Below, piece after piece: positions 1-64,000 of a stretch of DNA of 64,000 nucleotides; positions within the stretch are counted from its first letter, which is position 1, and every line of letters begins with the position of its first letter. The notes under the pieces were generated by a model. The model did not search any database. It worked only from the letters and a program-made list of their open reading frames with translations, and had not been told where the DNA came from. Position numbers and translations under genes: made by a program. The stretch lies in NCBI RefSeq assembly GCF_055900595.2, contig NZ_CM148325.1; one strand, written 5' to 3'.

Positions 1-955
1 CAACCAGCAGGTAACGAGCCAGTGAGTTAGCGTTCACTTCGCGGATAAACTTGTCGTAGTACGCCAGCACTGCCGGGATAATCCCGCACGCACCGTTAGT
101 CGGCGCAGTCACCACGCGACCGCCCGCAGCGTTCTCTTCGTTCACTGCCAGCGCAAACATGTTGATCCAGTCAACAACTGCCATCGGATCAGTGGTGGTT
201 TTATCCTGGCTAACCAGCATCCGGCGCAGTGCCGCAGCGCGGCGTGGAACGCGCAGTTTGCCTGGCAAAACGCCTTCGGTGACAATACCGCGCTCAATAC
301 CGCCACGCATTACTTCCCAGACATTCGCCAGGTGCTGTTCCAGTTCTTCTTTGCTGTGCAGCGCCAGCTCGTTTTTCATCATCAGACCAGAGAGTGACAG
401 CCCGGTCTCCTGACAATGTTTTTGAAGATCGGCAGCGGAACTGTACGGATAAGGAACTTCAACCGGTGCGCTATCCTGCTGACCAAAATGTTCTTCATCA
501 ACGATAAAGCCACCGCCGATAGAGTAGTAAGTCTGACTGTAAACGACTTTATCGCCCGCCAGCGCGGTAATGCGCATGCCGTTTTCATGTAGAGAAAGGT
601 TATCGGCATGGAAGTTCATGCACTGATCAACCGGGAACTCCACTTCGTGCTGACCGTTTGCCAACATCAGGCGACCATGAGTATTCACATCCTGAATAAA
701 ACCAGGGATGGAATCGATATCCACGGTATCCGGCAGGTTACCCGCCAGACCCATAATTATGGCGATATCTGTGTGGTGGCCTTTACCGGTCAGAGAGAGC
801 GAGCCGTACACGTCAACCACCACGCGGGTCACGTCTTTAAGCAGGTTACGGGCAATCAGATCGTCGGTAAATTGCTTACCCGCTTTCATTGGTCCAACGG
901 TATGAGAACTGGAAGGGCCAATGCCGATTTTGAAAATATCGAATACGCTAATCAT
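1..955 (-). CDS. sdaB: L-serine dehydratase 2, N-terminal part (3' end lies off-window)
   Basis: Reverse complement from ATG at 953-955 translates MISVF..., matching the recalled SdaB N-terminus; lies directly downstream of sdaC on the same strand. Confidence 0.88.
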   Translation of the reverse strand, partial: MISVFDIFKIGIGPSSSHTVGPMKAGKQFTDDLIARNLLKDVTRVVVDVYGSLSLTGKGHHTDIAIIMGLAGNLPDTVDIDSIPGFIQDVNTHGRLMLANGQHEVEFPVDQCMNFHADNLSLHENGMRITALAGDKVVYSQTYYSIGGGFIVDEEHFGQQDSAPVEVPYPYSSAADLQKHCQETGLSLSGLMMKNELALHSKEELEQHLANVWEVMRGGIERGIVTEGVLPGKLRVPRRAAALRRMLVSQDKTTTDPMAVVDWINMFALAVNEENAAGGRVVTAPTNGACGIIPAVLAYYDKFIREVNANSLARYLLV

Positions 956-1012
956 AGGAAATACATCGCGTTAAAACGGAGGAAGCGCCGCCCGAAAGCG
1001 GCGCGAAAGGAC

Positions 1013-2302
1013 TTAGCTGAACAGAGAGTAGAAGATTGCGGAGATTGCAATCAGACCCATCACGACAACGAATACGTTGCTGATGTGACCGCTGTATTTA
1101 CGCATTGCCGGTACTTTCTGAATTGCGTACATCGGCATCAGGAACAGGATCATCGCGATGATTGGGCCGCCCAGGGTTTCAATCATACCCAGGATGCTCG
1201 GGTTCAGGGTGGCAACAATCCAGGTCGTTACCAGCATGAACAGCGCAGTGATACGGTTCAGCTTGTTGATTTCGATAGACTTACCTTTACCACGCAGAGA
1301 TTTAATCACCATACCGTTGAAGCCTTCACGTGCGCCCAGGTAGTGGCCGAGGAAGGATTTGGTGATAGCGATAATCGCGATAATCGGAGCCATCCACGCG
1401 ATGATCGGCGCGTTAAAGTGGTTAGCCAGGTAAGACAGAATCGAGATGTTCTGCTCTTTAGCCGCAGCCAGGTCTGCCGGAGTCAGGCTCAGTACGCAGC
1501 TGAAGACGAAGAACATTACGGTCAGCACCATCATGATGTGTGCGAATGCCAGGATCTTCGAGCATTTCTGTTCTGCCATATCGCCGTACTCTTCACGCTT
1601 CGCAACGGCGAAAGAAGAGATGATCGGAGAGTGGTTGAACGAGAACACCATGACCGGAATCGCCAGCCACAGGGTCATCCACAGACCGTTGCCGGTTGCC
1701 GATGCAGTGTCCAGAGACAGCGTTTCCAGTGCTGCGCCGTTCCACTGCGGGATCAGGTACAGAGCCAGCAGCATCAGTACACCAACAAACGGGAATACCA
1801 GAATACTCATCGCCTTCACGATCATCTGCTCACCGAAGCGAACAATGGTCATCATACCCACAATCAGGATCAGAGACAGAATCGCACGCGGCGGCGGCGT
1901 CATACCCAGCTGGTGAGACATGAAGCTTTCAACCGTGTTGGTGATTGCCACACTGTAAACCAGCAGGATCGGGTAGATAGCAAAGAAGTAGAGCAGGGTA
2001 ATCAGTTTACCTGCACCAATACCAAAGTGTTCTTCTACAACCTCGGTGATGTCTTCGCCTGGGTTTTTACCAGACAGTACGAAGCGAGTCAGGCCGCGGT
2101 GAGCAAAAAACGTCATCGGGAACGCAAGGATAGCCATGATGATCAGCGGGATCATACCGCCAACACCGGCGTTGATTGGCAGGAACAGCACGCCCGCGCC
2201 GATTGCCGTGCCGTAAAGGCCCAGCATCCACATGGTGTCTGTCTTGCGCCATGCACTACGTGAGTCTTTCGACACAATCGTGCTGGTTTGAGTCGTTTCC
2301 AT
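1013..2302 (-). CDS. sdaC: Serine:H+ symporter SdaC
   Basis: ORF 1013..2305 (430 aa) [21 protein letters not shown]..., multi-pass membrane protein; start taken at second Met to give the recalled 429 aa. Confidence 0.92.
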
Positions 2303-2858
2303 CAATTTCTCCTGGAGGAATGCAAATAATTCAGCTTTTAGCCAGTTCAGCCCGGGAAGGTGCCTGACCGTAAAAATGAAATCTGTCTATCGGCGATGGC
2401 TTAATCATTTTCCGCCGTAATAATTTGAGGGCGGAAAGATACACACAAGTTATGTATCTATCAGTGATCTTGATCTCAAATACAATAATCTACTTGGAAG
2501 ATAGATAATCTCAACGCTTTACTCTGTAAATCAAAAGTAAAAGAGAATTTAAGGGCAATATTTGCCCATTAAACGACATCTGACCTCTTCCGGGGCGCGC
2601 AATATATGTAGGTTGAGCTGAAAAAATCAATACTTTTAGTGAATAATGGGGATAATTTATTTTTCATAGCGATAAAATGTGGTTTGTGAAAACAGGGAAA
2701 CGTTTGCGTTGTAATATAAATTGTATGACATATTAACTGTGATGATGTTTATCGCGTGAGGACGGTAAGAAACATTTATATAACAAATGAAATGAATTGA
2801 TGGGTAAGTAACCAAAAACGAGAAAACCCGGCAACTAATGTCACCGGGGAAGGGGAGA

Positions 2859-4223
2859 TTACGTGCAGATTTCGTAGCAAGGGATGTACGCTGAGCCTGG
2901 CAACTTCATACGATGCTGGGCAACAAAACCCTGTAGCAGGTCGTCCATACGACGCATAATCTCTTTATCGCCGTTGATTTTGTAAGGACCAAACTCTTCA
3001 ATGGCGCGAATACCGACTTCTTTTACGTTACCCGCCACAATACCGGAGAAGGCACGACGCAGATCAGCGGCCAAAACTTCTACTGGCTGATCCGGGTACA
3101 GTTTCAGATTAGCCATGTTCTCGTGAGACGGCTCAAACGGCATTTGCAGATCGGGCGCAATACGCATTGACCAGTTAAAGCTGTAGGCATCGCCCGTATC
3201 GCGACGGTTTTCTTTCACCAGCGGCATCGATTTTTTCATCTGACGAGCGACTTCAGCGGCGTCATCAATGATGATGCGATAATGGCGTCGCGCGTTTTCT
3301 CCCAGCGTATGCACGACAAACTCGTCCAGTACGCGGAAATAGTCGGCGCTCTCTTTTGGCCCGGTGAGGATCAATGGTAAAACCTGATCTTTGTTGGCCG
3401 GATTCATTAAAATTCCCAGCAAATACAGCAACTCTTCTGCCGTACCCACACCGCCAGGGAAGATAATGATGCCGTGAGCGATACGAACAAAAGCTTCCAG
3501 ACGTTTTTCGATATCCGGCATGATGATCAATTCGTTGACCAGCGGGTTAGGCGGTTCAGCGGCGATAATCGACGGCTCTGTCATACCAATAAAACGACTG
3601 TCTTTGTAACGCTGCTGTGCGTGTCCGACCGCAGCACCTTTCATCGGCGCTTCCATCGCTCCCGGACCACAGCCGGTGCAGATATTCAGCTCACGCAGGC
3701 CCAGCTGATTCCCGACGCGACGGGCATACAAATACTCGTTTTCGTTAATTGAGTGCCCGCCCCAGCAGACCACCATATTTGGCGCTTCACCGACATGCAG
3801 CGCACGAGCGTTACGCAAGATGGAAAAGACCAGGTTAGTGATGTGGACGGAGTTGTCGAGATTCAGGTTGGGAAAACGAACGGTGTTATGGATTTGCCCG
3901 TAAACGAAGAGAATGTCACGCAGAACCGCGAACAAGTTGGCCTGCAAAGCGCGGATAATACGCCCATCGACAAAAGCATCTTCCGGTGGATTAATCAGTT
4001 CCAGCTTTACGCCGCGTTCACGGCGCAGGACGTTAATATCGAAATTTTCAAAACGAGACAGCAATTCTTTGCTGTTATCGGTCAAACTACCGGAGTTCAG
4101 TACGGCAAGTGAACAGTTGCGAAACAGTTGATAGAGGTCGCTGCTGGCGGTGCGTTTAAGCATATCCACTTCCAGCTGCGACAACATATCCATGGAGCCA
4201 AGCGGGCTAATATGTGTAATCAA
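2859..4223 (-). CDS. ppnN: Nucleotide 5'-monophosphate nucleosidase PpnN (LOG family, YgdH)
   Basis: 454-aa [27 protein letters not shown]... with PGGxGTxEE LOG-type motif. Confidence 0.88.
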
Positions 4224-4334
4224 GAAAAACTCCTTATGGGACGAATATCGTCATTCCCTTTGATTACAATAGCCCTGCCTGATGACCTTTCACAACCTTC
4301 TGCGTGAATCCAGCACGCAAAATTGAGAAAAAAT

Positions 4335-5183
4335 TTATTGCCGAACCAGTCTTGTGGTCGATGGGACAAAATCGCTATTACTGCGCCACGGGTTAATGTC
4401 CAGACCGCCACGACGGGTATAACGTGCGTAAACGCTCAATTTCTCTGGCTGGCAGAAGCGTAACAGGTCATTAAAGATGCGTTCCACGCACTGTTCGTGG
4501 AACTCGTTGTGATGACGGAATGAGACCAGGTAACGCAGCAGTTTTTCTCTGTCAATTTGGCGTCCACGATACTGAATTTGGATCGAACCCCAATCTGGTT
4601 GATGGGTGATCAGGCAGTTTGATTTCAGCAGGTGGCTGACGAGCGTCTCTTCTACTACTTTTTCACCACTGGTGGCATTCTCAAGATAGTCAGTAGTGAA
4701 TTCATAGTTATCGATAGTGATATCCTGGTCATCAATGCAGGTGCCATTGAAATGACCTATCGGCTGGCCTTCCAGTTCATCAAGACGATATAACGCCACG
4801 CTAACCTTACCCTGAGCGCAAGTGCTTAAGTCGCGCTCCAGCGTCTGGCGCACCTCATCCCAGTTATTAAAACGCGTCTGGTTAAAACTGTTGAGATAAA
4901 GCTTAAAACTCTTCGACTCAATCAGATTTACGCTGGTGTAATCAAGTTCAACATGACCGACAGCGACCTGCGGCAAACCTTTCGCATTCAGCCAGGAAAG
5001 TTCATACAGCGTCCAGATATCCGTACCGTGAAAAGGCAGGTTATCCGCTTTCAGACCCAGCGGGTCGCGATTCAGGCTGCGTGGAACGCCTTGCAGTAGG
5101 CTGGCGTCATAGGTATCCCGGTAATCGGTTGATTTTCCAAGAGTCAGGCCCGCAAGTGCCTGATGGTTTGCATAAGAAGACAT
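4335..5183 (-). CDS. queF: NADPH-dependent 7-cyano-7-deazaguanine reductase QueF
   Basis: 282-aa [29 protein letters not shown]..., length and sequence fit two-domain QueF. Confidence 0.9.
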
Positions 5184-5250
5184 GTTTCACCGTCATAAAC
5201 CAGATAAACTAAACGACAAGTGTATCTGGTTTAAGTGAAGAGAGAAATTA

Positions 5251-5796
5251 GTGGACGATTTGACCGCACAAGCCCTGAAAGATTTTACTGCACGCTACTG
5301 CGATGCGTGGCATGAAGAGCATAAAAGCTGGCCGTTAAGTGAGGAACTGTACGGCGTTCCTTCACCGTGCATTATTTCAACCACCGAAGACGCTGTATAC
5401 TGGCAACCCCAGCCGTTTACCGGTGAACAAAATGTAAACGCGGTTGAACGTGCTTTTGATATTGTGATACAACCCACGGTTCATACTTTTTACACGACCC
5501 AGTTTGCCGGGGATATGCACGCGCAGTTTGGCGATATCAAACTGACATTGCTGCAAACCTGGAGTGAAGACGACTTCCGTCGGGTGCAGGAAAATCTGAT
5601 TGGTCATCTGGTGACTCAGAAAAGGCTAAAACTGCCGCCCACGCTATTTATCGCGACGCTGGAAGAAGAGTTAGAGGTCATCTCGGTGTGTAATCTCTCC
5701 GGTGAAGTGTGCAAAGAGACGCTGGGAACACGTAAACGGACGCATTTAGCCTCAAATCTTGCGGAATTCCTTAATCAACTTAAGCCTCTTCTGTAA
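5251..5796 (+). CDS. syd: SecY-interacting protein Syd
   Basis: 181-aa [38 protein letters not shown]... Confidence 0.88.
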
Positions 5797-5815
5797 TCCA
5801 AATACCCCATCTTGT

Positions 5816-5833
5816 TGTGAGAGATCTCTTACA
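5816..5833. promoter_or_regulatory. UvrY/SirA-type response-regulator box upstream of csrB
   Basis: Perfect 18-bp palindrome TGTGAGAGATCTCTTACA centred about 183 bp upstream of the inferred csrB 5' end. Confidence 0.7.
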
Positions 5834-6006
5834 GACTCTGTAGGAGATCGCCAGGAAATAAGCGAATACTTAAAAAGATAAGAATCGTTATTTTCATTTA
5901 AAATCAATATATTGCTTGTTAATTCCTAACTTTCATATGAAATTTTCCTTAAGGCATTGTCTGTAAGCGCCTTGTAAGACTTCGCGAAAAAGACGATTCT
6001 ATCTTC

Positions 6007-6370
6007 GTCGACAGGGAGTCAGACAACGAAGTGAACATCAGGATGATGACACTTCTGCAGGACACACCAGGAGGGTGTTTCAGGGAAAGGCTTCTGGATG
6101 AAGCGAAGAGGATGACGCAGGACGCGTTAAAGGACACCTCCAGGATGGAGAATGAGAACCGGTCAGGATGATTCGGTGGGTCAGGAAGGCCAGGGACACT
6201 TCAGGATGAAGTATCACATCGGGGTGGTGTGAGCAGGAAGCAATAGTTCAGGATGAACGATTGGCCGCAAGGCCAGAGGAAAAGTTGTCAAGGATGAGCA
6301 GGGAGCAACAAAAGTAGCTGGAATGCTGCGAAACGAACCGGGAGCACTGTGAATACAGTGCTCCCTTTTT
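6007..6370 (+). ncRNA. csrB: CsrB small RNA (CsrA-sequestering)
   Basis: About 360 nt with no long ORF, many CAGGATG/AGGA motifs spaced along it, ending in a GC stem plus T-run; 5' end approximate. Confidence 0.9.
6339..6370 (+). terminator. csrB intrinsic terminator
   Basis: Stem GGGAGCACTG / CAGTGCTCCC followed by TTTTT. Confidence 0.8.
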
Positions 6371-6371
6371 G

Positions 6372-7085
6372 TGCACAGAAAACCCCCAGCTAGGCTGGGG
6401 GTTCCGGAAAGCTTTCAGCTTTGAGCCAGTTATTAAAACCCCTTTTGATTTGTTAAAACACCTTGCGGTCTGGCAACTGCAAGTGTCAAACAAGAAATCA
6501 AAAGGGGGTCCCAATGGGGGACGAAAAGAGCTTAGCGCACACCCGCTGGAACTGTAAATATCACATAGTTTTTGCGCCGAAATACCGAAGACTGGCGTTT
6601 TACGGAGAGAAGCGTAGGGCGATAGGCAGTATTTTGAGAAAGCTGTGTGAGTGGAAAAGCGTACGGATTCTGGAAGCAGAGTGCTGCGCAGATCATATCC
6701 ATATGCTTGTGGAAATCCCACCCAAAATGAGCGTATCCGGCTTTATGGGATATCTGAAAGGGAAAAGCAGTCTGATGCTTTACGAGCAGTTTGGGGATTT
6801 GAAATTCAAATACAGAAACAGGGAGTTCTGGTGCCGAGGGTACTATGTCGATACGGTGGGTAAGAACACGGCGAAGATACAGGACTACATAAAGCACCAG
6901 CTTGAAGAGGATAAAATGGGGGAGCAGTTATCGATTCCATATCCGGGCAGCCCGTTTACGGGCCGTAAGTAACGAAGTTGAATGCAAATGTCAGATCGTA
7001 TGCGCCTGTTAGGGCGCGGCTGGTAACAGAGCCTTACAGGCGCATTTGAAAAACCTCCGGCTATGCCGGAGGATATTTATTTTTA
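6372..7085 (+). mobile_element. IS200-like insertion sequence (IS200/IS605 family); boundaries approximate
   Basis: About 710 bp unit holding a 152-aa Y1-transposase ORF, a perfect palindrome CCCCCAGCTAGGCTGGGGG at the left end and stem-loops at the right end; no inverted terminal repeats, as expected for IS200. Confidence 0.72.
6514..6972 (+). CDS. tnpA: IS200 transposase TnpA (HUH/Y1 type)
   Basis: MGDEKSLAHTRWNCKYHIVFAPKYRR...HIHMLVEIPPKMSVSGFMGYLKGKSS...; 152 aa from the internal Met of ORF 6463..6972. Confidence 0.9.
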   Translation: MGDEKSLAHTRWNCKYHIVFAPKYRRLAFYGEKRRAIGSILRKLCEWKSVRILEAECCADHIHMLVEIPPKMSVSGFMGYLKGKSSLMLYEQFGDLKFKYRNREFWCRGYYVDTVGKNTAKIQDYIKHQLEEDKMGEQLSIPYPGSPFTGRK

Positions 7086-7129
7086 TTCCTGCTATCCTTC
7101 GCGGCAGTTTTTCTTATTGAGGTTGCTTT

Positions 7130-7459
7130 ATGACCACTCATGACCGCGTTCGTCTCCAGTTGCAGGCGCTTGAAGCATTACTGCGTGAACATCAGCACTG
7201 GCGAAACGATGATCCTCAGCCGCATCAATTTAACAGTACCCAACCGTTCTTTATGGACACCATGGAACCACTGGAGTGGTTGCAATGGGTGCTGATCCCG
7301 CGAATGCACGATTTGTTAGATAATAACCAGCCATTACCGGGCGCTTTTGCTGTTGCACCCTATTATGAAATGGCGCTGGCGACGGACCATCCGCAACGCG
7401 CGCTTATTCTGGCTGAGCTGGAAAAACTGGATGCTCTTTTTGCGGATGATGCGAGCTGA
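7130..7459 (+). CDS. yqcC: DUF446 protein YqcC
   Basis: 109-aa ORF immediately upstream of truC with stop/start overlap. Confidence 0.8.
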   Translation: MTTHDRVRLQLQALEALLREHQHWRNDDPQPHQFNSTQPFFMDTMEPLEWLQWVLIPRMHDLLDNNQPLPGAFAVAPYYEMALATDHPQRALILAELEKLDALFADDAS

Positions 7460-8241
7460 TGCTGGAAATAATCTACCAGGATGAATGGCTGGTTGCGGTA
7501 AATAAACCCTCCGGCTGGCTGGTTCACCGCAGCTGGCTGGATCGCGACGAGAAAGTGGTGGTTATGCAAACCGTGCGTGACCAGATTGGTCAGCATGTAT
7601 TTACCGCGCATCGGCTGGATCGACCGACGTCCGGCGTATTGCTGATGGGACTATCCAGCGAGGCCGGACGGCTGCTGGCACAACAGTTTGAACAGCACCA
7701 AATCCAGAAACGTTACCATGCGATTGTGCGCGGCTGGCTGATGGAAGAGGCTGTGCTGGATTATCCGCTGGTGGAAGAACTGGACAAAATCGCTGATAAA
7801 TTCGTCCGCGAAGATAAAGGTCCACAGCCAGCGGTGACACATTATCGCGGTCTGGCGACCGTAGAAATGCCTGTAGCGACCGGACGTTACCCGACTACGC
7901 GCTACGGTCTGGTGGAACTGGAGCCGAAAACAGGACGCAAGCATCAGCTCCGTCGCCATCTTGCCCACTTGCGCCATCCGATTATTGGCGACAGCAAACA
8001 TGGTGATTTACGTCAAAATCGTAGCGGTGCTGAACATTTTGGCCTTCAGCGGTTAATGCTGCATGCCAGTCAGTTGTCATTGACACATCCTTTTACTGGC
8101 GAGCCGTTGACTATTCACGCGGGCCTGGACGGCACCTGGATGCAGGCGTTATCACAATTTGGCTGGCGGGGTCTGCTTCCTGAAAATGAAAGGGTTGAGT
8201 TCAGTGCGCCATCGGGTCAGGATGGAGAGATAAGTTCCTAA
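7459..8241 (+). CDS. truC: tRNA pseudouridine(65) synthase TruC
   Basis: 260-aa [28 protein letters not shown]... with the RluA-family HRLDRPTSG motif. Confidence 0.9.
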
Positions 8242-8258
8242 TCCAGGGAGAAAACGGT

Positions 8259-8708
8259 ATGGCGGAAATTGGTATTTTTGTGGGCACAATGTACGGAAAT
8301 TCGCTGTTAGTGGCGGAAGAAGCGGAAGCAATTCTGACCGCGCAGGGCCACAAAGCAACGGTATTTGAAGATCCTGAATTAAGCGACTGGCTGCCCTATC
8401 AGGATAAGTATGTTCTGGTGGTTACGTCCACGACCGGGCAGGGCGACCTTCCTGATAGCATTGTGCCGCTCTTTCAGGGAATTAAAGATACCCTGGGCTT
8501 CCAGCCGAATCTGCGTTATGGCGTGATTGCGCTCGGCGACAGTAGTTATGTGAATTTCTGCAATGGCGGCAAACAGTTCGATGCCTTGTTGCAGGAACAG
8601 AGTGCGCAGCGGATAGGGGAAATGCTGCTGATTGACGCCAGTGATAACCCGGAACCGGAAACGGAATCAAATCCGTGGGTCGAACAGTGGGGCACGCTGT
8701 TGTCCTGA
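8259..8708 (+). CDS. yqcA: Flavodoxin-like protein YqcA
   Basis: 149-aa [26 protein letters not shown]... flavodoxin fold signature. Confidence 0.85.
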
Positions 8709-9127
8709 AAAATTGCCGTTTTAAGCAAACTGAATCGAATCTTTTCAGGCAAATGCCAGTAAAAACTGCTTCATAGCGCGGATTTTTACTGGCGTTTGCC
8801 TGGAGTCAAGCGATCCATTTCATACTCTTCTTTATTTCTTCGTTTTAACCCTTCCTTTCTTGTTCTTGTTTTCATTTCCGTGAAGTGGATTCCACCGTCC
8901 AGGGCTAATGCCAAAATCGGGCCTCATTGAACGCATTAATGTTGTGTTGTTGCACGGTGAGCCGCTATGGCGCGCTTTTTATACTGTTATTGCCAGATAT
9001 AAACACGCGCCGTATTCGGCGAACGACCTATAAAAACGGCAAAAAATACCCTACGTCACCTCTGATTTCCTGGCGATGTCGCAGTCCAGAGTGAGCGTGG
9101 CTAACGCGAATTTTCAGGAGTGCAACA

Positions 9128-10480
9128 ATGAGTTCTTTAAGTCAGGCTGCGAGCAGTGTGGAAAAACGCACGAATGCTCGTTACTGGATAGTGGTGATGT
9201 TGTTTATCGTCACATCCTTCAACTACGGCGACCGCGCTACGCTCTCTATCGCCGGTTCGGAAATGGCCAAAGATATCGGCCTTGATCCTGTGGGAATGGG
9301 CTATGTGTTCTCTGCCTTCTCATGGGCTTATGTTATCGGGCAGATCCCTGGTGGCTGGTTGCTGGATCGTTTTGGTTCAAAACGCGTCTACTTTTGGTCG
9401 ATCTTTATCTGGTCGATGTTTACCTTGCTGCAAGGCTTCGTCGATATCTTTAGTGGATTCGGCATTATCGTTGCCCTGTTTACGCTGCGCTTCCTGGTCG
9501 GGCTTGCTGAAGCGCCATCTTTCCCTGGCAACAGCCGCATTGTTGCGGCCTGGTTTCCGGCGCAGGAAAGGGGAACGGCGGTGTCGATTTTTAACTCCGC
9601 CCAATACTTCGCAACGGTGATCTTCGCGCCGATTATGGGCTGGCTGACTCATGAAGTGGGTTGGTCACATGTCTTCTTCTTCATGGGCGGTCTGGGCATT
9701 GTCATCAGCTTTATCTGGTTGAAAGTCATCCATGAGCCAAATCAACATCCGGGCGTAAATCAGAAAGAGCTGGAGTACATCGCCGCGGGTGGTGCGCTGA
9801 TCAATATGGATCAGCAAAATACCAAAGTTAAAGTGTCGTTCAGCGTGAAGTGGGGGCAGATCAAACAGCTGCTCGGGTCACGGATGATGATCGGCGTTTA
9901 TATCGGTCAGTACTGTATCAACGCCCTGACTTACTTCTTCATTACCTGGTTTCCGGTTTATCTGGTGCAGGCACGCGGGATGTCGATTCTGAAAGCGGGC
10001 TTTGTGGCTTCCGTACCGGCGGTTTGCGGTTTTATCGGCGGCGTGTTGGGGGGGATTATTTCAGACTGGCTGATGCGCCGCACAGGTTCGCTGAACATTG
10101 CGCGTAAAACACCGATCGTGATGGGCATGTTGCTATCAATGGTGATGGTGTTCTGTAACTACGTCAACGTTGAGTGGATGATCATCGGCTTTATGGCGCT
10201 GGCCTTCTTCGGTAAGGGCATTGGGGCGCTGGGTTGGGCAGTAATGGCAGATACCGCGCCAAAAGAGATCAGCGGTCTTTCCGGTGGCCTGTTCAATATG
10301 TTTGGTAACATTTCCGGTATCGTCACGCCAATCGCAATTGGTTATATCGTTGGCACGACTGGCTCCTTTAATGGGGCGCTGATTTATGTTGGTGTTCATG
10401 CCCTAATCGCGGTACTGAGCTACCTGGTGCTGGTGGGCGATATCAAGCGTATCGAGTTGAAACCTGTTGCGGGGCAATAA
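9128..10480 (+). CDS. gudP: Glucarate/galactarate MFS transporter
   Basis: 450-aa multi-pass ORF directly upstream of gudX and gudD. Confidence 0.88.
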
Positions 10481-10481
10481 G

Positions 10482-11822
10482 ATGGCGACACAATCCAGTC
10501 CTGTTATTACTGATATGAAAGTCATTCCGGTGGCCGGGCATGACAGCATGTTGCTTAATATTGGTGGGGCACATAACGCATATTTCACCCGCAATATTGT
10601 GGTACTCACCGATAACGCCGGGCATACCGGTATTGGTGAAGCGCCCGGCGGAGAGGTGATTTATCAGACACTGGTCGATGCTATTCCGATGGTGCTGGGC
10701 CAGGAGGTCGCACGCCTGAATAAAGTGGTTCAGCAGGTGCATAAAGGTAATCAGGCAGCCGATTTTGATACCTTCGGCAAAGGTGCCTGGACTTTTGAAT
10801 TGCGCGTTAATGCCGTGGCGGCGCTGGAAGCCGCCTTGCTTGACCTGCTAGGTAAGGCGCTGAATGTTCCGGTCTGCGAACTGTTAGGGCCAGGCAAGCA
10901 ACGCGATGCTATTACTGTCCTCGGTTATCTGTTTTATATCGGTGATCGGACTAAAACCGATCTTCCTTATCTGGAAAATACGCCGGGCAACCATGAGTGG
11001 TATCAATTGCGGCATCAGAAAGCGATGAACAGCGAAGCCGTTGTGCGTCTGGCGGAAGCCTCACAGGATCGCTACGGCTTTAAAGATTTCAAACTTAAGG
11101 GCGGAGTGTTACCTGGCGAGCAAGAAATCGACACTGTTCGTGCATTGAAGAAACGCTTCCCGGATGCGCGGATTACCGTTGATCCCAACGGTGCATGGCT
11201 GCTTGATGAAGCCATTTCTCTGTGCAAAGGGCTGAATGATGTTCTTACCTATGCCGAAGATCCATGCGGAGCAGAACAGGGCTTCTCCGGACGTGAAGTG
11301 ATGGCGGAGTTTCGGCGGGCGACCGGCTTGCCCGTCGCGACTAATATGATCGCCACCAATTGGCGCGAAATGGGCCATGCGGTGATGCTCAATGCGGTAG
11401 ATATTCCACTTGCCGATCCGCACTTCTGGACGCTTTCCGGTGCAGTCCGCGTGGCGCAGCTTTGCGACGACTGGGGGCTGACCTGGGGCTGCCATTCCAA
11501 CAACCATTTCGATATCTCTCTGGCGATGTTTACCCATGTGGGTGCGGCGGCACCGGGTAATCCTACCGCTATCGATACCCACTGGATTTGGCAGGAGGGA
11601 GATTGTCGCCTGACCAAAAATCCGCTGGAGATTAAAAACGGAAAAATTGCCGTTCCTGATGCGCCCGGTCTGGGCGTGGAACTGGACTGGGAGCAGGTAC
11701 AAAAGGCGCATGAGGCCTATAAACGTCTGCCTGGCGGTGCGCGTAACGACGCAGGCCCGATGCAGTACCTGATCCCCGGCTGGACCTTTGACCGTAAACG
11801 TCCCGTTTTCGGCCGTCATTGA
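10482..11822 (+). CDS. gudX: Glucarate dehydratase-related protein (enolase superfamily)
   Basis: ORF from [31 protein letters not shown]...; paralogous to the next gene. Confidence 0.88.
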
Positions 11823-11842
11823 TTTTGAAAAAGGACATAAAG

Positions 11843-13183
11843 ATGAGTTCTCAATTTACGACGCCTGTTGTTACTGAAATGCAGGTCATCCCGGTGGCGG
11901 GCCATGACAGTATGCTGATGAATCTGAGTGGTGCACACGCACCGTTCTTCACGCGTAATATTGTGATTATCAAAGATAATTCTGGTCACACTGGCGTAGG
12001 GGAAATTCCCGGCGGCGAGAAAATCCGTAAAACGCTGGAAGATGCAATTCCGCTGGTGGTGGGTAAAACGCTGGGTGAATACAAAAACGTTCTGACGCTG
12101 GTGCGTAATACATTTGCCGATCGTGATGCCGGCGGGCGCGGTTTGCAGACATTTGATTTGCGGACCACTATTCATGTGGTTACCGGGATAGAAGCGGCAA
12201 TGCTGGATCTGCTGGGGCAGCATCTGGGGGTTAACGTGGCATCGCTGCTGGGCGATGGTCAACAGCGTAGCGAAGTCGAAATGCTCGGTTATCTGTTCTT
12301 CGTCGGTAATCGCAAAGCCACACCGCTGCCGTATCAAAGCCAGCCGGATGACTCATGCGACTGGTATCGCCTGCGTCACGAAGAAGCGATGACGCCGGAT
12401 GCGGTGGTGCGCCTGGCGGAAGCGGCATATGAAAAATATGGCTTCAACGATTTCAAACTGAAGGGCGGTGTACTGGCCGGAGAAGAAGAAGCCGAATCTA
12501 TTGTGGCACTGGCGCAACGCTTCCCGCAGGCGCGTATTACCCTCGATCCTAACGGTGCCTGGTCGCTGAACGAAGCGATTAAAATCGGTAAATACCTGAA
12601 AGGTTCGCTGGCTTATGCAGAAGATCCGTGTGGTGCGGAGCAAGGTTTCTCCGGGCGTGAAGTGATGGCAGAGTTCCGTCGCGCGACTGGCCTGCCGACC
12701 GCAACCAATATGATCGCCACCGACTGGCGGCAGATGGGCCATACGCTCTCGTTACAATCCGTTGATATCCCGCTGGCGGATCCGCATTTCTGGACGATGC
12801 AAGGTTCGGTACGTGTGGCGCAAATGTGCCATGAATTTGGCCTGACCTGGGGTTCACACTCTAACAACCACTTCGATATTTCCCTGGCGATGTTTACCCA
12901 TGTAGCCGCTGCTGCACCGGGTAAAATTACTGCTATTGATACGCACTGGATCTGGCAGGAAGGCAATCAGCGTCTGACCAAAGAACCGTTTGAGATCAAA
13001 GGCGGGCTGGTACAGGTGCCGCAAAAACCAGGATTGGGCATAGAAATCGATATGGATCAGGTGATGAAAGCCCACGAGCTGTATCAGAAACACGGGCTTG
13101 GCGCGCGTGACGATGCAATGGGAATGCAGTATCTGATTCCTGGCTGGACGTTCGATAACAAGCGTCCGTGCATGGTGCGTTAA
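11843..13183 (+). CDS. gudD: Glucarate dehydratase
   Basis: ORF from [32 protein letters not shown]...; enolase superfamily. Confidence 0.9.
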
Positions 13184-13193
13184 GACAGAAAAC

Positions 13194-13224
13194 CAAAACC
13201 GGCTCTGTCAGGAGCCGGTTTTTA
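13194..13224. terminator. Hairpin terminator between convergent gudD and barA
   Basis: AAAACCGGCTC-tgtcagg-GAGCCGGTTTTT, with A-run and T-run on either side. Confidence 0.65.
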
Positions 13225-13240
13225 CTGGATAACATATTTA

Positions 13241-15997
13241 TTACCCAAGAATTTTGCTGGCTTCGCGCGCTACATTATCCATCTCGTCCAACAGTTCCAG
13301 CAGCTCCGGCTCCAAATCTTCTTCTTTAGTACCGCTGCGTAGCTGTTGTTCGATCAGTTGGCAGAGATTCTTCATACGCGGCACACCGCTATAGCCGCAA
13401 CTGCCATGCAGTTTATGAATCAAATCAACCAGGCCTTCCGGGTTTTCTCCAACCAGCTGTTCCTCAACTTTGTTGCGAACTTCAGGCAGGAAATCGAGTA
13501 ACATTTGCAGCATATCGCGCGCTAAATCGGTTTTTCCTGCTGCCTGGCGTAGTGCCAGTTGCCAGTCGAGGGTCGCATTCGGGTTCACCACAATTTCATT
13601 GACTTCGGGGGTCACGACGCGAGAGGAAATACCGCTGCCAGGCTTGTAGCGCAACAGCAAATTATGCAATCGTTCTTCTTCAATCGGTTTCGCCAGATAA
13701 TCGCTCATCCCTGCGCCAAGCAGCTTCTCTTTTTGCCCGGCCATTGCATGCGCCGTTACCGCGATAACCGGCGTTTGTTGCTGATGTGGGAGCTGGTGGA
13801 TGAGTTCGCAGGCCCGAATTCCGTCCATGTCCGGCATTTGAATATCCATTAAGATCAGATCGAACGGCATCTGTTTCGCCCGTTCAACGGCCTGATGCCC
13901 GCTATCGCAAAGTTCCACATGTTGCACCATATCTTCCAGCAATGCGCCGATAAGTTTCAGGTTAGCGGGGTTGTCATCAACCGCCATGACTGTCATTGCC
14001 AGCTTACTTTCATCGGTTACAGGCAAAAGCGTGTTTTGTTTGTGATGACAAAATTCCGTCAGGGCAGGGAACAGGCGTGTAGGTGTTAATGGTTTCAGCA
14101 GACACGCGCCGATACCATCTTGCTTAAGTTTTTCAGCATTGACTTGTGCATGGCAAGGAAGTGCCAGCATCAGAAAATCGGTCATCGATACCGCTTTCGC
14201 TAATCGCTCATGTTGCATTGTTAGCGGCTCGCGGAAGGTCACCGCAATGCCTAATAACATCATGTCGTAATGCGCGGGAGGCAGCGCGGAGAACGTTGGG
14301 CTATAAACCACTTCCAGCGGCGTTTCACTTAAAATATCCAGCGTGCATTGCGCTGCTGCGGAGTTTGGTTCGACATAGGCCAGGCGCTTGCCGGCGAGGC
14401 ACTGGGTGGATGGCCCTTCGATAATAATGTTCGGATTCAGATCGAGATTAATGTGGAACCAGAAAGTTGAACCGCGATTCGGCTGGCTATGGAACGAAAT
14501 ATCGCCGCCCATTTCATTAACCAGTTTCTGTGTGATCACCAGCCCCAGCCCGGTGCCACCATGACGGCGGGAAATACTGGCATCAGCCTGTCGGAAGGCC
14601 TGGAATAAGCGCGATTGATCGCGTTCCGGAATACCAATGCCGGTATCCCGAATCTGCACTTCAATCTGCACTTTGGTATTACTCAGCGCACGTTTTTCTA
14701 CCAGAATATCAATGTTGCCATTCTCGGTGAATTTAATTGCATTCCCTACCAGGTTAGTGATGATTTGCTGTAATCGCAGTGGGTCGCCAATTACATTATC
14801 GGGCACGTCGCTCTTAATATTGAGCGTCAGTTCCAGCCCTTTATCGTGAGAAGAATGTGCCAGCAGGGTAACGACTTCATCCAGCGTGCTGCGTAGTGGG
14901 AATGGAATACTTTCCAGAATCAGCTTACCTGCTTCCAGTTTCGAGAAGTCGAGAACATCATTAATAATTGCCAGCAAATTATTTGCCGAACGTTCAATCG
15001 TATTCAGGTGATCGCGCTGCGTTGGTGTTAATTCTGTTTTCAGCGTCAGGCGGGTAAAGCCAATAACGCCATTGAGCGGAGTTCGCAGCTCGTGGGACAT
15101 ATTTGCCAGAAACTCAGACTTAATCCGCGCCGCTTCCTGGGCACGTTTTTTCGCCAGATCCAACTCAACGTTCTGAATTTCCATCTGCTCCAGCGTTTCA
15201 CGTAGATCGGACGTCGCCTGGTCGATATTGTGCTGCATCTCTTCGTGATAAGCTGCCAGCGACATTGCCATCGAGTTGATGCCATTTTTCAGCATATCCA
15301 GCTCGCCGAGCATAAATCCTTCCACTCGGCTGTCGAGTTGTCCGCGACGGATACGGTCGACGGTATTCACCATGTTGCGAATTGGACCGGTTACATCACG
15401 CATGAGTCGCCAGCCAAAAATAAGCGCAATACCGATACAAAACAGCATCATCACGCTGGAAATAAAGATCTCTTTATATTGCTGCAAGCGAACCGATTTT
15501 AGATCCAGTTCAAGCGCGATATATCCCAGCATATTTTGACTATTTTTGGCATCACTACTGGGCGATTCGTCGGGGGAATAACTCTCGGAAATAATTGGTG
15601 TGCGTAAGATCATAATATCACCGTCACGTGTGACAGTGAGCTGGCGAGGAAACGGCACGTTGCTGCCGAGCTGCATTGATGAGGGATCAAGATGAAAATT
15701 GGAGGTGACAAAGAGTCGGTTATTTTCATCATAAACCGAAATCGCGCGAACAATATCGGAATGGCGACGATGCAGTACGCTTATTAACTGACCGATAGAT
15801 TCGCGATTTTGCAGGCTCATGCCATATTCAGTAGAAACTGCAAGCGGCTCAATAATGCTGGCTCCGGCATCTTCCAGTTGACGCTGCAAGTCGTTATAGC
15901 GATGCACAACGAAAAAGATACTCAGCAATAAACCAATAAGGACGGTCGGTGCCAGGATCAGAATCATCATGCGTGCGCGCAGGCTGTAGTTGGTCAT
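13241..15997 (-). CDS. barA: Hybrid sensor histidine kinase BarA
   Basis: 918-aa ORF with N-terminal TM segments, HAMP, HisKA (HELRTPLN), receiver and HPt regions. Confidence 0.93.
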
Positions 15998-16053
15998 GGA
16001 GTTCCGTTATGGGACAATTAAGGTCACACTGTTAAATTGAGAAAGTCTCGCCA

Positions 16054-17355
16054 ATGGCGCAATTCTACTCTGCAAAACGACGCACGACGACGCGTCAGAT
16101 CATAACTGTTTCAGTCAACGACCTCGACTCTTTTGGTCAGGGCGTGGCACGACATAACGGCAAAGCGTTATTTATTCCTGGATTATTGCCACAGGAAAAC
16201 GCGGAAGTTACTGTTACTGAAGATAAAAAACAGTACGCCCGCGCTAAAGTCGTGCGCCGGTTAAGCGATAGCCCGGAACGCGAAACGCCACGCTGCCCTC
16301 ATTTTGGCGTATGCGGTGGCTGTCAGCAACAACACGCCAGCGAGGATTTACAGCAGCGAAGCAAAAGTGCGGCACTTGCCCGATTAATGAAACACGAAGT
16401 CTCTGAAGTGATCGCCGATGTTCCCTGGGGCTATCGCCGTCGCGCGCGTTTAAGTTTGAACTACTTACCGAAAACACAGCAACTTCAGATGGGGTTTCGC
16501 AAAGCGGGCTCCAGTGACATTGTCGACGTTAAACAATGCCCCATTTTAGTGCCCCAACTTGAAGCATTGCTGCCCAAAGTCAGGGCATGCCTGGGCAGCT
16601 TACAAGCTATGCGCCATCTTGGTCATGTTGAACTGGTACAGGCAACCAGCGGCAAGCTGATGATTTTGCGCCATACCGCACCGCTAAGTTCGGCAGATCG
16701 CGAAAAACTGGAACGCTTTTCGCATTCTGAAGGCCTGGATCTGTATCTCGCCCCCGATAGTGAGATACTCGAAACCGTCTCTGGTGAGATGCCCTGGTAT
16801 GACTCAAACGGGTTGCGCTTAACTTTTAGCCCGCGCGATTTTATTCAGGTCAATGCGGGTGTGAACCAAAAAATGGTAGCGCGTGCGTTGGAATGGCTGG
16901 ATGTACAACCTGAAGATCGCGTACTGGATCTGTTCTGCGGTATGGGCAACTTTACACTGCCATTGGCGACACAAGCTGCCAGTGTGGTGGGTGTAGAAGG
17001 CGTTCCGGCGCTGGTTGAAAAAGGCCAGCAGAATGCGCGTCTTAATGGCTTACACAATGTGACGTTTTATCACGAAAATCTTGAAGAAGATGTCACAAAG
17101 CAGCCGTGGGCGAAAAACGGCTTCGATAAAGTGTTGCTGGACCCGGCGCGAGCAGGTGCCGCAGGTGTTATGCAGCAAATTATAAAACTGGAACCTATTC
17201 GTATAGTTTATGTATCCTGTAATCCTGCAACGCTGGCTCGGGATAGCGAAGCGTTATTAAAAGCAGGATATACCATTGCGCGACTGGCGATGCTGGATAT
17301 GTTCCCACACACGGGACATCTGGAATCGATGGTACTTTTCTCGCGCGTTAAATAG
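16054..17355 (+). CDS. rlmD: 23S rRNA m5U1939 methyltransferase RlmD (RumA)
   Basis: 433-aa ORF with TRAM region, CxxxxxCGGC Fe-S motif and SAM-methyltransferase fold. Confidence 0.9.
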
Positions 17356-17402
17356 TTACGATTTGCCGATTTCGGCAGGTCTGGTCCCTAAAGGAGAGGA
17401 CG

Positions 17403-19637
17403 ATGGTTGCGGTAAGAAGTGCACATATCAATAAGGCTGGTGAATTTGATCCGGAAAAATGGATCGCAAGTCTGGGTATTACCAGCCAGAAGTCGTGTGA
17501 GTGCTTAGCCGAAACCTGGGCGTATTGTCTGCAACAGACGCAGGGGCATCCGGATGCCAGTCTGTTATTGTGGCGTGGTGTTGAGATGGTGGAGATCCTC
17601 TCGACATTAAGTATGGACATTGACACGCTGCGGGCGGCGCTGCTGTTCCCTCTGGCGGATGCCAACGTAGTTAGCGAAGATGTGCTGCGTGAGAGCGTCG
17701 GTAAGTCGGTCGTTAACCTTATTCACGGCGTGCGTGATATGGCGGCGATCCGCCAGCTGAAAGCGACGCATACCGATTCTGTTTCCTCCGAACAGGTCGA
17801 TAACGTTCGCCGGATGTTATTGGCGATGGTCGATGATTTCCGCTGCGTGGTCATCAAACTGGCAGAGCGTATTGCTCATCTGCGCGAAGTAAAAGACGCG
17901 CCGGAAGATGAACGCGTACTGGCGGCAAAAGAGTGCACCAATATCTACGCGCCGTTGGCGAACCGTCTTGGGATTGGACAACTGAAATGGGAGCTGGAAG
18001 ATTACTGCTTCCGTTATCTCCACCCGACCGAATACAAACGCATCGCAAAACTGCTGCATGAACGCCGTCTCGACCGCGAACACTATATCGAAGAGTTTGT
18101 CGGTCATCTGCGCGCTGAGATGAAAGCTGAAGGCGTTAAAGCTGAAGTGTATGGTCGTCCGAAACACATCTACAGTATCTGGCGCAAAATGCAGAAAAAG
18201 AACCTCGCCTTCGATGAGCTGTTTGATGTGCGTGCGGTACGTATTGTCGCCGAGCGTTTACAGGATTGTTATGCCGCACTGGGGATAGTGCACACTCACT
18301 ATCGCCACCTGCCGGATGAGTTTGATGATTACGTTGCTAACCCGAAACCAAACGGTTATCAGTCTATTCATACCGTGGTTCTGGGGCCGGGTGGCAAAAC
18401 CGTTGAGATCCAAATCCGCACCAAACAGATGCATGAAGATGCAGAGTTGGGTGTTGCTGCGCACTGGAAATATAAAGAGGGCGCGGCTGCTGGCGGCGCA
18501 CGTTCGGGACATGAAGACCGAATTGCCTGGCTGCGTAAACTGATTGCGTGGCAGGAAGAGATGGCTGATTCCGGCGAAATGCTCGACGAAGTACGCAGCC
18601 AGGTCTTTGACGACCGGGTGTATGTCTTTACGCCGAAAGGTGATGTCGTTGATTTGCCTGCGGGATCAACGCCGCTGGACTTCGCTTACCACATCCACAG
18701 TGATGTCGGACACCGCTGCATCGGGGCAAAAATAGGCGGGCGCATTGTGCCGTTCACCTACCAGTTGCAGATGGGCGACCAGATTGAAATTATCACCCAG
18801 AAACAGCCGAACCCCAGCCGTGACTGGTTAAACCCAAACCTCGGTTACGTCACAACCAGCCGTGGGCGTTCGAAAATTCACGCCTGGTTCCGTAAACAGG
18901 ACCGTGACAAAAACATTCTGGCAGGGCGGCAAATCCTTGACGACGAGCTGGAACATCTGGGGATCAGCCTGAAAGAAGCAGAAAAACATCTGCTGCCGCG
19001 TTACAACTTCAATGATGTCGACGAGTTGTTGGCAGCGATTGGTGGCGGGGATATCCGTCTCAATCAGATGGTGAACTTCCTGCAATCACAATTTAATAAA
19101 CCGAGTGCCGAAGAGCAGGATGCCGCCGCGCTGAAGCAACTTCAGCAAAAAAGCTATACGCCACAAAACCGCAGTAAAGATAACGGTCGGGTGGTGGTTG
19201 AAGGTGTCGGCAACCTGATGCACCACATCGCGCGCTGCTGCCAGCCGATTCCTGGAGATGAGATTGTCGGCTTCATTACCCAGGGGCGCGGTATTTCAGT
19301 ACACCGCGCCGATTGCGAACAACTGGCGGAACTGCGCTCCCATGCGCCAGAACGCATTGTTGACGCGGTATGGGGTGAGAGCTACTCCGCCGGATATTCG
19401 CTGGTGGTCCGCGTGGTGGCTAATGATCGTAGTGGGTTGTTACGTGATATCACGACCATTCTCGCCAACGAGAAAGTGAACGTGCTTGGCGTTGCCAGCC
19501 GTAGCGACACCAAACAGCAACTGGCAACCATCGACATGACTATTGAGATTTACAACCTGCAAGTGCTGGGCCGCGTGCTGGGTAAACTCAACCAGGTGCC
19601 GGATGTTATCGACGCGCGTCGGTTGCACGGGAGTTAG
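17403..19637 (+). CDS. relA: GTP pyrophosphokinase RelA ((p)ppGpp synthetase I)
   Basis: 744-aa ORF MVAVRSAHINKAGEFDPEKWIASLG... Confidence 0.95.
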   Translation: MVAVRSAHINKAGEFDPEKWIASLGITSQKSCECLAETWAYCLQQTQGHPDASLLLWRGVEMVEILSTLSMDIDTLRAALLFPLADANVVSEDVLRESVGKSVVNLIHGVRDMAAIRQLKATHTDSVSSEQVDNVRRMLLAMVDDFRCVVIKLAERIAHLREVKDAPEDERVLAAKECTNIYAPLANRLGIGQLKWELEDYCFRYLHPTEYKRIAKLLHERRLDREHYIEEFVGHLRAEMKAEGVKAEVYGRPKHIYSIWRKMQKKNLAFDELFDVRAVRIVAERLQDCYAALGIVHTHYRHLPDEFDDYVANPKPNGYQSIHTVVLGPGGKTVEIQIRTKQMHEDAELGVAAHWKYKEGAAAGGARSGHEDRIAWLRKLIAWQEEMADSGEMLDEVRSQVFDDRVYVFTPKGDVVDLPAGSTPLDFAYHIHSDVGHRCIGAKIGGRIVPFTYQLQMGDQIEIITQKQPNPSRDWLNPNLGYVTTSRGRSKIHAWFRKQDRDKNILAGRQILDDELEHLGISLKEAEKHLLPRYNFNDVDELLAAIGGGDIRLNQMVNFLQSQFNKPSAEEQDAAALKQLQQKSYTPQNRSKDNGRVVVEGVGNLMHHIARCCQPIPGDEIVGFITQGRGISVHRADCEQLAELRSHAPERIVDAVWGESYSAGYSLVVRVVANDRSGLLRDITTILANEKVNVLGVASRSDTKQQLATIDMTIEIYNLQVLGRVLGKLNQVPDVIDARRLHGS

Positions 19638-19649
19638 GCCGAAATTAGC

Positions 19650-19700
19650 TCGTATCTACAATGTAGATTGATATATACTGTATCTACATATGATAGCGGT
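19650..19700 (+). promoter_or_regulatory. mazEF promoter with alternating palindrome
   Basis: TCTACAATGTAGATTGATATATACTGTATCTACATATGA repeated half-sites immediately upstream of mazE. Confidence 0.55.
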
Positions 19701-19714
19701 TTGAGGAAAGGGTT

Positions 19715-19963
19715 ATGATCCACAGTAGCGTAAAGCGTTGGGGAAATTCACCGGCGGTGCGGATCCCGGCTACGTTAATGCAGGCGCTCAATCTGAATAT
19801 TGATGATGAAGTGAAGATTGACCTAGTGGATGGCAAATTAATTATTGAGCCAGTGCGTAAAGAGCCCGTATTTACGCTTGCTGAACTGGTCAACGACATC
19901 ACGCCGGAAAACCTCCACGAGAATATCGACTGGGGGGAGCCGAAAGATAAGGAAGTCTGGTAA
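19715..19963 (+). CDS. mazE: Antitoxin MazE
   Basis: 82-aa [30 protein letters not shown]... Confidence 0.93.
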
Positions 19964-20298
19964 TGGTAAGCCGATACGTACCCGATACGGGCGATCTGAT
20001 TTGGGTTGATTTTGACCCGACAAAAGGTAGCGAGCAAGCCGGACATCGTCCGGCTGTTGTCCTGAGTCCGTTCATGTACAACAACAAAACAGGTATGTGT
20101 CTGTGTGTTCCTTGTACAACGCAATCAAAAGGATATCCGTTCGAAGTTGTTTTATCCGGTCAGGAACGTGATGGTGTAGCGTTAGCTGATCAGGTAAAAA
20201 GTATCGCCTGGCGGGCAAGAGGAGCAACGAAGAAAGGAACGGTTGCCCCAGAGGAATTACAACTCATTAAAGCCAAAATTAACGTACTGATTGGGTAG
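19963..20298 (+). CDS. mazF: mRNA interferase toxin MazF
   Basis: 111-aa [38 protein letters not shown]...; start overlaps mazE stop. Confidence 0.93.
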   Translation: MVSRYVPDTGDLIWVDFDPTKGSEQAGHRPAVVLSPFMYNNKTGMCLCVPCTTQSKGYPFEVVLSGQERDGVALADQVKSIAWRARGATKKGTVAPEELQLIKAKINVLIG

Positions 20299-20368
20299 TG
20301 TTACTAACTCACTTCTATTCTGGTCACAGGTTTCCACCTGACAGACCCGCAATTTTCAGGACAATTCA

Positions 20369-21160
20369 ATGAATCAAATCGACCGTTTGCTCACTATTAT
20401 GCAGCGCCTGCGCGACCCGGAAAACGGCTGCCCGTGGGATAAAGAGCAGACATTTGCCACCATTGCACCTTACACCCTTGAAGAAACCTACGAAGTGCTG
20501 GACGCCATCGCCCGTGAAGATTTTGACGATCTGCGCGGTGAGCTCGGCGATCTATTGTTTCAGGTGGTGTTTTACGCGCAAATGGCTCAGGAAGAAGGGC
20601 GCTTTGATTTTAATGATATCTGCGCCGCGATTAGCGATAAGCTAGAACGTCGCCATCCACATGTTTTTGCAGGCAGTTCTGCCGAAAACAGTAATGAAGT
20701 GCTTGCCCGTTGGGAGCAAATCAAAACCGAAGAGCGCGCGCAGAAAGCGCAGCATTCGGCGCTAGACGATATTCCTCGTAGTTTACCGGCTTTAATGCGT
20801 GCGCAAAAAATCCAGAAACGTTGCGCCAACGTTGGCTTCGATTGGACGACGCTTGGTCCGGTAGTCGATAAAGTCTACGAAGAGATCGACGAGGTGATGT
20901 ACGAGGCGCGGCAGGCTGTTGTCGACCAGGCTAAACTGGAGGAGGAAATGGGTGACCTGCTGTTTGCCACGGTCAACATGGCCCGCCATTTAGGGACAAA
21001 AGCAGAGATTGCACTACAAAAAGCCAATGAAAAATTCGAGCGCCGTTTTCGCGAAGTGGAGCGTATTGTTGCCGCGCGTGGACTGGAAATGACAGGTGTT
21101 GACCTCGAAACAATGGAAGAAGTCTGGCAACAGGTAAAACGGCAGGAAATTGATCTCTAA
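20369..21160 (+). CDS. mazG: Nucleoside triphosphate pyrophosphohydrolase MazG
   Basis: 263-aa ORF MNQIDRLLTIMQRLRDPENGCPWDKEQTF... Confidence 0.92.
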   Translation: MNQIDRLLTIMQRLRDPENGCPWDKEQTFATIAPYTLEETYEVLDAIAREDFDDLRGELGDLLFQVVFYAQMAQEEGRFDFNDICAAISDKLERRHPHVFAGSSAENSNEVLARWEQIKTEERAQKAQHSALDDIPRSLPALMRAQKIQKRCANVGFDWTTLGPVVDKVYEEIDEVMYEARQAVVDQAKLEEEMGDLLFATVNMARHLGTKAEIALQKANEKFERRFREVERIVAARGLEMTGVDLETMEEVWQQVKRQEIDL

Positions 21161-21372
21161 GGGAATTACGTGGTCAAGCGCGATTTGTGTCATTTTTTAA
21201 ATGACAAGCGCTTGATTTGCGTCAAAAACATTTACCCCAAAGGGGCTATTTTCTCACTCCTGATTTCAATAGTGCGCTGGCGAAGAGGAGGGATAATGAA
21301 AGTTTGTGGCACAGGTCATGTTCGGGTATACTGCTTTCCCGTCCTGGTTATTCCATCGTCTTTTCAACCTAA

Positions 21373-23025
<1,653 letters not shown>

Positions 23026-23096
23026 GAAAAAAGTTAGAACGGCAACGCGTACCCTGGGTACGCGTTGTTTGTCTGGAGTTTCAGTTTAACTAGTGA

Positions 23097-24410
<1,314 letters not shown>

Positions 24411-24429
24411 GCCTGACTTTATCTGATTT

Positions 24430-24461
24430 AAAAATGCCAGCCTTCGGGCTGGCATTTTTTA
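24430..24461. terminator. Bidirectional intrinsic terminator between eno and the convergent TPM gene
   Basis: AAAAATGCCAGCC-ttcg-GGCTGGCATTTTTT, flanked by A-run and T-run. Confidence 0.8.
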
Positions 24462-24469
24462 TGGCTGAG

Positions 24470-25375
24470 TTACCAGCGGCCAGACGCGCCGCCACCGCCA
24501 GAAGAACCGCCACCTCCGCTAAATCCGCCGCCACTTGAGCCGCCACCGGAAGAGGATGAAGAAGAACCTTTTCTTGAAGCTCTTTCTTTACCGAGCGTCT
24601 TGTATTTGGCTCGTAGCTTTTTATTAACGATAAGCCAAAAGATAAGCAGCGCTACGATCGCAAAAGGCGTTAACATACCGCAGGCAACGATTAAATTCGT
24701 CCATGGTCCTGGCTCGGCAACATAGAGGAATACCATCCCGTAAATTGCGGCAGTGAGAGTTATCCAGGGTAGATTCGACGGATCGGTAAAAACAATAAAA
24801 TATGAAAGCACTGCCAGCAATATAAGTACAGCAAGCGAAAATGGGATAGGGGGATTGATACTGTAATAATTCCCCCTGCCTTCCGGTAATTCACCATTCA
24901 TCAGAAGTGCGCCGATATTTTCGCTTGCCAGTGTTACCCCCCCCATCAGGTCATCACTTTTGAAAGCAGGGATTAATATATCACGGATAATCTTTGCCGC
25001 TTGCAGGTCGGTAACCACCCCTTCCAGCCCATAGCCGACTTCTATACGAACAGCATGATCTTCCCAGGCAACCAGAAGTAAAATGCCATCGTTTCGCTGC
25101 TTATCTCCCAGTTTCCAGCTATCAAAAACGCGTGTTGCATATTGTTCAATGGTATCGTCTCCGGTGGATGGCACTATTAATACGGCAACCTGTGCCCGTG
25201 TTTTTTGTGTAATATCCTGCAGCTGTTGTGTCAGTGATTGTTGTTCAGACGTGCTTAAGGTACCAGTAATATCGGTCACATGTTGGCGCAGCTCCGGCAC
25301 AGCAATTTGCTGGGCAAGCACAGGAAGGCACCATAAAGTGAGTAGAAAAAGGATTATACGCATAACGATCACCAA
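24470..25375 (-). CDS. TPM-domain membrane protein (YgcG family), paralog 1
   Basis: 301-aa ORF with signal peptide, TPM-like region, two TM segments and Gly/Ser tail ending GGGASGRW. Confidence 0.8.
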   Translation of the reverse strand: MVIVMRIILFLLTLWCLPVLAQQIAVPELRQHVTDITGTLSTSEQQSLTQQLQDITQKTRAQVAVLIVPSTGDDTIEQYATRVFDSWKLGDKQRNDGILLLVAWEDHAVRIEVGYGLEGVVTDLQAAKIIRDILIPAFKSDDLMGGVTLASENIGALLMNGELPEGRGNYYSINPPIPFSLAVLILLAVLSYFIVFTDPSNLPWITLTAAIYGMVFLYVAEPGPWTNLIVACGMLTPFAIVALLIFWLIVNKKLRAKYKTLGKERASRKGSSSSSSGGGSSGGGFSGGGGSSGGGGASGRW

Positions 25376-26517
25376 CGGCCGGATGAACCGCCACCGCCAG
25401 AAGAACCGCCGCCACCGCGGAAAGAGTTTTTCGACGAAGAGCGAGAATGAGCATTACGATTCCCCATTTTCCTGTTGATTTTATGTCCTGATCCCAGTTT
25501 AAGATTGCCAGTAAATTTGGCCACAATGATCAGCAGAACGATGCCAGCAATGGTTATTGGGCCGATAAAATGATCAATTAGCCCAATAATTGTTGAGATG
25601 AACGCAATATCTTTATTACTGGCAAATACCAGGCACCATCCCACAACAATTATCAGCAGCACGACAAACAATGAATTTCGTCCTGATTCACGAACCTGCG
25701 GAGCCTTCTTTTGTTTTTTCACTTTAGCGTTTTTATTTTGGGGGGCCAGCATCATAGGAAATGCGCGGCATATATTAAAAACTACCGCGAGACGCTGCCA
25801 GTAGATTGCTGCGAAAAATAAACTAAAACAAACGACCGATACCCGTCGAATGATGACATCGTTCTGAAAGCAGAAAAACCAGACCATAGGGGTAATCATC
25901 GATATCATCCATATGCCAGGCCCTGGATGGGTGGTAAATCGCCAGAGGACAACGATGGCAACGATCATCAGCAGTGTCCAGGCAAGACATGGCAGAGAGC
26001 GTTGCGGATTAGCAAACAGATGATTGGCTAAAGCATCCAAAGGGCTAAGATTCGCTTTTATATAGGTAAACTGTGCAATGCCTTCAATTCCCTGCGTTAA
26101 CCCGGAGAAGAGATTATTTTTTTTGAATTCCGGTTGCATATGGTAATGAACAATTTGCGCAGCTTGTTCCGGTGGCAGCATCTCTTCCAGTCCATGCCCA
26201 ATCTTCATTGACGCCAGCCCTTCCGGCCAAACGACGAGAATTAAGATACCTTCGCCGTACCGCTTCTCTCCAACAGGTTTCCAGTGATATAACCCGTAGC
26301 TTTGCGAGGCTGCAAGTTTAATGTCTTTACCCCCAGTGGTCGGCGTTACCAACACGGCAACCTGAAAGTGGTTTTGCTGCTCGAGAGTCTGTAATTGTTG
26401 AGTTAAAGCAGTTTGTTCTTCTGTCGTTAATGTCCCGGTTAAGTCAGTTACTGAAGGCAATTGTTCAGCGAATGCCTGGAAACCACATAGCATCAGAAGT
26501 AAGAGAAAAATACGCAT
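25369..26517 (-). CDS. TPM-domain membrane protein, paralog 2 (extended multi-TM region)
   Basis: 382-aa ORF, signal peptide plus TPM-like N-terminus, about five hydrophobic segments, tail GGGGSSGGGGSSGRW. Confidence 0.75.
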   Translation of the reverse strand: MRIFLLLLMLCGFQAFAEQLPSVTDLTGTLTTEEQTALTQQLQTLEQQNHFQVAVLVTPTTGGKDIKLAASQSYGLYHWKPVGEKRYGEGILILVVWPEGLASMKIGHGLEEMLPPEQAAQIVHYHMQPEFKKNNLFSGLTQGIEGIAQFTYIKANLSPLDALANHLFANPQRSLPCLAWTLLMIVAIVVLWRFTTHPGPGIWMISMITPMVWFFCFQNDVIIRRVSVVCFSLFFAAIYWQRLAVVFNICRAFPMMLAPQNKNAKVKKQKKAPQVRESGRNSLFVVLLIIVVGWCLVFASNKDIAFISTIIGLIDHFIGPITIAGIVLLIIVAKFTGNLKLGSGHKINRKMGNRNAHSRSSSKNSFRGGGGSSGGGGSSGRW

Positions 26518-26531
26518 TTCAATTCCTTTTG

Positions 26532-27464
26532 TTACCAGCGCCCGGAGGCGCCACCGCCGCCAGATGAACCGCCGCCGCCGCTGAAATTATCATTGTCAAA
26601 AGAGGATGAAGAGGAAGATGACGACGATGATGAAGAACGCCTGGAGGCCGAGTTACTTCTTTCGTAATGTGACGGTCGGTTGGCACTGCGCATCGAATCC
26701 CGAACCTTTTTGCCGAAGGGGGTAAAAGCGATGGCGACAGCCAGGAACGGTGTGGCGAAGCAGAGTAATGTTGCGAGTACTCCCCAGCTTCCGCTGAAAC
26801 CTGCTATAGGTAAAACAAAGGCCAGTACAATAGCTGTGAAGCAAATTAGTCCCAGCGTTTTGACATATCCTCTGGCGGAAATAAAGGTCAGTACTATTGC
26901 CCAGACTAACAAAGCCCACCAACCGTTAAAGGGCAAAGGGTGATCGGTCGGTGTTATCGTTGCTAAATTATTCCCCGTCAGACGATTATCAATATCGCTT
27001 ATTCCCTTTTGCAAGCCGCCAGCCAGGTCGCCATTTTTAAATGCCGGAATAATACTGTTGCGAATAATTTTCCCGGACTGCGCATCCGTAATAACGCCTT
27101 CCAGTCCGTAACCGACTTCAATACGCACGGTATGATCCTGCCAGGCGACTAACAGTAGAACGCCATCATCGCGGTCTTTATCACCCGGTTTCCAGCTATC
27201 GAATACCCGCGTAGCGTACTGCTCGATGGTTTCATCGCCCGTTGTTTCAACCACTAACACGACCAGTTGTGCGTGGCTTTTTTGCGTCAGCTCTTTAATC
27301 TGATTGGTCAACGTATTTACTTCATCGTTCGTCAATTTGCCGGTTAAGTCATTCACATACCTGGGTGATTCAGGTACTGGAATTTGTATGGCAAACACAG
27401 ATGAACAAAAGAAAGCCATAAGGAAGATAAAATTTCGCACAGGACTTCCTCGCTTAATGAGCAT
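26532..27464 (-). CDS. TPM-domain membrane protein, paralog 3
   Basis: 310-aa ORF, strongly similar to paralog 1 through ATRVFDSWKPGDK...LLLVAW..HTVRIEVGYGLEGV; Ser run and tail GGGGSSGGGGASGRW. Confidence 0.8.
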   Translation of the reverse strand: MLIKRGSPVRNFIFLMAFFCSSVFAIQIPVPESPRYVNDLTGKLTNDEVNTLTNQIKELTQKSHAQLVVLVVETTGDETIEQYATRVFDSWKPGDKDRDDGVLLLVAWQDHTVRIEVGYGLEGVITDAQSGKIIRNSIIPAFKNGDLAGGLQKGISDIDNRLTGNNLATITPTDHPLPFNGWWALLVWAIVLTFISARGYVKTLGLICFTAIVLAFVLPIAGFSGSWGVLATLLCFATPFLAVAIAFTPFGKKVRDSMRSANRPSHYERSNSASRRSSSSSSSSSSSSFDNDNFSGGGGSSGGGGASGRW

Positions 27465-28056
27465 TAGTATTCTGGCTAAAATCTATTGTCGGGGCTTTAC
27501 TCACAGCGGCGACATCATCCGGCAAATAATTTTTCTTTGGTGTGTAATCCATAACCTTTGCGGTTAACACTGCGGGGAATTTGCGGATAGTGACATTATA
27601 TTGTTCAATAGCTTTAATATATCTTCCTCGCGCAACGGCAATTCGATTTTCACTTCCTTCGAGCTGTACCATCAAATTTTGATAGAGTTCCTGGGCCTTT
27701 AGCTCAGGGTAACGTTCACTAATTATCGTTAACTGACCGAGAGTGCGAGACACCTGCGCCTGAGCTTGTTGCCAGGTTTGTAATTTTTGTTCATCTCCCG
27801 GAGTTTGCTGAAGAGCACTACTGGCGCGATTAGCCTGACTACGTGCCAATGTTACGGCTTCCAGTACCTCTTGTTCATGGCTGGAATAACCTTTAATACT
27901 GGCGACAAGATTAGGAATAAGATCGGCGCGACGTTGATATTGATTTAATACCTCAGACCAGGAAGCGTTAACCTGCTCATCATAGGTTTGAATATCGTTA
28001 TATCCACAGCCTGATAAATTGAAAATAAATATAATTACGATGAATGTTCTGAGCAT
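27454..28056 (-). CDS. lemA: LemA-family protein
   Basis: 200-aa ORF with N-terminal lipoprotein-like signal (LSGCGY) and coiled-coil-rich body typical of LemA; stop overlaps the start of TPM paralog 3. Confidence 0.8.
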   Translation of the reverse strand: MLRTFIVIIFIFNLSGCGYNDIQTYDEQVNASWSEVLNQYQRRADLIPNLVASIKGYSSHEQEVLEAVTLARSQANRASSALQQTPGDEQKLQTWQQAQAQVSRTLGQLTIISERYPELKAQELYQNLMVQLEGSENRIAVARGRYIKAIEQYNVTIRKFPAVLTAKVMDYTPKKNYLPDDVAAVSKAPTIDFSQNTNAH

Positions 28057-28128
28057 GGTTAAATCCCTTTTAATTAATTCCTTAAAACATAATACGCCAC
28101 TTCATTTTATTCTTTATGATCTAATCCA

Positions 28129-28137
28129 CTTTTTGCC
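28129..28137. repeat. IS10 target-site duplication, left copy (CTTTTTGCC)
   Basis: Identical 9-mer directly abuts both IS10 ends. Confidence 0.9.
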
Positions 28138-29466
28138 CTGAGAGATCCCCTCATAATTTCCCCAAAACGTAACCATGTGTGAATAGATTTTGAGTAAGCA
28201 GGGTTGCAGCCACGAGTGAGTCTTCCCTTGTTATTGTGTAGCCAGAATGCCGCAAAACTTCCATGCCTAAGCGAACTGTTGAGAGTACGTTTCGATTTCT
28301 GACTGTGTTAGCCTGGAAGTGCTTGTCCCAACCTTGTTTCTGAGCATGAACGCCCGCAAGCCAACATGTTAGTTGAAGCATCAGGGCGATTAGCAGCATG
28401 ATATCAAAACGCTCTGAGCTGCTCGTTCGGCTATGGCGTAGGCCTAGTCCGTAGGCAGGACTTTTCAAGTCTCGGAAGGTTTCTTCAATCTGCATTCGCT
28501 TCGAATAGATATTAACAAGTTGTTTGGGTGTTCGAATTTCAACAGGTAAGTTAGTTGCTAGAATCCATGGCTCCTTTGCCGACGCTGAGTAGATTTTAGG
28601 TGACGGGTGGTGACAATGAGTCCGTGTCGAGCGCTGATTTTTTCGGCCTTTAGAGCGAGATTTATACAATAGAATTTGGCATGAGATTGGATTGCTTTTA
28701 GTCAGCCTCTTATAGCCTAAAGTCTTTGAGTGACTAGATGACATATCATGTAAGTTGCTGATAGGTTTCCAGTTTTCCGCTCCTAGGTCTGCATATTGTA
28801 CTTTTCCTCTTACTCGACTTAACCAGTACCAACCCAGCTTCTCAACGGATTTATACCATGGCACTTTAAAGCCAGCATCACTGACAATGAGCGGTGTGGT
28901 GTTACTCGGTAGAATGCTCGCAAGGTCGGCTAGAAATTGGTCATGAGCTTTCTTTGAACATTGCTCTGAAAGCGGGAACGCTTTCTCATAAAGAGTAACA
29001 GAACGACCGTGTAGTGCGACTGAAGCTCGCAATACCATAAGCCGTTTTTGCTCACGGATATCAGACCAGTCAACAAGTACAATGGGCATCGTATTGCCCG
29101 AACAGATAAAGCTAGCATGCCAACGGTATACAGCGAGTCGCTCTTTGTGGAGGTGACGATTACCTAACAATCGGTCGATTCGTTTGATGTTATGTTTTGT
29201 TCTCGCTTTGGTTGGCAGGTTACGGCCAAGTTCGGTAAGAGTGAGAGTTTTACAGTCAAGTAAGGCGTGGCAAGCCAACGTTAAGCTGTTGAGTCGTTTT
29301 AAGTGTAATTCGGGGCAGAATTGGTAAAGAGAGTCGTGTAAAATATCGAGTTCGCACATTTTGTTGTCTGATTATTGATTTTTGGCGAAACCATTTGATC
29401 ATATGACAAGATGTGTATCCACCTTAACTTAATGATTTTTACCAAAATCATTAGGGGATTCATCAG
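28138..29466 (-). mobile_element. IS10 (IS4 family), complete 1329-bp copy
   Basis: Ends CTGAGAGATCCCCTCATAATTTCCCC (inside end) and, on the reverse strand, CTGATGAATCCCCTAATGATTTTGGT (outside end); exact length 1329 bp; 402-aa transposase; flanked by 9-bp direct repeat. Confidence 0.93.
28151..29359 (-). CDS. IS10 transposase
   Basis: 402-aa ORF MCELDILHDSLYQFCPELHLKRLNSLTLACHALLDCK... Confidence 0.93.
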   Translation of the reverse strand: MCELDILHDSLYQFCPELHLKRLNSLTLACHALLDCKTLTLTELGRNLPTKARTKHNIKRIDRLLGNRHLHKERLAVYRWHASFICSGNTMPIVLVDWSDIREQKRLMVLRASVALHGRSVTLYEKAFPLSEQCSKKAHDQFLADLASILPSNTTPLIVSDAGFKVPWYKSVEKLGWYWLSRVRGKVQYADLGAENWKPISNLHDMSSSHSKTLGYKRLTKSNPISCQILLYKSRSKGRKNQRSTRTHCHHPSPKIYSASAKEPWILATNLPVEIRTPKQLVNIYSKRMQIEETFRDLKSPAYGLGLRHSRTSSSERFDIMLLIALMLQLTCWLAGVHAQKQGWDKHFQANTVRNRNVLSTVRLGMEVLRHSGYTITREDSLVAATLLTQNLFTHGYVLGKL

Positions 29467-29475
29467 CTTTTTGCC
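29467..29475. repeat. IS10 target-site duplication, right copy (CTTTTTGCC)
   Basis: Matches 28129..28137 exactly. Confidence 0.9.
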
Positions 29476-29566
29476 TTAAACCTGCCTGTAACAGAATGTT
29501 AATAAGACATGATTGTTGTGGCAGGATCTGCAATAATTAACAATTATCCACTTCACAGAGAATGCT

Positions 29567-30238
29567 ATGCAGTACCCGATTAACGAGATGTTCCAGACCC
29601 TGCAAGGTGAGGGTTACTTTACCGGCGTCCCCGCCATTTTTATTCGTTTACAGGGATGCCCGGTCGGCTGTGCCTGGTGCGACACCAAACACACCTGGGA
29701 AAAGCTTGAGGATCGGGAAGTCTCCCTTTTCAGCATTCTGGCGAAGACCAAAGAGAGTGATAAGTGGGGGGCGGCGAGCAGTGAAGATTTGCTGGCTGTC
29801 ATTGGTCGTCAGGGATACACCGCGCGGCATGTGGTGATTACGGGTGGTGAGCCTTGCATTCATGATTTGCTGCCACTGACTGACCTGCTCGAAAAGAACG
29901 GTTTTAGCTGCCAGATCGAAACCAGCGGTACTCATGAAGTACGCTGCACGCCGAATACCTGGGTTACCGTATCGCCAAAGCTGAACATGCGCGGCGGCTA
30001 TGAAGTGTTGTCACAGGCACTGGAACGAGCCAACGAAATCAAGCATCCAGTGGGACGCGTACGTGATATTGAAGCACTGGATGAACTACTGGCAACGCTG
30101 ACCGATGATAAACCACGAGTCATTGCACTGCAGCCAATTAGCCAGAAGGACGATGCCACACGTTTGTGCATTGAAACCTGTATTGCGCGTAACTGGCGTT
30201 TATCGATGCAAACACATAAATATTTAAATATTGCCTGA
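29567..30238 (+). CDS. queE: 7-carboxy-7-deazaguanine synthase QueE (radical SAM)
   Basis: 223-aa ORF with CPVGCAWCDT radical-SAM cysteine motif. Confidence 0.9.
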   Translation: MQYPINEMFQTLQGEGYFTGVPAIFIRLQGCPVGCAWCDTKHTWEKLEDREVSLFSILAKTKESDKWGAASSEDLLAVIGRQGYTARHVVITGGEPCIHDLLPLTDLLEKNGFSCQIETSGTHEVRCTPNTWVTVSPKLNMRGGYEVLSQALERANEIKHPVGRVRDIEALDELLATLTDDKPRVIALQPISQKDDATRLCIETCIARNWRLSMQTHKYLNIA

Positions 30239-30576
30239 TTAAACATTTATAAGCGTTATAAATGGGTGGAACCTGTAAAGACTTCCACTCATTTATATTC
30301 TTTGTCGCCTCTGAAAAAACTCCATTTTGCCCATCCTGGACTAATCATTATCATTCTCTACAAATTCTCTGGCGTTAATTTTTCGTTGGAGTGAAAATTA
30401 TTGCGGTAAAGTTTGGTAGATTTTAGTGGGTATAGAGTTATTTTAAATATTTACTTTTTTAATCAATGGATTAAGTGTTCTTTAACATAATGGATGTGTT
30501 GTTTGTGTGATCCTGTAAAGTTGGTAGATTGTGACTGGCTTAAAAAATCATTAATTAATAATAGGTTATGTTTAGA

Positions 30577-31154
30577 GAGTTCCCCACGTCAGCGGGGATA
30601 AACCTTGCTCGATGCGGGCGTTAACTTTTTTATAGGCGAGTTCCCCGCGCCAGCGGGGATAAACCGCGTAATTTTGTACGCTCAACACGTAACTAAATGA
30701 GTTCCCCGCGCCAGCGGGGATAAACCGATCACCAGTGCGGATTGTTCAAATAGTGCCTGGAGTTCCCCGCGCCAGCGGGGATAAACCGAGAGCTATATCG
30801 CAGCGTTTAACTGGATGACAGAGTTCCCCGCGCCAGCGGGGATAAACCGGTGTTTTTTGCCATCTGAACTGTGGCACGCCGGAGTTCCCCGCGCCAGCGG
30901 GGATAAACCGTCTATAATGTCTCATCCGGGGTTAATTCAATCGAGTTCCCCGCGCCAGCGGGGATAAACCGATCAGCCCCACATCCGGTTTTGCCAGCAA
31001 CGTGAGTTCCCCGCGCCAGCGGGGATAAACCGTAAGATGATCTCACGGAATTGAACGAACTACGGAGTTCCCCGCGCTAGCGGGGATAAACCGGACACAG
31101 AGCGCCGCTATAGCGCCTATGCCAAGAGTTCCCCGCACCAGCGGGAATAAACCA
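30577..31154 (+). CRISPR. Type I-E CRISPR array (CRISPR 2.3-like): 10 repeats, 9 spacers of 32 nt
   Basis: 29-nt repeat GAGTTCCCCGCGCCAGCGGGGATAAACCG at 61-bp period starting 30577, 30638, ... 31126; first and last repeats degenerate; AT-rich leader-like region 30240..30576. Confidence 0.95.
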
Positions 31155-31608
31155 CCATATAACCCGTTATCTCTTTCTCAAGTTTTTATATTAGCAGTAC
31201 TCGTATTAAGCAACATATCCACGTAACACCTCATGTTCAAAATAGCTCTCCATATATGAGAAGTTCACAATTATCGATACAAAAAATCAAATTTAATTAA
31301 AGTGTTAGTTGTATAATACTTAAATCATTAAGAAATTATCATATATTATTTTTTTAATATTGAATTGATGTTTGTTAATTTTTTCTTTAGGATAATAGTT
31401 TGTTTTTTAAGCTTATTATTCATTGATTAAGTAATAAATCTGGAAATTTGTCTTTGTTTTGAGGCTAATGAGTGATTTTACATAATCGCCTCTATAGGCT
31501 GTTGATGAATAGTTCTTATGAATAAAGATATCCAGTTCATACTTTAAGTGAAAATTGATAAAGTGCGATTCGTATTGTCTTTTATTCTAATGACATCGAG
31601 TGTAGTTA

Positions 31609-31746
31609 ATATTCCTTGTAAAAACAGGGATAAACCGAACTAGTTAAAGTTTTTATTATGTTCCCTGCATCAGCGGGGATAAACCGGACTTGTTATCATT
31701 TTTTAAGTTGTCGAACTTATGTTCCCCGCGCCAGCGGGGATAACCA
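31609..31746 (+). CRISPR. Degenerate mini-array (CRISPR 2.2-like remnant), about 3 repeats
   Basis: Repeats ATGTTCCCTGCATCAGCGGGGATAAACCG (31658) and ATGTTCCCCGCGCCAGCGGGGATAACC (31719) plus a partial upstream copy ending ...CAGGGATAAACCG (31637). Confidence 0.7.
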
Positions 31747-31792
31747 TTCAGGTATGTTCAGGCCGGGCAGTTTCCCGCCCGGCCTTCCTCAC

Positions 31793-33271
31793 TTACGCAT
31801 TCGACCAGCTCTGGATCGAATCTTCATTCCCCAGCTCACCATGCATCACTTCATACGATTTTTTCAGGATCACATCAGTGTGCTTGGTTAGGTCTTTGAA
31901 AATGCCTTTATTCATCGCGTCGTAGCGTTTGGCGTTGCTCTCAACAGGCATAAAGATATCTTTCACGCGAACCATTTTGTCGACAGCCGTTGCGTAATCC
32001 GGGTATAGCCCCAGACCTACCGTCGTATTAATCGCTGCCCCCAGACTTGCACAACCATTAATGGCGTTACGGCGTGCCGGAAGGTTGAACACGTCGGCAA
32101 AAATCTGCATAAACAGATCGCTGTTCGAACCGCCGCCAGTAATGATCACATGCTTTGCAAAGTGATTCATTTCATTACACATATTGTCGTAATTGTTCTT
32201 CAGCGTCAGCGCCACGCTTTCCAGTATTGAACGATATATCCATGCGTAATCCATGCTGGAATCAAAGCCGATCATAATCCCGCGTTTGTACGGTTCCCAC
32301 GGATTGGTCAGCCAGTCCAGCACCGTCATCAGACCATTACAGCCAGGCGGCACACAAGACGCTTTTTTGTTGAGCAAATCTTCCGGTGAAAGATCCTGTG
32401 CTTTGGCATCCTGAATTAACGACTCGCCTAACATGTCGCGCAGCCAGCTCACTGTCCACATGCCTTTGCGGATACCGTAACCTTCATACAGCAAGGTTTG
32501 CGGAATAGAAGACATAATCGGCCAGTACGCTACCGGATCTTTCGGCAGTACTTTGCCGTTCATCATCAACGCGATGTAAGTGCCAAGAGAAATTACCGCA
32601 GTTTCATCATCCAGTAACCCGGCTCCCAGTGCTTCTACCGGTTTATCACTGGTGGTACAAACAACCGGCAGCCCAGCCGGGAAATGTGTCGCCAGCGCGG
32701 CTTGTGGTGTGATATGCCCAAGAACAGTGCCCGGCATTTGCACATCAAAAAGCATCTGTCGGGGAATATTAAACTTCTCCATTACCGCGGTATCTTCGCT
32801 CCATGCCCAGGTCTTATAATCCACCGGCCACTGACCAAAATAGTTGGCGATATTGTCTTTAAACTCGCCGGTTAAACGGTGTGTCAGATAACCTGAAAAA
32901 GAGGTGACATATGCCACATCAGGATTGGTGTGCTCGTAGGGACGTGTTACGCGTGCATCCTGCCAGCTAATCAACGGCGCAGCTGGCGTGCCATCGGCTT
33001 TCAATAACGCACGGCAGCAACGGATAGATCCCAGACCAATGCCGACAATATCTTCTTTATTCCCGGCAAACTGGCTCATCAAATCGTGACCGGCAAAACA
33101 TAATGATGCCCATAAATCGTCGTCAGGATGTTCTGCGGTATCGGCATCTGGCGTGCGCATCGGCTGCAATAAGCCTTTGCCTTCGCATACCACATTACCT
33201 TCCAGATCGTACATCACCACTTTTGTGCTCTGACTTCCGCCATCAATCCCTATGATGTATTTTTTCGACAT
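31793..33271 (-). CDS. ygcE: FGGY-family carbohydrate kinase
   Basis: 492-aa ORF MSKKYIIGIDGGSQSTKVVMYDLEGN... sugar-kinase N-terminus. Confidence 0.85.
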   Translation of the reverse strand: MSKKYIIGIDGGSQSTKVVMYDLEGNVVCEGKGLLQPMRTPDADTAEHPDDDLWASLCFAGHDLMSQFAGNKEDIVGIGLGSIRCCRALLKADGTPAAPLISWQDARVTRPYEHTNPDVAYVTSFSGYLTHRLTGEFKDNIANYFGQWPVDYKTWAWSEDTAVMEKFNIPRQMLFDVQMPGTVLGHITPQAALATHFPAGLPVVCTTSDKPVEALGAGLLDDETAVISLGTYIALMMNGKVLPKDPVAYWPIMSSIPQTLLYEGYGIRKGMWTVSWLRDMLGESLIQDAKAQDLSPEDLLNKKASCVPPGCNGLMTVLDWLTNPWEPYKRGIMIGFDSSMDYAWIYRSILESVALTLKNNYDNMCNEMNHFAKHVIITGGGSNSDLFMQIFADVFNLPARRNAINGCASLGAAINTTVGLGLYPDYATAVDKMVRVKDIFMPVESNAKRYDAMNKGIFKDLTKHTDVILKKSYEVMHGELGNEDSIQSWSNA

Positions 33272-33297
33272 GATTTTTCTCCTGTAATTTTCTGGAC

Positions 33298-34575
33298 TTA
33301 CTTGCTGCTAGCCATTGCGGGGGCGCTATCAGCAGTACGAATTTTTTGGAACAGCAAAAAGGTAAAGACGATCACCATGCCAAGCGCCGCCATGCCCATC
33401 AGCCACATATTGCGGTAGGCTTCTGCCGCGGGCAGGGTGTCTTGCCAGTAGCCGATAATTGGGTAAACGAAGACATCCGGCAGGAATCCAATCACCGAAC
33501 AAATACCTACCGTGGTGCCCATAATGTAAGACGGTGTTCTCGCTTCGCCGGGGCAGGCCCAGTACAGCCCGCGTGAGGCGTAACAGGTGAATCCCAGAAG
33601 TAAAATCAGACCAACCCCCATCGCGACCGATTGCGGGTTAGAGTTCGTGATGAGCAGGGCAGTTAACGCCAGCAGGCCGAGTACGGAAAGGATTTGGATC
33701 ACGCGGGTAGGGGATTTCACTTTGCTGTAGGTGGTGATAATGCCACCAAGTGGGCCGCACAGTGCGCGGAAGATTTTGTTGATCACAATCCCCATGTAGC
33801 TCGCCGCCACCAGCGACATGCCGTACATTTCGGTCAGATAGTTGGTGGAGTAACTCAGAATGGCGTAGATGGTGAAGACGCCAAAAATCACCATGCTGCA
33901 GTACCATGTGGTGCTGATACGCAAAACGGCAAGGATGTCGCTAAGCTGGAATGACTGTTTTTCTTCGGTGTTGGTATTGCGCAGGTTGTTGTTATCGCTA
34001 ACAAAAAACCAGCACAGAATCCCCAACAAGATGTAAACCACACTATAGATGATAATGACCGTTTTCAGGCTGGCGCTGTCATCCGGTGCAAAGCGAGAAA
34101 AGACCCACATGGTAAACACCGCCAGCGACATTACACCGACGCCGCGCAGCCCTTCCATCCAGCCCATAATTTTCCCTTGCTCGCTATGATCGCCAAGCAA
34201 CGATGCGGCTTTAATCGACACCGACCACAGCATTAAAATCGTCGTTATCGCAAAGGCGACCTGAATACAGAGCATTACCCACAGCGGTGGATACGTTGCC
34301 ATTAACAGACCCAGCAATCCGGTAATGATCATCGCGGAAGTAATCATTTTGCGATGCGAAAATTTATCGGCAATAACGCCGCTGGGGGCATAAAGAATAA
34401 TAGCCGCAATACCAAAGGTACTCATTATTAAACCTATCTCGGTATTGCTGAATCCCATAAATTTAGCCATGGGAATTTGATAAATATAACGTAAATAAGC
34501 CAGATCAAAACTAACGCCGCCACTAAAACTAATTATCGCGAGGGTTATCCAACGGCGATATGAGTTGTGTTGCAT
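33298..34575 (-). CDS. yqcE: MFS transporter
   Basis: 425-aa multi-pass membrane ORF. Confidence 0.82.
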   Translation of the reverse strand: MQHNSYRRWITLAIISFSGGVSFDLAYLRYIYQIPMAKFMGFSNTEIGLIMSTFGIAAIILYAPSGVIADKFSHRKMITSAMIITGLLGLLMATYPPLWVMLCIQVAFAITTILMLWSVSIKAASLLGDHSEQGKIMGWMEGLRGVGVMSLAVFTMWVFSRFAPDDSASLKTVIIIYSVVYILLGILCWFFVSDNNNLRNTNTEEKQSFQLSDILAVLRISTTWYCSMVIFGVFTIYAILSYSTNYLTEMYGMSLVAASYMGIVINKIFRALCGPLGGIITTYSKVKSPTRVIQILSVLGLLALTALLITNSNPQSVAMGVGLILLLGFTCYASRGLYWACPGEARTPSYIMGTTVGICSVIGFLPDVFVYPIIGYWQDTLPAAEAYRNMWLMGMAALGMVIVFTFLLFQKIRTADSAPAMASSK

Positions 34576-34753
34576 ATCGTATTCCCATTTGTAATAGACA
34601 AAAAAAAGAGAAAAGTAAGCCGCCCTTTCAGGTGGATTACTTTTCTCAGGTCTCTAGTAATTGCAATAAGAAATAACATGGAAAGCAGTGGTGTTGTGTG
34701 AGAGTAGTCACGCTTCTGCTTTTTAAAATTATTTGATAATACGAATATCACAC

Positions 34754-34769
34754 TGTGATTACGATCACA
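34754..34769. promoter_or_regulatory. Consensus CRP box TGTGA-N6-TCACA
   Basis: TGTGATTACGATCACA exact consensus half-sites, centred about 30 bp upstream of a TAAAAT -10-like hexamer (34791..34796). Confidence 0.6.
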
Positions 34770-34826
34770 TTAGCGCTTATGCCCTTATGCTAAAAATTAT
34801 CTCCAGTTACCAGAGATAATGAGAAA

Positions 34827-34869
34827 GGTAACTTCCCTCTCGCGGGGGAAGTTACCTTTCTTTTTTTTT
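34827..34869 (+). terminator. Leader intrinsic terminator (attenuator) upstream of ygcW
   Basis: 11-bp perfect stem GGTAACTTCCC / GGGAAGTTACC, 8-nt loop, then TTTCTTTTTTTTT; sits 25 nt before the ygcW RBS. Confidence 0.65.
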
Positions 34870-34893
34870 GCCTTACGGAAATTGGAGCTAACT

Positions 34894-35679
34894 ATGTCAA
34901 TCGAATCTCTCAATGCGTTCTCAATGGATTTTTTCTCCCTGAAAGGTAAAACCGCAATTGTTACTGGTGGGAATAGCGGTTTAGGCCAGGCATTTGCCAT
35001 GGCACTGGCAAAAGCAGGCGCAAATATCTTTATTCCTAGTTTCGTTAAAGATAATGGCGAAACAAAGGAAATGATTGAAAAACAGGGGGTTGAGGTGGGC
35101 TTCATGCAGGTGGATATCACCGCAGAAGGCGCGGCGCAGAAGATAATTGCCGCCTGTTGTGAACGTTTCGGCACCGTCGATATTCTGGTTAACAATGCCG
35201 GTATATGTAAGCTGAATAAGGTGCTGGATTTCGGTCGTGCCGACTGGGACCCGATGATTGACGTGAACCTGACCGCCGCATTCGAGTTAAGCTACGAAGC
35301 GGCAAAAATTATGATCCCGCAGAAAAGCGGTAAAATCATTAATATCTGTTCACTGTTTTCCTACTTAGGTGGTCAATGGTCTCCTGCTTATTCTGCCACT
35401 AAACATGCTCTTGCCGGATTCACCAAAGCTTATTGCGATGAACTAGGTCAATATAATATTCAGGTAAATGGTATTGCCCCTGGCTATTATGCAACAGATA
35501 TCACCCTGGCGACACGCAGTAATCCAGAAACTAATCAGCGCGTTCTTGATCATATTCCGGCAAACCGTTGGGGCGATACTCAGGATTTAATGGGCGCAGC
35601 CGTATTCCTCGCAAGTCCGGCTTCAAATTATGTTAACGGGCATTTATTAGTGGTCGATGGCGGTTATTTAGTGCGCTAA
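34894..35679 (+). CDS. ygcW: Short-chain dehydrogenase/reductase (deoxygluconate-dehydrogenase-like)
   Basis: ORF from MSIESLNAFSMDFFSLKGKTAIVTGGNSGLGQA... with TGGxSGxG Rossmann motif; GGAG RBS at 34885. Confidence 0.85.
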   Translation: MSIESLNAFSMDFFSLKGKTAIVTGGNSGLGQAFAMALAKAGANIFIPSFVKDNGETKEMIEKQGVEVGFMQVDITAEGAAQKIIAACCERFGTVDILVNNAGICKLNKVLDFGRADWDPMIDVNLTAAFELSYEAAKIMIPQKSGKIINICSLFSYLGGQWSPAYSATKHALAGFTKAYCDELGQYNIQVNGIAPGYYATDITLATRSNPETNQRVLDHIPANRWGDTQDLMGAAVFLASPASNYVNGHLLVVDGGYLVR

Positions 35680-35748
35680 TCCATAACGGTGGTTTCTGTT
35701 TTCTCTTATTAATGATTATTCCATTTTTATTATCAGGAAGGAATTACT

Positions 35749-37203
35749 ATGTCTTTATCTCGCGCAGCGATTGTCGACCAGCTAAAGGAAATTGTTGGTG
35801 CAGATCGCGTAATTACCGATGAAACAGTATTAAAGAAAAACAGTATTGACCGTTTTCGCAAATTTCCGGATATTCATGGCATTTATACTTTGCCGATTCC
35901 GGCAGCGGTCGTAAAACTCGGTTCCACAGAACAAGTATCCCGTGTGCTGAATTTTATGAATGCGCACAAAATTAACGGTGTGCCGCGTACCGGTGCTTCC
36001 GCTACCGAAGGTGGACTGGAAACTGTTGTGGAAAACTCGATAGTGCTTGATGGCTCTGCAATGAATCAAATCATTAATATTGATATAGAGAATATGCAGG
36101 CGACGGCGCAATGTGGCGTTCCGCTGGAAGTGCTGGAAAACGCGTTGCGTGAAAAAGGTTACACCACGGGGCATTCTCCGCAGTCAAAACCGTTGGCGCA
36201 GATGGGGGGACTGGTGGCGACCCGTAGTATCGGGCAGTTCTCCACACTCTACGGCGCAATCGAGGATATGGTCGTTGGCCTGGAAGCAGTACTGGCTGAT
36301 GGCACCGTGACACGCATTAAAAACGTGCCACGACGCGCGGCGGGCCCGGACATTCGTCACATCATCATCGGCAACGAAGGCGCATTGTGCTATATCACTG
36401 AAGTCACTGTGAAAATCTTTAAATTCACCCCGGAAAACAACCTCTTCTACGGTTATATCCTGGAAAACATGAAAACCGGCTTCAACATCCTACGTGAAAT
36501 CATGGTGGAAGGATATCGTCCGTCGATCGCTCGTTTATATGATGCTGAAGATGGCACGCAACACTTCACCCATTTTGCCGACGGTAAATGTGTACTGATC
36601 TTTATGGCTGAAGGTAACCCTCGCATTGCGAAGGCGACGGGCGAAGGGATTGCAGAAATCGTGGCACGTTACCCGCAATGCCAGCGCGTGGACAGTAAGC
36701 TGATCGAAACCTGGTTTAACAACCTGAACTGGGGACCGGATAAAGTGGCTGCCGAACGTGTGCAGATCCTCAAAACCGGCAACATGGGCTTTACCACCGA
36801 AGTGTCCGGCTGCTGGAGTTGTATACACGAAATCTACGAAAGCGTTATTAACCGTATTCGTACCGAGTTCGCGCACGCCGACGACATCACCATGCTGGGC
36901 GGTCACTCCTCTCATAGCTATCAGAACGGCACCAACATGTACTTCGTCTACGACTACAACGTCGTTGACTGTAAGCCGGAAGAGGAAATCGACAAATACC
37001 ACAATCCGCTCAACAAAATCATCTGCGAAGAAACCATTCGCCTCGGCGGTTCGATGGTACACCATCACGGTATCGGTAAACATCGTGTTCACTGGAGCAA
37101 ACTGGAACACGGCAGCGCGTGGACATTGCTGGAAGGGCTGAAAAAACAGTTCGATCCTAACGGCATTATGAATACGGGTACTATCTATCCGATTGAAAAA
37201 TAA
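35749..37203 (+). CDS. ygcU: FAD-linked oxidase (alkyl-DHAP synthase / D-lactate dehydrogenase-like)
   Basis: 484-aa ORF MSLSRAAIVDQLKEIVGADRVITDETVLKK... Confidence 0.82.
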   Translation: MSLSRAAIVDQLKEIVGADRVITDETVLKKNSIDRFRKFPDIHGIYTLPIPAAVVKLGSTEQVSRVLNFMNAHKINGVPRTGASATEGGLETVVENSIVLDGSAMNQIINIDIENMQATAQCGVPLEVLENALREKGYTTGHSPQSKPLAQMGGLVATRSIGQFSTLYGAIEDMVVGLEAVLADGTVTRIKNVPRRAAGPDIRHIIIGNEGALCYITEVTVKIFKFTPENNLFYGYILENMKTGFNILREIMVEGYRPSIARLYDAEDGTQHFTHFADGKCVLIFMAEGNPRIAKATGEGIAEIVARYPQCQRVDSKLIETWFNNLNWGPDKVAAERVQILKTGNMGFTTEVSGCWSCIHEIYESVINRIRTEFAHADDITMLGGHSSHSYQNGTNMYFVYDYNVVDCKPEEEIDKYHNPLNKIICEETIRLGGSMVHHHGIGKHRVHWSKLEHGSAWTLLEGLKKQFDPNGIMNTGTIYPIEK

Positions 37204-37296
37204 TGTGTCAGGCAGCGTTTCGCGATGACGGGGCGTTGTCTTTTCGGCTTCTCAACAGGGAAGCCGTTCTTATTACCGGACAATGAAGGGGTAAAG

Positions 37297-38634
37297 ATGA
37301 ACACTTCACCGGTGCGAATGGATGATTTACCGCTTAACCGTTTTCACTGTCGAATTGCTGCGCTGACTTTCGGCGCACACCTGACCGACGGTTATGTTCT
37401 CGGCGTCATTGGTTACGCCATAATTCAGCTTACACCCGCCATGCAACTGACGCCGTTTATGGCGGGAATGATCGGCGGCTCGGCGCTACTTGGCCTGTTT
37501 ATCGGCAGCCTGGTTTTGGGCTGGATCTCCGACCATATCGGGCGGCAAAAAATCTTCACCTTCAGCTTTATGCTGATTACACTCGCCTCGTTCCTGCAAT
37601 TTTTTGCCACCACGCCAGAGCATCTTATTGGACTGCGCATTTTGATCGGCATTGGGCTGGGAGGCGATTACTCAGTAGGCCACACCTTGCTGGCTGAATT
37701 TTCTCCGCGCCGCCATCGCGGTATTTTGCTGGGCGCTTTCAGCGTGGTGTGGACCGTAGGTTATGTGTTGGCAAGTCTTGCCGGACATCACTTTATTAGC
37801 GAAAGCCCCGAAGCCTGGCGATGGTTACTTGCATCGGCGGCATTTCCTGCCCTGTTGATTACGTTGTTACGTTGGGGAACGCCAGAATCGCCACGCTGGC
37901 TACTGCGCCAGGGGCGTTTTGCAGAAGCTCACGCTATCGTGCATCGCTATTTTGGTCCCCATGTTTTACTGGGCGATGAAGTGGCAACGGCGACCCATAA
38001 ACACATCAAAACCTTGTTCTCTTCGCGCTACTGGCGGCGCACGGCGTTTAACAGTGTCTTCTTTGTCTGCCTCGTGATCCCGTGGTTTGTGATTTATACC
38101 TGGCTGCCAACTATCGCCCAGACTATTGGACTGGAAGATGCGCTGACTGCCAGCCTGATGCTTAATGCGTTGTTAATTGTGGGCGCGCTGCTGGGATTAT
38201 TTCTGACGCACCTGCTGGCACATCGCAAATTTTTGCTGGGAAGTTTTTTGCTGCTGGCGGCAACGCTGGTAGTGATGGCCTGTTTGCCTTCTGGCAGTTC
38301 ATTAACGCTGCTGCTTTTTGTTCTCTTCAGCACCACCATTTCGGCAGTCAGTAATCTGGTGGGCATTTTGCCTGCGGAAAGTTTTCCTACTGACATTCGC
38401 TCGCTGGGTGTCGGTTTTGCCACTGCCATGAGTCGGTTGGGGGCGGCGGTAAGTACTGGCCTGCTGCCGTGGGTGCTGGCGCAGTGGGGAATGCAAGTCA
38501 CCTTATTGCTCCTGGCGGCAGTGTTGTTGGTTGGTTTTGTTGTGACCTGGCTATGGGCACCAGAAACCAAAGCACTCCCGCTGGTGGCGGCGGGAAATGT
38601 AGGAGGTACGAATGAACATTCTGTTAGCGTTTAA
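37297..38634 (+). CDS. ygcS: MFS transporter
   Basis: Multi-pass membrane ORF; start taken at MNTSPVRMDD. Confidence 0.8.
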   Translation: MNTSPVRMDDLPLNRFHCRIAALTFGAHLTDGYVLGVIGYAIIQLTPAMQLTPFMAGMIGGSALLGLFIGSLVLGWISDHIGRQKIFTFSFMLITLASFLQFFATTPEHLIGLRILIGIGLGGDYSVGHTLLAEFSPRRHRGILLGAFSVVWTVGYVLASLAGHHFISESPEAWRWLLASAAFPALLITLLRWGTPESPRWLLRQGRFAEAHAIVHRYFGPHVLLGDEVATATHKHIKTLFSSRYWRRTAFNSVFFVCLVIPWFVIYTWLPTIAQTIGLEDALTASLMLNALLIVGALLGLFLTHLLAHRKFLLGSFLLLAATLVVMACLPSGSSLTLLLFVLFSTTISAVSNLVGILPAESFPTDIRSLGVGFATAMSRLGAAVSTGLLPWVLAQWGMQVTLLLLAAVLLVGFVVTWLWAPETKALPLVAAGNVGGTNEHSVSV

Positions 38635-39391
38635 AGCCGAACCGGATGCCGGAATGCTGGCGGAAAAAGAGTGGCAGGCAGCGGCTCAGGGTAATAGCGG
38701 ACCGGATGTTTCGCTTCTGCGAAGTTTACTCGGTGCTGATGAACAGGCTGCCGCCGCGCTGCTGTTGGCGCAGAGAAAAAACGGTATGTCGATGTCTTTA
38801 ACCGCGTTGAGCATGGGGGATGAACGGGCGTTGCACTGGCTGCGCTATCTCATGGCTCTTGGGTTTGAGGAAGCTGTATTGCTGGAGACGGCGGCAGATA
38901 TGCGCTTTGCGCCGGAATTTGTCGCTCGCCATATTGCCGAATGGCAGCGCCAGAATCCGCTGGATCTGATCATTACTGGCTGCCAGAGCAGCGAAGGGCA
39001 GAACGGGCAAACGCCATTTTTGCTGGCGGAAATGCTGACCTGGCCCTGCTTTACCCAGGTGGAGCGTTTTACTCTCGACGCACCGTTTATCTCGCTCGAA
39101 CAGCGTACTGAACATGGATTACGCTGTTGTCGGGTTCGCTTGCCTGCGGTGATTGCCGTGCGCCAGTGTGGCGAGGTGGCCTTGCCAGTACCGGGAATGC
39201 GCCAGCGAATGGCTGCGGGGAAAGCTGAAATTATCCGCAAAACTGTTACTGCTGAATCGCCAGCGATGCAGTGCCGGCAACTGGAAAGGCCAGAGCAACG
39301 ACGCGGTGCAACGCTTCTTGATGGGCCAACGGTAGCAGAAAAAGCGCAAAAACTGTGGCGGGATTATTTGTGCCAGAGGATGCAGCCATGA
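38612..39391 (+). CDS. ygcR: Electron-transfer-flavoprotein beta-subunit-like protein (FixA-like)
   Basis: 259-aa ORF; start overlaps the ygcS 3' end. Confidence 0.8.
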   Translation: MNILLAFKAEPDAGMLAEKEWQAAAQGNSGPDVSLLRSLLGADEQAAAALLLAQRKNGMSMSLTALSMGDERALHWLRYLMALGFEEAVLLETAADMRFAPEFVARHIAEWQRQNPLDLIITGCQSSEGQNGQTPFLLAEMLTWPCFTQVERFTLDAPFISLEQRTEHGLRCCRVRLPAVIAVRQCGEVALPVPGMRQRMAAGKAEIIRKTVTAESPAMQCRQLERPEQRRGATLLDGPTVAEKAQKLWRDYLCQRMQP

Positions 39392-40248
39392 ATATCGCAA
39401 TTGTGACAATAAATCAGGACCATGCCGCAATAGCGAGCTGGCTGGCGGAGCAGGATTTCAGCGGCAGCACATTAACGCACTGGCAAATCGAGCCGCAGCC
39501 GATGGTCGCGGAACAGGTGCTGGATGCGCTGGTAGAACAGTGGCAGCGAACGCCTGCGGACGTTGTTCTCTTTCCGCCGGGAACGTTTGGCGATGAACTG
39601 GCTACCCGCCTGTCCTGGCGTTTACATGGTGCCAGTATATGCCAGGTGACTTCATTAAATATTCCAACCGGAAGCGTACGCAAATCCCACTGGGGAAATG
39701 CGCTAACGGCGACGCTGCAAACAGAAAAACGCCCGCTATGCCTTTCCCTTGCCCGCCAGGCGGGAGCAGTGAAAAATGCCACGTTGCCCTCTGGTATGCA
39801 GCAACTGAACATTGTCCCCGGCGCGCTTCCCGACTGGCTGGTTAGCACAGAGGATCTGAAAAATGTTACCCGTGACCCATTAGCTGAGGCCAGACGGGTG
39901 CTGGTGGTGGGGCAGGGCGGAGAGGCAGATAACCAGGAAATCGCTATGCTGGCAGAAAAGCTGGGAGCCGAAGTGGGCTACAGTCGGGCGCGAGTAATGA
40001 ACGGTGGCGTTGATGCCGAAAAAGTGATTGGTATTTCCGGACATCTGCTGGCACCTGAGGTGTGTATTGTTGTTGGCGCTTCCGGCGCAGCAGCGTTAAT
40101 GGCGGGCGTCCGCAATAGCAAGTTTGTGGTGGCGATTAATCATGACGCCAGCGCGGCGGTATTTTCACAGGCAGATGTTGGCGTGGTTGATGACTGGAAA
40201 GCGGTGCTGGAGGCACTGGTGACAACCATTCACGCAGATTGCCAATAA
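39388..40248 (+). CDS. ygcQ: Electron-transfer-flavoprotein alpha-subunit-like protein (FixB-like)
   Basis: ORF from MNIAIVTINQDHAAIASWL...; ATGA overlap with the ygcR stop. Confidence 0.8.
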   Translation: MNIAIVTINQDHAAIASWLAEQDFSGSTLTHWQIEPQPMVAEQVLDALVEQWQRTPADVVLFPPGTFGDELATRLSWRLHGASICQVTSLNIPTGSVRKSHWGNALTATLQTEKRPLCLSLARQAGAVKNATLPSGMQQLNIVPGALPDWLVSTEDLKNVTRDPLAEARRVLVVGQGGEADNQEIAMLAEKLGAEVGYSRARVMNGGVDAEKVIGISGHLLAPEVCIVVGASGAAALMAGVRNSKFVVAINHDASAAVFSQADVGVVDDWKAVLEALVTTIHADCQ

Positions 40249-40261
40249 CGTGCTGCCGGAT

Positions 40262-40365
40262 GATCCTGCCTACGGTTCTGGGCTGGGGACTTGTAAGCCT
40301 GATAAGACGCGTCAAGCGTCGTATCAGGCGCTGAATGTCGGATGTGGCGTGCAGCCTACAAATCA
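40262..40365. repeat. REP/BIME-type extragenic palindromes
   Basis: GCCTGATAAGACGCG...CGTCGTATCAGGC and related GCCGGATG / GTCGGATG units between convergent ygcQ and ygcP. Confidence 0.7.
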
Positions 40366-40394
40366 CACAAATTCAATTCGTTACGATTATCTCG

Positions 40395-40970
40395 TCAAAG
40401 CAATTTTTTCGCTAACGTCCAGACCCCGGTATTCGTGGTAGAAAGCGCCACTACACCGGCGTTAATCGCATTACGCGCATCTTCTTCATCGCACACCAGC
40501 CCGCCAGCAACCAGCGGCTGGTGGATTTTCTCCGTTACCCAGCCCAGTACTTTAGGCATACAGCCTGGCAGAATTTCAATACAATCCGGGTTCGATTGCG
40601 CAACCTGTTTATCAATGTTGTGAAATGAAATCGAATCAACAATAAACAAGCGATGAATACAGAAAAAGCCTTCCGCTCTCGCCGCTTTTAGCATTGACGC
40701 TTTGGTACTGATAATGCCGTCCGCCTCGGTCACCAGTTTCAGAAACTGAATTACTACTTCTTTATTTGACGCGCCTTCCAGCAAATCGACATGAATAAAA
40801 GCATATTTTCCGGCGTTCTTAATCTTTTTGACGATATGACTGATGGTGCAAATATTGCCGTACAACACGGAAATAAACCGGCATTCAGAGTCGATTGCCA
40901 GTTGCAGGCTGGCATTGTCTTTAACGGCAGCAATCACCGGATTCTGGCGGAGCAGGTGTAAGAGGGGCAT
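40395..40970 (-). CDS. ygcP: GlpP-like (glycerol-3-phosphate-responsive antiterminator family) protein
   Basis: 191-aa ORF MPLLHLLRQNPVIAAVKDNASLQLAIDSE... Confidence 0.8.
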   Translation of the reverse strand: MPLLHLLRQNPVIAAVKDNASLQLAIDSECRFISVLYGNICTISHIVKKIKNAGKYAFIHVDLLEGASNKEVVIQFLKLVTEADGIISTKASMLKAARAEGFFCIHRLFIVDSISFHNIDKQVAQSNPDCIEILPGCMPKVLGWVTEKIHQPLVAGGLVCDEEDARNAINAGVVALSTTNTGVWTLAKKLL

Positions 40971-40986
40971 AAATTATCCTTATTAT

Positions 40987-41247
40987 TTATCCAAAGCGGT
41001 AGGTGATGCCGAATCCGGAAGGCGGATAGCGCCACTGTTGTAGGGTTTTTTCATCACACAGTAAACGGCAGGTGCCACACTCCAGGCAGCCGCGATAATC
41101 AACGCGTAAGTCGCCTTCCGGCGTGAGCGAAAAAAGACCAGCCGGACAAGCGTTAATCAACCGTTCTGCCGTCTGGCGCTCAACGGAGTCTGCCGGAACA
41201 ATATGTGGCGCATCAGCAGCGCGCCAGAGATTACGGGCTACAGACAT
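40987..41247 (-). CDS. ygcO: Ferredoxin-like protein (FixX-like)
   Basis: 86-aa product from MSVARNLWRAADAPHIVP... with CxxCxxC-type cysteines. Confidence 0.78.
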   Translation of the reverse strand: MSVARNLWRAADAPHIVPADSVERQTAERLINACPAGLFSLTPEGDLRVDYRGCLECGTCRLLCDEKTLQQWRYPPSGFGITYRFG

Positions 41248-42509
41248 CGAATACTCCTGACAACATCGCCCGCCAGATGCCACAGGCCATGACGACGTAA
41301 ATGACGCCAGAGCAACTGGCGCAGCGGCGGAACAGGTTTATCACCTTGATCCCATAAATCACGGGAAATATCCTGCATTAACGCAGGCCACGCCCGATAC
41401 CAGCCAGGGCGTTGCAAAAGCGCCGGAACATGCTGATAACGCTGTAGAACATCCCACAACAGGCTGCGCTCTACGTTGTAATGATAAAGCGGAAACAGAT
41501 TTTGCAGCTCGCGGTGCTGGCAGGCGCTTATCAGCGTTTGTGCCGCCGCCTGCGCGCCAGTCAGCGCCATATCCATGCCGCGCACGGAAATTCCGGTATT
41601 GACGCAACTGCGTAACGTATCGCCCACCAGCAGCCAGCCGTTACCGCCATATTGCACCGGCATACTGTGCAAGCCACCTTCTGGCACCAGATGCGCACCA
41701 TACTCCAGTGATTCCGTGTTTTTGATAAGCGGGCGCACTGCCGGATGCGTTTTAAAGCGAGCCAGCAGCTCGCTTGCCGGAACACGACTTTGCGTAAGTG
41801 AAGAGAGCGGGCAAACAATCCCTAACGAGAGCGTTTGTTGATTAGTATAAAGAAATGCGCCGCCGGGTAAGTCATCACAGATTCCGCCGCTGAACAGCAA
41901 CGCTGCGCCTTCGTTATTCTCCAGATGAAAACGTTCTTCAATAGCGGATGTTTCCAGTGAAAGAACTTCTTTGATCCCCAACGCCATCACTTCGCCAGCA
42001 GGACGAGTCACTAACCCGTGACGCTCAGCCAGGACGCTGTTGGCACCTTCTGCCAGCACCACATAACGGGCGCGGAGAATATCGTCACCACAAATAACGC
42101 CGCAAACTCTGCCGTTTTCTTCATACAGTGCATCCACCGTCGCACCAGGGATGCATTCGACACCTTCTTTTTCGGCTTCGGCAACCAGCCACGGATCGAA
42201 CCGTGCACGTAATACGCTCCAGGATTCACCGCCGGGCTGTAAGCTGGAAAACGTCGTTGCGCCATCCGGCGTTAGCAGAGAAAGACTTTCGTGAGTGATG
42301 CGTCGTTCAAGAGGCGCGGTCAGGTGAAACTGAGGGAGGAGTTCCGCGAGCGCATGGGTGTATAAACGCCCGCCGGAAAGGTTTTTACTGCCGGGAATTT
42401 CAGCGCGTTCCAGTAACAGAACGGATAAACCTGCCCGCGCGCAGCGTAAAGCACAAGCGGTGCCTGCTATACCCGCACCAATAATAATAATGTCGCAGTC
42501 GTCTTCCAT
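41238..42509 (-). CDS. ygcN: FAD-dependent oxidoreductase (FixC / ETF-quinone-oxidoreductase-like)
   Basis: ORF with N-terminal dinucleotide-binding motif DIIIIGAGIAG; start taken at MEDDCD. Confidence 0.8.
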   Translation of the reverse strand: MEDDCDIIIIGAGIAGTACALRCARAGLSVLLLERAEIPGSKNLSGGRLYTHALAELLPQFHLTAPLERRITHESLSLLTPDGATTFSSLQPGGESWSVLRARFDPWLVAEAEKEGVECIPGATVDALYEENGRVCGVICGDDILRARYVVLAEGANSVLAERHGLVTRPAGEVMALGIKEVLSLETSAIEERFHLENNEGAALLFSGGICDDLPGGAFLYTNQQTLSLGIVCPLSSLTQSRVPASELLARFKTHPAVRPLIKNTESLEYGAHLVPEGGLHSMPVQYGGNGWLLVGDTLRSCVNTGISVRGMDMALTGAQAAAQTLISACQHRELQNLFPLYHYNVERSLLWDVLQRYQHVPALLQRPGWYRAWPALMQDISRDLWDQGDKPVPPLRQLLWRHLRRHGLWHLAGDVVRSIRCL

Positions 42510-42586
42510 GTCATGCCCCAGATATCCAGAGCGCAACACCCTAACATAGCGTTACTTAAGGGAAATTGACCGCCGACACACTCTTA

Positions 42587-42952
42587 TCATTCGCCGCGAT
42601 AGATACAACCTGCGGTGCAGGTTTCTTTTACCATCACCGCACTTAACAGCGGCACAACGGGTTTAACCTGATCCCAAATCCATTTTGCTAAAACTTCGCT
42701 GGTTGGGTTTTCCAGACCTGGAATATCATTGAGATAATGGTGATCGAGGCGCTCATAAGTTGGCTTAAACGCTGCTTTCAGTTCAGCGAAATCGATAATC
42801 CAGCCCGTATGCGGATCGACTTCCCCGGTAATTTCCAGTCGCACCATAAAGGAATGCCCGTGCAGGCGACCACATTTATGTCCTTCCGGGACGTGTGGTA
42901 AGCGGTGAGCGGCTTCGAAGGTGAAATCTTTAAATAACGTGGTGGACATCAT
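42587..42952 (-). CDS. queD: 6-carboxy-5,6,7,8-tetrahydropterin synthase QueD
   Basis: 121-aa product from [34 protein letters not shown]... Confidence 0.9.
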
Positions 42953-43267
42953 AATTTCTCTACATGACGATAAAACCGCCGTAGAGTACCGGAAAGGCTG
43001 TTTTTTCGCATTATCTAAAACGACTTTGTTGCGCAAAATCGCTGATTTATCTTAATGATTGGCTAAATTCATTTGTTTTTCATTGGGTTGGTTAATCTGT
43101 TTTGTTGTTAAAGACTATTGCTAAAACAGGTTAGTCGATTTGGTTATTAGTTATCGCTATCCCGTCTTTAATCCACACCGTTCACCCCGTTAACCTTACC
43201 TTCTCTTCTGTTTTATGGGCGCTGACAGGGCGCAGAAACAGCTTTGCTTACTGGAACATAACGACGC

Positions 43268-45073
43268 ATGACGACACAGGTCCCACCTTCCGCGTTGCTT
43301 CCGTTGAACCCGGAGCAACTGGCACGCCTTCAGGCGGCCACGACCGATTTAACTCCCACCCAGCTTGCCTGGGTTTCTGGCTATTTCTGGGGCGTGCTCA
43401 ACCAACAGCCTGCTGCGCTTACAGCGACGCCAGCGCCCGCCCCCGCCGCAGAAATGCCGGGTATAACTATTATCTCCGCTTCGCAAACCGGCAATGCGCG
43501 CCGGGTTGCTGAAACATTACGCGATGATTTATTAGCGGCAAAACTGAACGTTAAGCTGGTGAACGCGGGCGACTATAAATTCAAACAAATCGCCAGCGAA
43601 AAACTGCTCATCGTGGTGACGTCAACGCAAGGTGAAGGGGAACCGCCGGAAGAAGCCGTCGCGCTGCATAAGTTCCTGTTCTCCAAAAAAGCGCCAAAGC
43701 TGGAAAACACTGCATTTGCCGTGTTTAGCCTCGGCGATAGCTCTTATGAATTTTTCTGCCAGTCCGGGAAAGATTTTGACAGCAAGCTGGCGGAACTGGG
43801 CGGTGAACGCCTGCTCGACCGTGTCGATGCCGACGTTGAATACCAGGCTGCTGCCATCGAGTGGCGCGCCCGCGTGGTTGATGTTCTGAAGTCCCGTACG
43901 CCTGTCGCGGCACCTTCGCAATCCGTCGCTACTGGCGCGGTAAATGAAATCCACACCAGCCCGTACAGCAAAGACGCGCCGCTGGTGGCGAGCCTCTCTG
44001 TTAACCAGAAAATTACCGGGCGTAACTCTGAAAAAGACGTTCGCCATATCGAAATTGACTTAGGTGACTCGGGCCTGCGTTACCAGCCGGGTGACGCGCT
44101 GGGCGTCTGGTATCAGAACGATCCGGCACTGGTGAAAGAACTTGTCGAACTGCTGTGGCTGAAAGGCGATGAACCTGTCACCGTCGAGGGCAAAACGTTA
44201 CCTCTGAACGAGGCCCTACAGTGGCACTTCGAACTGACCGTCAACACCGCCAACATCGTTGAGAACTACGCCACGCTTACCCGCAGTGAAACGCTGCTGC
44301 CGCTGGTGGGCGATAAAGCGAAGTTACAGCATTACGCCGCGACGACGCCGATTGTCGATATGGTGCGTTTCTCTCCGGCACAGCTTGACGCTGAAGCCCT
44401 CATTAACTTGCTGCGCCCGCTGACGCCGCGCCTGTATTCCATCGCCTCCTCGCAGGCGGAAGTCGAGAACGAAGTACACGTCACCGTTGGTGTCGTTCGT
44501 TATGACATTGAAGGCCGCGCCCGTGCCGGTGGTGCCTCCAGCTTCCTTGCGGATCGTGTGGAAGAAGAGGGCGAAGTCCGCGTCTTTATCGAACATAACG
44601 ATAACTTCCGCCTGCCCGCTAACCCGGAAACGCCGGTGATTATGATTGGTCCAGGCACCGGCATCGCGCCGTTCCGCGCCTTTATGCAGCAACGTGCTGC
44701 TGACGAAGCGCCGGGCAAAAACTGGCTGTTCTTTGGCAATCCGCACTTTACGGAAGATTTCCTCTACCAGGTGGAGTGGCAGCGCTACGTCAAAGAGGGC
44801 GTGCTGACACGTATTGATCTTGCCTGGTCGCGCGATCAAAAAGAAAAAGTTTACGTACAAGACAAACTGCGCGAACAGGGCGCAGAGCTGTGGCGCTGGA
44901 TCAATGACGGTGCCCACATTTATGTCTGCGGCGACGCTAATCGCATGGCGAAAGACGTTGAACAGGCACTTCTGGAAGTGATTGCCGAATTTGGTGGCAT
45001 GGACACCGAAGCGGCGGATGAATTTTTAAGTGAGCTGCGCGTAGAGCGCCGTTATCAGCGAGATGTCTACTAA
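43268..45073 (+). CDS. cysJ: Sulfite reductase [NADPH] flavoprotein alpha component
   Basis: 601-aa [31 protein letters not shown]... Confidence 0.95.
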
Positions 45074-46785
45074 TGAACGAAAAACATCCAGGGCCTTTAG
45101 TGGTCGAAGGAAAACTGACAGACGCGGAGCGCATGAAGCTTGAGAGCAACTACCTGCGCGGGACCATTGCGGAAGATTTAAACGACGGTCTGACCGGCGG
45201 CTTTAAGGGCGACAACTTCCTGCTGATCCGTTTCCACGGTATGTATCAGCAGGATGACCGCGATATCCGCGCGGAACGTGCTGAACAGAAGCTGGAACCG
45301 CGTCATGCGATGCTGCTGCGCTGCCGTCTGCCGGGTGGGGTGATCACCACTAAACAGTGGCAGGCAATTGATAAATTCGCCGGTGAAAACACCATTTATG
45401 GCAGCATTCGCCTGACCAACCGCCAGACGTTCCAGTTCCACGGCATTCTGAAAAAGAACGTCAAACCGGTGCACCAGATGCTGCATTCGGTCGGTCTTGA
45501 TGCGCTGGCGACCGCCAACGACATGAACCGTAACGTGTTGTGCACCTCGAACCCGTACGAGTCGCAACTGCACGCAGAAGCGTATGAGTGGGCGAAGAAA
45601 ATCTCTGAACATCTGCTGCCGCGTACCCGCGCCTACGCGGAGATCTGGCTCGATCAGGAGAAAGTCGCCACCACCGATGAAGAACCGATCCTCGGTCAGA
45701 CCTACCTGCCGCGTAAATTCAAAACCACGGTAGTGATCCCACCGCAGAACGATATCGATCTGCACGCCAACGACATGAACTTTGTGGCGATCGCGGAAAA
45801 CGGCAAGCTGGTGGGCTTCAACCTGCTGGTGGGCGGTGGGCTTTCTATCGAACACGGCAACAAGAAAACCTACGCCCGCACGGCGAGCGAGTTTGGCTAT
45901 CTGCCACTGGAGCATACGCTGGCGGTGGCGGAAGCGGTCGTTACCACTCAGCGTGACTGGGGTAATCGTACTGACCGTAAAAACGCCAAAACCAAATACA
46001 CGCTGGAGCGCGTGGGTGTTGAGACGTTTAAAGCAGAAGTGGAACGTCGCGCGGGGATCAAATTTGAGCCGATCCGTCCTTATGAATTTACCGGACGCGG
46101 CGATCGTATCGGCTGGGTAAAAGGGATCGACGACAAATGGCACCTGACGCTGTTTATCGAAAATGGCCGAATTCTTGATTATCCGGGGCGTCCGCTGAAA
46201 ACCGGCCTGCTGGAGATCGCAAAGATCCACAGAGGTGATTTCCGCATTACGGCGAACCAGAATCTGATCATCGCTGGTGTACCGGAAAGCGAGAAAGCGA
46301 AGATTGAGAAGATCGCCAAAGAGAGCGGATTGATGAATGCCGTCACGCCGCAGCGCGAAAACTCAATGGCCTGCGTGTCATTCCCGACTTGCCCGTTGGC
46401 GATGGCGGAAGCGGAGCGTTTCCTGCCGTCGTTTATCGATAACATCGATAATTTAATGGCGAAACATGGTGTCAGCGATGAGCACATCGTGATGCGTGTA
46501 ACAGGCTGCCCGAACGGTTGTGGTCGCGCGATGCTGGCGGAAGTTGGCCTGGTGGGTAAAGCGCCTGGGCGCTACAACCTGCATCTTGGTGGCAACCGCA
46601 TTGGGACACGTATCCCACGGATGCATAAAGAAAACATCACCGAGCCGGAAATCCTGGCGACGCTTGATGAACTGATAGGGCGCTGGGTGAAAGAACGTGA
46701 AGCGGGTGAAGGCTTCGGCGACTTTACGGTGCGTGCGGGCATCATTCGCCCGGTGCTCGATCCGGCGCGCGATTTGTGGGATTAA
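45073..46785 (+). CDS. cysI: Sulfite reductase [NADPH] hemoprotein beta component
   Basis: 570-aa [34 protein letters not shown]... Confidence 0.95.
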
Positions 46786-46800
46786 CCATCAGTCCAGTCT

Positions 46801-46838
46801 TGTAGGCCTGATAAGACGCGTAAGCGTCGCATCAGGCA
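46801..46838. repeat. REP element
   Basis: TGTAGGCCTGATAAGACGCGTAAGCGTCGCATCAGGCA palindrome between cysI and cysH. Confidence 0.75.
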
Positions 46839-46858
46839 AGGCAAACAGTGAGGAATCT

Positions 46859-47593
46859 ATGTCCAAACTCGATCTAAATGCCCTGAACGAACTGCCGAAG
46901 GTAGATCGCATTCTGGCGCTGGCGGAAACTAACGCCGAGCTTGAAAAACTGGATGCTGAAGGCCGCGTTGCCTGGGCGCTGGATAATCTGCCCGGTGAAT
47001 ATGTACTTTCTTCCAGCTTTGGCATTCAGGCGGCGGTGAGCCTGCATCTGGTGAATCAGATTCGCCCGGATATTCCGGTGATCCTCACCGATACCGGTTA
47101 TCTGTTCCCGGAAACCTACCGCTTTATTGACGAGTTAACGGACAAACTCAAGCTCAACCTGAAAGTGTACCGCGCTACCGAAAGCGCCGCCTGGCAGGAA
47201 GCACGCTACGGCAAACTGTGGGAACAGGGCGTTGAAGGCATTGAAAAGTACAACGATATCAACAAAGTCGAACCGATGAACCGGGCGCTGAAAGAACTAA
47301 ACGCGCAAACGTGGTTTGCTGGCCTGCGCCGTGAACAATCCGGCAGCCGCGCTAATTTACCGGTGCTGGCAATTCAGCGTGGCGTATTTAAGGTGCTGCC
47401 CATTATTGACTGGGATAATCGGACGATATATCAGTATCTGCAAAAACATGGCCTGAAATATCATCCATTATGGGACGAAGGATATTTATCGGTCGGTGAT
47501 ACCCATACAACCCGTAAATGGGAACCTGGTATGGCGGAAGAAGAAACGCGTTTCTTTGGCTTAAAAAGGGAATGTGGGCTGCACGAAGGGTAA
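46859..47593 (+). CDS. cysH: Phosphoadenosine phosphosulfate reductase
   Basis: 244-aa product from [30 protein letters not shown]... Confidence 0.93.
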
Positions 47594-47855
47594 ATATTGC
47601 CGGATAAAATAAACGCCTCTGTCAGAAATGATGGGGCGTTTTTATTTTGCGAGCAGCATTCCGGCATTTAAACGTGAATATAGCAAGGGAAATCAACAGT
47701 TATAGAATGGCGTCGGGTGCTTGAGGCTGTCTGGCGTTGAGCATTCGCGAGGTTCCAGATGGACAAAAGCCCCAGGCGATATTTCTATCAACCTGAGGCT
47801 CGCGTTCGAACGTAGCAATTCGGATGTTAGTCTCTTCTTTGCAGGGAGGCAAGAC

Positions 47856-48008
47856 ATGCTGACAAAATATGCCCTTGTGGCAATCATCGTACTGTGTTGT
47901 ACAGTACTGGGATTCACGCTGATGGTAGGCGACTCGTTGTGTGAGTTGAGTATCAGAGAACGTGGTATGGAGTTTAAGGCAGTTCTCGCTTACGAATCGA
48001 AGAAGTAG
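47856..48008 (+). CDS. Hok/Gef-family type I toxin peptide (hokX-like)
   Basis: 50 aa [50 protein letters not shown]: one TM helix plus Hok C-terminal signature; GGGAGG RBS at 47844; GC hairpin ACGCGGGGGTAAAACCCCGCGT follows the stop. Confidence 0.7.
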
Positions 48009-48246
48009 CCACCACGCGGGGGTAAAACCCCGCGTATTGAATTGTGATGGTTTGGTCTCCTGCACCCTTTTTTTCATTTATATTGTTTTTGTGAATATTA
48101 TGCCTGTGTTTATTATTTATATATATCACCAATGAAAATCATTGAATTATTTACAATGTAAATATTTTATTGAACGATATATATCACAGATAATTCTTAA
48201 TATATGCGTAAATATCCTTTAAGTTTTACTGAAGGATAAAAACATT

Positions 48247-50904
48247 GTGACTTTCTTTGATTTCTGGGGAAAAACCCGACGTGGCGAGAAAGAGGGTGGC
48301 GACGATTATCACCTTCTTTGCTGGCATTCGCTGGATGTAGCCGCGATAGGCTATTTAATGGTCAAAAACAACTGTTTCGGGCTGGCTGACTATTTTCGTC
48401 AATTAGGTTTCGCTGACACGGATCAGGCAGCACAATTTTTCGCCTGGTTGTTGTGCTGGCACGATACTGGAAAATTTGCCCGCTCATTTCAGCAACTTTA
48501 CCTGCACCCACAACTCAAGGTTCCGGAAGGCGCAAGAAAGAATTACGAAAAGATCTCTCATTCAACGCTGGGTTACTGGTTGTGGCATCATTATTTAATT
48601 GAATGTGAAGAGTTGCTTCCTTCATCTTCACTCTCTTTGCGCAAACTTAAACGGGTAATAGATATGTGGATGCCCGTGACGACCGGGCATCATGGTCGGC
48701 CTCCTGACCGTATCGATGAACTGGACAACTTTCTGCCTGAAGACAAAGCTGCCGCACGAGATTTTCTCCTTGCAATCAAGTCACTGTTTCCGCTCATAGA
48801 GATCCCCACATTCTGGGATGATGACGAGGGCGTTGAACTTATAAAACATCTTTCCTGGTATATATCTGCAACCGTCGTACTCGCAGACTGGACGGGATCG
48901 TCAACGCGGTTTTTTCCACGCGTCGCACATGTAATGGATATTAAAGATTACTGGCAGAATGCTTTAGCTCAGGCTCAAAACGCATTAACCGTCTTTCCTC
49001 CAAAAGCAGAAACCGCACCTTTCACTGGAATTAACACGCTGTTTCCTTTTATTGAGAACCCAACACCGTTACAGCAAAAGGTGCTGGATCTGGATATCAG
49101 CCAGCCAGAACCGCAGTTGTTTATTCTGGAAGATGTGACTGGCGCAGGTAAAACAGAAGCGGCGCTTATCCTGGCGCACAGGTTGATGTCTGCGGGTAAC
49201 GCTCAGGGGCTGTTTTTTGGTTTGCCGACAATGGCAACGGCCAATGCCATGTACGATAGGCTGGTCAAAACCTGGCTTGCTTTCTATTCGCCGGAATCCC
49301 GCCCCAGCCTGGTGCTGGCACACAGCGCTCGTTCGCTAATGGATCGCTTTAACGCATCGCTGTGGTCTGGTGATTTTGTGGGGTCAGAAGAACCGGATGA
49401 ACAAGCGTTCAGTCAGGGATGTGCGGCCTGGTTTGCTGGCAGTAACAAGAAGGCGTTGCTGGCTGAAATTGGCGTCGGCACGCTGGATCAGGCGATGATG
49501 GCGGTGATGCCGTTCAAACATAATAATCTGCGGCTTCTGGGGCTGAGTAACAAAATCCTGCTAGCCGATGAGATCCACGCCTGTGACGCTTATATGTCGT
49601 GCATTCTTGAAGGGCTGATCGAGCGGCAGGCGCGTGGCGGAAACAGCGTTATTTTGCTTTCTGCTACGTTGTCTCAACAGCAGCGTGACAAACTCGTCGC
49701 CGCCTTTGCGCGTGGTGCAGAGGGCCAGCAAGAAGCTCCGTTGCTGGAAAAAGATGATTATCCCTGGCTGACGCATGTCACGAAATCCGATGTGCATTCG
49801 CACCGGGTAGCGACGCGCAAAGACGTTGAGCGCAGCGTGAGTGTGGGTTGGCTTCATAGCGAACAAGAGTGTATTGCGCGTATCGAATCGGCGGTAAGTC
49901 AGGGGAAATGCATCGCCTGGATTCGGAATTCTGTCGATGACGCCATCCAGGTTCATCGTCAGCTGCTTGCCCGCGGCGTCATTCCTGCTTCCAGCCTTTC
50001 ACTTTTTCATAGCCGCTTTGCTTTTAGCGATCGCCAGCGAATTGAAACGGAGACGCTGGCACGCTTTGGTAAAGAAGACTGTTCACAGCGTGCCGGAAAA
50101 GTCCTCATTTGTACTCAGGTCCTGGAGCAGAGCGTCGACTGCGACCTGGACGAAATGATTTCCGACCTTGCCCCTGTTGATTTACTGATCCAGCGAGCAG
50201 GGCGATTACAGCGACATATCCGCGATATTAATGGTCAGTTAAAGCGTGACGGTAAAGACGAGCGTCACCCTCCTGTATTGCTGATTCTGGCCCCCGTCTG
50301 GGACGACTCTCCGGGTGAAGAATGGTTTGCCAGTGCCATGCGTAACAGTGCATTTGTCTATCCCGATCATGGGCGAATCTGGTTGACGCAGCGTGTGCTG
50401 CGTGAACAAGGCGCGATTCAGATGCCACACTCAGCCCGGCTTCTGATTGAATCAGTCTACGGTGAGGACGTGGTAATGCCGGAAGGGTTTGCCCGCAGCG
50501 AGCAGGAGCAAGTGGGCAAATACTACTGCGATCGTTCAATGGCTAATAAGTTTGTGCTGAACTTCAGGCCCGGCTATGCCGCCAATATCAACGATTACCT
50601 TCCGGAAAAACTGTCGACACGTCTGGCTGAGGAGTCTGTTTCCTTGTGGTTGGCTACCTGTATTGACGGTGTGGTGAAGCCTTATGCCACTGGCGCTCAC
50701 GCATGGGAAATGAGCGTTGTCAGAGCGCGCCAAAGCTGGTGGAAAAAACATCGGGATGAGTTTTCTTTACTGGAAGGGGATGCGTTCAGGCAGTGGTGCG
50801 TTGAACAGCGGCAAGATCCGGAGATGGTAAATGTGATTTTAGTTACCGATGACGAAAGTTGCGGGTATTCGGCTACGGAGGGATTGATTGGCAAGGTTGG
50901 TTGA
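48247..50904 (+). CDS. cas3: Cas3 HD-nuclease/helicase (type I-E)
   Basis: 885-aa ORF (GTG start) with HD motifs, Walker A TGAGKTEAAL and DEIH box. Confidence 0.9.
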   Translation: MTFFDFWGKTRRGEKEGGDDYHLLCWHSLDVAAIGYLMVKNNCFGLADYFRQLGFADTDQAAQFFAWLLCWHDTGKFARSFQQLYLHPQLKVPEGARKNYEKISHSTLGYWLWHHYLIECEELLPSSSLSLRKLKRVIDMWMPVTTGHHGRPPDRIDELDNFLPEDKAAARDFLLAIKSLFPLIEIPTFWDDDEGVELIKHLSWYISATVVLADWTGSSTRFFPRVAHVMDIKDYWQNALAQAQNALTVFPPKAETAPFTGINTLFPFIENPTPLQQKVLDLDISQPEPQLFILEDVTGAGKTEAALILAHRLMSAGNAQGLFFGLPTMATANAMYDRLVKTWLAFYSPESRPSLVLAHSARSLMDRFNASLWSGDFVGSEEPDEQAFSQGCAAWFAGSNKKALLAEIGVGTLDQAMMAVMPFKHNNLRLLGLSNKILLADEIHACDAYMSCILEGLIERQARGGNSVILLSATLSQQQRDKLVAAFARGAEGQQEAPLLEKDDYPWLTHVTKSDVHSHRVATRKDVERSVSVGWLHSEQECIARIESAVSQGKCIAWIRNSVDDAIQVHRQLLARGVIPASSLSLFHSRFAFSDRQRIETETLARFGKEDCSQRAGKVLICTQVLEQSVDCDLDEMISDLAPVDLLIQRAGRLQRHIRDINGQLKRDGKDERHPPVLLILAPVWDDSPGEEWFASAMRNSAFVYPDHGRIWLTQRVLREQGAIQMPHSARLLIESVYGEDVVMPEGFARSEQEQVGKYYCDRSMANKFVLNFRPGYAANINDYLPEKLSTRLAEESVSLWLATCIDGVVKPYATGAHAWEMSVVRARQSWWKKHRDEFSLLEGDAFRQWCVEQRQDPEMVNVILVTDDESCGYSATEGLIGKVG

Positions 50905-50995
50905 GATGCCTGCGACAGGATTCTCTGAATAGTTGATACACAAAAAAGGATGGAAGGATGGATAACCGACCTGGGATGGTCTTTTTTACGAGAGG

Positions 50996-52564
50996 ATGCG
51001 TATGAACTCGTTTTCACTTCTGACAACCCCGTGGTTGCCCGTTCGTTATAAAGACGGAACGACAGGCAAACTGGCGCCAGTCGATCTGGCGGATGAAAAT
51101 GTTGTCGATATCGCTGCGCCGCGGGCAGATCTCCAGGGGGCGGCATGGCAGTTTTTGCTGGGACTACTACAAACCAGCTTCGCGCCCAAAAATCACGGTC
51201 GTTGGGATGATATCTGGGAAGACGGGCTGGAGGTTGAAAAGCTACGGGAAGCATTGCTGTCTTTAGAACACGTTTTCCAGTTTGGCCCAGATTCCCCTTC
51301 ATTTATGCAGGATTTCGAGGCGCTTACGGGAGATAAAGTTCCGGTAGCTTCATTACTGCCTGAAATTCCCGGCTCTCAAACGACGAAGTTTAATAAAGAC
51401 CACTTTATCAAGCGTGGTGTAACGGAACACCTGTGCCCCCATTGCTTAGCATTGGCCTTGTTCTCTTTACAGTTGAATGCACCAGCGGGCGGCAAAGGCT
51501 ATCGCACCGGTTTGCGCGGCGGTGGGCCGATGACGACGCTGATTGAATTGCAGGAATATCAGGGCAATCAACAAACTCCCTTGTGGCGCAAACTGTGGCT
51601 CAACGTGATGCCGCAGGATGAATCTGACTTACCGCTACCCAAAAAATTTGACGATCTGGTTTTCCCCTGGCTTGGCCCGACGCGTACCAGTGAACTGGCC
51701 GGTGCGGTGGTAACTGATGATCAGGTCAACAAACTCCAGGCGTACTGGGGAATGCCTCGGCGCTTACGTGTTGATTTTAATACCACGACAGTCGGCAACT
51801 GCGATATTTGCGGTGAGCAGAGCGACGCGCTCCTGAGCCTGATGACGACCAAAAATTACGGTGCGAATTATGCCATGTGGCAGCATCCCTTAACGCCCTA
51901 CCGTGTACCACTTAAAGAGGGCGGCGAGCTTTACTCGGTCAAGCCACAACCGGGCGGTTTAATCTGGCGCGACTGGTTAGGTCTTATCGAAACGGGTAAG
52001 TCAGAAAACAATACGGAATTTCCCGCGCTGGTGGTGAAACTCTTTAATGCCAGCAGTCTGAAACAGGCAAAAGTGGGCCTGTGGGGATTTGGCTATGATT
52101 TCGACAACATGAAAGCGCGCTGTTGGTACGAACACCATTTCCCGCTACTGCTCAATAAAAAAGAAGGCCAGATACCAAAGCTGCGGCTGGCTGCGCAAAC
52201 GGCTTCACGGATTCTAAGTCTGTTACGGAGTGCATTGAAAGAAGCATGGTTCTCCGATCCAAAAGGTGCACGGGGTGATTTCAGTTTTGTGGATATCGAC
52301 TTCTGGAACAAAACTCAGCATCGCTTCCTGAGGTTAGTGCGTCAAATTGAAGAAGGTCAGGAGCCGGATGAATTACTCAGCAAATGGCAAAAGGAAATGT
52401 GGTTATTCGCGCGTCAGGATTTTGACGAGCGGGTATTCACTAATCCTTATGAGCCCGTTGATTTGAAACGCGTCATGACCGCGCGCAAGAAATATTTTAC
52501 AACATCGGCGGAGAAGCAAAGTGCTAAAGCCGCCAGGGAGAAAAAGCAGGAGGCTGCTGAATGA
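50996..52564 (+). CDS. casA: Cascade large subunit Cse1/CasA
   Basis: 522-aa ORF in the cas3-cse1-cse2-cas7-cas5-cas6e order; start may be the Met at 51002. Confidence 0.85.
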   Translation: MRMNSFSLLTTPWLPVRYKDGTTGKLAPVDLADENVVDIAAPRADLQGAAWQFLLGLLQTSFAPKNHGRWDDIWEDGLEVEKLREALLSLEHVFQFGPDSPSFMQDFEALTGDKVPVASLLPEIPGSQTTKFNKDHFIKRGVTEHLCPHCLALALFSLQLNAPAGGKGYRTGLRGGGPMTTLIELQEYQGNQQTPLWRKLWLNVMPQDESDLPLPKKFDDLVFPWLGPTRTSELAGAVVTDDQVNKLQAYWGMPRRLRVDFNTTTVGNCDICGEQSDALLSLMTTKNYGANYAMWQHPLTPYRVPLKEGGELYSVKPQPGGLIWRDWLGLIETGKSENNTEFPALVVKLFNASSLKQAKVGLWGFGYDFDNMKARCWYEHHFPLLLNKKEGQIPKLRLAAQTASRILSLLRSALKEAWFSDPKGARGDFSFVDIDFWNKTQHRFLRLVRQIEEGQEPDELLSKWQKEMWLFARQDFDERVFTNPYEPVDLKRVMTARKKYFTTSAEKQSAKAAREKKQEAAE

Positions 52565-53097
52565 GTATTGTAAAAGAGGAGCACAAAGCCACGCTGCGCA
52601 AATGGCACGAGGAATTGCAGGAAAAACGCGGCAATCGTGCCAGTCTGCGGCGTAGTACGACGGTTAATGATGTTTGTTTGTCAGAAGGGTTTCGTTCTCT
52701 GCTGATGCAGACCCACACGTTGTGGAAAGTTGAAGCGCAAGAGTGGCGTTTTACCGCACTGGCACTGGTCGCTGCAGTTAGCGCCAATGTAAAAGCCATT
52801 GATGAACGGCAGCCTTTTGCCGCGCAGCTGGCGGCAGTAATGTCAGAAGGGCGGTTTTCGCGCCTGTCGGCAGTAAAAACGCCGGATGATTTACTGCGCC
52901 AGTTACGTCGCGCGGTCAAATTATTAAACGGTTCCGTCAATCTTATCTCTTTGGCAGACGATATTTTCCGCTGGTGCCAGGAGAGTGACGACCTGCTCAA
53001 CCATCACCGCCGTCAGCAGCGGCCAACAGAATTTATCCGTATCCGCTGGGCGCTGGAATATTACAAGGCTGGCGACGCCGATAACGAACAAAATTAA
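52561..53097 (+). CDS. casB: Cascade small subunit Cse2/CasB
   Basis: 178-aa ORF overlapping the casA stop. Confidence 0.85.
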   Translation: MSIVKEEHKATLRKWHEELQEKRGNRASLRRSTTVNDVCLSEGFRSLLMQTHTLWKVEAQEWRFTALALVAAVSANVKAIDERQPFAAQLAAVMSEGRFSRLSAVKTPDDLLRQLRRAVKLLNGSVNLISLADDIFRWCQESDDLLNHHRRQQRPTEFIRIRWALEYYKAGDADNEQN

Positions 53098-53111
53098 TAA
53101 AGGACTATCTC

Positions 53112-54167
53112 ATGACGACATTTATTCAGCTCCATTTGTTAACCGCTTACCCTGCAGCCAACCTTAACCGTGATGACACCGGTGCGCCGAAAACCGTGGT
53201 GCTGGGTGGAGCAACGCGTCTGCGCGTTTCCTCGCAAAGTCTGAAACGTGCGTGGCGCACTTCTGCACTTTTTGAACAGGCGCTGGCGGGCCATATTGGT
53301 ATTCGTAGTGGGCGTATCGCGCGCGAGGCAGCAACTATCATGATTGAGAAAGGAATCGAAGAAAAAAAAGCCATCGAATGGGCGGCAGATATTGCCGATT
53401 ATCTTGGTAAAGCCAAAAAAGACAAAAAAACAAAAGATCCGCTCACTAACGCTGAAACTGAACAGCTCGTCCATATCAGCCCGGCAGAATTTGACGCCGT
53501 AAAAGCGCTGGCCCATCAACTGGCAGAAGAAAAGCGCGCGCCAAAAGAGGACGATCTCGCTTTGTTACGTAAAGATCGTATGGCGGTAGATATCGCCATG
53601 TTTGGTCGTATGCTGGCGAATAAACCCGAGTTTAATGTTGAAGCCGCCTGTCAGGTCGCGCACGCGTTTGGTGTCAGTGAAACGATTGTCGAAGATGATT
53701 TTTTCACCGCCGTTGATGATTTGCGCCAGGCCTCTGAAGATGCTGGTGCAGGGCATCTTGGTGAAACTGGGTTTGGTTCTGCGCTGTTCTACACCTATAT
53801 CTGCATTGATAAAGATCTGCTGGTCGAAAACCTCGGCGGTGACGAAGCATTAGCTAATCAGACCCTGCGCGCCTTTACGGAAGCAGCGTTTAAAGTTTCC
53901 CCAACCGGTAAACAAAACAGCTTTGCCAGCCGTGCCTACGCCTCCTGGGCGCTGGCAGAAAAAGGCACCGAACAACCGCGTTCTCTGGCGGCGGCTTTCT
54001 ATGAACCCATTAATGGCACACGTCAGTTAGATGTGGCAGTGCAGCGTATTACAACGCTTCGCGAAAACATGAATACGGTTTACGAACAGAAGACCGAATG
54101 CGCAAGTTTTGACGTGATGAACAAACAGGGAAGCATGAAGGACGTGCTGGACTTTATCTGCGCGTAA
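53112..54167 (+). CDS. casC: Cascade backbone Cas7e/CasC
   Basis: 351-aa ORF MTTFIQLHLLTAYPAANLNRDDTGAPKT... Confidence 0.88.
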   Translation: MTTFIQLHLLTAYPAANLNRDDTGAPKTVVLGGATRLRVSSQSLKRAWRTSALFEQALAGHIGIRSGRIAREAATIMIEKGIEEKKAIEWAADIADYLGKAKKDKKTKDPLTNAETEQLVHISPAEFDAVKALAHQLAEEKRAPKEDDLALLRKDRMAVDIAMFGRMLANKPEFNVEAACQVAHAFGVSETIVEDDFFTAVDDLRQASEDAGAGHLGETGFGSALFYTYICIDKDLLVENLGGDEALANQTLRAFTEAAFKVSPTGKQNSFASRAYASWALAEKGTEQPRSLAAAFYEPINGTRQLDVAVQRITTLRENMNTVYEQKTECASFDVMNKQGSMKDVLDFICA

Positions 54168-54177
54168 GGGGCGGCTT

Positions 54178-54924
54178 ATGAGCCAATATCTGATTTTTCA
54201 GCTTCATGGGCCAATGGCATCCTGGGGCGTTGATGCACCCGGTGAGGTGCGTCATACCCATGAACTGCCTTCGCGTTCAGCATTGCTGGGGCTGCTGGCT
54301 GCCGGGTTAGGGATACGGCGTGATGACACCGAATGCTTAAACGCGTTTAATCGCCACTATTCACTGGTGGTTTGCGCCAGCCGTAACCCGCGCTGGGCAC
54401 GGGATTATCACACGGTCCAGATGCCAAAAGAGGTGCGTAAAGCGCGTTATTTCAGCCGTCGCGAAGAGTTGAGCGACCCTGATCTTCTAAGCGCGATTAT
54501 CTCCCGGCGCGACTACTACACCGATGCCTGGTGGATGGTGGCCGTGGCAACAACAGCTGATGCGCCTTACAGCCTCGAACAGTTGCAGGAAGGTTTACGC
54601 CATCCGGTTTTTCCGCTTTATCTGGGGCGAAAAAGCCATCCGCTGGCGTTACCCCTTGCGCCGTTACTGCTCGAAGGCAACGCGTCTGATGCCTTACGTA
54701 CCGCATATCAACAGTATCAGGATCGTTTCCACGAACTAAAAGTCTCACTCCCGAAACTTCAGGATGAATGCTGGTGGGAAGGGGAGCACGATGGCCTGGT
54801 CGCGAGCAAAATATTACGCCGCCGGGATGTTCCTTTAAATCGTCAGCAGTGGCTGTTTGGGGAACGCACCGTCAATCAGGGGCCGTGGCTCAGCAAGGAG
54901 GAACCATGTACCTCTCAAGAATAA
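54178..54924 (+). CDS. casD: Cascade Cas5e/CasD
   Basis: 248-aa ORF MSQYLIFQLHGPMASWG... Confidence 0.85.
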   Translation: MSQYLIFQLHGPMASWGVDAPGEVRHTHELPSRSALLGLLAAGLGIRRDDTECLNAFNRHYSLVVCASRNPRWARDYHTVQMPKEVRKARYFSRREELSDPDLLSAIISRRDYYTDAWWMVAVATTADAPYSLEQLQEGLRHPVFPLYLGRKSHPLALPLAPLLLEGNASDALRTAYQQYQDRFHELKVSLPKLQDECWWEGEHDGLVASKILRRRDVPLNRQQWLFGERTVNQGPWLSKEEPCTSQE

Positions 54925-55552
54925 CCTTACATACCGGCCAGCTTTCGCCTGCGCAGTTACTGCATCTGGTGGATCGCGGTGAATATGTGATGCATCAGTG
55001 GCTGTGGGATCTTTTTCCTGGCGGCAAAGAAAGGCAATTTCTTTATCGTCGGGAAGAACTCCAGGGCGCGTTTCGCTTTTTTGTCCTGTCGCAGGAACGC
55101 CCGGCGGAAAGTGAAACGTTCACCATCGAATGCCGGTCATTTGCGCCGGAACTGCGTACCGGACAATCCCTTTTTTTCAACCTGCGAGCGAATCCAACAG
55201 TCTGTAAAGCGGGTAAGCGCCACGATCTGCTGATGGAGGCGAAACGGCAGGTGAGGGGGCAGGCGGAAGGAAGTGATGTCTGGTTGCATCAACAACAGGC
55301 GGCGCTGGGCTGGCTGGCTGCGCAGGGAGAGAGAAGTGGTTTTACACTGCTGGATACCTCGGTCGATGCCTACCGACAACAGCAACTGCGGCGGGAAAAT
55401 GCCCGGCAACTGATCCAGTTCAGTAGCGTGGATTATACGGGGATGCTGACGGTCACCGAGCCAGGGTTATTTCTGCAACGTCTCTGCCTGGGGTATGGCA
55501 AAAGCCGGGCGTTCGGCTGTGGTCTGATGTTAATCAAACCCGGAGCAGAGGC

Positions 55553-55556
<4 letters not shown>
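54906..55556 (+). CDS. casE: CRISPR repeat endoribonuclease Cas6e/CasE
   Basis: 216-aa product from MYLSRITLHTGQLSP... ending ...GKSRAFGCGLMLIKP; the longer ORF 54768..55556 is a 5' extension. Confidence 0.85.
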
Positions 55557-56766
<1,210 letters not shown>

Positions 56767-56862
56767 GTTACCCGTTCTTTAAAAATAAGGAAATGTTTGA
56801 ATTTAGTTGGTAGATTGTTGATGTGGAATAAAATTGTTTAAAAACAGATACGTATGCTTAGT
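56767..56862 (+). promoter_or_regulatory. CRISPR I leader
   Basis: AT-rich 96 bp between cas2 stop and first repeat. Confidence 0.75.
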
Positions 56863-57563
56863 GTGTTCCCCGCGCTAGCGGGGATAAACCGGTAATAAAT
56901 TCTTTGTGCGCGAAGAAATGAAGGTGTTCCCCGCGCTAGCGGGGATAAACCACGTGGCAACAATATTCCGCTGCTTTAACGCAAGTGTTCCCCGCGCTAG
57001 CGGGGATAAACCGGCGGCGATCATCTTTGACGCCGACCTGTTTCGGTGTTCCCCGCGCTAGCGGGGATAAACCGCGCTACCACAGGTCGCTACCGCATGG
57101 GCTTCAGTGTTCCCCGCGCTAGCGGGGATAAACCGCGGTCATATTGCGCCTGCACAGACTCACTGCGGTGTTCCCCGCGCTAGCGGGGATAAACCGGGGC
57201 AGGGAAATCACGGGCACGGTGACGATATGTGTTCCCCGCGCTAGCGGGGATAAACCGCCAAAACCATGACGTTCTCACTATCGGATGTGGTGTTCCCCGC
57301 GCTAGCGGGGATAAACCGTGGCCACCGGCAAAGAAAAAACGGAGTTCTGGCGTGTTCCCCGCGCCAGCGGGGATAAACCGGAAACTGTACTTGATGCGCT
57401 GAAAGCGATGGGGTGTTCCCCGCGCCAGCGGGGATAAACCGATGGCCCAGGGATTTGTTCAGTCCAGCGTGCCGTGTTCCCCGCGCCAGCGGGGATAAAC
57501 CGCTCTCGGTTCTGGGGTACTGTTACCCATAACTGAGCTCCCCCGCGTCAGCGGGGAACTCCC
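56863..57563 (+). CRISPR. Type I-E CRISPR array (CRISPR I): 12 repeats, 11 spacers
   Basis: 29-nt repeat GTGTTCCCCGCGC(T/C)AGCGGGGATAAACCG at 61-bp period (one 33-nt spacer); terminal repeat degenerate (GAGCTCCCCCGCGTCAGCGGGGAACTCCC). Confidence 0.96.
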
Positions 57564-57583
57564 AGCTCCCATTTTCAAACGCC

Positions 57584-58621
57584 TCATGACGCCTTCGCCA
57601 GTTCCTTCACCAGCGGTAGCATTATCCGCATAACGTCACGGCAGCGACGTTCTATTCTTCCAGGAAGCGCCTTATCAATATGCTGTTGATTATCAAGCCT
57701 TACATCATGCCAGCTATTTCCCGCCGGGAAGGCCGGTGTTTTTGCGCGTTGCTGATAACCATCCTTATTTCCAAGATTCCAGTTGGTCGCCTCCACCGAA
57801 AGTACCGCAATACCGGCTTTGTCGAAAACTTCTGCATCGTTACAACACCCGGTGCCTTTCGGATAGTTTTTATTCAAACCTGGATTTGTTGTCGCTGCAA
57901 TCCCATGATTACGCGCAATTGCCAGCGCTCGATCACGGGTTAATTTCCTGACAGCCTCTGGTGTATTTACACCACTATTAAAATACAATTTATCGCCAAC
58001 AATTAAGTTATCGAGATTAATCACCAGCAGCGTATTTTTCTTTTCAGTATCGCTCATGCGCTTGAGTAAATTCTCAGCGCCTAATTTCCCTTCTTCTTCT
58101 CCACTGGTTGCCACAAAACGAATACCATACTCGGTAGGCGTATTTTTCAGACGTTCAGCCAGTTCCAGCATGACACCTAAACCTGCGGCGTTATCATCCA
58201 TTCCTTGTAACGTCAGCCCGCCGAGATTGGCATCGGCGTCGGCATCGCTCAGTGGAGCGTACGTATCAAGATGCGCCATAATAATGATCTGCTGCGGCGC
58301 TTTGCCTTCATGAGCGGCAATCACCGTACTTCCCGTCACGTTGTGCCAGTTTTTGCGGTTATCGCGGGCGGTGTAAATATATCGGCTATTAAATGTCCGA
58401 ATATCACTGCGATAACCCATCTGTTGAAACTGTTGGCGAATATAATCGGCGGATAACATTTCTGCAGGAGTTCCGGTCATGCGTCCCGGAAAGAAAGTAG
58501 CAATATGTCGTGCCTGTGTATTAGCAAAATCACCAGGTTTAGGTGACGAGGCGTGTACGGGGAGAATAAAGCATACGCCGAGCGCCAGGGCAGCGGTACG
58601 GTGGCGCAATGCGGAAAACAT
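57584..58621 (-). CDS. iap: Alkaline phosphatase isozyme conversion aminopeptidase
   Basis: 345-aa ORF MFSALRHRTAALALGVCFILPVHASSPKPGD... with signal peptide and M28-peptidase-like body. Confidence 0.88.
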   Translation of the reverse strand: MFSALRHRTAALALGVCFILPVHASSPKPGDFANTQARHIATFFPGRMTGTPAEMLSADYIRQQFQQMGYRSDIRTFNSRYIYTARDNRKNWHNVTGSTVIAAHEGKAPQQIIIMAHLDTYAPLSDADADANLGGLTLQGMDDNAAGLGVMLELAERLKNTPTEYGIRFVATSGEEEGKLGAENLLKRMSDTEKKNTLLVINLDNLIVGDKLYFNSGVNTPEAVRKLTRDRALAIARNHGIAATTNPGLNKNYPKGTGCCNDAEVFDKAGIAVLSVEATNWNLGNKDGYQQRAKTPAFPAGNSWHDVRLDNQQHIDKALPGRIERRCRDVMRIMLPLVKELAKAS

Positions 58622-58872
58622 AGTGAGTCCTTAAATACCATGCAAATTTTTTTACCGCCATAGTATGAAACTGCCGCTGCGCTAAAACAATTTCAAATCT
58701 TCCTAAACGCCCGAAATCCGGTGCCTTAAGCACTTTTTGATATTAGCTTTGCCAAATCGTTATTCCGTTAAGGAACTACTCATTCTAATTGGTAATTTCA
58801 TTCGTTCTCTTACGCTCCCTATAGTCGAAACATCTGATGGCAAGAAAATAGCGGTATTGCAAAGGAACGGTT

Positions 58873-59781
58873 ATGGATCAAAAACGACTTACTCACCTGC
58901 GGCAACTGGAGGCGGAAAGCATCCACATTATTCGTGAGGTGGCGGCAGAATTCTCAAATCCGGTGATGCTCTACTCTATCGGTAAAGATTCCAGCGTCAT
59001 GCTGCATCTGGCGCGCAAGGCGTTTTATCCGGGTACGCTGCCTTTCCCATTGCTGCATGTCGATACTGGCTGGAAATTCCGCGAGATGTATGAGTTCCGC
59101 GATCGTACGGCTAAAGCCTACGGCTGCGAGCTCCTGGTACATAAAAACCCGGAAGGCGTGGCGATGGGGATTAACCCGTTCGTGCACGGCAGCGCAAAAC
59201 ATACCGATATTATGAAAACCGAAGGTTTGAAGCAGGCGTTGAACAAGTACGGTTTTGATGCCGCCTTCGGTGGCGCGCGCCGCGACGAAGAGAAATCCCG
59301 CGCTAAGGAGCGAATCTACTCTTTCCGTGACCGCTTTCATCGCTGGGACCCGAAAAATCAGCGCCCGGAGCTGTGGCACAACTACAACGGGCAAATTAAC
59401 AAAGGCGAAAGTATCCGCGTCTTCCCGCTCTCTAACTGGACCGAGCAGGATATCTGGCAATACATCTGGCTGGAAAATATCGACATTGTTCCGCTGTATC
59501 TTGCTGCGGAACGTCCGGTTCTGGAACGCGACGGTATGTTGATGATGATTGATGACAACCGTATCGACCTGCAACCAGGCGAAGTGATTAAAAAACGGAT
59601 GGTGCGTTTCCGTACGCTGGGCTGCTGGCCGCTGACCGGCGCGGTGGAGTCAAATGCGCAAACACTGCCGGAGATCATCGAAGAGATGCTGGTTTCCACC
59701 ACCAGTGAACGTCAGGGCCGCGTAATTGACCGCGACCAGGCGGGGTCTATGGAGCTGAAAAAACGTCAGGGGTATTTTTAA
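58873..59781 (+). CDS. cysD: Sulfate adenylyltransferase subunit 2
   Basis: 302-aa [30 protein letters not shown]... Confidence 0.95.
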
Positions 59782-59782
59782 G

Positions 59783-61210
59783 ATGAACACCGCACTTGCA
59801 CAACAAATCGCCAATGAAGGCGGCGTCGAAGCCTGGATGATTGCGCAACAACATAAAAGCCTGCTGCGTTTTCTGACCTGTGGTAGCGTCGATGACGGCA
59901 AAAGTACCCTGATTGGTCGCCTGCTACACGATACCCGCCAAATCTACGAAGATCAGCTCTCATCGCTGCATAACGACAGTAAGCGTCACGGCACCCAGGG
60001 CGAAAAGCTGGATCTGGCACTGCTGGTGGACGGCCTGCAAGCTGAGCGCGAACAGGGCATCACTATTGATGTGGCCTACCGCTATTTCTCTACCGAGAAG
60101 CGTAAATTTATTATCGCCGACACCCCAGGGCACGAGCAGTACACCCGCAATATGGCGACTGGCGCATCGACATGTGAACTGGCGATCTTACTGATCGATG
60201 CCCGTAAAGGCGTGCTCGATCAAACCCGTCGTCACAGTTTTATCTCCACACTGTTGGGGATCAAACATCTGGTCGTGGCGATCAACAAAATGGATCTGGT
60301 GGATTACAGTGAAGAGACGTTCACCCGTATTCGTGAAGATTATCTGACTTTTGCCGGGCAGCTGCCGGGTAATCTGGATATCCGCTTTGTGCCGCTCTCT
60401 GCACTGGAAGGCGACAACGTGGCTTCGCAAAGTGAAAGTATGCCGTGGTACAGCGGTCCGACACTGCTCGAAGTGCTGGAAACCGTGGAAATCCAGCGAG
60501 TGGTGGATGCTCAGCCAATGCGCTTTCCGGTGCAGTACGTTAACCGCCCGAATCTCGATTTTCGTGGCTATGCCGGAACGCTGGCATCCGGTCGCGTGGA
60601 AGTCGGACAACGTGTCAAAGTGCTGCCCTCTGGTGTGGAATCAAACGTCGCGCGGATCGTGACCTTTGATGGCGATCGCGAAGAAGCCTTTGCCGGAGAA
60701 GCGATCACCCTGGTGCTAACGGATGAGATCGACATCAGCCGTGGTGATCTGCTGCTGGCGGCAGACGAAGCGCTACCGGCAGTGCAGAGCGCGTCGGTGG
60801 ATGTGGTGTGGATGGCGGAACAGCCACTTTCCCCTGGACAAAGCTACGACATCAAAATTGCCGGTAAGAAGACGCGTGCCCGTGTTGATGGTATTCGCTA
60901 TCAGGTTGATATTAATAACCTTACTCAACGCGAAGTTGAAAATCTGCCGCTAAACGGCATTGGTTTGGTGGATCTCACTTTTGACGAGCCGCTGGTGTTA
61001 GATCGTTATCAGCAAAACCCGGTTACTGGTGGGCTGATTTTTATCGATCGCCTGAGCAATGTGACCGTGGGGGCCGGTATGGTGCACGAGCCAGTTAGCC
61101 AGGCAACTACTGCGCCATCTGAATTCAGTGCATTCGAACTGGAATTGAATGCCCTGGTTCGCCGCCATTTTCCACACTGGGGCGCGCGCGATTTACTGGG
61201 GGATAAATAA
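59783..61210 (+). CDS. cysN: Sulfate adenylyltransferase subunit 1 (GTPase)
   Basis: 475-aa ORF with [10 protein letters not shown]1 motif. Confidence 0.95.
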
Positions 61211-61815
61211 TGGCGCTGCATGACGAAAACGTCGTCTGGCATAGCCATCCAGTCACTGTACAACAACGCGAGCTACACCACGGTCATCGTGGTGTAGTGC
61301 TGTGGTTTACCGGCCTCTCCGGGTCCGGTAAATCAACGGTCGCCGGGGCGCTGGAGGAGGCGTTACATAAACTCGGCGTCAGTACGTATCTGCTGGATGG
61401 CGACAATGTTCGCCACGGATTATGCAGCGATCTCGGTTTTAGCGATGCCGATCGTAAAGAGAATATCCGTCGCGTCGGTGAAGTGGCGAATTTAATGGTT
61501 GAAGCTGGACTGGTGGTGCTGACCGCGTTTATCTCGCCACACCGCGCCGAACGCCAGATGGTTCGCGAACGTGTAGGAGAAGGGCGTTTTATCGAAGTGT
61601 TTGTCGATACGCCGCTGGCGATTTGCGAGGCCCGCGATCCAAAAGGCTTATATAAGAAAGCGCGTGCCGGTGAACTGCGCAACTTTACGGGAATAGATTC
61701 CGTTTACGAAGCGCCTGAATCGGCAGAAATTCATCTCAATGGTGAACAATTAGTAACAAATTTGGTACAGCAATTATTAGATCTGTTGAGACAGAACGAT
61801 ATTATCAGATCCTGA
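61210..61815 (+). CDS. cysC: Adenylyl-sulfate kinase
   Basis: 201-aa ORF with P-loop GLSGSGKST. Confidence 0.95.
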
Positions 61816-61864
61816 GACACCACCGGGTTTCCATGCCCGGTCCGTCAAAGTTACAGGATCAAAT

Positions 61865-62188
61865 ATGCGTAATAGCCATAACATTACACTAACAAATAAC
61901 GACAGCCTTACTGAGGATGAAGAAACCACATGGTCACTGCCAGGTGCTGTGGTCGGTTTTGTCTCCTGGTTATTTGCGCTGGCGATGCCGATGTTGATTT
62001 ATGGCTCTAACACGCTGTTCTTCTTTATCTACACCTGGCCTTTCTTTCTGGCACTGATGCCTGTCGCGGTGGTGGTGGGGATTGCACTGCATTCATTGAT
62101 GGACGGAAAGCTACGCTACAGTATTGTTTTCACCCTGGTGACAGTCGGCATTATGTTTGGCGCACTGTTTATGTGGCTACTGGGCTAA
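61865..62188 (+). CDS. ygbE: Small inner-membrane protein YgbE
   Basis: 107-aa ORF with three hydrophobic segments. Confidence 0.75.
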   Translation: MRNSHNITLTNNDSLTEDEETTWSLPGAVVGFVSWLFALAMPMLIYGSNTLFFFIYTWPFFLALMPVAVVVGIALHSLMDGKLRYSIVFTLVTVGIMFGALFMWLLG

Positions 62189-62381
62189 TTTGTACTTTCC
62201 CGTCTCCTCTGTTCATAATTCAAACCGTAACGAATAATGAGATTATGTTCTGCACGCCCTGGGTATACGTAACAATGGACAAATGTGGTACATTTGCCCG
62301 CGTTGTCGCGGTATCCCCAACAGAGGATGTAGAGTCGTCTTCGGATGCATGGGATGATGATGCCGTTTTTCAGGGGGCAGG

Positions 62382-62693
62382 ATGGGTAAACTAACGCTGC
62401 TGTTGCTGGCTATTCTGGTCTGGCTACAGTATTCGCTGTGGTTCGGTAAGAACGGTATACATGACTATACCCGCGTCAATGATGATGTGGCGGCACAGCA
62501 AGCTACAAACGCGAAACTTAAAGCGCGAAACGATCAACTTTTTGCCGAAATTGACGATCTCAATGGCGGCCAGGAGGCGCTCGAAGAGCGTGCGCGTAAT
62601 GAACTCAGCATGACCAGGCCGGGCGAAACTTTTTATCGTCTGGTGCCTGACGCGTCGAAACGCGCACAGTCTGCGGGGCAAAACACTCGATAA
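62382..62693 (+). CDS. ftsB: Cell division protein FtsB
   Basis: 103-aa [32 protein letters not shown]... Confidence 0.92.
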
Positions 62694-62711
62694 ATCAGCC
62701 CGGGAATTAAC

Positions 62712-63422
62712 ATGGCAACCACTCATTTGGATGTTTGCGCCGTGGTTCCGGCGGCCGGATTTGGCCGTCGAATGCAAACGGAATGTCCTAAGCAATATCT
62801 CTCAATCGGTAATCAAACCATTCTTGAACACTCGGTGCATGCGCTGCTGGCGCATCCCCGGGTGACTCGTGTCGTCATTGCCATAAGTCCTGGCGATAGC
62901 CGCTTTGCACAACTTCCTCTGGCGAATCATCCGCAAATTACCGTTGTAGATGGCGGTAATGAGCGTGCCGATTCCGTGCTGGCAGGTCTGAAAGCCGCTG
63001 ACGGCGCGCAGTGGGTATTGGTGCATGACGCCGCTCGTCCTTGTCTGCATCAGGATGACCTTGCGCGATTGTTGGCGTTGAGCGAAACCAGTCGCACAGG
63101 GGGGATCCTCGCCGCACCGGTGCGCGATACCATGAAACGTGCCGAACCTGGCAAAAATGCCATTGCTCATACCGTTGATCGCAACGGCTTATGGCACGCG
63201 CTGACGCCGCAATTTTTCCCTCGTGAGCTGTTACATGACTGTCTGACGCGCGCTTTAAATGAAGGTGCGACTATTACCGACGAAGCCTCGGCGCTGGAAT
63301 ATTGCGGATTCCATCCGCAGTTGGTCGAAGGCCGCGCGGATAACATTAAAGTCACGCGTCCGGAAGATTTGGCACTGGCCGAGTTTTACCTCACCCGAAC
63401 CATCCATCAGGAGAATACATAA
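62712..63422 (+). CDS. ispD: 2-C-methyl-D-erythritol 4-phosphate cytidylyltransferase
   Basis: 236-aa [25 protein letters not shown]... Confidence 0.94.
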
Positions 63423-63901
63423 TGCGAATTGGACACGGTTTTGACGTACACGCCTTTGGCGGTGAAGGCCCAATTATCATTGGTGGCGTACGCATTCCTT
63501 ACGAAAAAGGGTTGCTGGCGCATTCTGATGGCGACGTGGCGTTACATGCGCTGACCGATGCATTGCTTGGTGCAGCGGCGTTGGGGGATATCGGCAAGCT
63601 GTTCCCGGATACCGATCCATCATTTAAAGGGGCCGACAGCCGCGAATTGCTGCGCGAAGCCTGGCGTCGTATTCAGGCGAAGGGGTATACCCTCGGTAAC
63701 GTCGATGTCACTATCATCGCTCAGGCACCGAAGATGTTGCCGCATATTCCACAAATGCGCGTGTTTATTGCCGAAGATCTCGGCTGCCATATGGATGATG
63801 TTAACGTGAAAGCCACTACTACGGAAAAATTAGGATTTACCGGGCGTGGGGAAGGGATTGCCTGTGAAGCGGTGGCGCTACTCATTAAGGCAACAAAATG
63901 A
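63422..63901 (+). CDS. ispF: 2-C-methyl-D-erythritol 2,4-cyclodiphosphate synthase
   Basis: 159-aa [42 protein letters not shown]... Confidence 0.95.
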
Positions 63902-64000
63902 TTGAGTTTGATAATCTCACTTACCTCCACGGTAAACCGCAAGGTACCGGGCTGCTGAAAGCCAATCCGGAAGACTTTGTGGTGGTGGAAGATTTGGGCT
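63898..64000 (+). CDS. truD: tRNA pseudouridine(13) synthase TruD, N-terminal fragment (runs off-window)
   Basis: ATG at 63898 overlapping the ispF stop; translation [34 protein letters not shown]. Confidence 0.85.

Follow-up and report, generated by a model that had tools for sequence, protein, structure and literature searches.

The closest described relatives of the array studied here are the CRISPR2.3 arrays of Escherichia coli K-12, BL21 and O157, which belong to the type I-E CRISPR-II locus (for the nomenclature, see PMC3737337 and PMC3903273). Every acquisition of a spacer copies the first repeat of the array (PMC10011333). The repeat proper is 28 bp long, and position 29 of the customary unit is derived from the PAM; a 33-bp spacer begins with this base, which is normally the G of an AAG PAM (PMC10011333; PMC5039180; PMC3737337). 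Within the repeat, the CCCCGCG motif of inverted repeat 1 is one of two anchors for the rulers that set the second cut whatever the downstream sequence, adaptation does not need the loop, and multi-base changes in the inverted repeats, including CCCCGCG, bring it down about 100-fold (PMC5039180). H-NS silences the promoter Pcas8e, from which cas1 and cas2 are expressed, and E. coli arrays evolve slowly (PMC10011333).

Here we analyse a CRISPR2.3 array within a 64,000-nt stretch of DNA (the window). A first-pass annotation of its sequence had proposed that substitutions in the leader-proximal repeat impair the integration of new spacers and that the array is for this reason a static record. The features that bear on this proposal are the following.

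29567..30238, + strand: queE (ygcF), flanking the leader side of CRISPR-II (TIGR04322 QueE, 1e-110; annotated as queE in relatives)
30239..30576, + strand: leader 2.3, 69% A+T, starting directly after the queE stop at 30238
30577..30605, + strand: repeat 1 (R1), ACGT allele, with G10A in inverted repeat 1, C13T in the loop and T at position 29
30606..31125, + strand: spacers s01-s09 (32 nt each) and repeats R2-R9, with R2-R8 an exact consensus
30789..30820, + strand: spacer s04, matching the rha gene of Lederbergvirus/lambdoid phages and phage-plasmids (33/36 including flanks)
31065..31093, + strand: R9, with C14T (CTAG loop variant); the equivalent repeat of strain 2013C-4282 is consensus
31126..31154, + strand: R10, degenerate terminal repeat GAGTTCCCCGCACCAGCGGGAATAAACCA with three changes, also present in 2013C-4282
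31658..31747, + strand: CRISPR2.2 remnant, two degenerate repeats and one spacer conserved across E. coli
48247..56766, + strand: complete cas-E operon (cas3, cse1, cse2, cas7, cas5, cas6e, cas1, cas2), all full-length ORFs
56863..57502, + strand: CRISPR I (2.1), 11 repeats, the eight leader-proximal ones with C14T and the three oldest consensus

A classical CRISPR2.3 array beside queE

The array comprises ten 29-nt type I-E repeats and nine 32-nt spacers on the + strand between 30577 and 31154. The repeats start at 30577, 30638, 30699, 30760, 30821, 30882, 30943, 31004, 31065 and 31126, so that the period is exactly 61 nt over all nine spacings, and the nine spacers all differ from one another; with so exact a period in a ten-copy array, chance is no concern. 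Seven of the ten repeats match the consensus GAGTTCCCCGCGCCAGCGGGGATAAACCG exactly. This is the type-2 repeat, GWGTTCCCCGCGCCAGCGGGGATAAACC(G), with its 7-bp palindrome and 4-nt loop, and its predicted hairpin has a free energy of -15.1 kcal/mol (z = -3.6). The 61-nt unit holds unique spacers of 32 nt, or 33 nt if position 29 is counted with them. The preceding 338 nt are homologous to leader 2.3 and AT-rich (69% A+T, against 49.5% in the whole window), and about 4,070 E. coli genomes match the last 40 nt of this leader to at least 94%. The array lies between queE and ygcE, with CRISPR2.2 0.5 kb downstream, and this locus, flanks and array, was matched in 5,422 of 5,426 complete E. coli genomes. 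The cognate cas-E genes, including cas1, cas2 and cas6e, are within the window. The array is a classical CRISPR2.3 of the E. coli type I-E CRISPR-II locus, an already known kind of locus. The first-pass annotation had described nine 32-nt spacers in the same orientation as CRISPR I behind an AT-rich leader-like region next to queE; the coordinates, the base composition and the shared + strand of both arrays agree with that description.

As in K-12, BL21 and O157, the chromosomal site, leader 2.3, the 28+1-nt type-2 repeat and the 61-nt period are accompanied by a degenerate terminal repeat, by the CRISPR2.2 remnant 0.5 kb downstream and by the cas-E operon with CRISPR2.1 about 26 kb away. Unlike in those strains, the spacers are confined to a small lineage, found in 8 of 5,426 complete genomes, R1 is the ACGT allele, and the cas genes are of a non-K-12 type that scores below the K-12-type Cas3 and CasA equivalog cut-offs. 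Seven of the eight Cas proteins score above the threshold of the corresponding subtype I-E NCBIfam model; Cas3 is recognized by the core-helicase and HD-domain models and, at 421 bits, stays under the 569 bits that the full-length equivalog requires. The window has no IS421 and its cas3 is intact. Four relatives, E200086, Z0117EC0005, E500002 and AST85, carry an IS421 between hok/gef and a frameshifted cas3 (at the equivalent of about 48018 in the window); the first two strains share one orientation of the element, and the last two have the opposite one.

A scan of positions 30200-31800 against Rfam 15, which may hold no model for this repeat, returned no family at the gathering score, and promoter and terminator scans of the region gave matches no more numerous than in shuffled sequence. 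Part of s01 (30606-30630) forms a weak hairpin followed by a T6 run and looks terminator-like, in a region where the count of such matches is not above that in shuffled sequence.

The first repeat differs from the consensus at three positions

The full sequence of R1, GAGTTCCCCACGTCAGCGGGGATAAACCT, departs from the consensus by G10A, C13T and G29T: the variant segment reads CCCCACGTCAGC (G10A, C13T) and the repeat ends in T. In the 7-bp stem, A10 stands opposite C17, as the first-pass annotation had recognized, and the predicted hairpin weakens from -15.1 kcal/mol for the consensus to -9.7 kcal/mol for R1. G10A falls within the CCCCGCG anchor motif, and C13T lies in the dispensable loop between the inverted repeats. 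R2 is a consensus repeat, which means that no spacer has been integrated at R1 since the ACGT variant arrived.

The last base had likewise been counted as damage to the repeat, a reading that does not hold for a PAM-derived spacer base. Because position 29 is outside the duplicated 28-bp repeat, T29 is a property of spacer 1, and it stems from either a non-canonical PAM or a later point change. Bases other than G at this position occur within arrays that kept growing: PK8277 has a T with three newer spacers above it, and in the CRISPR I array of the window an A precedes spacer a02, after which growth continued. The combination of ACGT and T29 was never observed followed by a newer spacer.

The ACGT repeat has been copied in other E. 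coli

We searched the complete E. coli genomes with a 68-nt probe made of the leader's 40 nt and the ACGT repeat, requiring a perfect match, and found the allele at R1 in about 94-100 of the 5,426. Eight of these have the first spacer of the window, and the remainder form one other spacer group; in 87 genomes an ACGT repeat, spacer s15, a consensus repeat and spacer s16 follow one another. Copy number was read in five arrays of the s15/s16 group (20Ec-P-124, MDR_56, KKo009, HCM-28C-2 and CT265), in which 3, 4, 4, 5 and 6 ACGT repeats at the leader end precede the consensus ones, and whose first spacers are nested (s13; s12-s13; s11-s12 and so on). A metagenome contig bears the same array with six ACGT copies. 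Since acquisition copies the first repeat, such a block of variants at the leader end records at least five integrations through the ACGT repeat.

The machinery that carried out these integrations is nearly the same as that in the window. Between 20Ec-P-124 and the window, Cas1 is identical at 303 of 307 residues (99%) and Cas2 at 96 of 97 (99%), Cas6e of an ACGT-block strain matches that of the window at 205 of 216, and the last 64 nt of the window's leader are identical to those of the arrays that grew through ACGT. The ACGT block, in strains whose Cas1 and Cas2 are 99% identical to those of the window and whose proximal leader is the same, indicates that the variant is integration-competent, and a block of this kind in another lineage is at odds with a repeat that Cas1-Cas2 cannot use. 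By extension, the window's own copy, ACGT plus T29, should be integration-competent too, and Cas6e presumably still cleaves R1. The G10A of the window hits the same CCCCGCG motif as the engineered repeat mutants of Goren et al. 2016 (PMC5039180); unlike their multi-base mutants, with a loss of about 100-fold, the natural single G10A is evidently tolerated in vivo, and a quantitative drop in adaptation from G10A alone is possible.

Blocks of this sort resemble the polarised ones that the 'duplicon' concept of CRISPR-A/CRISPR-T describes (PMC3737337). In the ACGT lineage 3-6 variant repeats come before the consensus ones, CRISPR I of the window has eight new C14T repeats ahead of three old consensus repeats, and a 41-repeat I-E array from another organism (L021, positions 3498-5969, the reverse complement of metagenome contig Ga0207655_1000048) has 30 C13T repeats, then 9 consensus repeats and two A10-variant repeats. 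Unlike duplicon blocks, the variant in the CRISPR2.3 of the window is single and so far uncopied in its lineage. The C14T block of CRISPR I is a textbook polarised block from a copied variant first repeat. In the L021 array the 30 C13T repeats are the leader-proximal ones; repeat 40 pairs A10 with T17, a compensatory change that restores the stem, and the terminal repeat is the exact ACGT variant. An exact-pattern scan for the ACGT repeat gave no match among 100,044 species representatives, so it is not the standard repeat of any of them, and a metagenome scan found it on only two contigs.

Both arrays of the lineage are static

Eight close relatives (E200086, E400634, E600003, 100117, 100248, E500002, AST85 and Z0117EC0005), whose sources include Mali, Kenya, Gambia, India, Japan and a Korean dog, share the leader end of the window's array: their CRISPR2.3 always begins with the ACGT repeat, T29 and s01, and none has a new leader-end spacer. 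All differences are internal, with s04-s06 absent in all eight relatives and one extra spacer, s10, in Z0117EC0005. The array is thus the static record that had been suggested, free of the recent leader-end spacers that would have spoken against it.

The cause assigned to this stasis fared differently. In six of the same relatives CRISPR I always starts with a01 and varies by internal deletions only (a03; a04-a06; a11). Stasis is therefore not specific to the array with the aberrant first repeat, and with CRISPR I equally frozen it appears to be system-wide in the lineage and not due to R1. H-NS-type silencing would be a reason for it. Spacer a08 of CRISPR I is 33 nt long, and the repeat that ends in A is the one before a02.

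The extra spacer s10 sits directly behind s01, is flanked by consensus repeats and is found in Z0117EC0005 alone among the 5,426 genomes. It may be ancestral and have been lost two or three times, which is plausible with single-unit deletions being common in the lineage, or it may have been integrated at R2. A 50-kb SNP comparison made to polarise s10 gave a star-like pattern with one private SNP per strain, which favours neither reading.

Explanations for the stasis

We think it likely that the window holds a normal CRISPR2.3 whose ACGT allele is still a template for integration, and that the stasis comes from an adaptation machinery that is rarely active. Transcription of the array would start in the leader, and Cas6e would cut the transcript into crRNAs of 61 nt. 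R1 would be a population allele (G10A plus C13T) that can still serve Cas1-Cas2 as the template for integration and duplication, and T29 would belong to spacer 1 as a PAM-derived base and not to the repeat. With the cas operon silenced by H-NS, the adaptation machinery as a whole would rarely be active, and both arrays would for that reason change only by repeat-repeat deletions. Observation underlies the array anatomy, the distribution of the allele, its polarised propagation elsewhere and the stasis of both arrays.

The substitutions in R1 might instead cripple integration by Cas1-Cas2, processing by Cas6e or both, so that the damaged repeat froze the array. G10A does lie in the anchor motif of inverted repeat 1 (PMC5039180), the hairpin is weaker by prediction, the consensus R2 records no integration at R1 since the change, and no relative has a new spacer at the leader end; s10 also stands exactly where integration at R2 would place a spacer, and it is unique among the 5,426 genomes. 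We nevertheless regard a freeze by damage as improbable, given that the identical 28-bp repeat has been duplicated at least five times in another lineage, where Cas1-Cas2 is 99% identical and the proximal leader is the same, and that CRISPR I in the same strains is as static. The remaining base, at position 29, is spacer-derived, and a non-G there did not halt later growth in other arrays. The position of s10 is accommodated as well, since single-unit deletions are frequent (a03, a11) and two or three independent losses are not unlikely. A milder form, in which ACGT and T29 together partly disable R1 and s10 records a natural, ectopic type I-E integration event at R2, strikes us as very improbable.

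Origin of the variant first repeat

How R1 came by its two changes is a separate matter. The ACGT allele may have been imported or fused rather than made in situ by point mutations: its source would be either a very short conversion tract donated by an array with ACGT repeats, or a deletion between repeats that fused the 5' portion of an ACGT repeat with the 3' portion of the repeat formerly ahead of s01 and removed a block of newer spacers. The same two changes stand on two unrelated spacer backgrounds, no single-mutant intermediate (C13T only or G10A only) occurs at R1 among the 5,426 genomes, repeat-repeat deletions are demonstrably common in the lineage, and recombination between E. coli CRISPR loci has been proposed (PMC3903273). 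Against this, the leaders of the two lineages diverge from -65 upstream at about 45 sites, which limits a conversion tract to 92 bp or less, and no relative keeps an ACGT block upstream of s01. A10 and T13 also recur independently, in the terminal and penultimate repeats of the unrelated metagenome array, in strain 755 and in the CRISPR2.2 repeats. We hold import or fusion only tentatively, at a little under an even chance; recurrence, a short conversion patch and a deletion fusion are all possible. A large recombination import through a shared leader and queE haplotype was considered and rejected, the two sequences having about 45 differences and agreeing only in the last 64 nt.

Repeat 9 and the downstream remnant

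The C14T of R9 is the change found in the eight leader-proximal repeats of CRISPR I, and it is a different change from that in R1, where the loop T is at position 13 and not at position 14. From this likeness the first-pass annotation had suggested an exchange between the arrays. The likeness stands, and the exchange is not supported: strain 2013C-4282, which has s08, s09 and the terminal repeat in common with the window, carries a consensus repeat between s08 and s09, and positions 1-3 of R9 read GAG where the repeats of CRISPR I read GTG. We rejected exchange as unnecessary, as a single C>T transition suffices. The T of R9 is a lineage-specific single change. Strain 755 has an ACAT allele at the position equivalent to R9.

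Upstream of the two CRISPR2.2 repeats, positions 31609-31654 hold a third, more degenerate repeat and spacer unit that is 74% identical to 31658-31703; this similarity suggests an ancient tandem duplication.

Spacer targets and other features of the window

In a search of the spacers against phages and plasmids, s04 was the sole spacer to match a mobile element. With three mismatches it matches rha in phiv205-1, phage 2B8, PhiR70_1 and E. coli phage-plasmids of 39-40 kb. The target reads AAGG upstream, which places AGG in the canonical register and AAG one base further out, in a 'slipped' register. Neither s01 nor s10 gave anything meaningful against the phage and plasmid collections. Several apparent 'phage' or 'plasmid' matches to the repeats were discarded as spurious, coming from mislabelled chromosomal fragments with CRISPR arrays (for example OR845838 and OR851156, labelled as phage, and NZ_CP134663, 4.9 Mb, labelled as plasmid).

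About 100 bp upstream of queE, the window has a 1,338-bp insertion (28130-29467) that none of the four relatives in a 50-kb comparison shares. Its ends are CTGAGAGATCCCC and GGGGATTCATCAG, it has a 9-bp direct duplication, CTTTTTGCC, and it contains a 402-aa ORF on the - strand (28151-29359). The ends are IS10-like, which makes it a candidate IS10. Further along, the ygcQ/ygcR region (39387-39777) has about 33 SNPs in 400 bp relative to the relatives, compared with about 12 in the other ~48 kb, and is probably a short recombination tract.

Implications

For the window itself the outcome matters little, since this is a textbook E. coli CRISPR-II array. Its comparison with other genomes has a by-product: a single G10A in the anchor motif, combined with a change in the loop, is compatible with repeated spacer integration in vivo. 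This tolerance of G10A in natural arrays is a modest complement to the multi-base mutants studied by Goren et al. 2016. The comparison of paired arrays in the same strains illustrates once more that type I-E arrays of E. coli evolve mainly by deletion.

Follow-up and report, generated by a model that had tools for sequence, protein, structure and literature searches.

The ygc locus of Escherichia coli as a probable inducible catabolic regulon with terminator/antiterminator leader RNAs

The ygc locus is best explained as an inducible catabolic regulon with a core of YgcP, YgcE, YgcW and YgcU, to which E. coli adds a pair of MFS importers and a branch for electron transfer; a probability of roughly 0.6 was assigned to this reading, including the regulation and chemistry proposed below. 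All ten ORFs were found intact in the window (the whole 64-kb stretch of DNA that was analyzed), between positions 31793 and 42509, and an identical gene set was present in the PGAP annotation of a genome of 99.7% identity. The families named in the initial annotation were recovered with PGAP and NCBIfam/Pfam, as were the compact operons it had described: ygcR and ygcQ have ATGA in common (39388-39391), and ygcS/ygcR and ygcN/ygcO overlap by 23 nt and 10 nt, respectively. The two blocks do converge on a REP/BIME element, identified as such because a 14-nt palindrome in the ygcQ-ygcP spacer (40297-40310 / 40316-40329) recurs at 40 or more sites in each E. coli genome. A weak, sub-threshold match to Rfam naRNA4 was recorded in the same spacer. 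PGAP placed the start of ygcS at 37225, and an alternative ATG at 37297 was inferred from an AAGGGG Shine-Dalgarno sequence; a hairpin was noted along with this alternative start. We take the K-12 annotation of ygcS to be 445 aa. A type I-E CRISPR array (about 30578-31155) lies upstream of the locus, and orphan CRISPR repeats (31626-31748) adjoin the 3' end of ygcE. In agreement with the initial annotation, no substrate is assigned to any of the ten genes in the literature or in annotation, which give generic names only, and a search of both for a characterized pathway with a known substrate returned none.

Table 1. Features of the ygc locus (positions in the window)
Feature	Position	Strand	Basis or remark
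ygcE, FGGY-family kinase, 492 aa	31793..33271	-	ORF
yqcE, MFS transporter, anion:cation symporter type, 425 aa	33298..34575	-	ORF; first in yqcE-ygcE operon
yqcE leader RNA	34600..34664	-	Covariance-model match 80.9 bits; 5' box AAUUACU 34662-34656; AGAGA 34655-34651; terminator hairpin 34647-34608; U8 run 34607-34600
CRP-like site TGTGAGAGTAGTCACG, + strand reading	34697..34712		Sequence; centre ~41 nt upstream of inferred yqcE leader start
CRP site TGTGATTACGATCACA	34754..34769		Sequence; centre 41.5 nt upstream of inferred ygcW leader start (34803)
ygcW leader RNA	34803..34870	+	Covariance-model match 77.7 bits; 5' box AGUUACC 34805-34811; AGAGA 34812-34816; terminator hairpin 34821-34862 (19 bp); U9 run 34861-34869
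ygcW, classical SDR dehydrogenase, 261 aa	34894..35679	+	
ygcU, FAD_binding_4 flavoenzyme resembling alkyl-DHAP synthase, 484 aa	35749..37203	+	
ygcS, MFS transporter, sugar-porter / NiaP-like type	37225..38634	+	ORF
ygcR, ETF beta subunit, 259 aa	38612..39391	+	
ygcQ, ETF alpha subunit, divergent clade, 286 aa	39388..40248	+	
REP/BIME element, spacer of convergent ygcQ and ygcP	40249..40394		Palindrome and copy number
ygcP, GlpP-family (PF04309) antiterminator protein, 191 aa	40395..40970	-	Last in ygcN-ygcO-ygcP
ygcO, FixX-like ferredoxin, 86 aa	40987..41247	-	
ygcN, FixC / ETF-quinone-oxidoreductase-like flavoprotein, 423 aa	41238..42509	-	

Both divergent operons open with a 64-68 nt leader that can form an intrinsic terminator or an alternative antiterminator helix, the hairpin and U run lying directly upstream of the first genes, ygcW and yqcE. 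The ygcW leader, which has the same sequence in K-12, was the strongest terminator-like site of the region (fold -31 kcal/mol, z -7); of 5063 E. coli genomes, 5000 had the yqcE leader (hairpin fold -21 kcal/mol, z -3.5) with an identity of 99% or more. The motif had no match in Rfam. A covariance model built for it returned 59 copies from 36 sources at E<=1e-3, reverse-strand shadows of true copies being counted in, and within the window it matched the two leader sites only, plus their two shadows. Across at least four phyla, copies are found beside genes for YgcP homologues, consistently at the 5' start of operons that neighbour a gene of the YgcP clade; the model returned none from the four loci in which a YgcP homologue occurs without W, U or E. 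In an alignment fitted to the model, 91.6% of terminator-helix cells were paired and 14 of 19 pairs showed compensatory changes (shuffles as high, 0/500). The antiterminator helix had two covarying pairs in Enterobacterales, and a duplex of 5-8 bp, with at least five compensatory variants, could be drawn in 56/56 leader copies. The intergenic region was better conserved than the flanking genes, and its promoters, CRP sites and leaders exceeded synonymous sites in conservation.

RNAs from both sites have been reported in K-12: the 63-nt 'ecr2775' at the yqcE leader, detected by RNA-seq, and the 73-nt 'ecr2774' at the ygcW leader, and the same paper includes a northern blot for the sRNA that lies upstream of yqcE (PMC4681348). 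Their published 5' ends are 139 nt apart, and 139-140 nt was predicted from the model-match 5' ends (34803 and 34664). YgcP is a full-length PF04309 G3P_antiterm protein (Pfam, E 6e-62; solved homologue 3kts, E 1e-28) whose clade is found together with W, U, E and the leader motif, and in B. subtilis GlpP together with glycerol-3-phosphate disrupts 5'-UTR terminators (PMC9604022). The RNA-level regulation proposed initially on the strength of a GlpP-like protein is thereby backed by the leaders and the published short RNAs, and control of the ygc operons through a leader terminator/antiterminator is strongly supported. Control by CRP was confirmed as well. Every leader copy in Enterobacterales and Vibrionaceae has, at a constant distance, a CRP-like site that matches 8-10 of the 10 half-site positions, and the ygcW site, predicted earlier with PhyloScan (PMC1794230), is bound by CRP in vitro with an estimated Kd of 1.7 nM (PMC12871828).

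Of 5426 complete E. coli genomes, 5060 carried the complete locus and about 6-7% had lost almost all of it; among other Enterobacterales its distribution was patchy. Its GC content is unremarkable, and the term island applies to it only with reservation. The proposed genomic-context comparison was run on 84 loci from Enterobacterales, Vibrionaceae, Clostridia, halophilic Bacilli, Listeria, Actinobacteria, Spirochaetes and Enterococcus. In about 70 of these the genes P, W, U and E were clustered; ETF and FixCX were variable, with ETF seen only in anaerobes and facultative anaerobes, and FixCX only in Enterobacterales. What stands of the single complete pathway proposed initially is a compact catabolic locus of which only YgcP, YgcE, YgcW and YgcU are conserved across phyla. 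Aerobes (halophilic Bacilli, Actinobacteria, Pantoea, Erwinia) have W, U and E but no dedicated ETF, and therefore YgcU need not depend on one. The gene order U-R-Q was found repeatedly in many phyla. A second oxidase of LctD/GlcD type comes after the ETF genes in several anaerobes, where it could be the true partner of ETF; such an oxidase accompanies ETF in 8 of the roughly 14 ETF-bearing loci from outside the enterobacteria. In E. coli, other Enterobacterales, Vibrio hannami, a Spirochaete, Enterococcus raffinosus and a Syntrophomonadaceae MAG, the ETF genes come immediately after U and a second oxidase is absent.

Among the core enzymes, YgcW scored 351 bits against the NCBIfam KduD model (cut-off 369), and its nearest solved structures were 2-deoxy-D-gluconate 3-dehydrogenase and gluconate 5-dehydrogenase; orthologues across phyla are 61-80% identical. 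YgcE matched xylulokinase, AI-2 kinase and glycerol kinase in NCBIfam, all far under equivalog cut-offs, with LsrK as the nearest solved structure (E 4e-29) and 42-58% identity among orthologues across phyla. For YgcU, the best solved relatives were alkyl-DHAP synthases (ADPS), both in a single-sequence search (8e-41) and with a family profile that covered both domains (5e-61); matches to GlcD and LctD were weaker. Residues R262, Y398 and H438-440 align to R419, Y578 and H615-617 of ADPS and were invariant among 19 homologues, and HHHG takes the place of the metal-binding EHG of 2-hydroxyacid dehydrogenases. The initial label of FAD-linked oxidase thus holds as to the FAD_binding_4 family but is too generic, since by these alignments YgcU carries the catalytic signature of alkyl-DHAP synthase and not that of 2-hydroxyacid dehydrogenases. 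In the ether-lipid route, ADPS is likewise coupled with an SDR, which acts on alkyl-DHAP (PMC13200781).

Of the transporters, YqcE had weak NCBIfam matches to D-galactonate and phosphoglycerate transporter subfamilies, and homologues belong to the Listeria, Vibrionaceae and Actinobacteria clusters. YgcS matched aromatic-acid, sugar-porter and organic-cation subfamilies, each under cut-off; it has been described as a NiaP homologue whose overexpression raised the NMN titre (PMC8601175). The regulon of other taxa has betaine/choline/carnitine transporters of the BCCT and OpuB/C/OsmF types, some of them preceded by the ygc leader motif or within the same operon. These point to a substrate that may carry a quaternary-ammonium-type group; the E. 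coli importers are MFS and not BCCT or Opu proteins, and the substrate may therefore differ between taxa.

The electron-transfer proteins retain their cofactor motifs. YgcR had weak NCBIfam ETF-beta matches, with Paracoccus and human ETF beta as best solved relatives (about 1e-11) and GQT aligned to the human NQT. YgcQ, closest to solved non-bifurcating ETF alpha (about 4e-22), retains the SR, GxSG, VGxSGA and AIN-D motifs, but in it SGAAAL replaces the SGAIQH of canonical ETF, and the Gln-His pair typical of canonical ETF alpha is absent; the cluster-linked ETF alpha proteins of Enterobacterales and Clostridia conserve this variant. YgcO (82.6 bits against NCBIfam FixX, cut-off 166) has the Fe-S cysteines C34-P and C54xxC57xxC60xxxC64. 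YgcN scored 362-378 bits, under cut-offs, against FixC subfamily models and has an FAD Rossmann fold and an ETFQO ubiquinone-binding domain (Pfam, E 1.3e-6). Every one of the ten genes had dN/dS of 0.01-0.25 (ygcW 0.012-0.033, ygcP 0.013-0.034, ygcE 0.03-0.05, ygcR 0.10-0.22, ygcQ 0.14-0.25), and the ETF and FixCX proteins change at four to ten times the rate of the core proteins; they are accessory genes, yet purifying selection acts on them.

The regulatory part of the mechanism is well supported. Both divergent promoters are class II CRP promoters, and by default the leader folds as an intrinsic terminator and ends transcription, giving the 63- and 73-nt RNAs. Alternatively, its first approximately seven bases (RGUUACY) can pair with the distal part of the terminator left arm (RGUAAC), closing a purine-rich loop of conserved sequence (AGAG-N3-7-GAGAAA). 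YgcP with a phosphorylated pathway intermediate would bind and hold this antiterminator, allowing RNA polymerase to read through into ygcW-U-S-R-Q and yqcE-ygcE. A small hydroxylated compound would then be taken up by YqcE or YgcS and phosphorylated by YgcE, after which YgcW would oxidize a neighbouring secondary alcohol to a DHAP-like keto-phosphate and YgcU would act on the carbon beside the ketone with the active-site residues that it shares with ADPS; the order kinase, SDR, YgcU is the most likely route as judged solely from enzyme classes. The YgcU flavin may exchange electrons with the YgcR/YgcQ ETF, which YgcN and YgcO would link to the quinone pool; the flow most probably runs from substrate to quinone. 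Electron flow from the pathway to quinone is plausible.

Two other accounts of the chemistry were weighed. The polyol or sugar acid substrate proposed initially is doubtful given the transporters of other taxa, and a classical pathway of this kind, in which the SDR yields a ketose or keto-acid for the FGGY kinase and a GlcD/LctD-like YgcU oxidizes a hydroxy-acid or polyol phosphate with electrons passing through ETF and FixCX to quinone, was judged unlikely. MFS, SDR and FGGY proteins are the usual composition of polyol operons, the closest relatives of YgcW use sugar acids, YqcE resembles sugar-acid symporters, YgcU retains its weaker resemblance to GlcD and LctD, and a LctD-EtfAB complex is a solved precedent (7qh2). 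However, no NCBIfam equivalog cut-off was reached, the genuine GlcD/LctD-type paralogue in the anaerobes' clusters does carry EHGVG, and a plain polyol or sugar acid is unlikely because YgcU keeps the ADPS residues and betaine/choline/carnitine transporters serve the regulon elsewhere. It is somewhat more conceivable, though still not the favoured course, that the core chemistry is as proposed but YgcU is reductive or redox-neutral (ADPS-like substitution or DHAP-releasing hydrolysis), with ETF/FixCX feeding electrons in or serving another oxidase. ADPS catalysis is redox-neutral overall, and the paralogous E. coli fixABCX set adjoins the reductive carnitine pathway with its BCCT transporter and is thought to feed electrons in for carnitine reduction; the aerobes without a dedicated ETF, the rapid evolution of ETF and FixCX and the second LctD-like oxidase fit this account too. 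Against it stand the loci in which ETF directly follows U, the highest scores of YgcR and YgcQ against non-bifurcating ETFs, and the quinone-binding domain of YgcN.

That the leaders are autonomous metabolite-binding riboswitches or independent trans-acting small RNAs, as first catalogued, and not YgcP targets, was considered improbable. Discrete RNAs do accumulate and the leaders are extremely conserved, but what is conserved amounts to a single short hairpin that has a purine loop of 13-20 nt and is too simple a structure for the known ligand-binding folds; the motif is always located at the 5' end of operons adjoining a YgcP-clade gene and is absent where the homologue has other neighbours, and the GlpP family of B. 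subtilis operates by terminator/antiterminator, the classic design of protein-dependent antitermination. Least credible was a cryptic, decaying remnant without present function. No phenotype has been reported in the literature, some genomes have lost the locus, and transcription ends in the leader under laboratory conditions; this reading is largely countered by the selection data, together with intact ORFs in more than 5000 genomes, retained cofactor motifs and regulatory sequences conserved above synonymous sites. Under the preferred reading of an inducible catabolic regulon, the ygc leaders, logged previously only as two anonymous small RNAs, would be the elements through which YgcP acts.

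The best-supported new result for the ygc locus (31793-42509) is a leader RNA switch combined with class II CRP promoters, placed in the divergent ygcW/yqcE intergenic region, where each first gene is preceded by a hairpin and U run. The ygcW-side hairpin comprised 19 bp (-31 kcal/mol, z -7) and the yqcE-side hairpin was estimated at -21 kcal/mol; the stem bases of both had nearly the same sequence (GAGAAARGUAA...UUACYUUUCUC), which a pattern search also recovered in other Enterobacterales, in Clostridia and in one Spirochaete. A covariance model was built from 22 leader copies; at E<=1e-3 it identified 59 copies, a count that includes reverse-strand shadows, and these came from 36 sources spread over four phyla. 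Within the 64-kb window the model matched just the two leader sites, with two further matches being their reverse-strand shadows, and it gave zero matches in four loci whose YgcP homologue has other neighbours. A weaker variant was found in Listeria, directly 3' of a consensus promoter. An Rfam scan of positions 30000-43500 at E<=1 returned two chance-level matches, neither over a leader. In the wide alignment, which had been fitted to the covariance model, 91.6% of the terminator-helix cells were paired and compensatory changes were present in 14 of the 19 pairs; no shuffle scored as high as the observed helix, and slid controls were 60-73% paired. An alternative in which the hairpins serve as bidirectional terminators of the divergent genes was rejected, since both lie downstream of promoters, 5' of start codons and on the sense strand.

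The spacer was more conserved than the flanking genes, with 95-100% identity in all genomes having it and 90-95% for the coding sequence in most. In 5000 of 5063 genomes, identity in the yqcE leader reached 99% or more, and the K-12 spacer had the same length as that of the window, with 311 of 318 positions identical and no indel. Inside clostridial operons, a third copy of the motif, with a much longer hairpin top, was located between the kinase gene and the ADPS-like gene (ADPS, alkyl-DHAP synthase).

The leader starts with RGUUACY (the 5' box), which is complementary to RGUAAC in the distal left arm of the terminator. An antiterminator duplex of 5-8 bp was available in 56 of 56 leader copies, two of its seven pairs covaried in Enterobacterales, and the loop retained conserved AGAG and GAGAAA blocks. 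Compensatory variants comprised AGUUACU:AGUAACU, AAUUACU:AGUAAUU, GGUUACU:AGUAACC, GUUGCU:AGCAAC, CUACC:GGUAG and GGUCGCU:AGUGACC. The predicted layout is that of a protein-stabilised antiterminator competing with a terminator. Because the motif travels with a GlpP-family gene, YgcP is the obvious binding partner of the leader, and we infer that it binds there. YgcP matched PF04309 over its full length (residues 12-184 to model positions 1-173 of 173, E 6e-62), with solved homologues 3kts and 1vkf, and the 5' UTR of each of the two divergent operons contains an intrinsic terminator, as in PF04309 antiterminator regulons. The initial annotation had proposed control at the RNA level, and this was upheld by the conserved terminator and antiterminator next to YgcP-family genes.

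In every gamma-proteobacterial leader copy, the 5' box was preceded by a near-consensus CRP site at a distance of 43.5-45.5 nt, and a sigma-70 -35/-10 pair stood in its place in the copies from Firmicutes; because one or the other is fixed upstream, the RNA element would begin at the transcription start. The two starts were estimated by combining the ends of the covariance matches with the -10 elements and with published data on the RNAs (their lengths and the 139 nt between their 5' ends), and the predicted geometry at ygcW and yqcE is that of class II CRP promoters. The site at 34754-34769 was predicted as a CRP site in 2007 (PMC1794230); CRP binds it in vitro, and the Kd has been estimated at 1.7 nM (PMC12871828). 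Romero et al. (2014) reported two 'potentially novel sRNAs' from the K-12 ygcW-yqcE spacer, one of 73 nt and one of 63 nt, whose 5' ends are separated by 139 nt, together with a northern of the sRNA upstream of yqcE (PMC4681348). In size as well as spacing, both RNAs fit the predicted products of termination in the leaders, and the leader motif explains both of these anonymous published species.

Positions of features in and around the ygc locus (window coordinates unless a comparison locus is named)
Feature	Position	Strand	Detail
yqcE-ygcE transcription block		-	ORF table
ygcW-ygcU-ygcS-ygcR-ygcQ transcription block		+	ORF table
ygcN-ygcO-ygcP transcription block		-	ORF table
Divergent ygcW/yqcE intergenic region	34576-34893		318 nt; hairpin + U run 5' of each first gene, sense strand
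yqcE leader	34600-34664	-	inferred start 34664
ygcW leader	34803-34870	+	inferred start 34803
CRP sites	34754-34769 and 34697-34712		centres 34761.5 and 34704.5, ~41 nt from inferred starts 34803 and 34664
Third leader copies, Clostridia	L051 5194-5278; L060 11444-11528; L066 8715-8797
Type I-E CRISPR array	30578-31155		ten repeats
Orphan degenerate CRISPR repeats	31626-31748		two or three
GC-rich palindrome 3' of ygcE	31757-31790
ygcU-ygcS junction	37204-37297		PGAP ygcS start 37225; alternative ATG 37297
GC-rich hairpin	37245-37266		9 bp
queD-ygcN spacer	42510-42586		77 nt
cysJI	43268-46785

In B. subtilis, GlpP together with glycerol-3-phosphate overrides 5'-UTR terminators (PMC9604022). 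YgcP resembles this regulator of the glpD, glpFK and glpTQ leaders in belonging to the same family (PF04309, full length), and would resemble it in mechanism, with a 5'-UTR intrinsic terminator overridden by a protein that responds to a phosphorylated intermediate made by the pathway kinase. Unlike the targets of GlpP, the genes under YgcP are not glycerol genes, and the YgcP clade, about 35% identical to a solved GlpP homologue in our reading of the alignment, forms its own group tied to ygcW, ygcU and ygcE. The ygc leader further differs from GlpP systems in having no Rfam match, in an explicit 5'-end antiterminator helix with covariation and, in gamma-proteobacteria, in its combination with class II CRP promoters; the effector may well be other than glycerol-3-phosphate. 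The RAT-terminator switches of BglG and SacY are similar in that a protein, in the role presumed for YgcP, stabilises a short antiterminator hairpin which overlaps the terminator's left arm, but the protein family is unrelated (YgcP has no CAT or PRD domains), as is the sequence motif, and the ygc antiterminator starts at the very 5' end of the transcript.

All ten ygc genes listed in the initial annotation were present and intact, and its gene overlaps were borne out by a check of ORFs and sequence. The REP/BIME palindrome was present in the convergent ygcQ/ygcP spacer and is a dispersed element with at least 40 copies per genome. Family labels first given to the proteins agreed with NCBIfam and Pfam profile annotation. 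None of the ten proteins reached an NCBIfam equivalog cut-off, and source names were generic across thousands of members of their protein clusters. The genes are still orphans: no paper giving a ygc substrate or mechanism was found in the full-text literature, where several gene-name queries were swamped by unrelated strings. A 2026 paper still handled ygcU as an uncharacterised FAD oxidoreductase, and YgcS was noted only as a NiaP homologue whose overexpression raised NMN titres (PMC8601175).

Eight complete genomes filed as E. coli matched the locus at 99.7% identity and about 5400 further genomes at 90-99%, most of them at 90-95% (K-12 MG1655, 95.1%). Identity of at least 99% at cysJI and the ygc locus was restricted to 8 of 5426 complete 'E. 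coli' genomes, with 90-95% in most, and dS between the window and typical E. coli was 0.27-0.48, approximately equal to dS against E. albertii. At these two segments, the window represents a divergent Escherichia lineage. Nearly the whole ygc locus is absent from approximately 6-7% of complete E. coli genomes, which retain short remnants of the ygcE and ygcN ends, and a few others carry IS insertions in it. A foreign island was rejected on account of the ordinary GC content and the near-universal presence of the locus in E. coli.

The type I-E CRISPR array is followed by an AT-rich stretch, and the orphan repeats directly adjoin the 3' end of ygcE; this neighbour notwithstanding, PADLOC models gave nothing meaningful in favour of a link to defence. 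The palindrome just 3' of the ygcE stop codon (GGCCGGGC...GCCCGGCC) is without a clear U run and may be a REP-like element or a terminator. The short spacer between the queD stop and the ygcN start held no copy of the leader motif and no obvious terminator, and the ygcN-ygcO-ygcP operon, which encodes the regulator, may be expressed by read-through from queD or from a weak promoter of its own. At the ygcU-ygcS junction, the alternative ATG is preceded by a Shine-Dalgarno sequence and would match what we take to be the shorter K-12 YgcS protein; the hairpin between the two candidate ygcS starts could be an internal attenuator or processing site.

Homologues of YgcP were aligned, one genome per species was scanned, yielding 80 loci, and the E. 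coli proteins were compared with the locus ORFs by BLAST. YgcP, YgcW, YgcU and YgcE occurred together in about 70 of 84 loci, in Enterobacterales, Vibrionaceae, Clostridia, halophilic Bacilli, Listeria sensu lato, Actinobacteria, Spirochaetes and Enterococcus raffinosus, with unusually high identity to E. coli across taxa for YgcW (61-80%) and YgcU (56-72%). Among the loci compared, ETF genes followed ygcU only in anaerobes and facultative anaerobes, and FixC plus FixX were confined to Enterobacterales; all four electron-transfer genes were absent in Pantoea, Erwinia, Ewingella and Serratia proteamaculans. Transporters varied likewise, with a YqcE-like MFS protein in the clusters of enterics, Listeria, Vibrionaceae and Actinobacteria, divergent BCCT carriers in those of halophiles, marine Vibrionaceae and sediment Clostridia, and OpuB/C/OsmF-type ABC systems in Gracilibacillus, Salsuginibacillus, a Syntrophomonadaceae MAG and Enterococcus. 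The ABC transporter genes of Gracilibacillus lie in the same gene string as those for YgcW, YgcE and YgcU, and the BCCT carriers score under the family cut-off, with one BetP-box tryptophan changed in our reading of the sequence. Because partners vary between taxa, the ten genes, first taken as one complete pathway, are better described as a four-gene core with interchangeable uptake and redox modules.

Some clusters carried additional genes. The ETF genes of anaerobic Firmicutes and Photobacterium were followed by a second FAD oxidase, this one of the GlcD/LctD type (comparison loci L045, L049, L051, L055, L057, L063, L002 and L066), which hints at a 2-hydroxyacid as pathway product. Geosporobacter (L045) and a Firmicutes MAG (L057) had, beside the cluster, another ETF pair whose ETF alpha is long (399-419 aa), which may amount to a complete LctBCD-like set. 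A SurE-like phosphatase gene inside the cluster of a Spirochaete MAG and Dethiosulfatibacter (L061, L063) suggests that a phosphorylated product is dephosphorylated in those taxa.

The closest solved relatives of YgcU were alkyl-DHAP synthases, ahead of glycolate oxidase and LctD, and the YgcU family profile aligned with ADPS over both domains (5e-61). By profile alignment to 4bby, 4bc7 and 4bca, the ADPS residues R419, Y578 and H615-617 corresponded to R262, Y398 and H438-440 of YgcU, which were invariant in 19 homologues; numbering was fixed by the PDB mutant entries 4bc7 and 4bca, with R419H and Y578F read from sequence differences in the alignment. The motif V-H-H-H-G-I-G was present in YgcU and the C-terminal E-H-G-x-G of the GlcD/LctD/D-LDH type, which binds metal in D-2-hydroxyacid dehydrogenases, was absent; the second oxidase of the anaerobic clusters has T-E-H-G-V-G. 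On these two counts YgcU is not the generic FAD oxidase first assumed. ADPS acts at C1 of a DHAP ester, swapping the acyl substituent for a fatty alcohol, and the ether-lipid route also includes an alkylglycerol kinase. ADPS shares the FAD_binding_4 fold with YgcU and is likewise accompanied by a kinase for a glycerol-type precursor and by an SDR, the alkyl-DHAP reductase DHRS7B. Action of an SDR on alkyl-DHAP is part of the published ether-lipid route (PMC13200781). Unlike ADPS (584-658 aa in full), YgcU has 484 aa, its alignment beginning at ADPS residue 204 so that the N-terminal region of about 200 residues is absent, and carries an extra invariant GGHSSHSY motif. It is also encoded in an inducible catabolic operon with small-molecule importers, often with ETF genes next to it; the importers and catabolic control argue against a role in lipid synthesis.

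The electron-transfer proteins were compared with solved ETFs. YgcQ kept the ETF alpha FAD-binding motifs S-R, G-x-S/T-G, V-G-x-S-G-A and A-I-N-x-D (relative to 5ow0 and 1efv), all invariant in the family alignment, and its Gln-His pair (SGAIQH) was replaced by SGAAAL/F, consistently in the cluster-linked clade of enterics and Clostridia; because it is conserved in this clade, the replacement marks a subfamily rather than decay. In YgcR, GQT aligned with the NQT of human ETF beta, presumably an AMP-type nucleotide motif. YgcR and YgcQ scored higher against the human, Paracoccus and Geobacter ETFs, which we take to be non-bifurcating, than against bifurcating ones, a type call made from score order and one motif. 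YgcN had a GAGIAG motif and the quinone-binding domain PF21162 (ETFQO_UQ-bd, E 1.3e-6) and YgcO its 4Fe-4S cysteines, and the NCBIfam matches of YgcN to FixC and YgcO to FixX were under cut-off. Pairwise dN/dS between the window and E. albertii, typical E. coli, Citrobacter and Yokenella was 0.012-0.05 for YgcP, YgcW, YgcU and YgcE, 0.04-0.07 for the transporters and 0.06-0.25 for YgcR, YgcQ, YgcN and YgcO. Purifying selection acts on each of the ten genes, more loosely on the redox module. Degeneracy of the ETF, which the initial annotation had considered, was rejected on these values and on the FAD motifs.

The same four parts (ETF beta, ETF alpha, a FixC-like protein with quinone-binding domain and a FixX-like 4Fe-4S ferredoxin), encoded by translationally coupled genes, are found in the FixABCX and ETF-QO sets of E. 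coli (fixABCX beside caiTABCDE; ydiQRST). The ygc set differs from FixABCX in its divergent ETF alpha clade, in its best scores against ETFs taken to be non-bifurcating, in a presumed partner that is ADPS-like rather than an acyl-CoA dehydrogenase, and in being dispensable in many core carriers. In LctBCD of Acetobacterium woodii (7qh2), a VAO/GlcD-superfamily flavoenzyme is likewise encoded beside EtfB and EtfA, and electrons pass between enzyme flavin and ETF, as is proposed for YgcU; YgcU however lacks the metal-binding EHG, YgcQ lacks the N-terminal ferredoxin domain of LctC, and in some ygc-type clusters of anaerobes a true LctD-like paralogue is present as an extra gene. Transfer of electrons from YgcU to the ETF has a serious rival, in which the YgcU reaction is redox-neutral or the ETF works reductively, because aerobic carriers of the core do without a dedicated ETF and ADPS chemistry is itself redox-neutral.

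A reaction order of YgcE, YgcW and YgcU is favoured because the ether-lipid route has the same three enzyme classes. YgcE would phosphorylate the substrate first, YgcW would then oxidise a neighbouring secondary alcohol to a DHAP-like keto-phosphate, YgcU would act at the carbon adjacent to the ketone, and the phosphorylated intermediate would serve as the YgcP effector. As a fuller reading, to which we give a probability of roughly one in five, the three enzymes would form an undescribed catabolic route running the ether-lipid head-group reactions backwards, ETF-coupled in anaerobes and enterics and controlled by a new, phylum-spanning class of GlpP-family leaders. A substituted glycerol-type moiety would be phosphorylated by the kinase and converted to a substituted DHAP by the SDR, and the ADPS-like flavoenzyme would break the C1 bond, releasing a small onium or betaine compound along with DHAP or one of its close derivatives.

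The substrate would be constrained to a compound imported by BCCT, Opu-type or MFS carriers, with at least two hydroxyls, a phosphate ester sensed by a GlpP-like protein and a DHAP-like oxidised form; a glycerol-type moiety bearing a quaternary-ammonium or betaine substituent would fit. Candidates for the reverse route are deacylated betaine-lipid head groups, glycerophosphocholine-like compounds and 2,3-dihydroxypropyl-onium compounds, and these, like dihydroxypropanesulfonate, were weighed from chemistry only. The polyol operons dal, rbt and ery are similar to ygc in combining a transporter, an SDR and an FGGY kinase under catabolite (CRP) control, but ygc adds an ADPS-like flavoenzyme, would rely on an RNA-binding antiterminator where those operons have a DNA-binding repressor, and has betaine-type transporters with its core in many taxa. 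Given those transporters and the ADPS-like YgcU, a plain polyol or sugar acid, as first suggested, is unlikely to be the substrate; the earlier picture stands in outline, without its single pathway and generic oxidase.

The locus comprises ten conserved E. coli K-12 genes without an assigned function, including one of the three ETF/FixCX sets of the organism, and these can now be treated as a testable system whose core is down to four proteins, open to assay one after another. The chemical search is narrowed by the betaine-type transporters of other taxa and by the ADPS-like active site of YgcU, and the leader, usable as a reporter, provides a direct experimental handle on the inducer. As a model of an RNA target derived by comparison, the leader model is the first for a GlpP-family protein that acts outside the glycerol regulon, and the element, being compact and portable, could be put to use as a regulatory part. 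Should the substrate prove to be onium- or betaine-linked, the pathway would matter for how gut, marine and hypersaline bacteria turn over osmolytes and lipid head groups.

Follow-up and report, generated by a model that had tools for sequence, protein, structure and literature searches.

The region considered here is the spacer between the divergent genes ygcW and yqcE in a 64,000-nucleotide stretch of E. coli DNA (the window). The spacer is identical to that of a dog isolate and 98-99% identical to that of K-12. On the plus strand ygcW opens the ygcWUSRQ operon, and on the minus strand yqcE is followed by ygcE. Further along the window lies ygcP, which encodes a full-length GlpP-family protein. 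The first-pass annotation of this DNA, made from the sequence alone, had named yqcE, ygcW and a GlpP-like YgcP nearby, and all three assignments are correct. The features on which the following sections draw are, in window coordinates:

34600..34647, minus strand: intrinsic terminator of the yqcE leader, GAGAAAAGTAA...TTACTTTTCTC (34647->34608) followed by T8 (34607->34600)
34651..34663, minus strand: conserved 5' motif of the yqcE leader, CAATTACTAGAGA, with a predicted start at ~34663
34670..34678, minus strand: extended -10 of yqcE (TGtTATTTC)
34697..34712: CRP-like box 2 of the yqcE promoter (minus strand CGTGACTACTCTCACA), centre 34704.5
34754..34769: CRP box 1 of the ygcW promoter (TGTGATTACGATCACA), centre 34761.5, read directly
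34788..34796, plus strand: extended -10 of ygcW (TGcTAAAAA), read directly
34803..34805, plus strand: predicted transcription start of ygcW, from promoter geometry
34804..34816, plus strand: conserved 5' motif of the ygcW leader, CAGTTACCAGAGA, of which 34805-34811 form the 5' strand of the antiterminator
34805..34833, plus strand: antiterminator hairpin, 7-bp stem 34805-34811 / 34827-34833
34821..34869, plus strand: intrinsic terminator of the ygcW leader, 19-bp stem and U-tract, from a terminator scan and folding
34884..34896, plus strand: Shine-Dalgarno sequence (GGAG) and ATG (34894) of ygcW
40395..40970, minus strand: ygcP, GlpP family (PF04309), proposed trans-acting antiterminator

Two further observations concern the neighboring genes. 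Between queE and ygcE (30699-31093) there is a CRISPR array whose repeat, GAGTTCCCCGCGCCAGCGGGGATAAACCG, is of type I-E; the identical strain has it annotated as well. The ygcS ORF (37225-38634) has 469 codons for amino acids here, as in RefSeq for the identical strain, and 445 in the K-12 annotation, so the choice of start codon differs.

Two divergent control modules

In front of ygcW, the first-pass annotation had placed a CRP box, a -10 hexamer and a terminator with a competing antiterminator, and had proposed ygcWUSRQ as the regulated operon. This description covers half of the feature. On the opposite strand, yqcE is preceded by a CRP-like box, an extended -10 and a leader terminator that belong to it alone, and the intergenic region holds two back-to-back, mirror-image control modules. 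The proposal stands for the ygcW side and misses the module in front of yqcE; because of this twin, the regulated unit is two divergent operons, not ygcWUSRQ alone.

We consider the promoters before the leaders. Direct reading of the sequence confirms an exact CRP consensus at 34754-34769, and this box is the sole exact TGTGA-N6-TCACA in the 64-kb window, where 0.11 would be expected by chance. The site itself is already known. It was predicted by PhyloScan in 2007, a CRP ChIP-seq peak in ETEC H10407 has exactly the sequence of box 1, and Footprint-seq gives it an in vitro affinity of Kd ~1.7 nM. According to this literature the box is a genuine CRP site, being bound both in vivo and in vitro. 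A transcriptome study lists yqcE-ygcE as Crp-activated. Downstream of the box, the hexamer at 34791-34796 is located where it had been placed, with the letters TAAAAA rather than TAAAAT. Together with the TG at 34788-34789 it makes up an extended -10 (TGcTAAAAA), the TGnTA of which is kept in every species compared. The predicted ygcW start, 7-9 nt past the hexamer, is 41.5-43.5 bp from the CRP centre.

The same spacing recurs in the related loci described in the next section. On the ygcW side, a CRP-like box with 0-2 mismatches is found 41.5-43.5 bp from the leader motif in 40 of 40 leaders. On the yqcE side a box with 0-1 mismatch is found 40.5-42.5 bp from the motif, also in 40/40. Measured from the centre of the CRP box to the first base of the conserved 13-mer, the box lies 40.5-43.5 bp upstream in 80/80 leaders, with a distance of 41.5 or 42.5 bp in 75 of the 80, and the TGnTA extended -10 lies between the two. 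On comparative grounds the class II spacing originally suggested for ygcW is probable, with the distances to the -10 and to the leader start fixed in ~40 species. Both promoters are predicted to have class II CRP geometry, and the conserved RNA motif would begin at +1 or within 1-2 nt of it. The distance from one CRP box to the other varies between genera, from 57 bp to >300 bp, which indicates that the two modules are independent. Known class II CRP promoters (e.g., galP1 and melR) likewise have a CRP site near -41.5 that replaces the -35, and an extended -10. Unlike those cases, the present region has two predicted class II promoters placed back to back, 57 bp apart, with each feeding an attenuator.

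There are other promoter candidates in the spacer. A SELEX study puts H-NS, RNA polymerase signals and other candidate promoters there. A sigma-70 candidate for ygcW (TTGACA-16-TGTGAT, from publication or scanning) has TTGATA in the window and is not kept in other genera. One for yqcE (TTCTCA-18-GATAAT, 34825->34796) shares sequence with the ygcW leader in reverse complement, and a transcript from it would have a UTR of ~220 nt. Either may be a minor promoter, and neither is adopted here.

Following the promoter, the ygcW leader carries a strong intrinsic terminator. The 11-bp stem first described (34827-34837 with 34846-34856) is present, with a TTTCTTTTTTTTT run directly 3' of it (34857-34869), but its length had been understated: the helix reaches 19 bp, pairing 34821-34839 with 34844-34862 around the loop TCGC. 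Folding of the 100-nt ygcW leader gives -42.3 kcal/mol (z = -7.1). Direct reading also bears out that AGTTACC (34805-34811) is exactly complementary to GGTAACT (34827-34833). The hairpin made by these two strands, with a 15-nt loop (AGAGAUAAUGAGAAA) that takes in the base of the terminator 5' arm, is the minimum-free-energy fold of the nascent ygcW RNA. The corresponding strands of the yqcE leader are ATTACT (34661->34656) and AGTAAT (34641->34636). The nascent antiterminators, at -6.7 (ygcW) and -1.4 kcal/mol (yqcE), are far weaker than the terminators (-34 and -22 kcal/mol, respectively), which argues that termination is the default and that read-through needs a stabilising factor.

Two other pairings in the fold of 34797-34896, one joining UUAUCUCC with the Shine-Dalgarno region and one forming a TTATCTC/GAGATAA hairpin, were rejected; in each the 5' partner lies upstream of the predicted start and is not conserved. 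There is also an ATG at 34819 in frame with ygcW, giving a 286-aa ORF (34819-35679) with no stop through the terminator. As the start of a leader peptide this ATG was discarded, since many leaders have CTG, CAG or AAG at that place. With regard to leader-peptide attenuation, the leaders compared contain no conserved short ORF overlapping the alternative structures.

The ygcW and yqcE leaders are copies of one RNA element, 5'-CARUUACYAGAGA-N3-4-GAGAAARGUAA...stem...U8. The two can be aligned from the 13-mer through the U-tract, and their hairpins match at the base, where a G-C pair of one copy is A-U in the other, a compensatory change. This intergenic region contains GAGAAARGTAA...TTACYTTTCT twice, as opposed to 0 times in 100 shuffles, and the covariance model introduced below scores the yqcE leader at 81 bits.

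The Term-seq tables of Adams et al. (eLife 2021) contain two 3' ends in this region, present but unremarked, for K-12 in LB at OD 0.4:

K-12 position 2900311, K-12 minus strand (window 34856): 40,640 reads, intrinsic score 15.8, Rho score 0.50 (not significant)
K-12 position 2900556, K-12 plus strand (window 34611): 1,557 reads, intrinsic score 11.4, Rho score 0.61 (not significant)

Once converted to window coordinates, the two ends fall in the 3' arms of the two hairpins, and these published data show that the hairpins mark Rho-independent RNA 3' ends in K-12. With 3' ends at both hairpins, transcription must start upstream of both. A start downstream of the ygcW hairpin, which had been raised as an observation that would count against the first-pass proposal, is thereby disposed of. 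It also follows that most transcription stops or is trimmed at the hairpins without inducer. Positions 34856 and 34611 do not fall in the U-tracts but within the lower stems, which are A/U-rich, and stop 6 and 3 nt short of the stem ends, so trimming or processing must be assumed; the positions suggest exonuclease trimming or cleavage of the long duplexes.

Conservation and covariation of the leader RNA

A search for YgcP relatives returned 46 loci. The divergent ygcW/yqcE pair is found in 41 Enterobacterales loci, ranging from Escherichia to Serratia, Rahnella, Budvicia and Limnobaculum, and 40 of these 41 (~40 species) have both leaders with the same order of parts. In all species both elements are located 25-35 nt 5' of the start codons. 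Across 72 distinct leaders the 13-mer is conserved, with T9, T10, C12, G15, A16 and G17 invariant, and the loop AGAGA-N3-4-GAGAAA (14-15 nt) is nearly invariant. Within E. coli the element is found at this locus only, and 4870 of 5063 genomes match it there at 99% identity or more; a third copy was found neither near ygcN, ygcP or ygcS nor elsewhere in E. coli. The element matches no Rfam family (best score 23.8 bits, against a gathering score of 100), and four related loci compared with Rfam give no match at the gathering level.

Both helices can be examined in the alignment. Among 74 distinct terminator sequences, 90% of the cells are paired, and compensatory change is seen in 12 of the 19 pairs. 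Many of the substitutions in the terminator turn A-U into G-U, so the pairing is kept only in the RNA of the sense strand. In the antiterminator helix 93.8% of the cells are paired, compared with 14-53% in controls with a slid partner, and three pairs have compensatory changes (GC/AU 47:26, UA/CG 47:24, and AU/GC 73:1), which perhaps represent ~3 independent events. The antiterminator helix is short (6-7 bp), and its outer A-U pair is absent in 28 of the 74 sequences. Part of the covariation could be indirect, given the similarity of its 5' strand to the terminator 3' arm. Read together, the compensatory changes lend support to the predicted terminator and to the 6-7 bp antiterminator helix alike, and the mutually exclusive AGTTACC/GGTAACT pairing that had been proposed for ygcW is one that such changes have kept.

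Several spacers depart from the common layout. The spacer of Limnobaculum eriocheiris measures just 136 bp (L033:13853-13988) and holds one hybrid hairpin between A9 and T9; the promoters, CRP boxes and 5' motifs of both modules are gone. Recombination between the inverted terminators seems to have caused a deletion here; in a sister species (L034) the two hairpins do not differ as RNAs. In Citrobacter youngae (L012:16022-16472) and Klebsiella spallanzanii (L014:12366-12818) the terminator of the yqcE leader is separated from the start codon of the gene by an insertion of ~127 bp, perhaps a small repetitive element.

Linkage of the RNA element to ygcP

We now consider the protein. YgcP matches the Pfam family G3P_antiterm (PF04309) with an E-value of 6e-62, its residues 12-184 covering positions 1-173 of the 173 in the model, and it is homologous to the crystallised GlpP proteins PDB 3kts (1.2e-28) and 1vkf. 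In contrast to the BglG/SacY antiterminators, it has no CAT or PRD domains, and Pfam finds only PF04309. NCBIfam holds no model matching YgcP.

In 40 Enterobacterales loci ygcP is linked to the leaders; taken as simple synteny, this is weak evidence. A covariance model built from the enterobacterial leaders only finds the element in distant hosts as well. In Thalassobacillus, an element scoring 55 bits lies between ygcW and a divergent ygcP and follows a TTGACA-17-TATACT promoter (sigma-A). In Streptomyces clavuligerus (50 bits) it is located between ygcP and an operon for an SDR, an FAD-oxidase and an FGGY-kinase. In Enterococcus raffinosus and E. gilvus (42 bits) it is upstream of an MFS gene divergent from ygcP, and Enterococcus has a weaker copy between ygcP and an SDR gene. 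The RNA element is accordingly present in three phyla (Proteobacteria, Firmicutes and Actinobacteria). Classical glpP loci give no match with this model. In E. raffinosus an IS110 transposase gene (L049:7828-9057) sits between the ygcP-adjoining leader and the SDR gene; the ygcP-leader-SDR arrangement is uninterrupted in E. gilvus (L053).

A scan of metagenomes by the RNA motif alone returned 15 stretches, 14 of which are real, having both the hairpin and the U-tract; the remaining one (L058) has no hairpin and is a chance match. A YgcP homologue (41-55% identity) is encoded within ~1 kb of the element in 11 of the 11 contigs that are long enough to tell. The contigs with both element and homologue include some with a GC content of 0.65-0.68, at which an A/U-rich motif survives only under selection. 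Wherever the element is found, the only regulator gene that is consistently beside it is ygcP. Genes for DNA-binding regulators are sporadic (TetR/AcrR in S. clavuligerus, MurR/RpiR in Enterococcus).

In the searchable literature we find neither a leader terminator nor a YgcP target for ygcP, ygcW or yqcE. The twin leader RNA, the antiterminator, the spread over three phyla and the pairing with the YgcP subfamily are likewise not described there.

A proposed circuit, its rivals and its relatives

Combining the anatomy of the two modules with the linkage to ygcP, we propose that they are CRP-driven and that YgcP-dependent antitermination operates at both leaders, a proposal that as a whole we consider likely. 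Each module would comprise a CRP box spaced as in class II promoters, followed by a weak extended -10 (TGnTA) and then by the conserved 13-mer CARUUACYAGAGA. The transcript would start at the 13-mer or within 1-2 nt of it, and would meet the intrinsic terminator ~17 nt later. By default the terminator would form and short leader RNAs would be released, as in the Term-seq data from LB. For read-through, the 5' (A)RUUACY would pair with RGUAAY(U) in the terminator 5' arm, giving a weak antiterminator hairpin whose purine loop (AGAGA-N3-4-GAGAAA) would hold the base of the terminator stem. We infer that YgcP binds this hairpin and stabilises it. The loop includes the first bases of the terminator 5' arm, and a protein sitting on it would directly keep the lower stem from forming. 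The ligand carried by YgcP would be a phosphorylated intermediate; the analogy with GlpK and GlpP suggests that it is probably made by the FGGY kinase YgcE. RNA polymerase would then presumably read into ygcWUSRQ and yqcE-ygcE. With a CRP promoter and a YgcP-gated terminator in series, expression would need both cAMP-CRP and the pathway inducer.

The reading that we favour is that the ~35-nt leader is the first defined cognate RNA (RAT) of a distinct YgcP subfamily of GlpP proteins. As for the earlier suggestion of catabolite control combined with YgcP antitermination, the anatomy, the CRP site, the terminator, the pairing and the ygcP linkage hold, and binding by YgcP and the nature of the ligand are still predictions.

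Other readings of the same element have to be weighed. There is a slim chance that the leader is a very small, protein-independent riboswitch for a pathway metabolite, with YgcP being accessory or unrelated. The loop nucleotides that are invariant across three phyla, as well as the mutually exclusive terminator, would suit such an RNA. The candidate aptamer, however, would measure only ~30 nt, with one helix of 6-7 bp and no other conserved structure; a GlpP-family gene adjoins the element in every testable case, and the homologous glp leaders are known to need GlpP. Constitutive attenuators or stand-alone sRNA genes, producing stable RNAs of ~55 nt without conditional read-through, would fit both the very high stability of the hairpins and the abundance of the terminated ygcW leader in LB (40,640 Term-seq reads). 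We regard them as unlikely nonetheless, since a conserved and covarying upstream strand that competes with the terminator would have no role and the downstream operons would be left without a promoter; the location of both elements 25-35 nt before start codons in all species also speaks against them.

It is similarly unlikely, in our estimate, that the trans-acting factor is not YgcP and is another RNA-binding protein or a small RNA, or that YgcP acts by terminating transcription or on mRNA stability. GlpP is known from the literature to stabilise the glpD mRNA as well, and the 3' ends inside the stems hint at processing. The linkage of ygcP to the element argues against a different factor, and with termination already the default without inducer, a terminating factor is unneeded. 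Hardly credible is a DNA operator, in which the conserved segment from +1 to +30 would be bound by a DNA-binding repressor and the hairpin would be incidental. The conserved block does abut the promoter, and the H-NS and RNA polymerase SELEX signals do lie in the spacer. Changes of A-U to G-U and the like, however, preserve pairing only in the sense RNA, and the sequence of the element is kept in hosts with a GC content of 0.65-0.68. Moreover, the element stands behind different promoters (in Firmicutes a sigma-A promoter, TTGACA-17-TATACT; in Enterobacterales predicted class II CRP promoters), and the sole regulator gene conserved beside it is ygcP, with DNA-binding regulators being sporadic. 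Added together, the four rivals are improbable, at a level that still deserves attention, and YgcP-dependent antitermination at both leaders is the reading with which we continue.

The closest known system is that of B. subtilis GlpP, which acts on the glpD, glpFK and glpTQ leaders and is of the same Pfam family and length as YgcP. According to reviews, GlpP with bound glycerol-3-phosphate binds the glpD antiterminator. The two systems have in common catabolic targets, an intrinsic terminator in a short 5' UTR, a kinase among the regulated genes that could make the inducer, and catabolite control layered on top. They differ in the host, which is Gram-negative here, and in the predicted use of CRP class II activation instead of CcpA. 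The targets here are an SDR, an FAD oxidase with ETF, an FGGY kinase and MFS transporters, with no glp genes, and this context makes it probable that the ligand of YgcP is not glycerol-3-phosphate. The RNA motif is also distinct, and occurs here as two inverted copies in one intergenic region.

There is nevertheless an apparent likeness in layout, in that the leaders of B. subtilis glpD and of S. aureus glpF and glpD have AGUUA at the 5' end, then two repeats of the GAGA type and a short helix that overlaps the 5' arm of the terminator; this likeness was judged by eye on three leaders, to which the covariance model R1 gives no score. The 5' UTR of B. subtilis glpD (taken from a supplement) reads AGUUAAUAAGAACGGUCCUGAGAUGAGGAGAGACCAC..., followed by the terminator, and has a GGUC/GACC pair that brackets a GA-rich loop and overlaps the terminator 5' arm. 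The S. aureus glpF and glpD leaders (L056:5915 and L056:8494) begin with AAGUUAAUA and have GAGA...GAGA immediately 5' of the terminator. The same look is found in two leaders that adjoin glpP genes in Firmicutes. The S. aureus glpF/glpD and B. subtilis glpD leaders begin with AGUUAAUA, and those of the ygc type with (C)AGUUACY; the 5' start may be a family-wide recognition element. Rfam has no family for either leader type, classical glp or ygc.

With E. coli BglG, with SacY/LicT and with their RAT elements, the proposed system would share protein-dependent antitermination at a promoter-proximal terminator, and a weak antiterminator hairpin that overlaps the terminator 5' arm and needs the protein to persist. 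It differs from them in that YgcP is without the logic of PTS phosphorylation, and in its RNA motif, which has no relation to theirs. The purine repeats, invariant and single-stranded, have the look of a surface for protein binding, much as the NAG/GAG repeats bound by HutP and TRAP-type proteins. The likeness goes no further, and the proteins belong to unrelated families.

If true, the circuit would be the first GlpP-type antitermination system described in a Gram-negative bacterium. The 80 enterobacterial copies, together with those of the other phyla, lead to a definition of a GlpP-family target RNA in sequence and structure, namely a 5' (A)GUUAC strand, an AGAGA...GAGAAA loop and an overlap with the terminator. 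In the literature searched we found no comparable target definition for classical GlpP. The element is compact and apparently works behind different promoter types, and is a possible portable regulatory part. A role in antitermination is unsurprising for a protein already annotated as an antiterminator; yet the regulation of the cluster and its inducer become testable. The ygc/yqc genes, roughly ten in number, make up one of the conserved and uncharacterised E. coli clusters, and the two inputs of the proposed circuit (cAMP-CRP, and YgcP with its ligand) point to a way of switching the genes on, and hence of finding the substrate. The genes of the cluster are conserved to very different degrees: when Escherichia is compared with Citrobacter or Klebsiella, identity is 91-97% for YgcP, YgcW and YgcU, and only 59-78% for YgcQ, YgcR and YgcN.

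Follow-up and report, generated by a model that had tools for sequence, protein, structure and literature searches.

The ygcQ-ygcP junction of Escherichia coli holds a partly decayed BIME-2-type REP cluster (REP201), whose single surviving hairpin is a probable accessory protector of both transcript ends

REP325, a BIME-2 array at yjdM-yjdN and the source of naRNA4, stabilises the mRNA upstream of it and also attenuates transcription, partly in a Rho-dependent manner. REPs are located in 207 of the 704 convergent spacers of E. coli (about 30%), where they correlate with higher expression of both genes, and Rho-terminated transcripts are proposed to be trimmed by exonucleases and then protected by REP hairpins. 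On a genome-wide scale, no association of terminal REPs with longer mRNA half-lives was seen. According to Liang et al., a REP represses translation when its hairpin is positioned 15 nt or less from the stop codon; according to Ton-Hoang et al., GTAG and the bubble in the stem are both needed for binding and cleavage by TnpA-REP. The insertion sequence IS1397 is described as specific for the palindromic units of BIMEs, into which it inserts. For the gene pair ygcP/ygcQ, REP201 was tabulated as 'Convergent' at MG1655 positions 2894809-2894875 (supplement, bioRxiv 10.64898/2026.03.23.713779); the K-12 spacer itself extends over 2894772-2894918. Catalogued under this name, the cluster at the ygcQ/ygcP junction is already known and is an ordinary feature, i.e. 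a member of the commonest class of E. coli intergenic repeat in the commonest context of that class. The match with REP201 of K-12, listed as convergent between ygcP and ygcQ, agrees with the original prediction, which had located a REP/BIME cluster at the convergence point of the two ygc operons. In the copy of RefSeq NC_000913.3 that was used, neither this site nor the clear REP between cysI and cysH carries a REP feature, and CRISPR arrays are missing as well; because this copy is devoid of repeat features even at the clear cysI-cysH REP, its annotation gap is uninformative.

The window, i.e. the whole 64,000-nt stretch of DNA that was analysed, is E. coli chromosome, with 100% identity to strain RMDEC465 and 95.5% identity to K-12 over the spacer stretch. 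The spacer at 40249-40394 comprises exactly 146 nt between the stop codons of ygcQ and ygcP. On the plus strand, ygcQ (39388-40248; electron transfer flavoprotein alpha/FixB family) terminates with TAA at 40246-40248 and is the final gene of its putative operon; on the minus strand, ygcP (40395-40970; GlpP-family antiterminator) has its stop at 40395-40397 and is likewise the final gene. Both were assigned from the ORF list and the annotation, for ygcQ the RefSeq annotation of the 100% identical record NZ_CM177019.1. Small gaps and overlaps between neighbouring ygc genes are compatible with two operons. The interval had been predicted to be bounded by these two stops and to be the meeting point of ygcWUSRQ and ygcNOP; coordinates and flanks were correct by ORF list and annotation, and the gene order, ygcW-U-S-R-Q (+) against ygcN-O-P (-), confirmed the convergence. 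Two small ORFs, 40250-40441 (+) and 40136-40366 (-), were taken as spurious; they cross REP sequence and enter the opposite gene. In one E. coli O157:H7 genome, ygcQ was annotated as a pseudogene with an internal stop (locus positions 239-1099), and in strain FDAARGOS_1251, ygcN was annotated as frameshifted (locus positions 2084-2346), which suggests that the ygc genes are dispensable in some lineages. Expression of ygcP and ygcQ was weak, with mean counts of 59 and 242 in one RNA-seq table (bioRxiv 10.64898/2026.03.23.713779). In one differential-expression table of the same preprint, ygcP and ygcN were significantly up, with log2 fold changes of 1.64 and 2.48, respectively.

Elsewhere in the window, several regions deviate from K-12. 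Only 95 nt (20992-21086) separate relA and mazG, where K-12 has the mazE-mazF pair and the aMEF antisense RNA, so that the strain is without mazEF. An IS4 copy was located just downstream of eno (25237-30215 region), beside a cluster of LemA/TPM-domain genes, one of them a pseudogene; this cluster is larger than in K-12, which has just the single ygcG. Of the type I-E CRISPR-Cas locus (about 48206-51110), all that remains is a frameshifted, truncated cas3 pseudogene followed directly by iap, at a site where K-12 has cas3, casA-E, cas1 and cas2. The annotation also places a gene for a Hok/Gef family toxin at about 47858-48010, between cysH and what is left of cas3; in K-12, this position is occupied by the small RNA locus sokX.

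Within the spacer, the first 5 nt after the ygcQ stop (40249-40253) are followed by a BIME-2-type REP cluster spanning 40254-40359, in the order y(iREP)-linker-z2(REP)-linker-y(iREP). A non-REP tail of 35 nt (40360-40394), delimited by spacer comparison, adjoins the ygcP stop; this tail is kept in Escherichia and missing in those genera where the stops overlap. The central unit is an intact z2-type REP (40293-40330, plus strand), recognised by inverted repeat, tail pattern, copy number, folding and alignment to REP325. It consists of GTAA (40293-40296) and the palindrome GCCTGATAAGACGC-GTCAA-GCGTCGTATCAGGC, with the stem at 40297-40310/40316-40329 and the loop GTCAA at 40311-40315. In the repeat scan, the two stem arms, 14 nt each and 93% complementary, formed the sole inverted repeat of the spacer. 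Unit-by-unit folding gave -22.9 kcal/mol on the plus and -22.0 kcal/mol on the minus strand (z = -5.7 and -5.9 vs. shuffles, respectively); the hairpin folds in both transcripts and is the only real palindrome of the cluster. The unit shares 34/37 positions with the z2 units of REP325 (K-12 allele: 36/37) and matched the REP tail pattern with 1 mismatch, a pattern with just one other occurrence in 64 kb, between cysI and cysH. At the latter position, between the cysI stop and the cysH start and hence in tandem context, a single intact z2-type REP (46802-46838) was found, the sole other clear REP of the window. A 51-nt stretch with the central unit matched at least 40 places per genome in 5365 E. 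coli records. The central unit thus has the extragenic position, high copy number and REP-like sequence of the REP family, and is an imperfect palindrome in the 30-40 nt range expected of a REP, which neither flanking unit is. Against Rfam, naRNA4 (RF02564) gave a partial, sub-threshold match at 40297-40329 (28.4 bits vs. a gathering score of 59.5, model positions 45-76 only), which is taken to reflect shared REP sequence. The remaining Rfam matches in the spacer were regarded as noise.

On both sides of the central unit, remnants of y-type iREPs were identified. The first, at 40254-40273 (plus strand), reads TGCCGGATG followed directly by ATCCTGCCTAC and was assigned by alignment to REP325 and to other Escherichia and by folding. 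It starts 5 nt past the ygcQ stop, has lost its apical 15 nt and has no hairpin left: apart from one 15-nt gap it matches the REP325 y unit at 19/20 positions, its aligned counterpart in E. whittamii and E. albertii is a full-length y unit, and it folds at -3.5 kcal/mol (z = 0.02), no better than shuffles on either strand. A tail-to-tail linker of 19 nt, GGTTCTGGGCTGGGGACTT (40274-40292; comparison with REP325), leads to z2, and a head-to-head linker, CTGAA (40331-40335; read from the sequence), leads from z2 to the third unit; wherever an Escherichia locus has a z2 unit, CTGAA is kept. The third unit, TGTCGGATGTGGCGTG followed by CAGCCTAC (40336-40359, plus strand; Escherichia and REP325 alignment, folding), is a y-type iREP remnant with 11 nt of the 3' arm deleted, 22/24 identical to the REP325 y unit apart from gaps in the 3' arm. 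On the plus strand it still folds weakly (-10.9 kcal/mol, z = -2.1), but no hairpin forms on the minus strand. In E. albertii and MOD1-EC7003, the sequence aligned with it is a full-length y unit; the 11-nt gap is common to K-12, E. whittamii and SCPM-O-B-8794. Both y-unit deletions were present in 7/7 aligned E. coli alleles. A search of the window with the 11-nt head motif TGCCKGATGCG at 2 mismatches returned 63 matches vs. 44 expected and is too unspecific to validate the remnants; when folded as a whole, the spacer did not differ significantly from shuffles on either strand (z = -1.5 for each). Not their own statistics but positional homology identified the flanking pieces as y-REP remnants, full-length y units being present at the same positions in E. 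whittamii, E. albertii and MOD1-EC7003. The cluster shows the alternation of y and z2 units with short linkers that characterises BIME-2, though both y units of E. coli are truncated. Several REP-type palindromes had been predicted in the spacer; REP-family sequence is indeed present, and the number of palindromes was overstated, as there is one inverted repeat accompanied by two hairpin-less or weak remnants.

The z2 unit itself differs from the K-12 allele at two points. In place of the conserved GTAG 5' of the stem foot, the window has GTAA; GTAG is present in K-12, O157 and 3/4 of the other E. coli loci aligned, and the y remnants retain the complementary CTAC. GTAA is a point mutation in an otherwise clear member of the REP family. 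The stem of K-12 contains a two-base AA/GC bubble, which in the window is reduced to one mismatch through a C>T exchange (CGCATC to CGTATC). With GTAG changed to GTAA and the stem bubble half closed, the allele of the window has undergone further decay.

Across genomes, the cluster was found with 93-100% identity and in the three-unit layout in 4813 of 5426. Both genes were present in 39 loci from other genomes, and in every one of them ygcP and ygcQ were convergent. In 23 of these loci there is an overlap of 4-17 nt between the two ORFs, with no spacer and often with TTAA shared as both stops (around locus positions 3560-3580), so that the two mRNAs must overlap at their 3' ends without spacer or terminator between them. 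Within Escherichia, spacers of 64 nt with one truncated y (SCPM-O-B-8794), 75 nt with one intact y (Escherichia sp. MOD1-EC7003), 160 nt with y - z2 - truncated y (E. whittamii), 214 nt with 4-5 units (a record titled E. coli E69) and 267 nt with y - z2 - y - z2 - y (E. albertii) were recorded; tandem copy number is thus variable in these five genomes (1, 1, 3, 4-5 and 5 units), as is typical of BIME-2. Some Citrobacter and Klebsiella genomes have REP-like palindromes of their own at the ygcP/ygcQ junction. Since the spacer is absent in most other genera and the number of units varies in Escherichia, the cluster represents a secondary, lineage-specific colonisation of a permissive site and not a part of the ygc system. 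REPs are non-autonomous repeats spread by the RAYT/TnpA-REP transposase. Judged by the comparisons between species, a y/z2 array would have colonised the junction of ygcQ and ygcP within the Escherichia lineage, the unit number would then have shifted between species (1 to 5), and in E. coli both y units would have lost their hairpins via short internal deletions, leaving one z2 hairpin. The genus-level series, from overlapping stops through one unit, five units and a decayed three-unit array to IS1397 insertion, cleanly illustrates how a BIME passes through its life cycle.

The last stage of this series is an insertion into the loop of the remaining hairpin. The spacer was split in about 289/5102 matching E. 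coli genomes, and in two split-spacer isolates that were examined, IS1397 (1432 bp; locus positions 1569-3000 in both) was located in the z2 loop (window 40311-40315). In the first isolate it is flanked by the target-site duplication TCAA (40312-40315); in the second it is inserted in the opposite orientation and one base over, with the duplication GTCA (40311-40314). The two junction types were found in 291 and 6 complete genomes, respectively (~297/5426, about 5% of E. coli). Because both orientations and different 4-bp duplications occur, IS1397 arrived at the z2 hairpin in at least two independent events. Both ygcQ and ygcP were annotated as intact in the two IS1397-bearing strains examined. 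Given the specificity of IS1397 for palindromic units of BIMEs, its REP-specific transposase treats the z2 unit as a REP. No description of the ygcQ/ygcP site of IS1397 or of its frequency was found in the literature examined. The strains bearing IS1397, among them JCH8249 (NZ_CP132020.1) and 09A19CPO009 (NZ_CM148343.1), are ready natural mutants for measuring the function of a REP between convergent genes.

With regard to function, the reading considered probable is that of a partly decayed BIME-2-type cluster, REP201, whose z2 hairpin protects the 3' ends of both mRNAs in an accessory and dispensable manner. The hairpin starts downstream of both stops, 48 nt from that of ygcQ and 65 nt from that of ygcP, and would form part of the 3' UTR in either convergent mRNA. 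It is followed by GCUGAAUG on the plus and by UUACAAGUCC on the minus strand, with no U-tract on either, and is therefore not an intrinsic terminator; the candidate was rejected, as the combination of a G+C-rich hairpin with a succeeding U-tract occurs on neither strand, and a promoter and terminator scan of 40249-40394 returned no site. Lacking a U-tract, the hairpin would not bring about intrinsic termination, and transcription would be expected to continue into the opposite gene. G exceeds C on the plus strand inside ygcQ and C exceeds G inside ygcP, and since each read-through RNA is antisense to the opposite gene, this GC skew renders both C-rich. Being untranslated, C-rich and antisense, the read-through RNA would most likely be terminated by Rho inside the opposite gene, whereupon 3'->5' exonucleases would trim it back to the z2 hairpin, which would set and protect the steady-state 3' end. 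The hairpin may also attenuate transcription partially and in a Rho-dependent manner. A Rho-binding region (with NusG) in the sense direction of ygcQ was mapped to MG1655 2894960-2895053 (bioRxiv 10.64898/2026.03.23.713779), corresponding to window positions 40114-40207 (plus strand) by arithmetic from the ygcQ stop; tabulated as 'Proximal' (85 nt) to REP201 and lying in the last ~135 nt of ygcQ, this region was obtained in vitro, is NusG-dependent and is situated in G-rich sense RNA. The supplements of Adams et al. 2021 and TERMITe contained no 3'-end records for ygcP/ygcQ, and a full-text literature search for the 3' ends of these genes yielded nothing relevant. The role of bidirectional transcript stabiliser or terminator, which the original prediction had offered for the palindromes as a group, follows the standard hypothesis for convergent REPs and is plausible; on physical grounds it would be open to the one surviving hairpin only. 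Most genera lack the cluster, and IS1397 splits the hairpin in about 5% of E. coli; any such effect is thus accessory and not required for the ygc genes.

A purely selfish or neutral REP array, decaying at a permissive gene-end site with no measurable effect on either operon, is a possible alternative, about half as likely as the main explanation. Two of the three units are already disabled by deletions, both features needed for TnpA-REP (Ton-Hoang et al.) are impaired in the window, with GTAG now GTAA and the stem bubble half closed, the number of units ranges from 1 to 5 within the genus while most other genera have no spacer at all, the insertion of IS1397 is tolerated in about 297 genomes, and terminal REPs have no general effect on half-life. 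Against this alternative, 3' exonucleases should for physical reasons be impeded by a hairpin of -22 kcal/mol in a transcribed 3' UTR, and convergent pairs containing a REP are on average more highly expressed. The conservation of the three-unit layout at 93-100% identity in 4813/5426 genomes likewise speaks against it, though short divergence times may explain this.

Two linked further readings of the locus are regarded as unlikely. The y hairpin is intact in E. whittamii, E. albertii and MOD1-EC7003 and begins there about 6 nt past the ygcQ stop; this is the reported geometry for ribosome stalling, so that loss of the hairpin would de-repress YgcQ synthesis. It is conceivable, at low probability, that the loss of the stop-proximal y hairpin in E. 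coli via the 15-nt deletion was selected for this reason. In the companion reading, the loop of REP201 is a recurrent landing site of IS1397, with at least two independent hits, so that about 5% of the E. coli sequenced would be natural knock-outs of this REP in which the effect of a REP at a convergent junction could be measured.

Positive supercoiling accumulates in convergent spacers, and a BIME-2 that binds DNA gyrase could relieve positive supercoils between the converging units; about 60% of REP elements being located between convergent genes would suit such a role at the DNA level. For this locus it is nevertheless improbable, since both y partners of the y-S-z2 arrangement are truncated in E. 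coli, leaving the documented substrate incomplete, the operons are weakly expressed, and species with overlapping stops manage without the cluster. Least credible is a bidirectional intrinsic (Rho-independent) terminator, or a stop-proximal REP that stalls terminating ribosomes and lowers YgcQ synthesis: the symmetry of the hairpin between convergent genes and the start of REP sequence 5 nt past the ygcQ stop, inside the 15-nt limit for translational repression, would fit, but no U-tract or A-tract flanks the hairpin, the spacer scan revealed no terminator-like site, the stop-proximal unit has no hairpin (z about 0), and the working hairpin lies 48 nt and 65 nt from the stops, beyond that limit. 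A stop-proximal REP repressor of the type defined by Liang et al. was accordingly rejected for the window, the unit 5 nt from the ygcQ stop being unable to fold.

Compared with the described systems, the cluster is closest to REP201 of K-12, which is the same element at the same locus and aligns base for base with window positions 40292-40358 (z2, CTGAA and truncated y). The two differ in GTAG and CGCATC of K-12 vs. GTAA and CGTATC of the window, and the catalogued interval leaves out the first y remnant at 40254-40273. As target sites of IS1397 go, the z2 loop insertion behaves as a typical one, with no difference. With REP325, the cluster shares alternating, oppositely oriented y and z2 units, short linkers and, at 90-97%, the identity of the units; the 17-nt tail-to-tail linker of REP325 resembles the 19-nt linker at this locus (13/15 aligned bases, with gaps), and copy number differs between genomes as in BIME-2 arrays such as REP325. 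In contrast, REP325 comprises 12 intact units in a tandem-gene context, whereas one intact and two deleted units are found here in a convergent context, and its head-to-head linker measures 11 nt instead of 5 nt. The REP mRNA stabilisers and Rho-associated REP 3' ends described previously (Newbury et al. 1987; Espeli et al. 2001; Dar & Sorek 2018) have in common with the z2 unit a stable G+C-rich hairpin without U-tract in the 3' UTR and C-rich untranslated RNA downstream; at ygcQ/ygcP, a protected 3' end and Rho dependence are predicted ones.

Follow-up and report, generated by a model that had tools for sequence, protein, structure and literature searches.

hokX/sokX, an intact type I toxin-antitoxin locus on the Escherichia coli chromosome between cysH and cas3

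The hokX gene, its product and its distribution

The window described here, a stretch of 64,000 nucleotides, carries a 50-codon gene beside cas3 that belongs to a type I toxin-antitoxin locus already known as hokX/sokX, present here in intact form. The gene order is cysH, hokX and cas3, with hokX co-oriented with cas3 and lying ~170 nt upstream of it. The flanking genes and the coding features of hokX are as follows:

45073-46785: cysI, located in the window before cysH
to 47593: end of cysH, with a terminator at 47617-47646
47844..47849, plus strand: hokX Shine-Dalgarno sequence GGGAGG, read from the sequence, 6 nt 5' of the ATG
47856..48008, plus strand: hokX toxin ORF, from ATG at 47856 to TAG at 48006-48008, encoding a Hok/Gef single-pass membrane peptide of 50 amino acids
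from 48247: type I-E cas3 ORF, separated from cysH by a spacer of 650 nt

A weak Rfam match to ctRNA_p42d at 47609-47650 corresponds to the cysH terminator only.

The initial annotation of this region, made from the sequence letters and a list of reading frames, had proposed a 50-residue ORF with a strong ribosome-binding site at 47856..48008, encoding a Hok-family toxin with a single transmembrane segment. The coordinates proved to be exact, GGGAGG lies 6 nt before the ATG, and the family assignment was borne out by profile alignment. Specifically, the Pfam HOK_GEF profile (PF01848) matches the peptide with 39.1 bits against a cutoff of 22 (E=5.7e-10), covering profile positions 1-42 of 42, and the NCBIfam models HokA (E=2.6e-14) and Hok (E=3.6e-10) are also matched, both below the strict equivalog/subfamily cutoffs of those models. 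There is a single hydrophobic stretch at residues ~5-25, peaking at residues 6-24 with a Kyte-Doolittle 19-residue mean of up to 2.76. In an alignment of HokX with HokE and HokC, residues C14, L28, C29, E30, A45, Y46 and E47 are invariant. HokX is therefore a member of the Hok/Gef family, as judged from its whole-domain profile match, its one N-terminal membrane helix, its cysteine and its C-terminal AYE.

The reading frame also appears to be maintained as a protein-coding sequence. Nine E. coli alleles from different lineages were compared for variable sites, and within the ORF, which comprises 35 synonymous and 115 nonsynonymous sites (150 in total), there are nine synonymous and no nonsynonymous variable sites, an outcome expected by chance with a probability of ~2e-6. 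The HokX protein is identical across phylogroups in which the flanks differ by ~6%, and pN/pS, which is 0 among the E. coli alleles, reaches 0.17-0.27 in comparison with the homologues of Atlantibacter, Klebsiella and Yokenella. Purely synonymous variation together with a low pN/pS argues that the HokX peptide is made and matters, and by this pattern the peptide is evidently under purifying selection. The same data bear on the suggestion that the frame is a chance intergenic ORF with a superficial resemblance to Hok, a reading that has a negligible probability: the small size of the ORF is all that favors it, against significant matches to Pfam, NCBIfam and Rfam models, conservation in thousands of genomes and several genera, and substitutions that are purely synonymous.

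The locus is widely distributed in the species. Of 5426 complete E. coli genomes, 5425 gave at least a partial match to a 661-nt intergenic query that spans the leader, the ORF and the sequence preceding cas3, and 4220 matched the hokX ORF together with its 3' UTR; for this latter segment, the window is 100% identical to E. coli strain 2013C-4282. The same peptide is represented in RefSeq as WP_000956458.1, under the name "Hok/Gef family protein", encoded between cysH and cas3 or, in strains that have no cas genes, between cysH and iap, and this cysH-side position is constant in all RefSeq genomes examined as well as in other genera. At the homologous spot, K-12 MG1655 has an annotated sRNA gene, sokX (b4701), in antisense orientation relative to cysH and cas3. 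A hokX homologue has been named in the cysH-iap interval (PMC7232551), and, within the I-E cas region of urinary isolates, hok and sokX were recently reported beside cysH in 90% of isolates, with sokX alone, as in K-12, in the remainder (PMC12736100, 2025). The claim that a type I toxin-antitoxin locus lies between cysH and cas3 thus holds, given the profile matches, the homology to K-12 SokX and the RefSeq annotation. The locus, including its position beside I-E CRISPR-Cas, is already known, and the arrangement is species-wide and published.

Among E. coli plasmids, no match to the hokX locus was found. The plasmid collection did return one 100% match, to a 4.9-Mb record that is probably a chromosome.

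hokX is dispensable, since the ORF is missing from ~22% of complete E. coli genomes, K-12 included, and is affected by IS insertions in some others (IS1 and IS421 have both entered hokX in some strains). The copy in the window is free of such damage: there is no IS in the hairpin that follows the stop codon, no IS1 in the leader and no truncation of the K-12 type.

The transcript, its antisense RNA and the predicted folding switch

The untranslated parts of the locus contain the following elements, given in order along the window:

47703..47708, plus strand: probable hokX -10 box with the sequence TAGAAT, 7 nt upstream of the mRNA 5' end, with its function assigned from position and conservation
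47715..48074, plus strand: full-length hokX mRNA of ~360 nt, with putative ends, consisting of leader, ORF, 3' UTR and seven terminal U residues
47715..47728, plus strand: tac element, GGGUGCUUGAGGCU, at the mRNA 5' end; pairs with fbi and is invariant in nine alleles
47737..47746, plus strand: predicted alternative tac partner, UUGAGCAUUC, corresponding to the ucb/metastable partner in the hok mRNA of plasmid R1
47759..47816, minus strand: SokX antisense RNA gene, ~58 nt, mapped from K-12 sokX (b4701), with ends good to ~2 nt
47824..47852, minus strand: probable sok promoter, with a -35 box TTGCCT (47852..47847), a 17-nt spacer and a -10 box TAACAT (47829..47824)
47824..47862, plus strand: 12-codon uORF from the ORF list, a candidate mok substitute, whose TGA overlaps the hok start (ATGCTGA)
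48014..48035, plus strand: GC-rich hairpin, ACGCGGGG-GUAAAA-CCCCGCGU, just after the stop codon, present in minimum-energy and centroid folds
48054..48067, plus strand: fbi (fold-back inhibition) element, GGUCUCCUGCACCC, the partner of tac
48068..48074, plus strand: run of seven U residues, the probable transcript end, where the variable CRISPR-Cas region also has its left border

The mRNA 5' end was set from the start of the match to Rfam model RF01794, and the 3' end from fbi and the adjoining T-run. The leader (47715-47871) matches the full length of RF01794 (positions 1-157) with 103.3 bits, against a gathering score of 59, and E=1e-23. The model is oriented in the hok-sense direction, and in K-12 its matches lie antisense to the annotated genes sokC, sokE and sokX; since RF01794 hits the hok-sense strand, it would be wrong to read the strand of the model as that of Sok. 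The Rfam alignment would place the model's final AUG at the ATG at 47869, which is out of frame and opens a 17-residue, non-Hok peptide, and this candidate start was set aside as alignment noise.

The probable -10 box upstream of the leader is invariant in the nine alleles, while the surrounding 68 nt vary at 20 positions, and a -10-like box lies at the same distance from GGGTGC in hokC (TATAAT) and hokE (TAAGAT). The hok promoter matches 8 of 12 consensus positions and is probably weak, because there is no conserved -35 box. A consensus scan of 47550-48300 for promoters and terminators missed the promoters of both hok and sok, and it detected no terminator at the 3' end of hok. Both promoters fall below the threshold of such a scan, and both calls rest on position and conservation.

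The antisense gene had been anticipated at about 47760..47860, opposite the toxin leader. Its location across the leader is supported by homology, and the RNA itself would run from 47816 to 47759; the more distal part of the proposed interval, 47817-47860, holds its promoter instead. SokX is identical to K-12 sokX at 53 of 59 positions, with all differences in the 5' tail, and its predicted fold (-26.4 kcal/mol, z = -3.75) begins with an unpaired 5' tail of ~15 nt, which leads into a hairpin and then UUUU. SokX RNA has been detected in K-12 under every condition tested (bioRxiv 10.1101/2024.06.20.599902, 2024 preprint). On the minus strand, the -10 box ends 7 nt before the start G at 47816, and 8 of 12 consensus positions are matched in the two promoter boxes. 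Both boxes are kept in the hokX-like loci of Escherichia, Pseudocitrobacter, Klebsiella, Atlantibacter and Yokenella, and the promoter block varies at 1 of 39 positions among E. coli alleles. A search of the minus strand for a sok promoter and terminator had been suggested as a check; conserved promoter boxes and a hairpin followed by UUUU are indeed seen there, although the promoter escaped the consensus scan.

The two ends of the hokX mRNA are complementary. In both the minimum-energy and the centroid folds of 47715-48077, GGGUGC (47715-47720) pairs with GCACCC (48062-48067) and GAGGCU (47723-47728) pairs with GGUCUC (48054-48059), and the tac/fbi duplex has a predicted energy of -21.8 kcal/mol (RNAduplex). 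For the mRNA fold as a whole, the z-score is a modest -2.41. Natural substitutions in fbi (U to C at 48056, C to U at 48063) merely exchange G-U and G-C pairs. To place these features in a wider context, comparison loci were retrieved by searching genome contigs with an 18-nt tac sequence, yielding 20 other hok loci; the tac sequence is fixed by the search pattern, so only one-sided variation of the pairing is visible in this set. A 3' partner ending in GCACCC is present in 19 of these 20 loci sharing tac, the exception being Photobacterium locus 1 (L038), one of three from that genus, in which there is only a weak duplex, at stop+3. The combination of 5'/3' complementarity, a U-rich tail and a hairpin after the stop codon recurs in Escherichia, Pseudocitrobacter, Atlantibacter, Klebsiella, Yokenella, Yersinia, Aeromonas and Photobacterium. 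Further matches to the 18-nt sequence in Pseudomonas, Kribbella, Roseovarius and others were discarded as chance occurrences having no Hok ORF. Closure of the message by tac and fbi defines hok mRNAs in the R1 model (PMC9841398).

A GC-rich hairpin after the toxin ORF had been read initially as the fold-back structure typical of hok mRNA 3' ends. The hairpin is real, at 48014-48035, but the fold-back role belongs to fbi, which lies 20 nt further downstream at 48054-48067. A hairpin occupies the equivalent post-stop place in all 20 of the other hok loci, with differing stem sequences, and by analogy with the R1 model it is probably the stop point for 3' trimming (PMC9841398). Its loop is also a recurrent site for insertion of IS186/IS421, as seen in K-12 hokE, K-12 hokC and the hokX gene of strain CH4796, and in the window it is uninterrupted.

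When the mRNA is truncated in silico at 48040, 48036 or 48030, tac is released to form a 10-bp stem with 47737-47746. In the same truncated folds, thermodynamic prediction gives a hairpin (47795-47834) with a loop overlapping the sequence to which the 5' tail of SokX is directed. A YUNR U-turn motif was sought by eye in this predicted Sok-target loop and was not clearly found. The window carries a private A to G change at 47739, which converts a U-A pair to U-G in the stem between tac and 47737-47746. In the predicted folds, part of the Shine-Dalgarno sequence at 47844..47849 is base-paired to nucleotides 47989-47993, at the end of the hok ORF.

These elements can be arranged into a scheme of the kind described for plasmid R1. 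A weak constitutive promoter would yield a stable mRNA of ~360 nt (47715..~48074), in which tac pairs with fbi, and this closed message would be neither translated nor bound by the antisense RNA. Slow trimming from the 3' end would remove fbi, probably halting at the GC hairpin at 48014-48035, whereupon tac would refold onto 47737-47746 and the leader hairpin at 47795-47834 would form. The short, unstable SokX would pair through its single-stranded 5' tail with the refolded leader, blocking translation and leading to cleavage of the duplex. If the supply of SokX dropped, HokX (50 amino acids) would be made and inserted into the inner membrane, and the membrane potential would collapse. Within this scheme, we infer the transcript ends, 3' trimming, RNase III cleavage, translational coupling and toxicity from the R1 paradigm.

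The step at which the window departs most from that paradigm is translational coupling. In R1, Hok can be synthesized only if mok is translated as far as the hok start region (PMC9841398). A conserved GAGG is present at 47795-47798, and there is no start codon at Shine-Dalgarno distance from it in the hokX of the window: the Klebsiella homologue has GAGG-N7-ATG in frame with hok, and E. coli hokX has TCG in place of that ATG. Just downstream of the lost mok start, at ~47813, the alleles are polymorphic for a 1-nt indel, which implies that the long upstream frame is under no frame constraint. For the same reason, an in-frame ORF of 95 amino acids beginning with TTG at 47721 was rejected as mok, its frame being broken by this indel. 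Of the upstream ORFs, the 12-codon uORF alone extends to the hok start, and it has no clear Shine-Dalgarno sequence. It is found in all hokX-like loci of Escherichia, Pseudocitrobacter and Klebsiella, and with a different length in Atlantibacter and Yokenella; its ATG lies inside the sok -10 box, so its conservation may stem from that of the promoter. Since R1 needs mok translation only up to the hok start region, the uORF could serve this purpose, and by analogy it is an uncertain candidate for the source of coupling to hok.

Loss of the mok start raises the prospect that hokX is a remnant whose structure is kept but which is translationally silent, with HokX not made in useful amounts and the locus surviving only as an sRNA gene or as neutral DNA, in the manner of the inactivated K-12 hok loci. 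Besides the missing start codon and the dependence of R1 Hok synthesis on mok, such a reading could draw on the description of the five K-12 hok loci as non-functional (PMC7232551), on the retention of sokX and loss of the hokX ORF in K-12, and on the insertions of IS1 and IS421 in some strains. It is nonetheless unlikely, given that every one of the nine variable ORF sites is synonymous and the protein is unchanged across phylogroups with diverged flanks, that pN/pS does not exceed 0.27 out to other genera, and that the strong hok Shine-Dalgarno sequence, tac, fbi and the sok promoter have all been conserved; moreover, coupling could be provided by the uORF ending on the hok ATG.

Relation to the CRISPR-Cas region

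The initial annotation had set the toxin gene inside the AT-rich region preceding cas3. The hok locus, however, has a G+C content of 47-53%, and the AT-rich tract (20-26%) starts at ~48068, directly after the end of the hok transcript. The same point is a boundary in genome comparisons. For example, in UPEC129, which lacks cas genes, homology with the window breaks off at 48073 and is regained at 57573, shortly before iap. In K-12, homology extends as far as the G of the hok ATG (47858), and the K-12-type cas3 region starts at that point; this strain keeps the hokX promoter, the leader, sokX and the hok ATG, and it has cas genes present and the hok ORF gone. The order cysH-hokX is kept in E. 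albertii, E. whittamii and other Escherichia, as well as in Pseudocitrobacter and Atlantibacter, with cas3 or iap downstream, and hokX is present without the whole cas region in UPEC129, Eco-15, SCU-112, E. whittamii and Atlantibacter.

Judging from these gene orders, hokX belongs to the cysH flank and does not travel with cas. The juxtaposition of toxin and CRISPR-Cas modules had been singled out as a notable one; it is neither new nor a special linkage, in that hokX sits beside cysH in Escherichia, Pseudocitrobacter and Atlantibacter with or without cas genes. Rather, hokX marks the fixed cysH-side border of a region in which CRISPR-Cas has been gained, lost and replaced, and no functional pairing of the two is indicated.

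These comparisons also speak to a proposal in which hokX is an addiction module that stabilizes the CRISPR-Cas island, or is otherwise coupled to cas3, for instance by readthrough. The shared orientation and short distance of hokX and cas3 would suit such coupling, as would the absence of a local terminator hairpin before the U-run, since the stem partner lies 340 nt away. The same holds for K-12, in which the hokX promoter and leader are 91 nt from cas3 with no terminator-like site between. This proposal is highly improbable. Strains that have no cas region still keep hokX, which therefore does not prevent the loss of cas, and K-12 conversely retains cas without the hok ORF. In addition, the deletion border falls exactly at the hokX 3' end, suggesting that hokX and cas are separate units, and the papers retrieved on hokX and the I-E cas region contain no functional link between the two.

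Two further conjectures are that the uORF has replaced mok coupling, and that the hokX promoter and leader feed transcription of cas3, with SokX modulating the cas3 mRNA; we consider them doubtful. The second would apply most clearly in K-12-type strains, and if the fusion of the hok leader to cas3 in K-12 did give one transcript, this would be a hitherto unnoticed layer of cas3 regulation. Such a role is speculation.

The significance of the locus in the window is mainly one of correct annotation, as both its name and its RefSeq annotation exist already and its location next to I-E CRISPR-Cas has been published. Of further use are the demonstration that the copy in the window is intact, the caution regarding the strand of RF01794, and the identification of hokX as the exact cysH-side border of CRISPR-Cas loss or replacement.

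Comparison with known hok/sok systems

Taken as a whole, the evidence identifies an intact chromosomal copy of E. coli hokX/sokX in the window, which very probably works like the hok/sok system of plasmid R1. Its nearest counterpart is the named hokX/sokX of E. coli, which occupies the same site between cysH and cas3/iap, has the same leader and encodes an identical peptide; the full ORF, the 3' UTR and fbi are found in the window and are missing from K-12.

The closest paralogue is hokE/sokE of K-12, located at another chromosomal site, ybdK-entD, whose product shares 78% amino-acid identity with HokX. The layout of tac, sok, Shine-Dalgarno sequence and post-stop hairpin is common to both loci, and hokE likewise has an ATG inside the sok -10 box. 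In hokE this upstream ATG is in frame with hok, whereas in hokX it is out of frame through a 4-nt difference, and the post-stop hairpin of K-12 hokE carries IS186, whereas that of hokX in the window is intact. A more distant relative is hokC (gef)/mokC/sokC. The first 19 nt of its mRNA (tac) are identical to those of hokX, and it resembles hokX in its GCACCC-containing fbi, its post-stop hairpin and its match to the Rfam leader model, although HokC and HokX share only 39% amino-acid identity. It also has an annotated, in-frame mokC with GAGG-N8-ATG, in contrast to hokX, which has no start codon there.

Plasmid-borne Hok proteins are ~40-43% identical to HokX, and mok of R1 has 70 codons and a Shine-Dalgarno sequence of its own, whereas hokX has no canonical mok start. 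Furthermore, hokX is chromosomal and so, unlike hok/sok of R1, has no role in plasmid maintenance. Finally, the likeness to the R1 model (PMC9841398) extends to a Hok-family peptide, an antisense RNA encoded in cis to the leader, closure of the message by tac and fbi, and a predicted refolding.

Borders of the CRISPR-Cas region at hokX

In the cas-less strain UPEC129, homology with the window ends at 48073 and restarts at 57573, and on this alignment the exact left border of its 9.5-kb CRISPR-Cas deletion is placed at the end of the predicted hokX transcript (48068-48074). In the K-12-type cas variant, the border lies at the hokX ATG (window 47858; position 3312 of the K-12 locus L002). In K-12 MG1655 (L002 3220-3470, read on the minus strand), the hokX promoter, leader, sokX and hok ATG lie 91 nt 5' of cas3, with no terminator-like site in the intervening 91 nt. 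A CRP site, TATGAGCAGCATCGAA, published as belonging to the "cas3 promoter" (PMC7019758), falls within the same 91 nt. A hok-leader-cas3 transcript controlled by the antisense RNA SokX seems possible in K-12; no discussion of such a transcript was found in the literature searched.

The T-run near 48235-48238 (region 48204-48250) is longer by one T in the window than in strain PSJ-42. Because of this extra T, the RefSeq-style cas3 start, ATG 48204, meets a stop after 11 codons, and the matching cas3 gene of strain 2013C-4282 is termed frameshifted by RefSeq. GTG 48247 opens an 885-aa cas3 ORF in which the conserved N-terminus (FWGK...) is retained.

Insertion sequences and other features

At three paralogous hok loci, IS186/IS421 interrupts the same post-stop GC hairpin (GGGG-N5/6-CCCC; window equivalent, 48014-48035), either within its loop or within its 3' arm, thereby severing fbi, the 3' element that pairs with the 5' tac, from the hok mRNA.

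IS186/IS421 insertions at hok loci
K-12 hokE, L003 about 2008
K-12 hokC, L004 about 732
Strain CH4796 hokX, L005 about 2675

In E. coli strain 7_11_88A (L008 701-1504), two IS-free copies of hokE lie in tandem between ybdK and entD. A RefSeq "hypothetical protein" is called across the hokE leader of this strain on the opposite strand; the call is probably an artefact of annotation that overlies sokE.

The window contains two CRISPR arrays of type I-E, and a C>T change distinguishes most repeats in the second array from those in the first. The IS10-like element that adjoins the first array contains an RNA-OUT match (97 bits, 29352-29421).

Other features in the window
6016-6504, CsrB (374 bits), directly followed by STnc490 (146 bits)
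28151-29421, IS10-like element, 402-aa ORF on the minus strand
30579-31154 and 31660-31747, first CRISPR array, 10 repeats and a further 2 that are degenerate, upstream of cysH by about 17 kb
56865-57502, second CRISPR array, 11 repeats, between cas2 and iap

Leader variation and the mok start

Among E. coli alleles, variation has a hot spot in the leader segment encoding the SokX 5' tail (window 47800-47815), where two classes of allele and an indel of 1 nt occur. The Sok hairpin and promoter are nearly invariant. With regard to mok, the reading frame that overlaps hok, the hokX-like locus of Klebsiella pneumoniae (L045) possesses a canonical in-frame start, GAGG-N7-ATG at -51, while E. coli hokX has TCG in place of that ATG (window 47795-47810).

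Follow-up and report, generated by a model that had tools for sequence, protein, structure and literature searches.

Why do the eight leader-proximal repeats of the CRISPR array beside iap carry a T at a position where the three leader-distal repeats carry a C, and what does the edge between these two blocks record? The array lies in a 64,000-nucleotide stretch of DNA (hereafter the window; contig NZ_CM148325.1, assembly GCF_055900595.2). A preliminary description of this sequence had proposed that the leader-proximal repeat mutated once and was copied into each newer repeat. The window belongs to Escherichia coli, as its iap-cysD-cysN flank is 100% identical to that of eight RefSeq genomes. 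The genes follow the order cysI, cysH, hok, cas3, cse1, cse2, cas7, cas5, cas6e, cas1, cas2, leader, array, and iap on the opposite strand. The relevant features upstream of the array are:

47856-48008: hok, between cysH and cas3
48247..50904, + strand: cas3, 885 aa, a full-length ORF with NCBIfam cas3_core and cas3_HD above cutoffs, 29% identical to K-12 Cas3
50996..52564, + strand: cse1/casA, 522 aa, TIGR02547 at 602 bits, 23% identical to K-12 CasA
52561..53097, + strand: cse2/casB, 178 aa, TIGR02548 at 102 bits
53112..54167, + strand: cas7e/casC, 351 aa, TIGR01869 at 443 bits, annotated as cas7e in sister genomes
54178..54924, + strand: cas5e/casD, 248 aa, TIGR01868 at 160 bits
54906..55556, + strand: cas6e/casE, 216 aa, the pre-crRNA endonuclease, TIGR01907 at 276 bits, 26% identical to K-12 CasE
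55553..56476, + strand: cas1e, 307 aa, TIGR03638 at 382 bits, 84% identical to K-12 Cas1
56473..56766, + strand: cas2e, 97 aa, TIGR01873 at 133 bits, 86% identical to K-12 Cas2
56767..56862, + strand: leader of the leader-A / L1 type, 96 nt, from the cas2 stop (56766) to repeat 1

All eight cas genes are full length, and seven of them pass type I-E-specific NCBIfam models. For the remaining one, cas3, the generic models of the Cas3 helicase and HD-nuclease domains score above their cutoffs, but the full-length Cas3 model does not. Identity to the K-12 counterparts is only 23-35% for Cas3 and the five Cascade proteins. Because these effectors have diverged from K-12 while Cas1 and Cas2 are close to it, which matches the variant described in PMC3903273 and PMC3737337, we assign the operon to cas-E1 (also named cas-EO). 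This is the primary variant of E. coli, the K-12 type being a minority replacement (PMC3903273, PMC3737337). The leader has a G+C content of 0.28, compared with 0.50 for the whole window. It is identical at 96 of 96 positions to that of strain N96, whose repeats all carry C, and differs from the K-12 leader. A promoter scan of the leader returned one sigma-70-like site, at 56807-56834, which does not exceed chance. Judged by its sequence, the locus is thus the iap-cysH CRISPR2.1 (CRISPR-I) array of type I-E, with a cas-E1 / cas-EO operon and leader-A.

The array consists of 11 full 29-nt repeats spanning 56863-57502 and 11 spacers, followed by a degenerate twelfth repeat; a direct reading, a repeat search, and an exact parse agree on this layout. 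The full repeats begin at 56863, 56924, 56985, 57046, 57107, 57168, 57229, 57290, 57352, 57413, and 57474, with a period of 61 nt and a single step of 62 nt. All 11 show zero to two mismatches to the consensus G[A/T]GTTCCCCGCGCCAGCGGGGATAAACCG (29 nt counted as 28+1). The spacers are all unique, and ten of them are 32 nt long; spacer 8 (57319-57351) has 33 nt. The sequence of repeats 1-8 is GTGTTCCCCGCGCTAGCGGGGATAAACCG, and that of repeats 9-11 includes GCGCCAGC, with C at position 14. The array can thus be divided as follows:

56863..57318, + strand: T-loop block, repeats 1-8 (GC-T-A connector) and spacers 1-7, also present in eight sister genomes
57352..57502, + strand: C-loop block, repeats 9-11 and spacers 9 and 10, delimited by the exact parse
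57535..57563, + strand: degenerate terminal repeat, which in an alignment to the consensus shows a 1-nt insertion, substitutions, GTCA as connector, and divergence at the 3' end

The preliminary description had recognized this 11-spacer, iap-side type I-E array adjoining an intact cas operon, its T and C blocks, its 33-nt spacer, and its degenerate terminal repeat, and all of these were recovered here. It had placed the array at 56767-57563. The end of this span is correct; its first base is the start of the leader and not of the first repeat. Tandem Repeats Finder returned no rows for the array, as expected since the unique spacers hold the identity between units below its threshold. Likewise, no Rfam CRISPR-DR family matched at its gathering score between 56000 and 58000; this leaves the identity of the locus unaffected, as it rests on the array and cas features.

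The variable base, repeat position 14, is the third base of the 4-nt connector GC[C/T]A, which is flanked by the 7-nt inverted repeats TCCCCGC and GCGGGGA. As the preliminary description had it, the stem is kept and the polymorphism is confined to the loop. The T and C repeats have the same predicted structure, a 7-bp stem from U5-A22 to C11-G16 closing the loop G-C-[U/C]-A, and the same fold energy of -15.2 kcal/mol. The predicted repeat hairpin has a z score of about -3.2 to -4.0, and a hairpin is still predicted in the degenerate terminal repeat. We can only infer that processing of the T repeat by Cas6e is unaffected, because the K-12 Cas6e behind this argument is just 26% identical to the enzyme encoded here. 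The eight T and three C repeats are perfectly sorted along the array, an order that has a chance of 1 in 165 given these numbers.

The same array, with the same T/C pattern, was found in eight independent RefSeq E. coli genomes from seven countries. Six of these sisters are human stool isolates (one each from Mali, Kenya, India, and Bangladesh, and two from the Gambia), one is a human isolate from Japan, and one was obtained from a dog in South Korea. The annotations of eight RefSeq genomes already list the array as CRISPR. A sequencing error behind the T/C difference, which the preliminary description had named as the finding that would overturn its reading, is excluded by the recurrence of the pattern in eight independent assemblies. 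The exact T repeat is moreover present in 53 of 5,426 complete E. coli genomes, a number that is a lower bound for GAGTT-type repeats, with a median of one copy and a maximum of ten, reached in the sisters. The chance that the difference is a sequencing or assembly artefact is therefore negligible.

The comparison of spacer order with related strains, which had been proposed as a check, also revealed how the array has changed. Five of the eight sisters have 12 spacers, namely those of the window plus one T-repeat/spacer unit, whose spacer we call spX (CGCTGATCTCAGGGATTAGATGTCCTGCCTGC), between spacers 6 and 7. Sister E200086 is devoid of spacers 4, 5, and 6 and of spX, and sisters 100117 and 100248 of spacers 3, 5, and 6 and of spX. 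Spacer 1 lies at the leader in all eight sisters and in the window, and the arrays differ by internal deletions only. From this comparison, the window strain would have lost exactly one unit, that of spX, at the following place:

57229..57257, + strand: repeat 7, scar of the lost repeat-spacer unit, where five sisters keep spX and its T repeat

Because the window and its sisters all share spacer 1 and vary only by internal deletion, the array appears frozen: there would have been no gain since the common ancestor of the nine known isolates, the only change being the loss of internal units.

Targets were found for seven of the 11 window spacers, all in mobile elements, as well as for spX. In the list below, PAM refers to the trinucleotide immediately 5' of the protospacer, read on the spacer-sense strand:

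56892..56923, + strand: spacer 1, the newest; 32/32, ATG PAM, DUF4942/methylase gene of phage Cyrano
56953..56984, + strand: spacer 2; 32/32, TGA in place of a PAM, DUF2586 gene in a P2-like prophage (strain N1420)
57014..57045, + strand: spacer 3; 31/32, ATG PAM, DUF4054 gene of a prophage in STEC384/STEC379
57197..57228, + strand: spacer 6; 29/32, ATG PAM, Baseplate_J gene of viral contigs of about 32 kb
spX, kept by sisters: 32/32, ATG PAM, fused cytosine/adenine methylase gene of a viral contig
57319..57351, + strand: spacer 8, 33 nt; 33/33, ATG PAM, virB8 of 31-kb conjugative plasmids such as pGF47-C
spacer 9: 31/32, ATG PAM, prophage-like region of a Salmonella megaplasmid
57503..57534, + strand: spacer 11, the oldest anchor spacer; 28/32, AAG PAM, phage Cyrano

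The eight protospacers, spX included, all lie in phages, prophages, or plasmids; six have an ATG PAM, one AAG, and one a slipped ATG. The chance that at least seven of eight protospacers carry AWG is 2e-10. The predominance of ATG matches the published data for leader-A arrays, in which 34 of 55 protospacers have CAT (= ATG) and 9 of 55 CTT (PMC3737337). Spacer 2 also matches three IMG/VR contigs at 32/32 or 30/32, and the same contigs hold the target of spacer 6, whose three mismatches all fall at third codon positions. For spacers 4, 5, 7, and 10, no target was detected in phages, plasmids, E. coli genomes, or scans of viral collections in which every sixth base was wildcarded. No self-target was found elsewhere in the 64-kb window at up to nine mismatches, and in the sister genomes spacers 2-11 and spX match only the array itself. 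The search against phage, plasmid, and self sequences with AAG or ATG PAMs, suggested in the preliminary description, thus bears out a real immune history: seven of the 11 spacers match mobile elements with the PAM of the family. As their matches indicate, they record encounters with SSU5-like phage-plasmids, with P2-like and other prophages, and with a small conjugative plasmid.

The protospacer of spacer 1 is also carried by 165 E. coli phage-plasmids of the pLF82/SSU5 type. Of the 5,426 complete E. coli genomes, 165 have plasmids with a perfect target, and the spacer is absent from all 165. More generally, no genome holds both spacer 1 and its target (173 records in 173 genomes), an absence that carries no weight because the expected overlap is only about 0.24. 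In plasmids pZ0117EC0005-1 and pAST85_1, the first 4 kb look IncF-like and are rich in ISs. We considered two possible cases of primed acquisition. Spacers 1 and 11 both target Cyrano, at sites 4.9 kb apart; priming of the former by the latter was rejected, as the targets are on opposite strands, ten spacers separate the two events, and the proximity has a p value of about 0.09. The targets of spacers 2 and 6 lie 5.8 kb apart in the same P2-like contigs and share one strand. This would be compatible with priming of spacer 2 by spacer 6, which we do not claim, the same-strand arrangement having p = 0.5.

Two units carry traces of their own capture. The first had been overlooked in the preliminary description:

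56952..56952, + strand: aberrant terminal A of repeat 2 (ACCA instead of ACCG)

In the target of spacer 2, the base directly 5' of the protospacer is an A, itself preceded by ATG (context ATATGA|CGTGG). In type I-E systems, the PAM end of the prespacer supplies the last base of a new repeat (PMC10011333). Because this base of the target equals the last base of repeat 2, and because the last repeat base is PAM-derived, the terminal A is, on this match, readily explained as the footprint of a capture slipped by +1 off an ATG PAM and not as a later mutation. By analogy with K-12, spacer 2 would face TGA at the PAM position and would probably support poor interference. As for spacer 8, it matches its target over all 33 bases and was therefore captured long, not altered afterwards.

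The older end of the array is shared with other strains. In 19 other E. coli genomes, the array ends with spacer 11. We confirmed this position in N96, Z226-1, and R32_14_1F, the three arrays inspected, where C-loop repeats surround the spacer. Spacer 10 is shared with the all-C array of strain 06-00048, where it has a different context, which would imply recombination or independent capture. Conversely, spacers 1-9 are private to the lineage. The edge between shared and private spacers therefore lies one unit further down the array than the T/C edge.

These data can be assembled into a simple history of the locus. As established for the family, and presumably also here, the leader would drive transcription of the pre-crRNA, Cas6e would cut at the 3' base of each repeat hairpin, and the 61-nt crRNA would guide Cascade to AWG-flanked protospacers that Cas3 degrades. 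Integration of a new spacer would duplicate the leader-proximal repeat. Repeat 8 (T) and repeat 9 (C) would accordingly be the two daughters of the repeat split when spacer 8 was integrated. The C-to-T change would have occurred in the connector of the leader-proximal repeat, either during the gap-filling at the integration of spacer 8 or afterwards, as long as no newer spacer had followed. Every later unit would have inherited the T, that of spacer 7, that of the since-lost spX, and then those of spacers 6 to 1, the older units having kept C; along the way, spacer 2 would have brought in the terminal A of repeat 2, its protospacer having been taken one base away from the ATG PAM. As the daughter repeats 8 and 9 differ, the mutation falls after the integration of spacer 8 had begun and before the next one. 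The units added after it number seven in the window (spacers 1-7) and eight in the ancestor, which also had spX.

The copying of the first repeat, at the core of this scheme, has an experimental basis: a mutated first repeat was copied into new repeats, and adaptation required only the inverted repeats and not the connector (Goren 2016, PMC5039180). Within the repeat, conservation is described as lowest in the connector (Kunin 2007, cited in PMC5039180). The contiguous, leader-side T run fits this model as formulated in the preliminary description. However, the eight newest spacers that were said to have been added after the mutation wrongly included spacer 8, the true set being spacers 1-7 plus the lost spX. 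To speak of two acquisition phases was also an over-reading, as the T/C edge corresponds to one change in the state of the template, not to a pause. Deamination at a Dcm site was considered as the source of the C-to-T change and rejected, the context being CCAGC and not CCWGG. Altogether, we consider it probable that this is a CRISPR2.1 array in which a neutral C-to-T change in the connector was copied into all later units, and which has undergone only losses since the ancestor of the lineage.

A block of variant repeats may also be acquired whole. Homologous recombination or module exchange could have brought the cas operon, the leader, and the T-type units together, with a crossover in the repeat between spacers 8 and 9. 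Precisely such an event was inferred for K-12-type arrays, in which leader-proximal variant repeats lie over a conserved trailer (Almendros 2014, PMC3903273). Two observations in other strains also speak for exchange: strain 2020CK-00188 has a wholly different array and a cas deletion within a flank 99.9% identical, and spacer 10, as seen above, is found in another lineage. A further case is R32_14_1F, where 23 C repeats are followed by eight T repeats, three C repeats, and the terminal spacer 11, and where the spacers apart from spacer 11 are unrelated to those of the window. To judge from its repeats, this pattern needs back-mutation or recombination between arrays, recombination being the easiest route; because its T block is interior, a block edge need not reflect mutation in situ. 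Against an import in the window, however, the leader is the very one of N96, an all-C strain bearing spacer 11, and the cas6e-cas2 segment is 99.3% identical to that of this strain, closer than the iap-cysD flank (98.35%). A donor is equally missing, since among the 5,426 E. coli genomes spacers 1-9 and spX occur in the lineage only. The only other species combining a leader-side T block with a similar leader is E. albertii, which shares no spacer and differs at 6 of the 96 leader bases. Because the leader and cas6e-cas2 are nearest to those of N96 and no donor with spacers 1-9 was found, the comparisons favour mutation in situ, and we regard an imported T block, possibly from a donor with an identical leader, as unlikely.

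The absence of shared spacers and the six leader differences in E. albertii also mean that the T change arose more than once. Among representatives of other species and in other E. coli arrays, the T variant occurs either as an isolated internal repeat, as in E. coli SCPM-O-B-8794, C. youngae, S. diarizonae, and C. amalonaticus, or as a contiguous run, as in E. albertii NBRC 107761 (eight T then two C) and K. grimontii 06D021 (22 T). Runs are also present in the CRISPR II arrays of E. coli strain 48 and PapRG-06-5 (12 and 10 T, respectively, then C). Such runs in independent contexts, including CRISPR I of the present lineage and of R32_14_1F, would be expected if T were not neutral, that is, if the position were a mutational hot spot or if a favoured variant repeatedly took over the leader-proximal repeat. 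The neighbouring C of the connector is likewise often T (GTCA) in terminal repeats. Yet in E. coli the variant occurs in only the 53 genomes mentioned above, at a median of one copy, and recurrent neutral change is what the low conservation attributed to the connector predicts. We therefore find a non-neutral T in this array improbable. The broader proposition, that the C-to-T change is a recurrent hot spot or a mildly favoured variant in enterobacterial I-E arrays, where it would repeatedly take over the leader-proximal repeat (at least twice in E. coli CRISPR I, and also in CRISPR II, E. albertii, and K. grimontii), seems to us scarcely less doubtful. A hot spot could result from the deamination of unpaired cytosines in the single-stranded or extruded repeat. 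Should the proposition be true, T runs would serve as natural time stamps for the history of acquisition and recombination, independent of any phylogeny.

Returning to the neutral change copied in situ, the answer to the initial question is a modest one. The locus is a genuine and ordinary E. coli type I-E array, and its repeat polymorphism is a relative time stamp of a known kind. The literature already covers the locus itself, its cas variant and PAM preference, the origin of repeat ends from the PAM, and the duplication of the first repeat. The array has value as a clean natural example in which one SNP orders events, after spacer 8 and before the next integration, one odd repeat end betrays a slipped capture, and the comparison of sisters reveals loss alone. 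It also shows that a globally spread lineage carries the memory of SSU5-like phage-plasmids.

The closest known systems are the CRISPR2.1 arrays with leader-A and cas-E1 of the O157:H7 type (Diez-Villasenor 2013, PMC3737337; Almendros 2014, PMC3903273). The window shares with them the iap-cysH site and the hok gene between cysH and cas3. The GTGTT ("CRISPR-A") repeats, the leader, the 32-33-nt spacers, the degenerate end, and the PAM set, mostly ATG with some AAG, are also the same. It differs only by its private spacers 1-9 and by the T in the connector of the leader-side repeats. CRISPR I of K-12, with its cas-E2 / cas-EK operon and leader-T, occupies the same chromosomal site and has the same repeat core, hairpin, and 61-bp unit. 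However, the similarity of Cas1 and Cas2 (84-86% identity) does not extend to Cas3 and the Cascade proteins, found above to be highly divergent; the leaders differ, and the repeats begin with GAGTT in K-12 and with GTGTT in the window. Moreover, K-12 captures spacers at AAG only, whereas the cas-E1 variant uses AWG (PMC3737337).

In K-12-type strains, blocks of variant repeats have been attributed to the replacement of modules inside the CRISPR2.1 array (Almendros 2014, PMC3903273). These blocks and the one in the window are alike in forming a leader-side variant run over older repeats, and both are read as historical markers. They are distinguished by their surroundings: the K-12-type blocks travel with a foreign leader and foreign cas genes, whereas the leader and cas genes of the window are those of neighbouring all-C strains. 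Finally, the other T-run arrays show the same base change, also in contiguous repeats, and share no spacers with the window except the terminal spacer 11 of R32_14_1F. In that strain the T run is interior, whereas in the window it lies on the leader side.

The newest, leader-proximal spacer of the window CRISPR I array (sp1) and its oldest, terminal one (sp11) both have targets in SSU5-like phage-plasmids, matching at 32/32 positions (PAM ATG) and 28/32 positions (AAG), respectively. Phage Cyrano carries the two protospacers:

78748-78779, one protospacer
83610-83641, the other protospacer, on the opposite strand, with 4.9 kb between the two

A perfect sp1 target is present on plasmids of 165 of the 5,426 E. 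coli genomes, and the sp1 spacer itself is absent from all 165 target-bearing genomes. Two further spacers, sp2 (32/32 or 30/32, capture slipped one base off ATG) and sp6 (29/32, ATG PAM), share targets on P2-like viral contigs of ~32 kb (L037, and also L036 and L038). Their sites on L037 are as follows:

625-656, one target site
6440-6471, the other target site, on the same strand

This arrangement, with 5.8 kb between targets and an identical strand, is compatible with primed adaptation, in which the older, mismatched sp6 would have primed acquisition of the newer, slipped sp2; a shared strand is expected by chance in half of cases.

Repeats 1-8 of the window array carry T at the third base of the connector GC[C/T]A (T-loop) and repeats 9-11 carry C (C-loop). 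E. coli R32_14_1F also has sp11 as its terminal anchor, the sole spacer common to the two arrays:

1597-3639 of L044, CRISPR I array of R32_14_1F, 34 repeats

There, 23 C-loop repeats precede an interior run of eight T-loop repeats, followed by three C-loop repeats. This order implies either that the first repeat mutated back or that arrays recombined with each other. T-loop repeats are also found at the CRISPR II locus, where strains 48 and PapRG-06-5 have 12 and 10, respectively, contiguous and on the leader side. The window contains:

30577-31154, CRISPR II, type I-E, ten GAGTT-type repeats
31658-31747, two-repeat remnant, ~500 bp downstream of CRISPR II

The window CRISPR II has a single isolated T-loop repeat, at 31065, and both its end repeats are degenerate (the first, at 30577, with a GTCA connector and four mismatches; the last at 31126). 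The GTCA connector recurs at 57548, in the terminal repeat of CRISPR I; E. albertii, K. grimontii, and S. diarizonae have it too, in repeats that are terminal or lie at the trailer end. As the other connector cytosine is thus also often T, both unpaired connector cytosines seem prone to C-to-T change.

The iap-cysDN flank of E. coli 2020CK-00188 is 99.9% identical to that of the window. This strain has a truncated cas3, lacks the remaining cas genes, and carries an all-C array wholly unlike the window array. This combination is therefore a replacement or deletion of the CRISPR-cas locus inside a very close chromosomal background. Beside the cas operon, the window encodes a toxin:

47856-48008, hok, Hok/Gef toxin gene, 50 aa, between cysH and cas3

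A hok gene at this position has been described in every strain apart from carriers of the K-12-type cas genes (Almendros 2014, PMC3903273).
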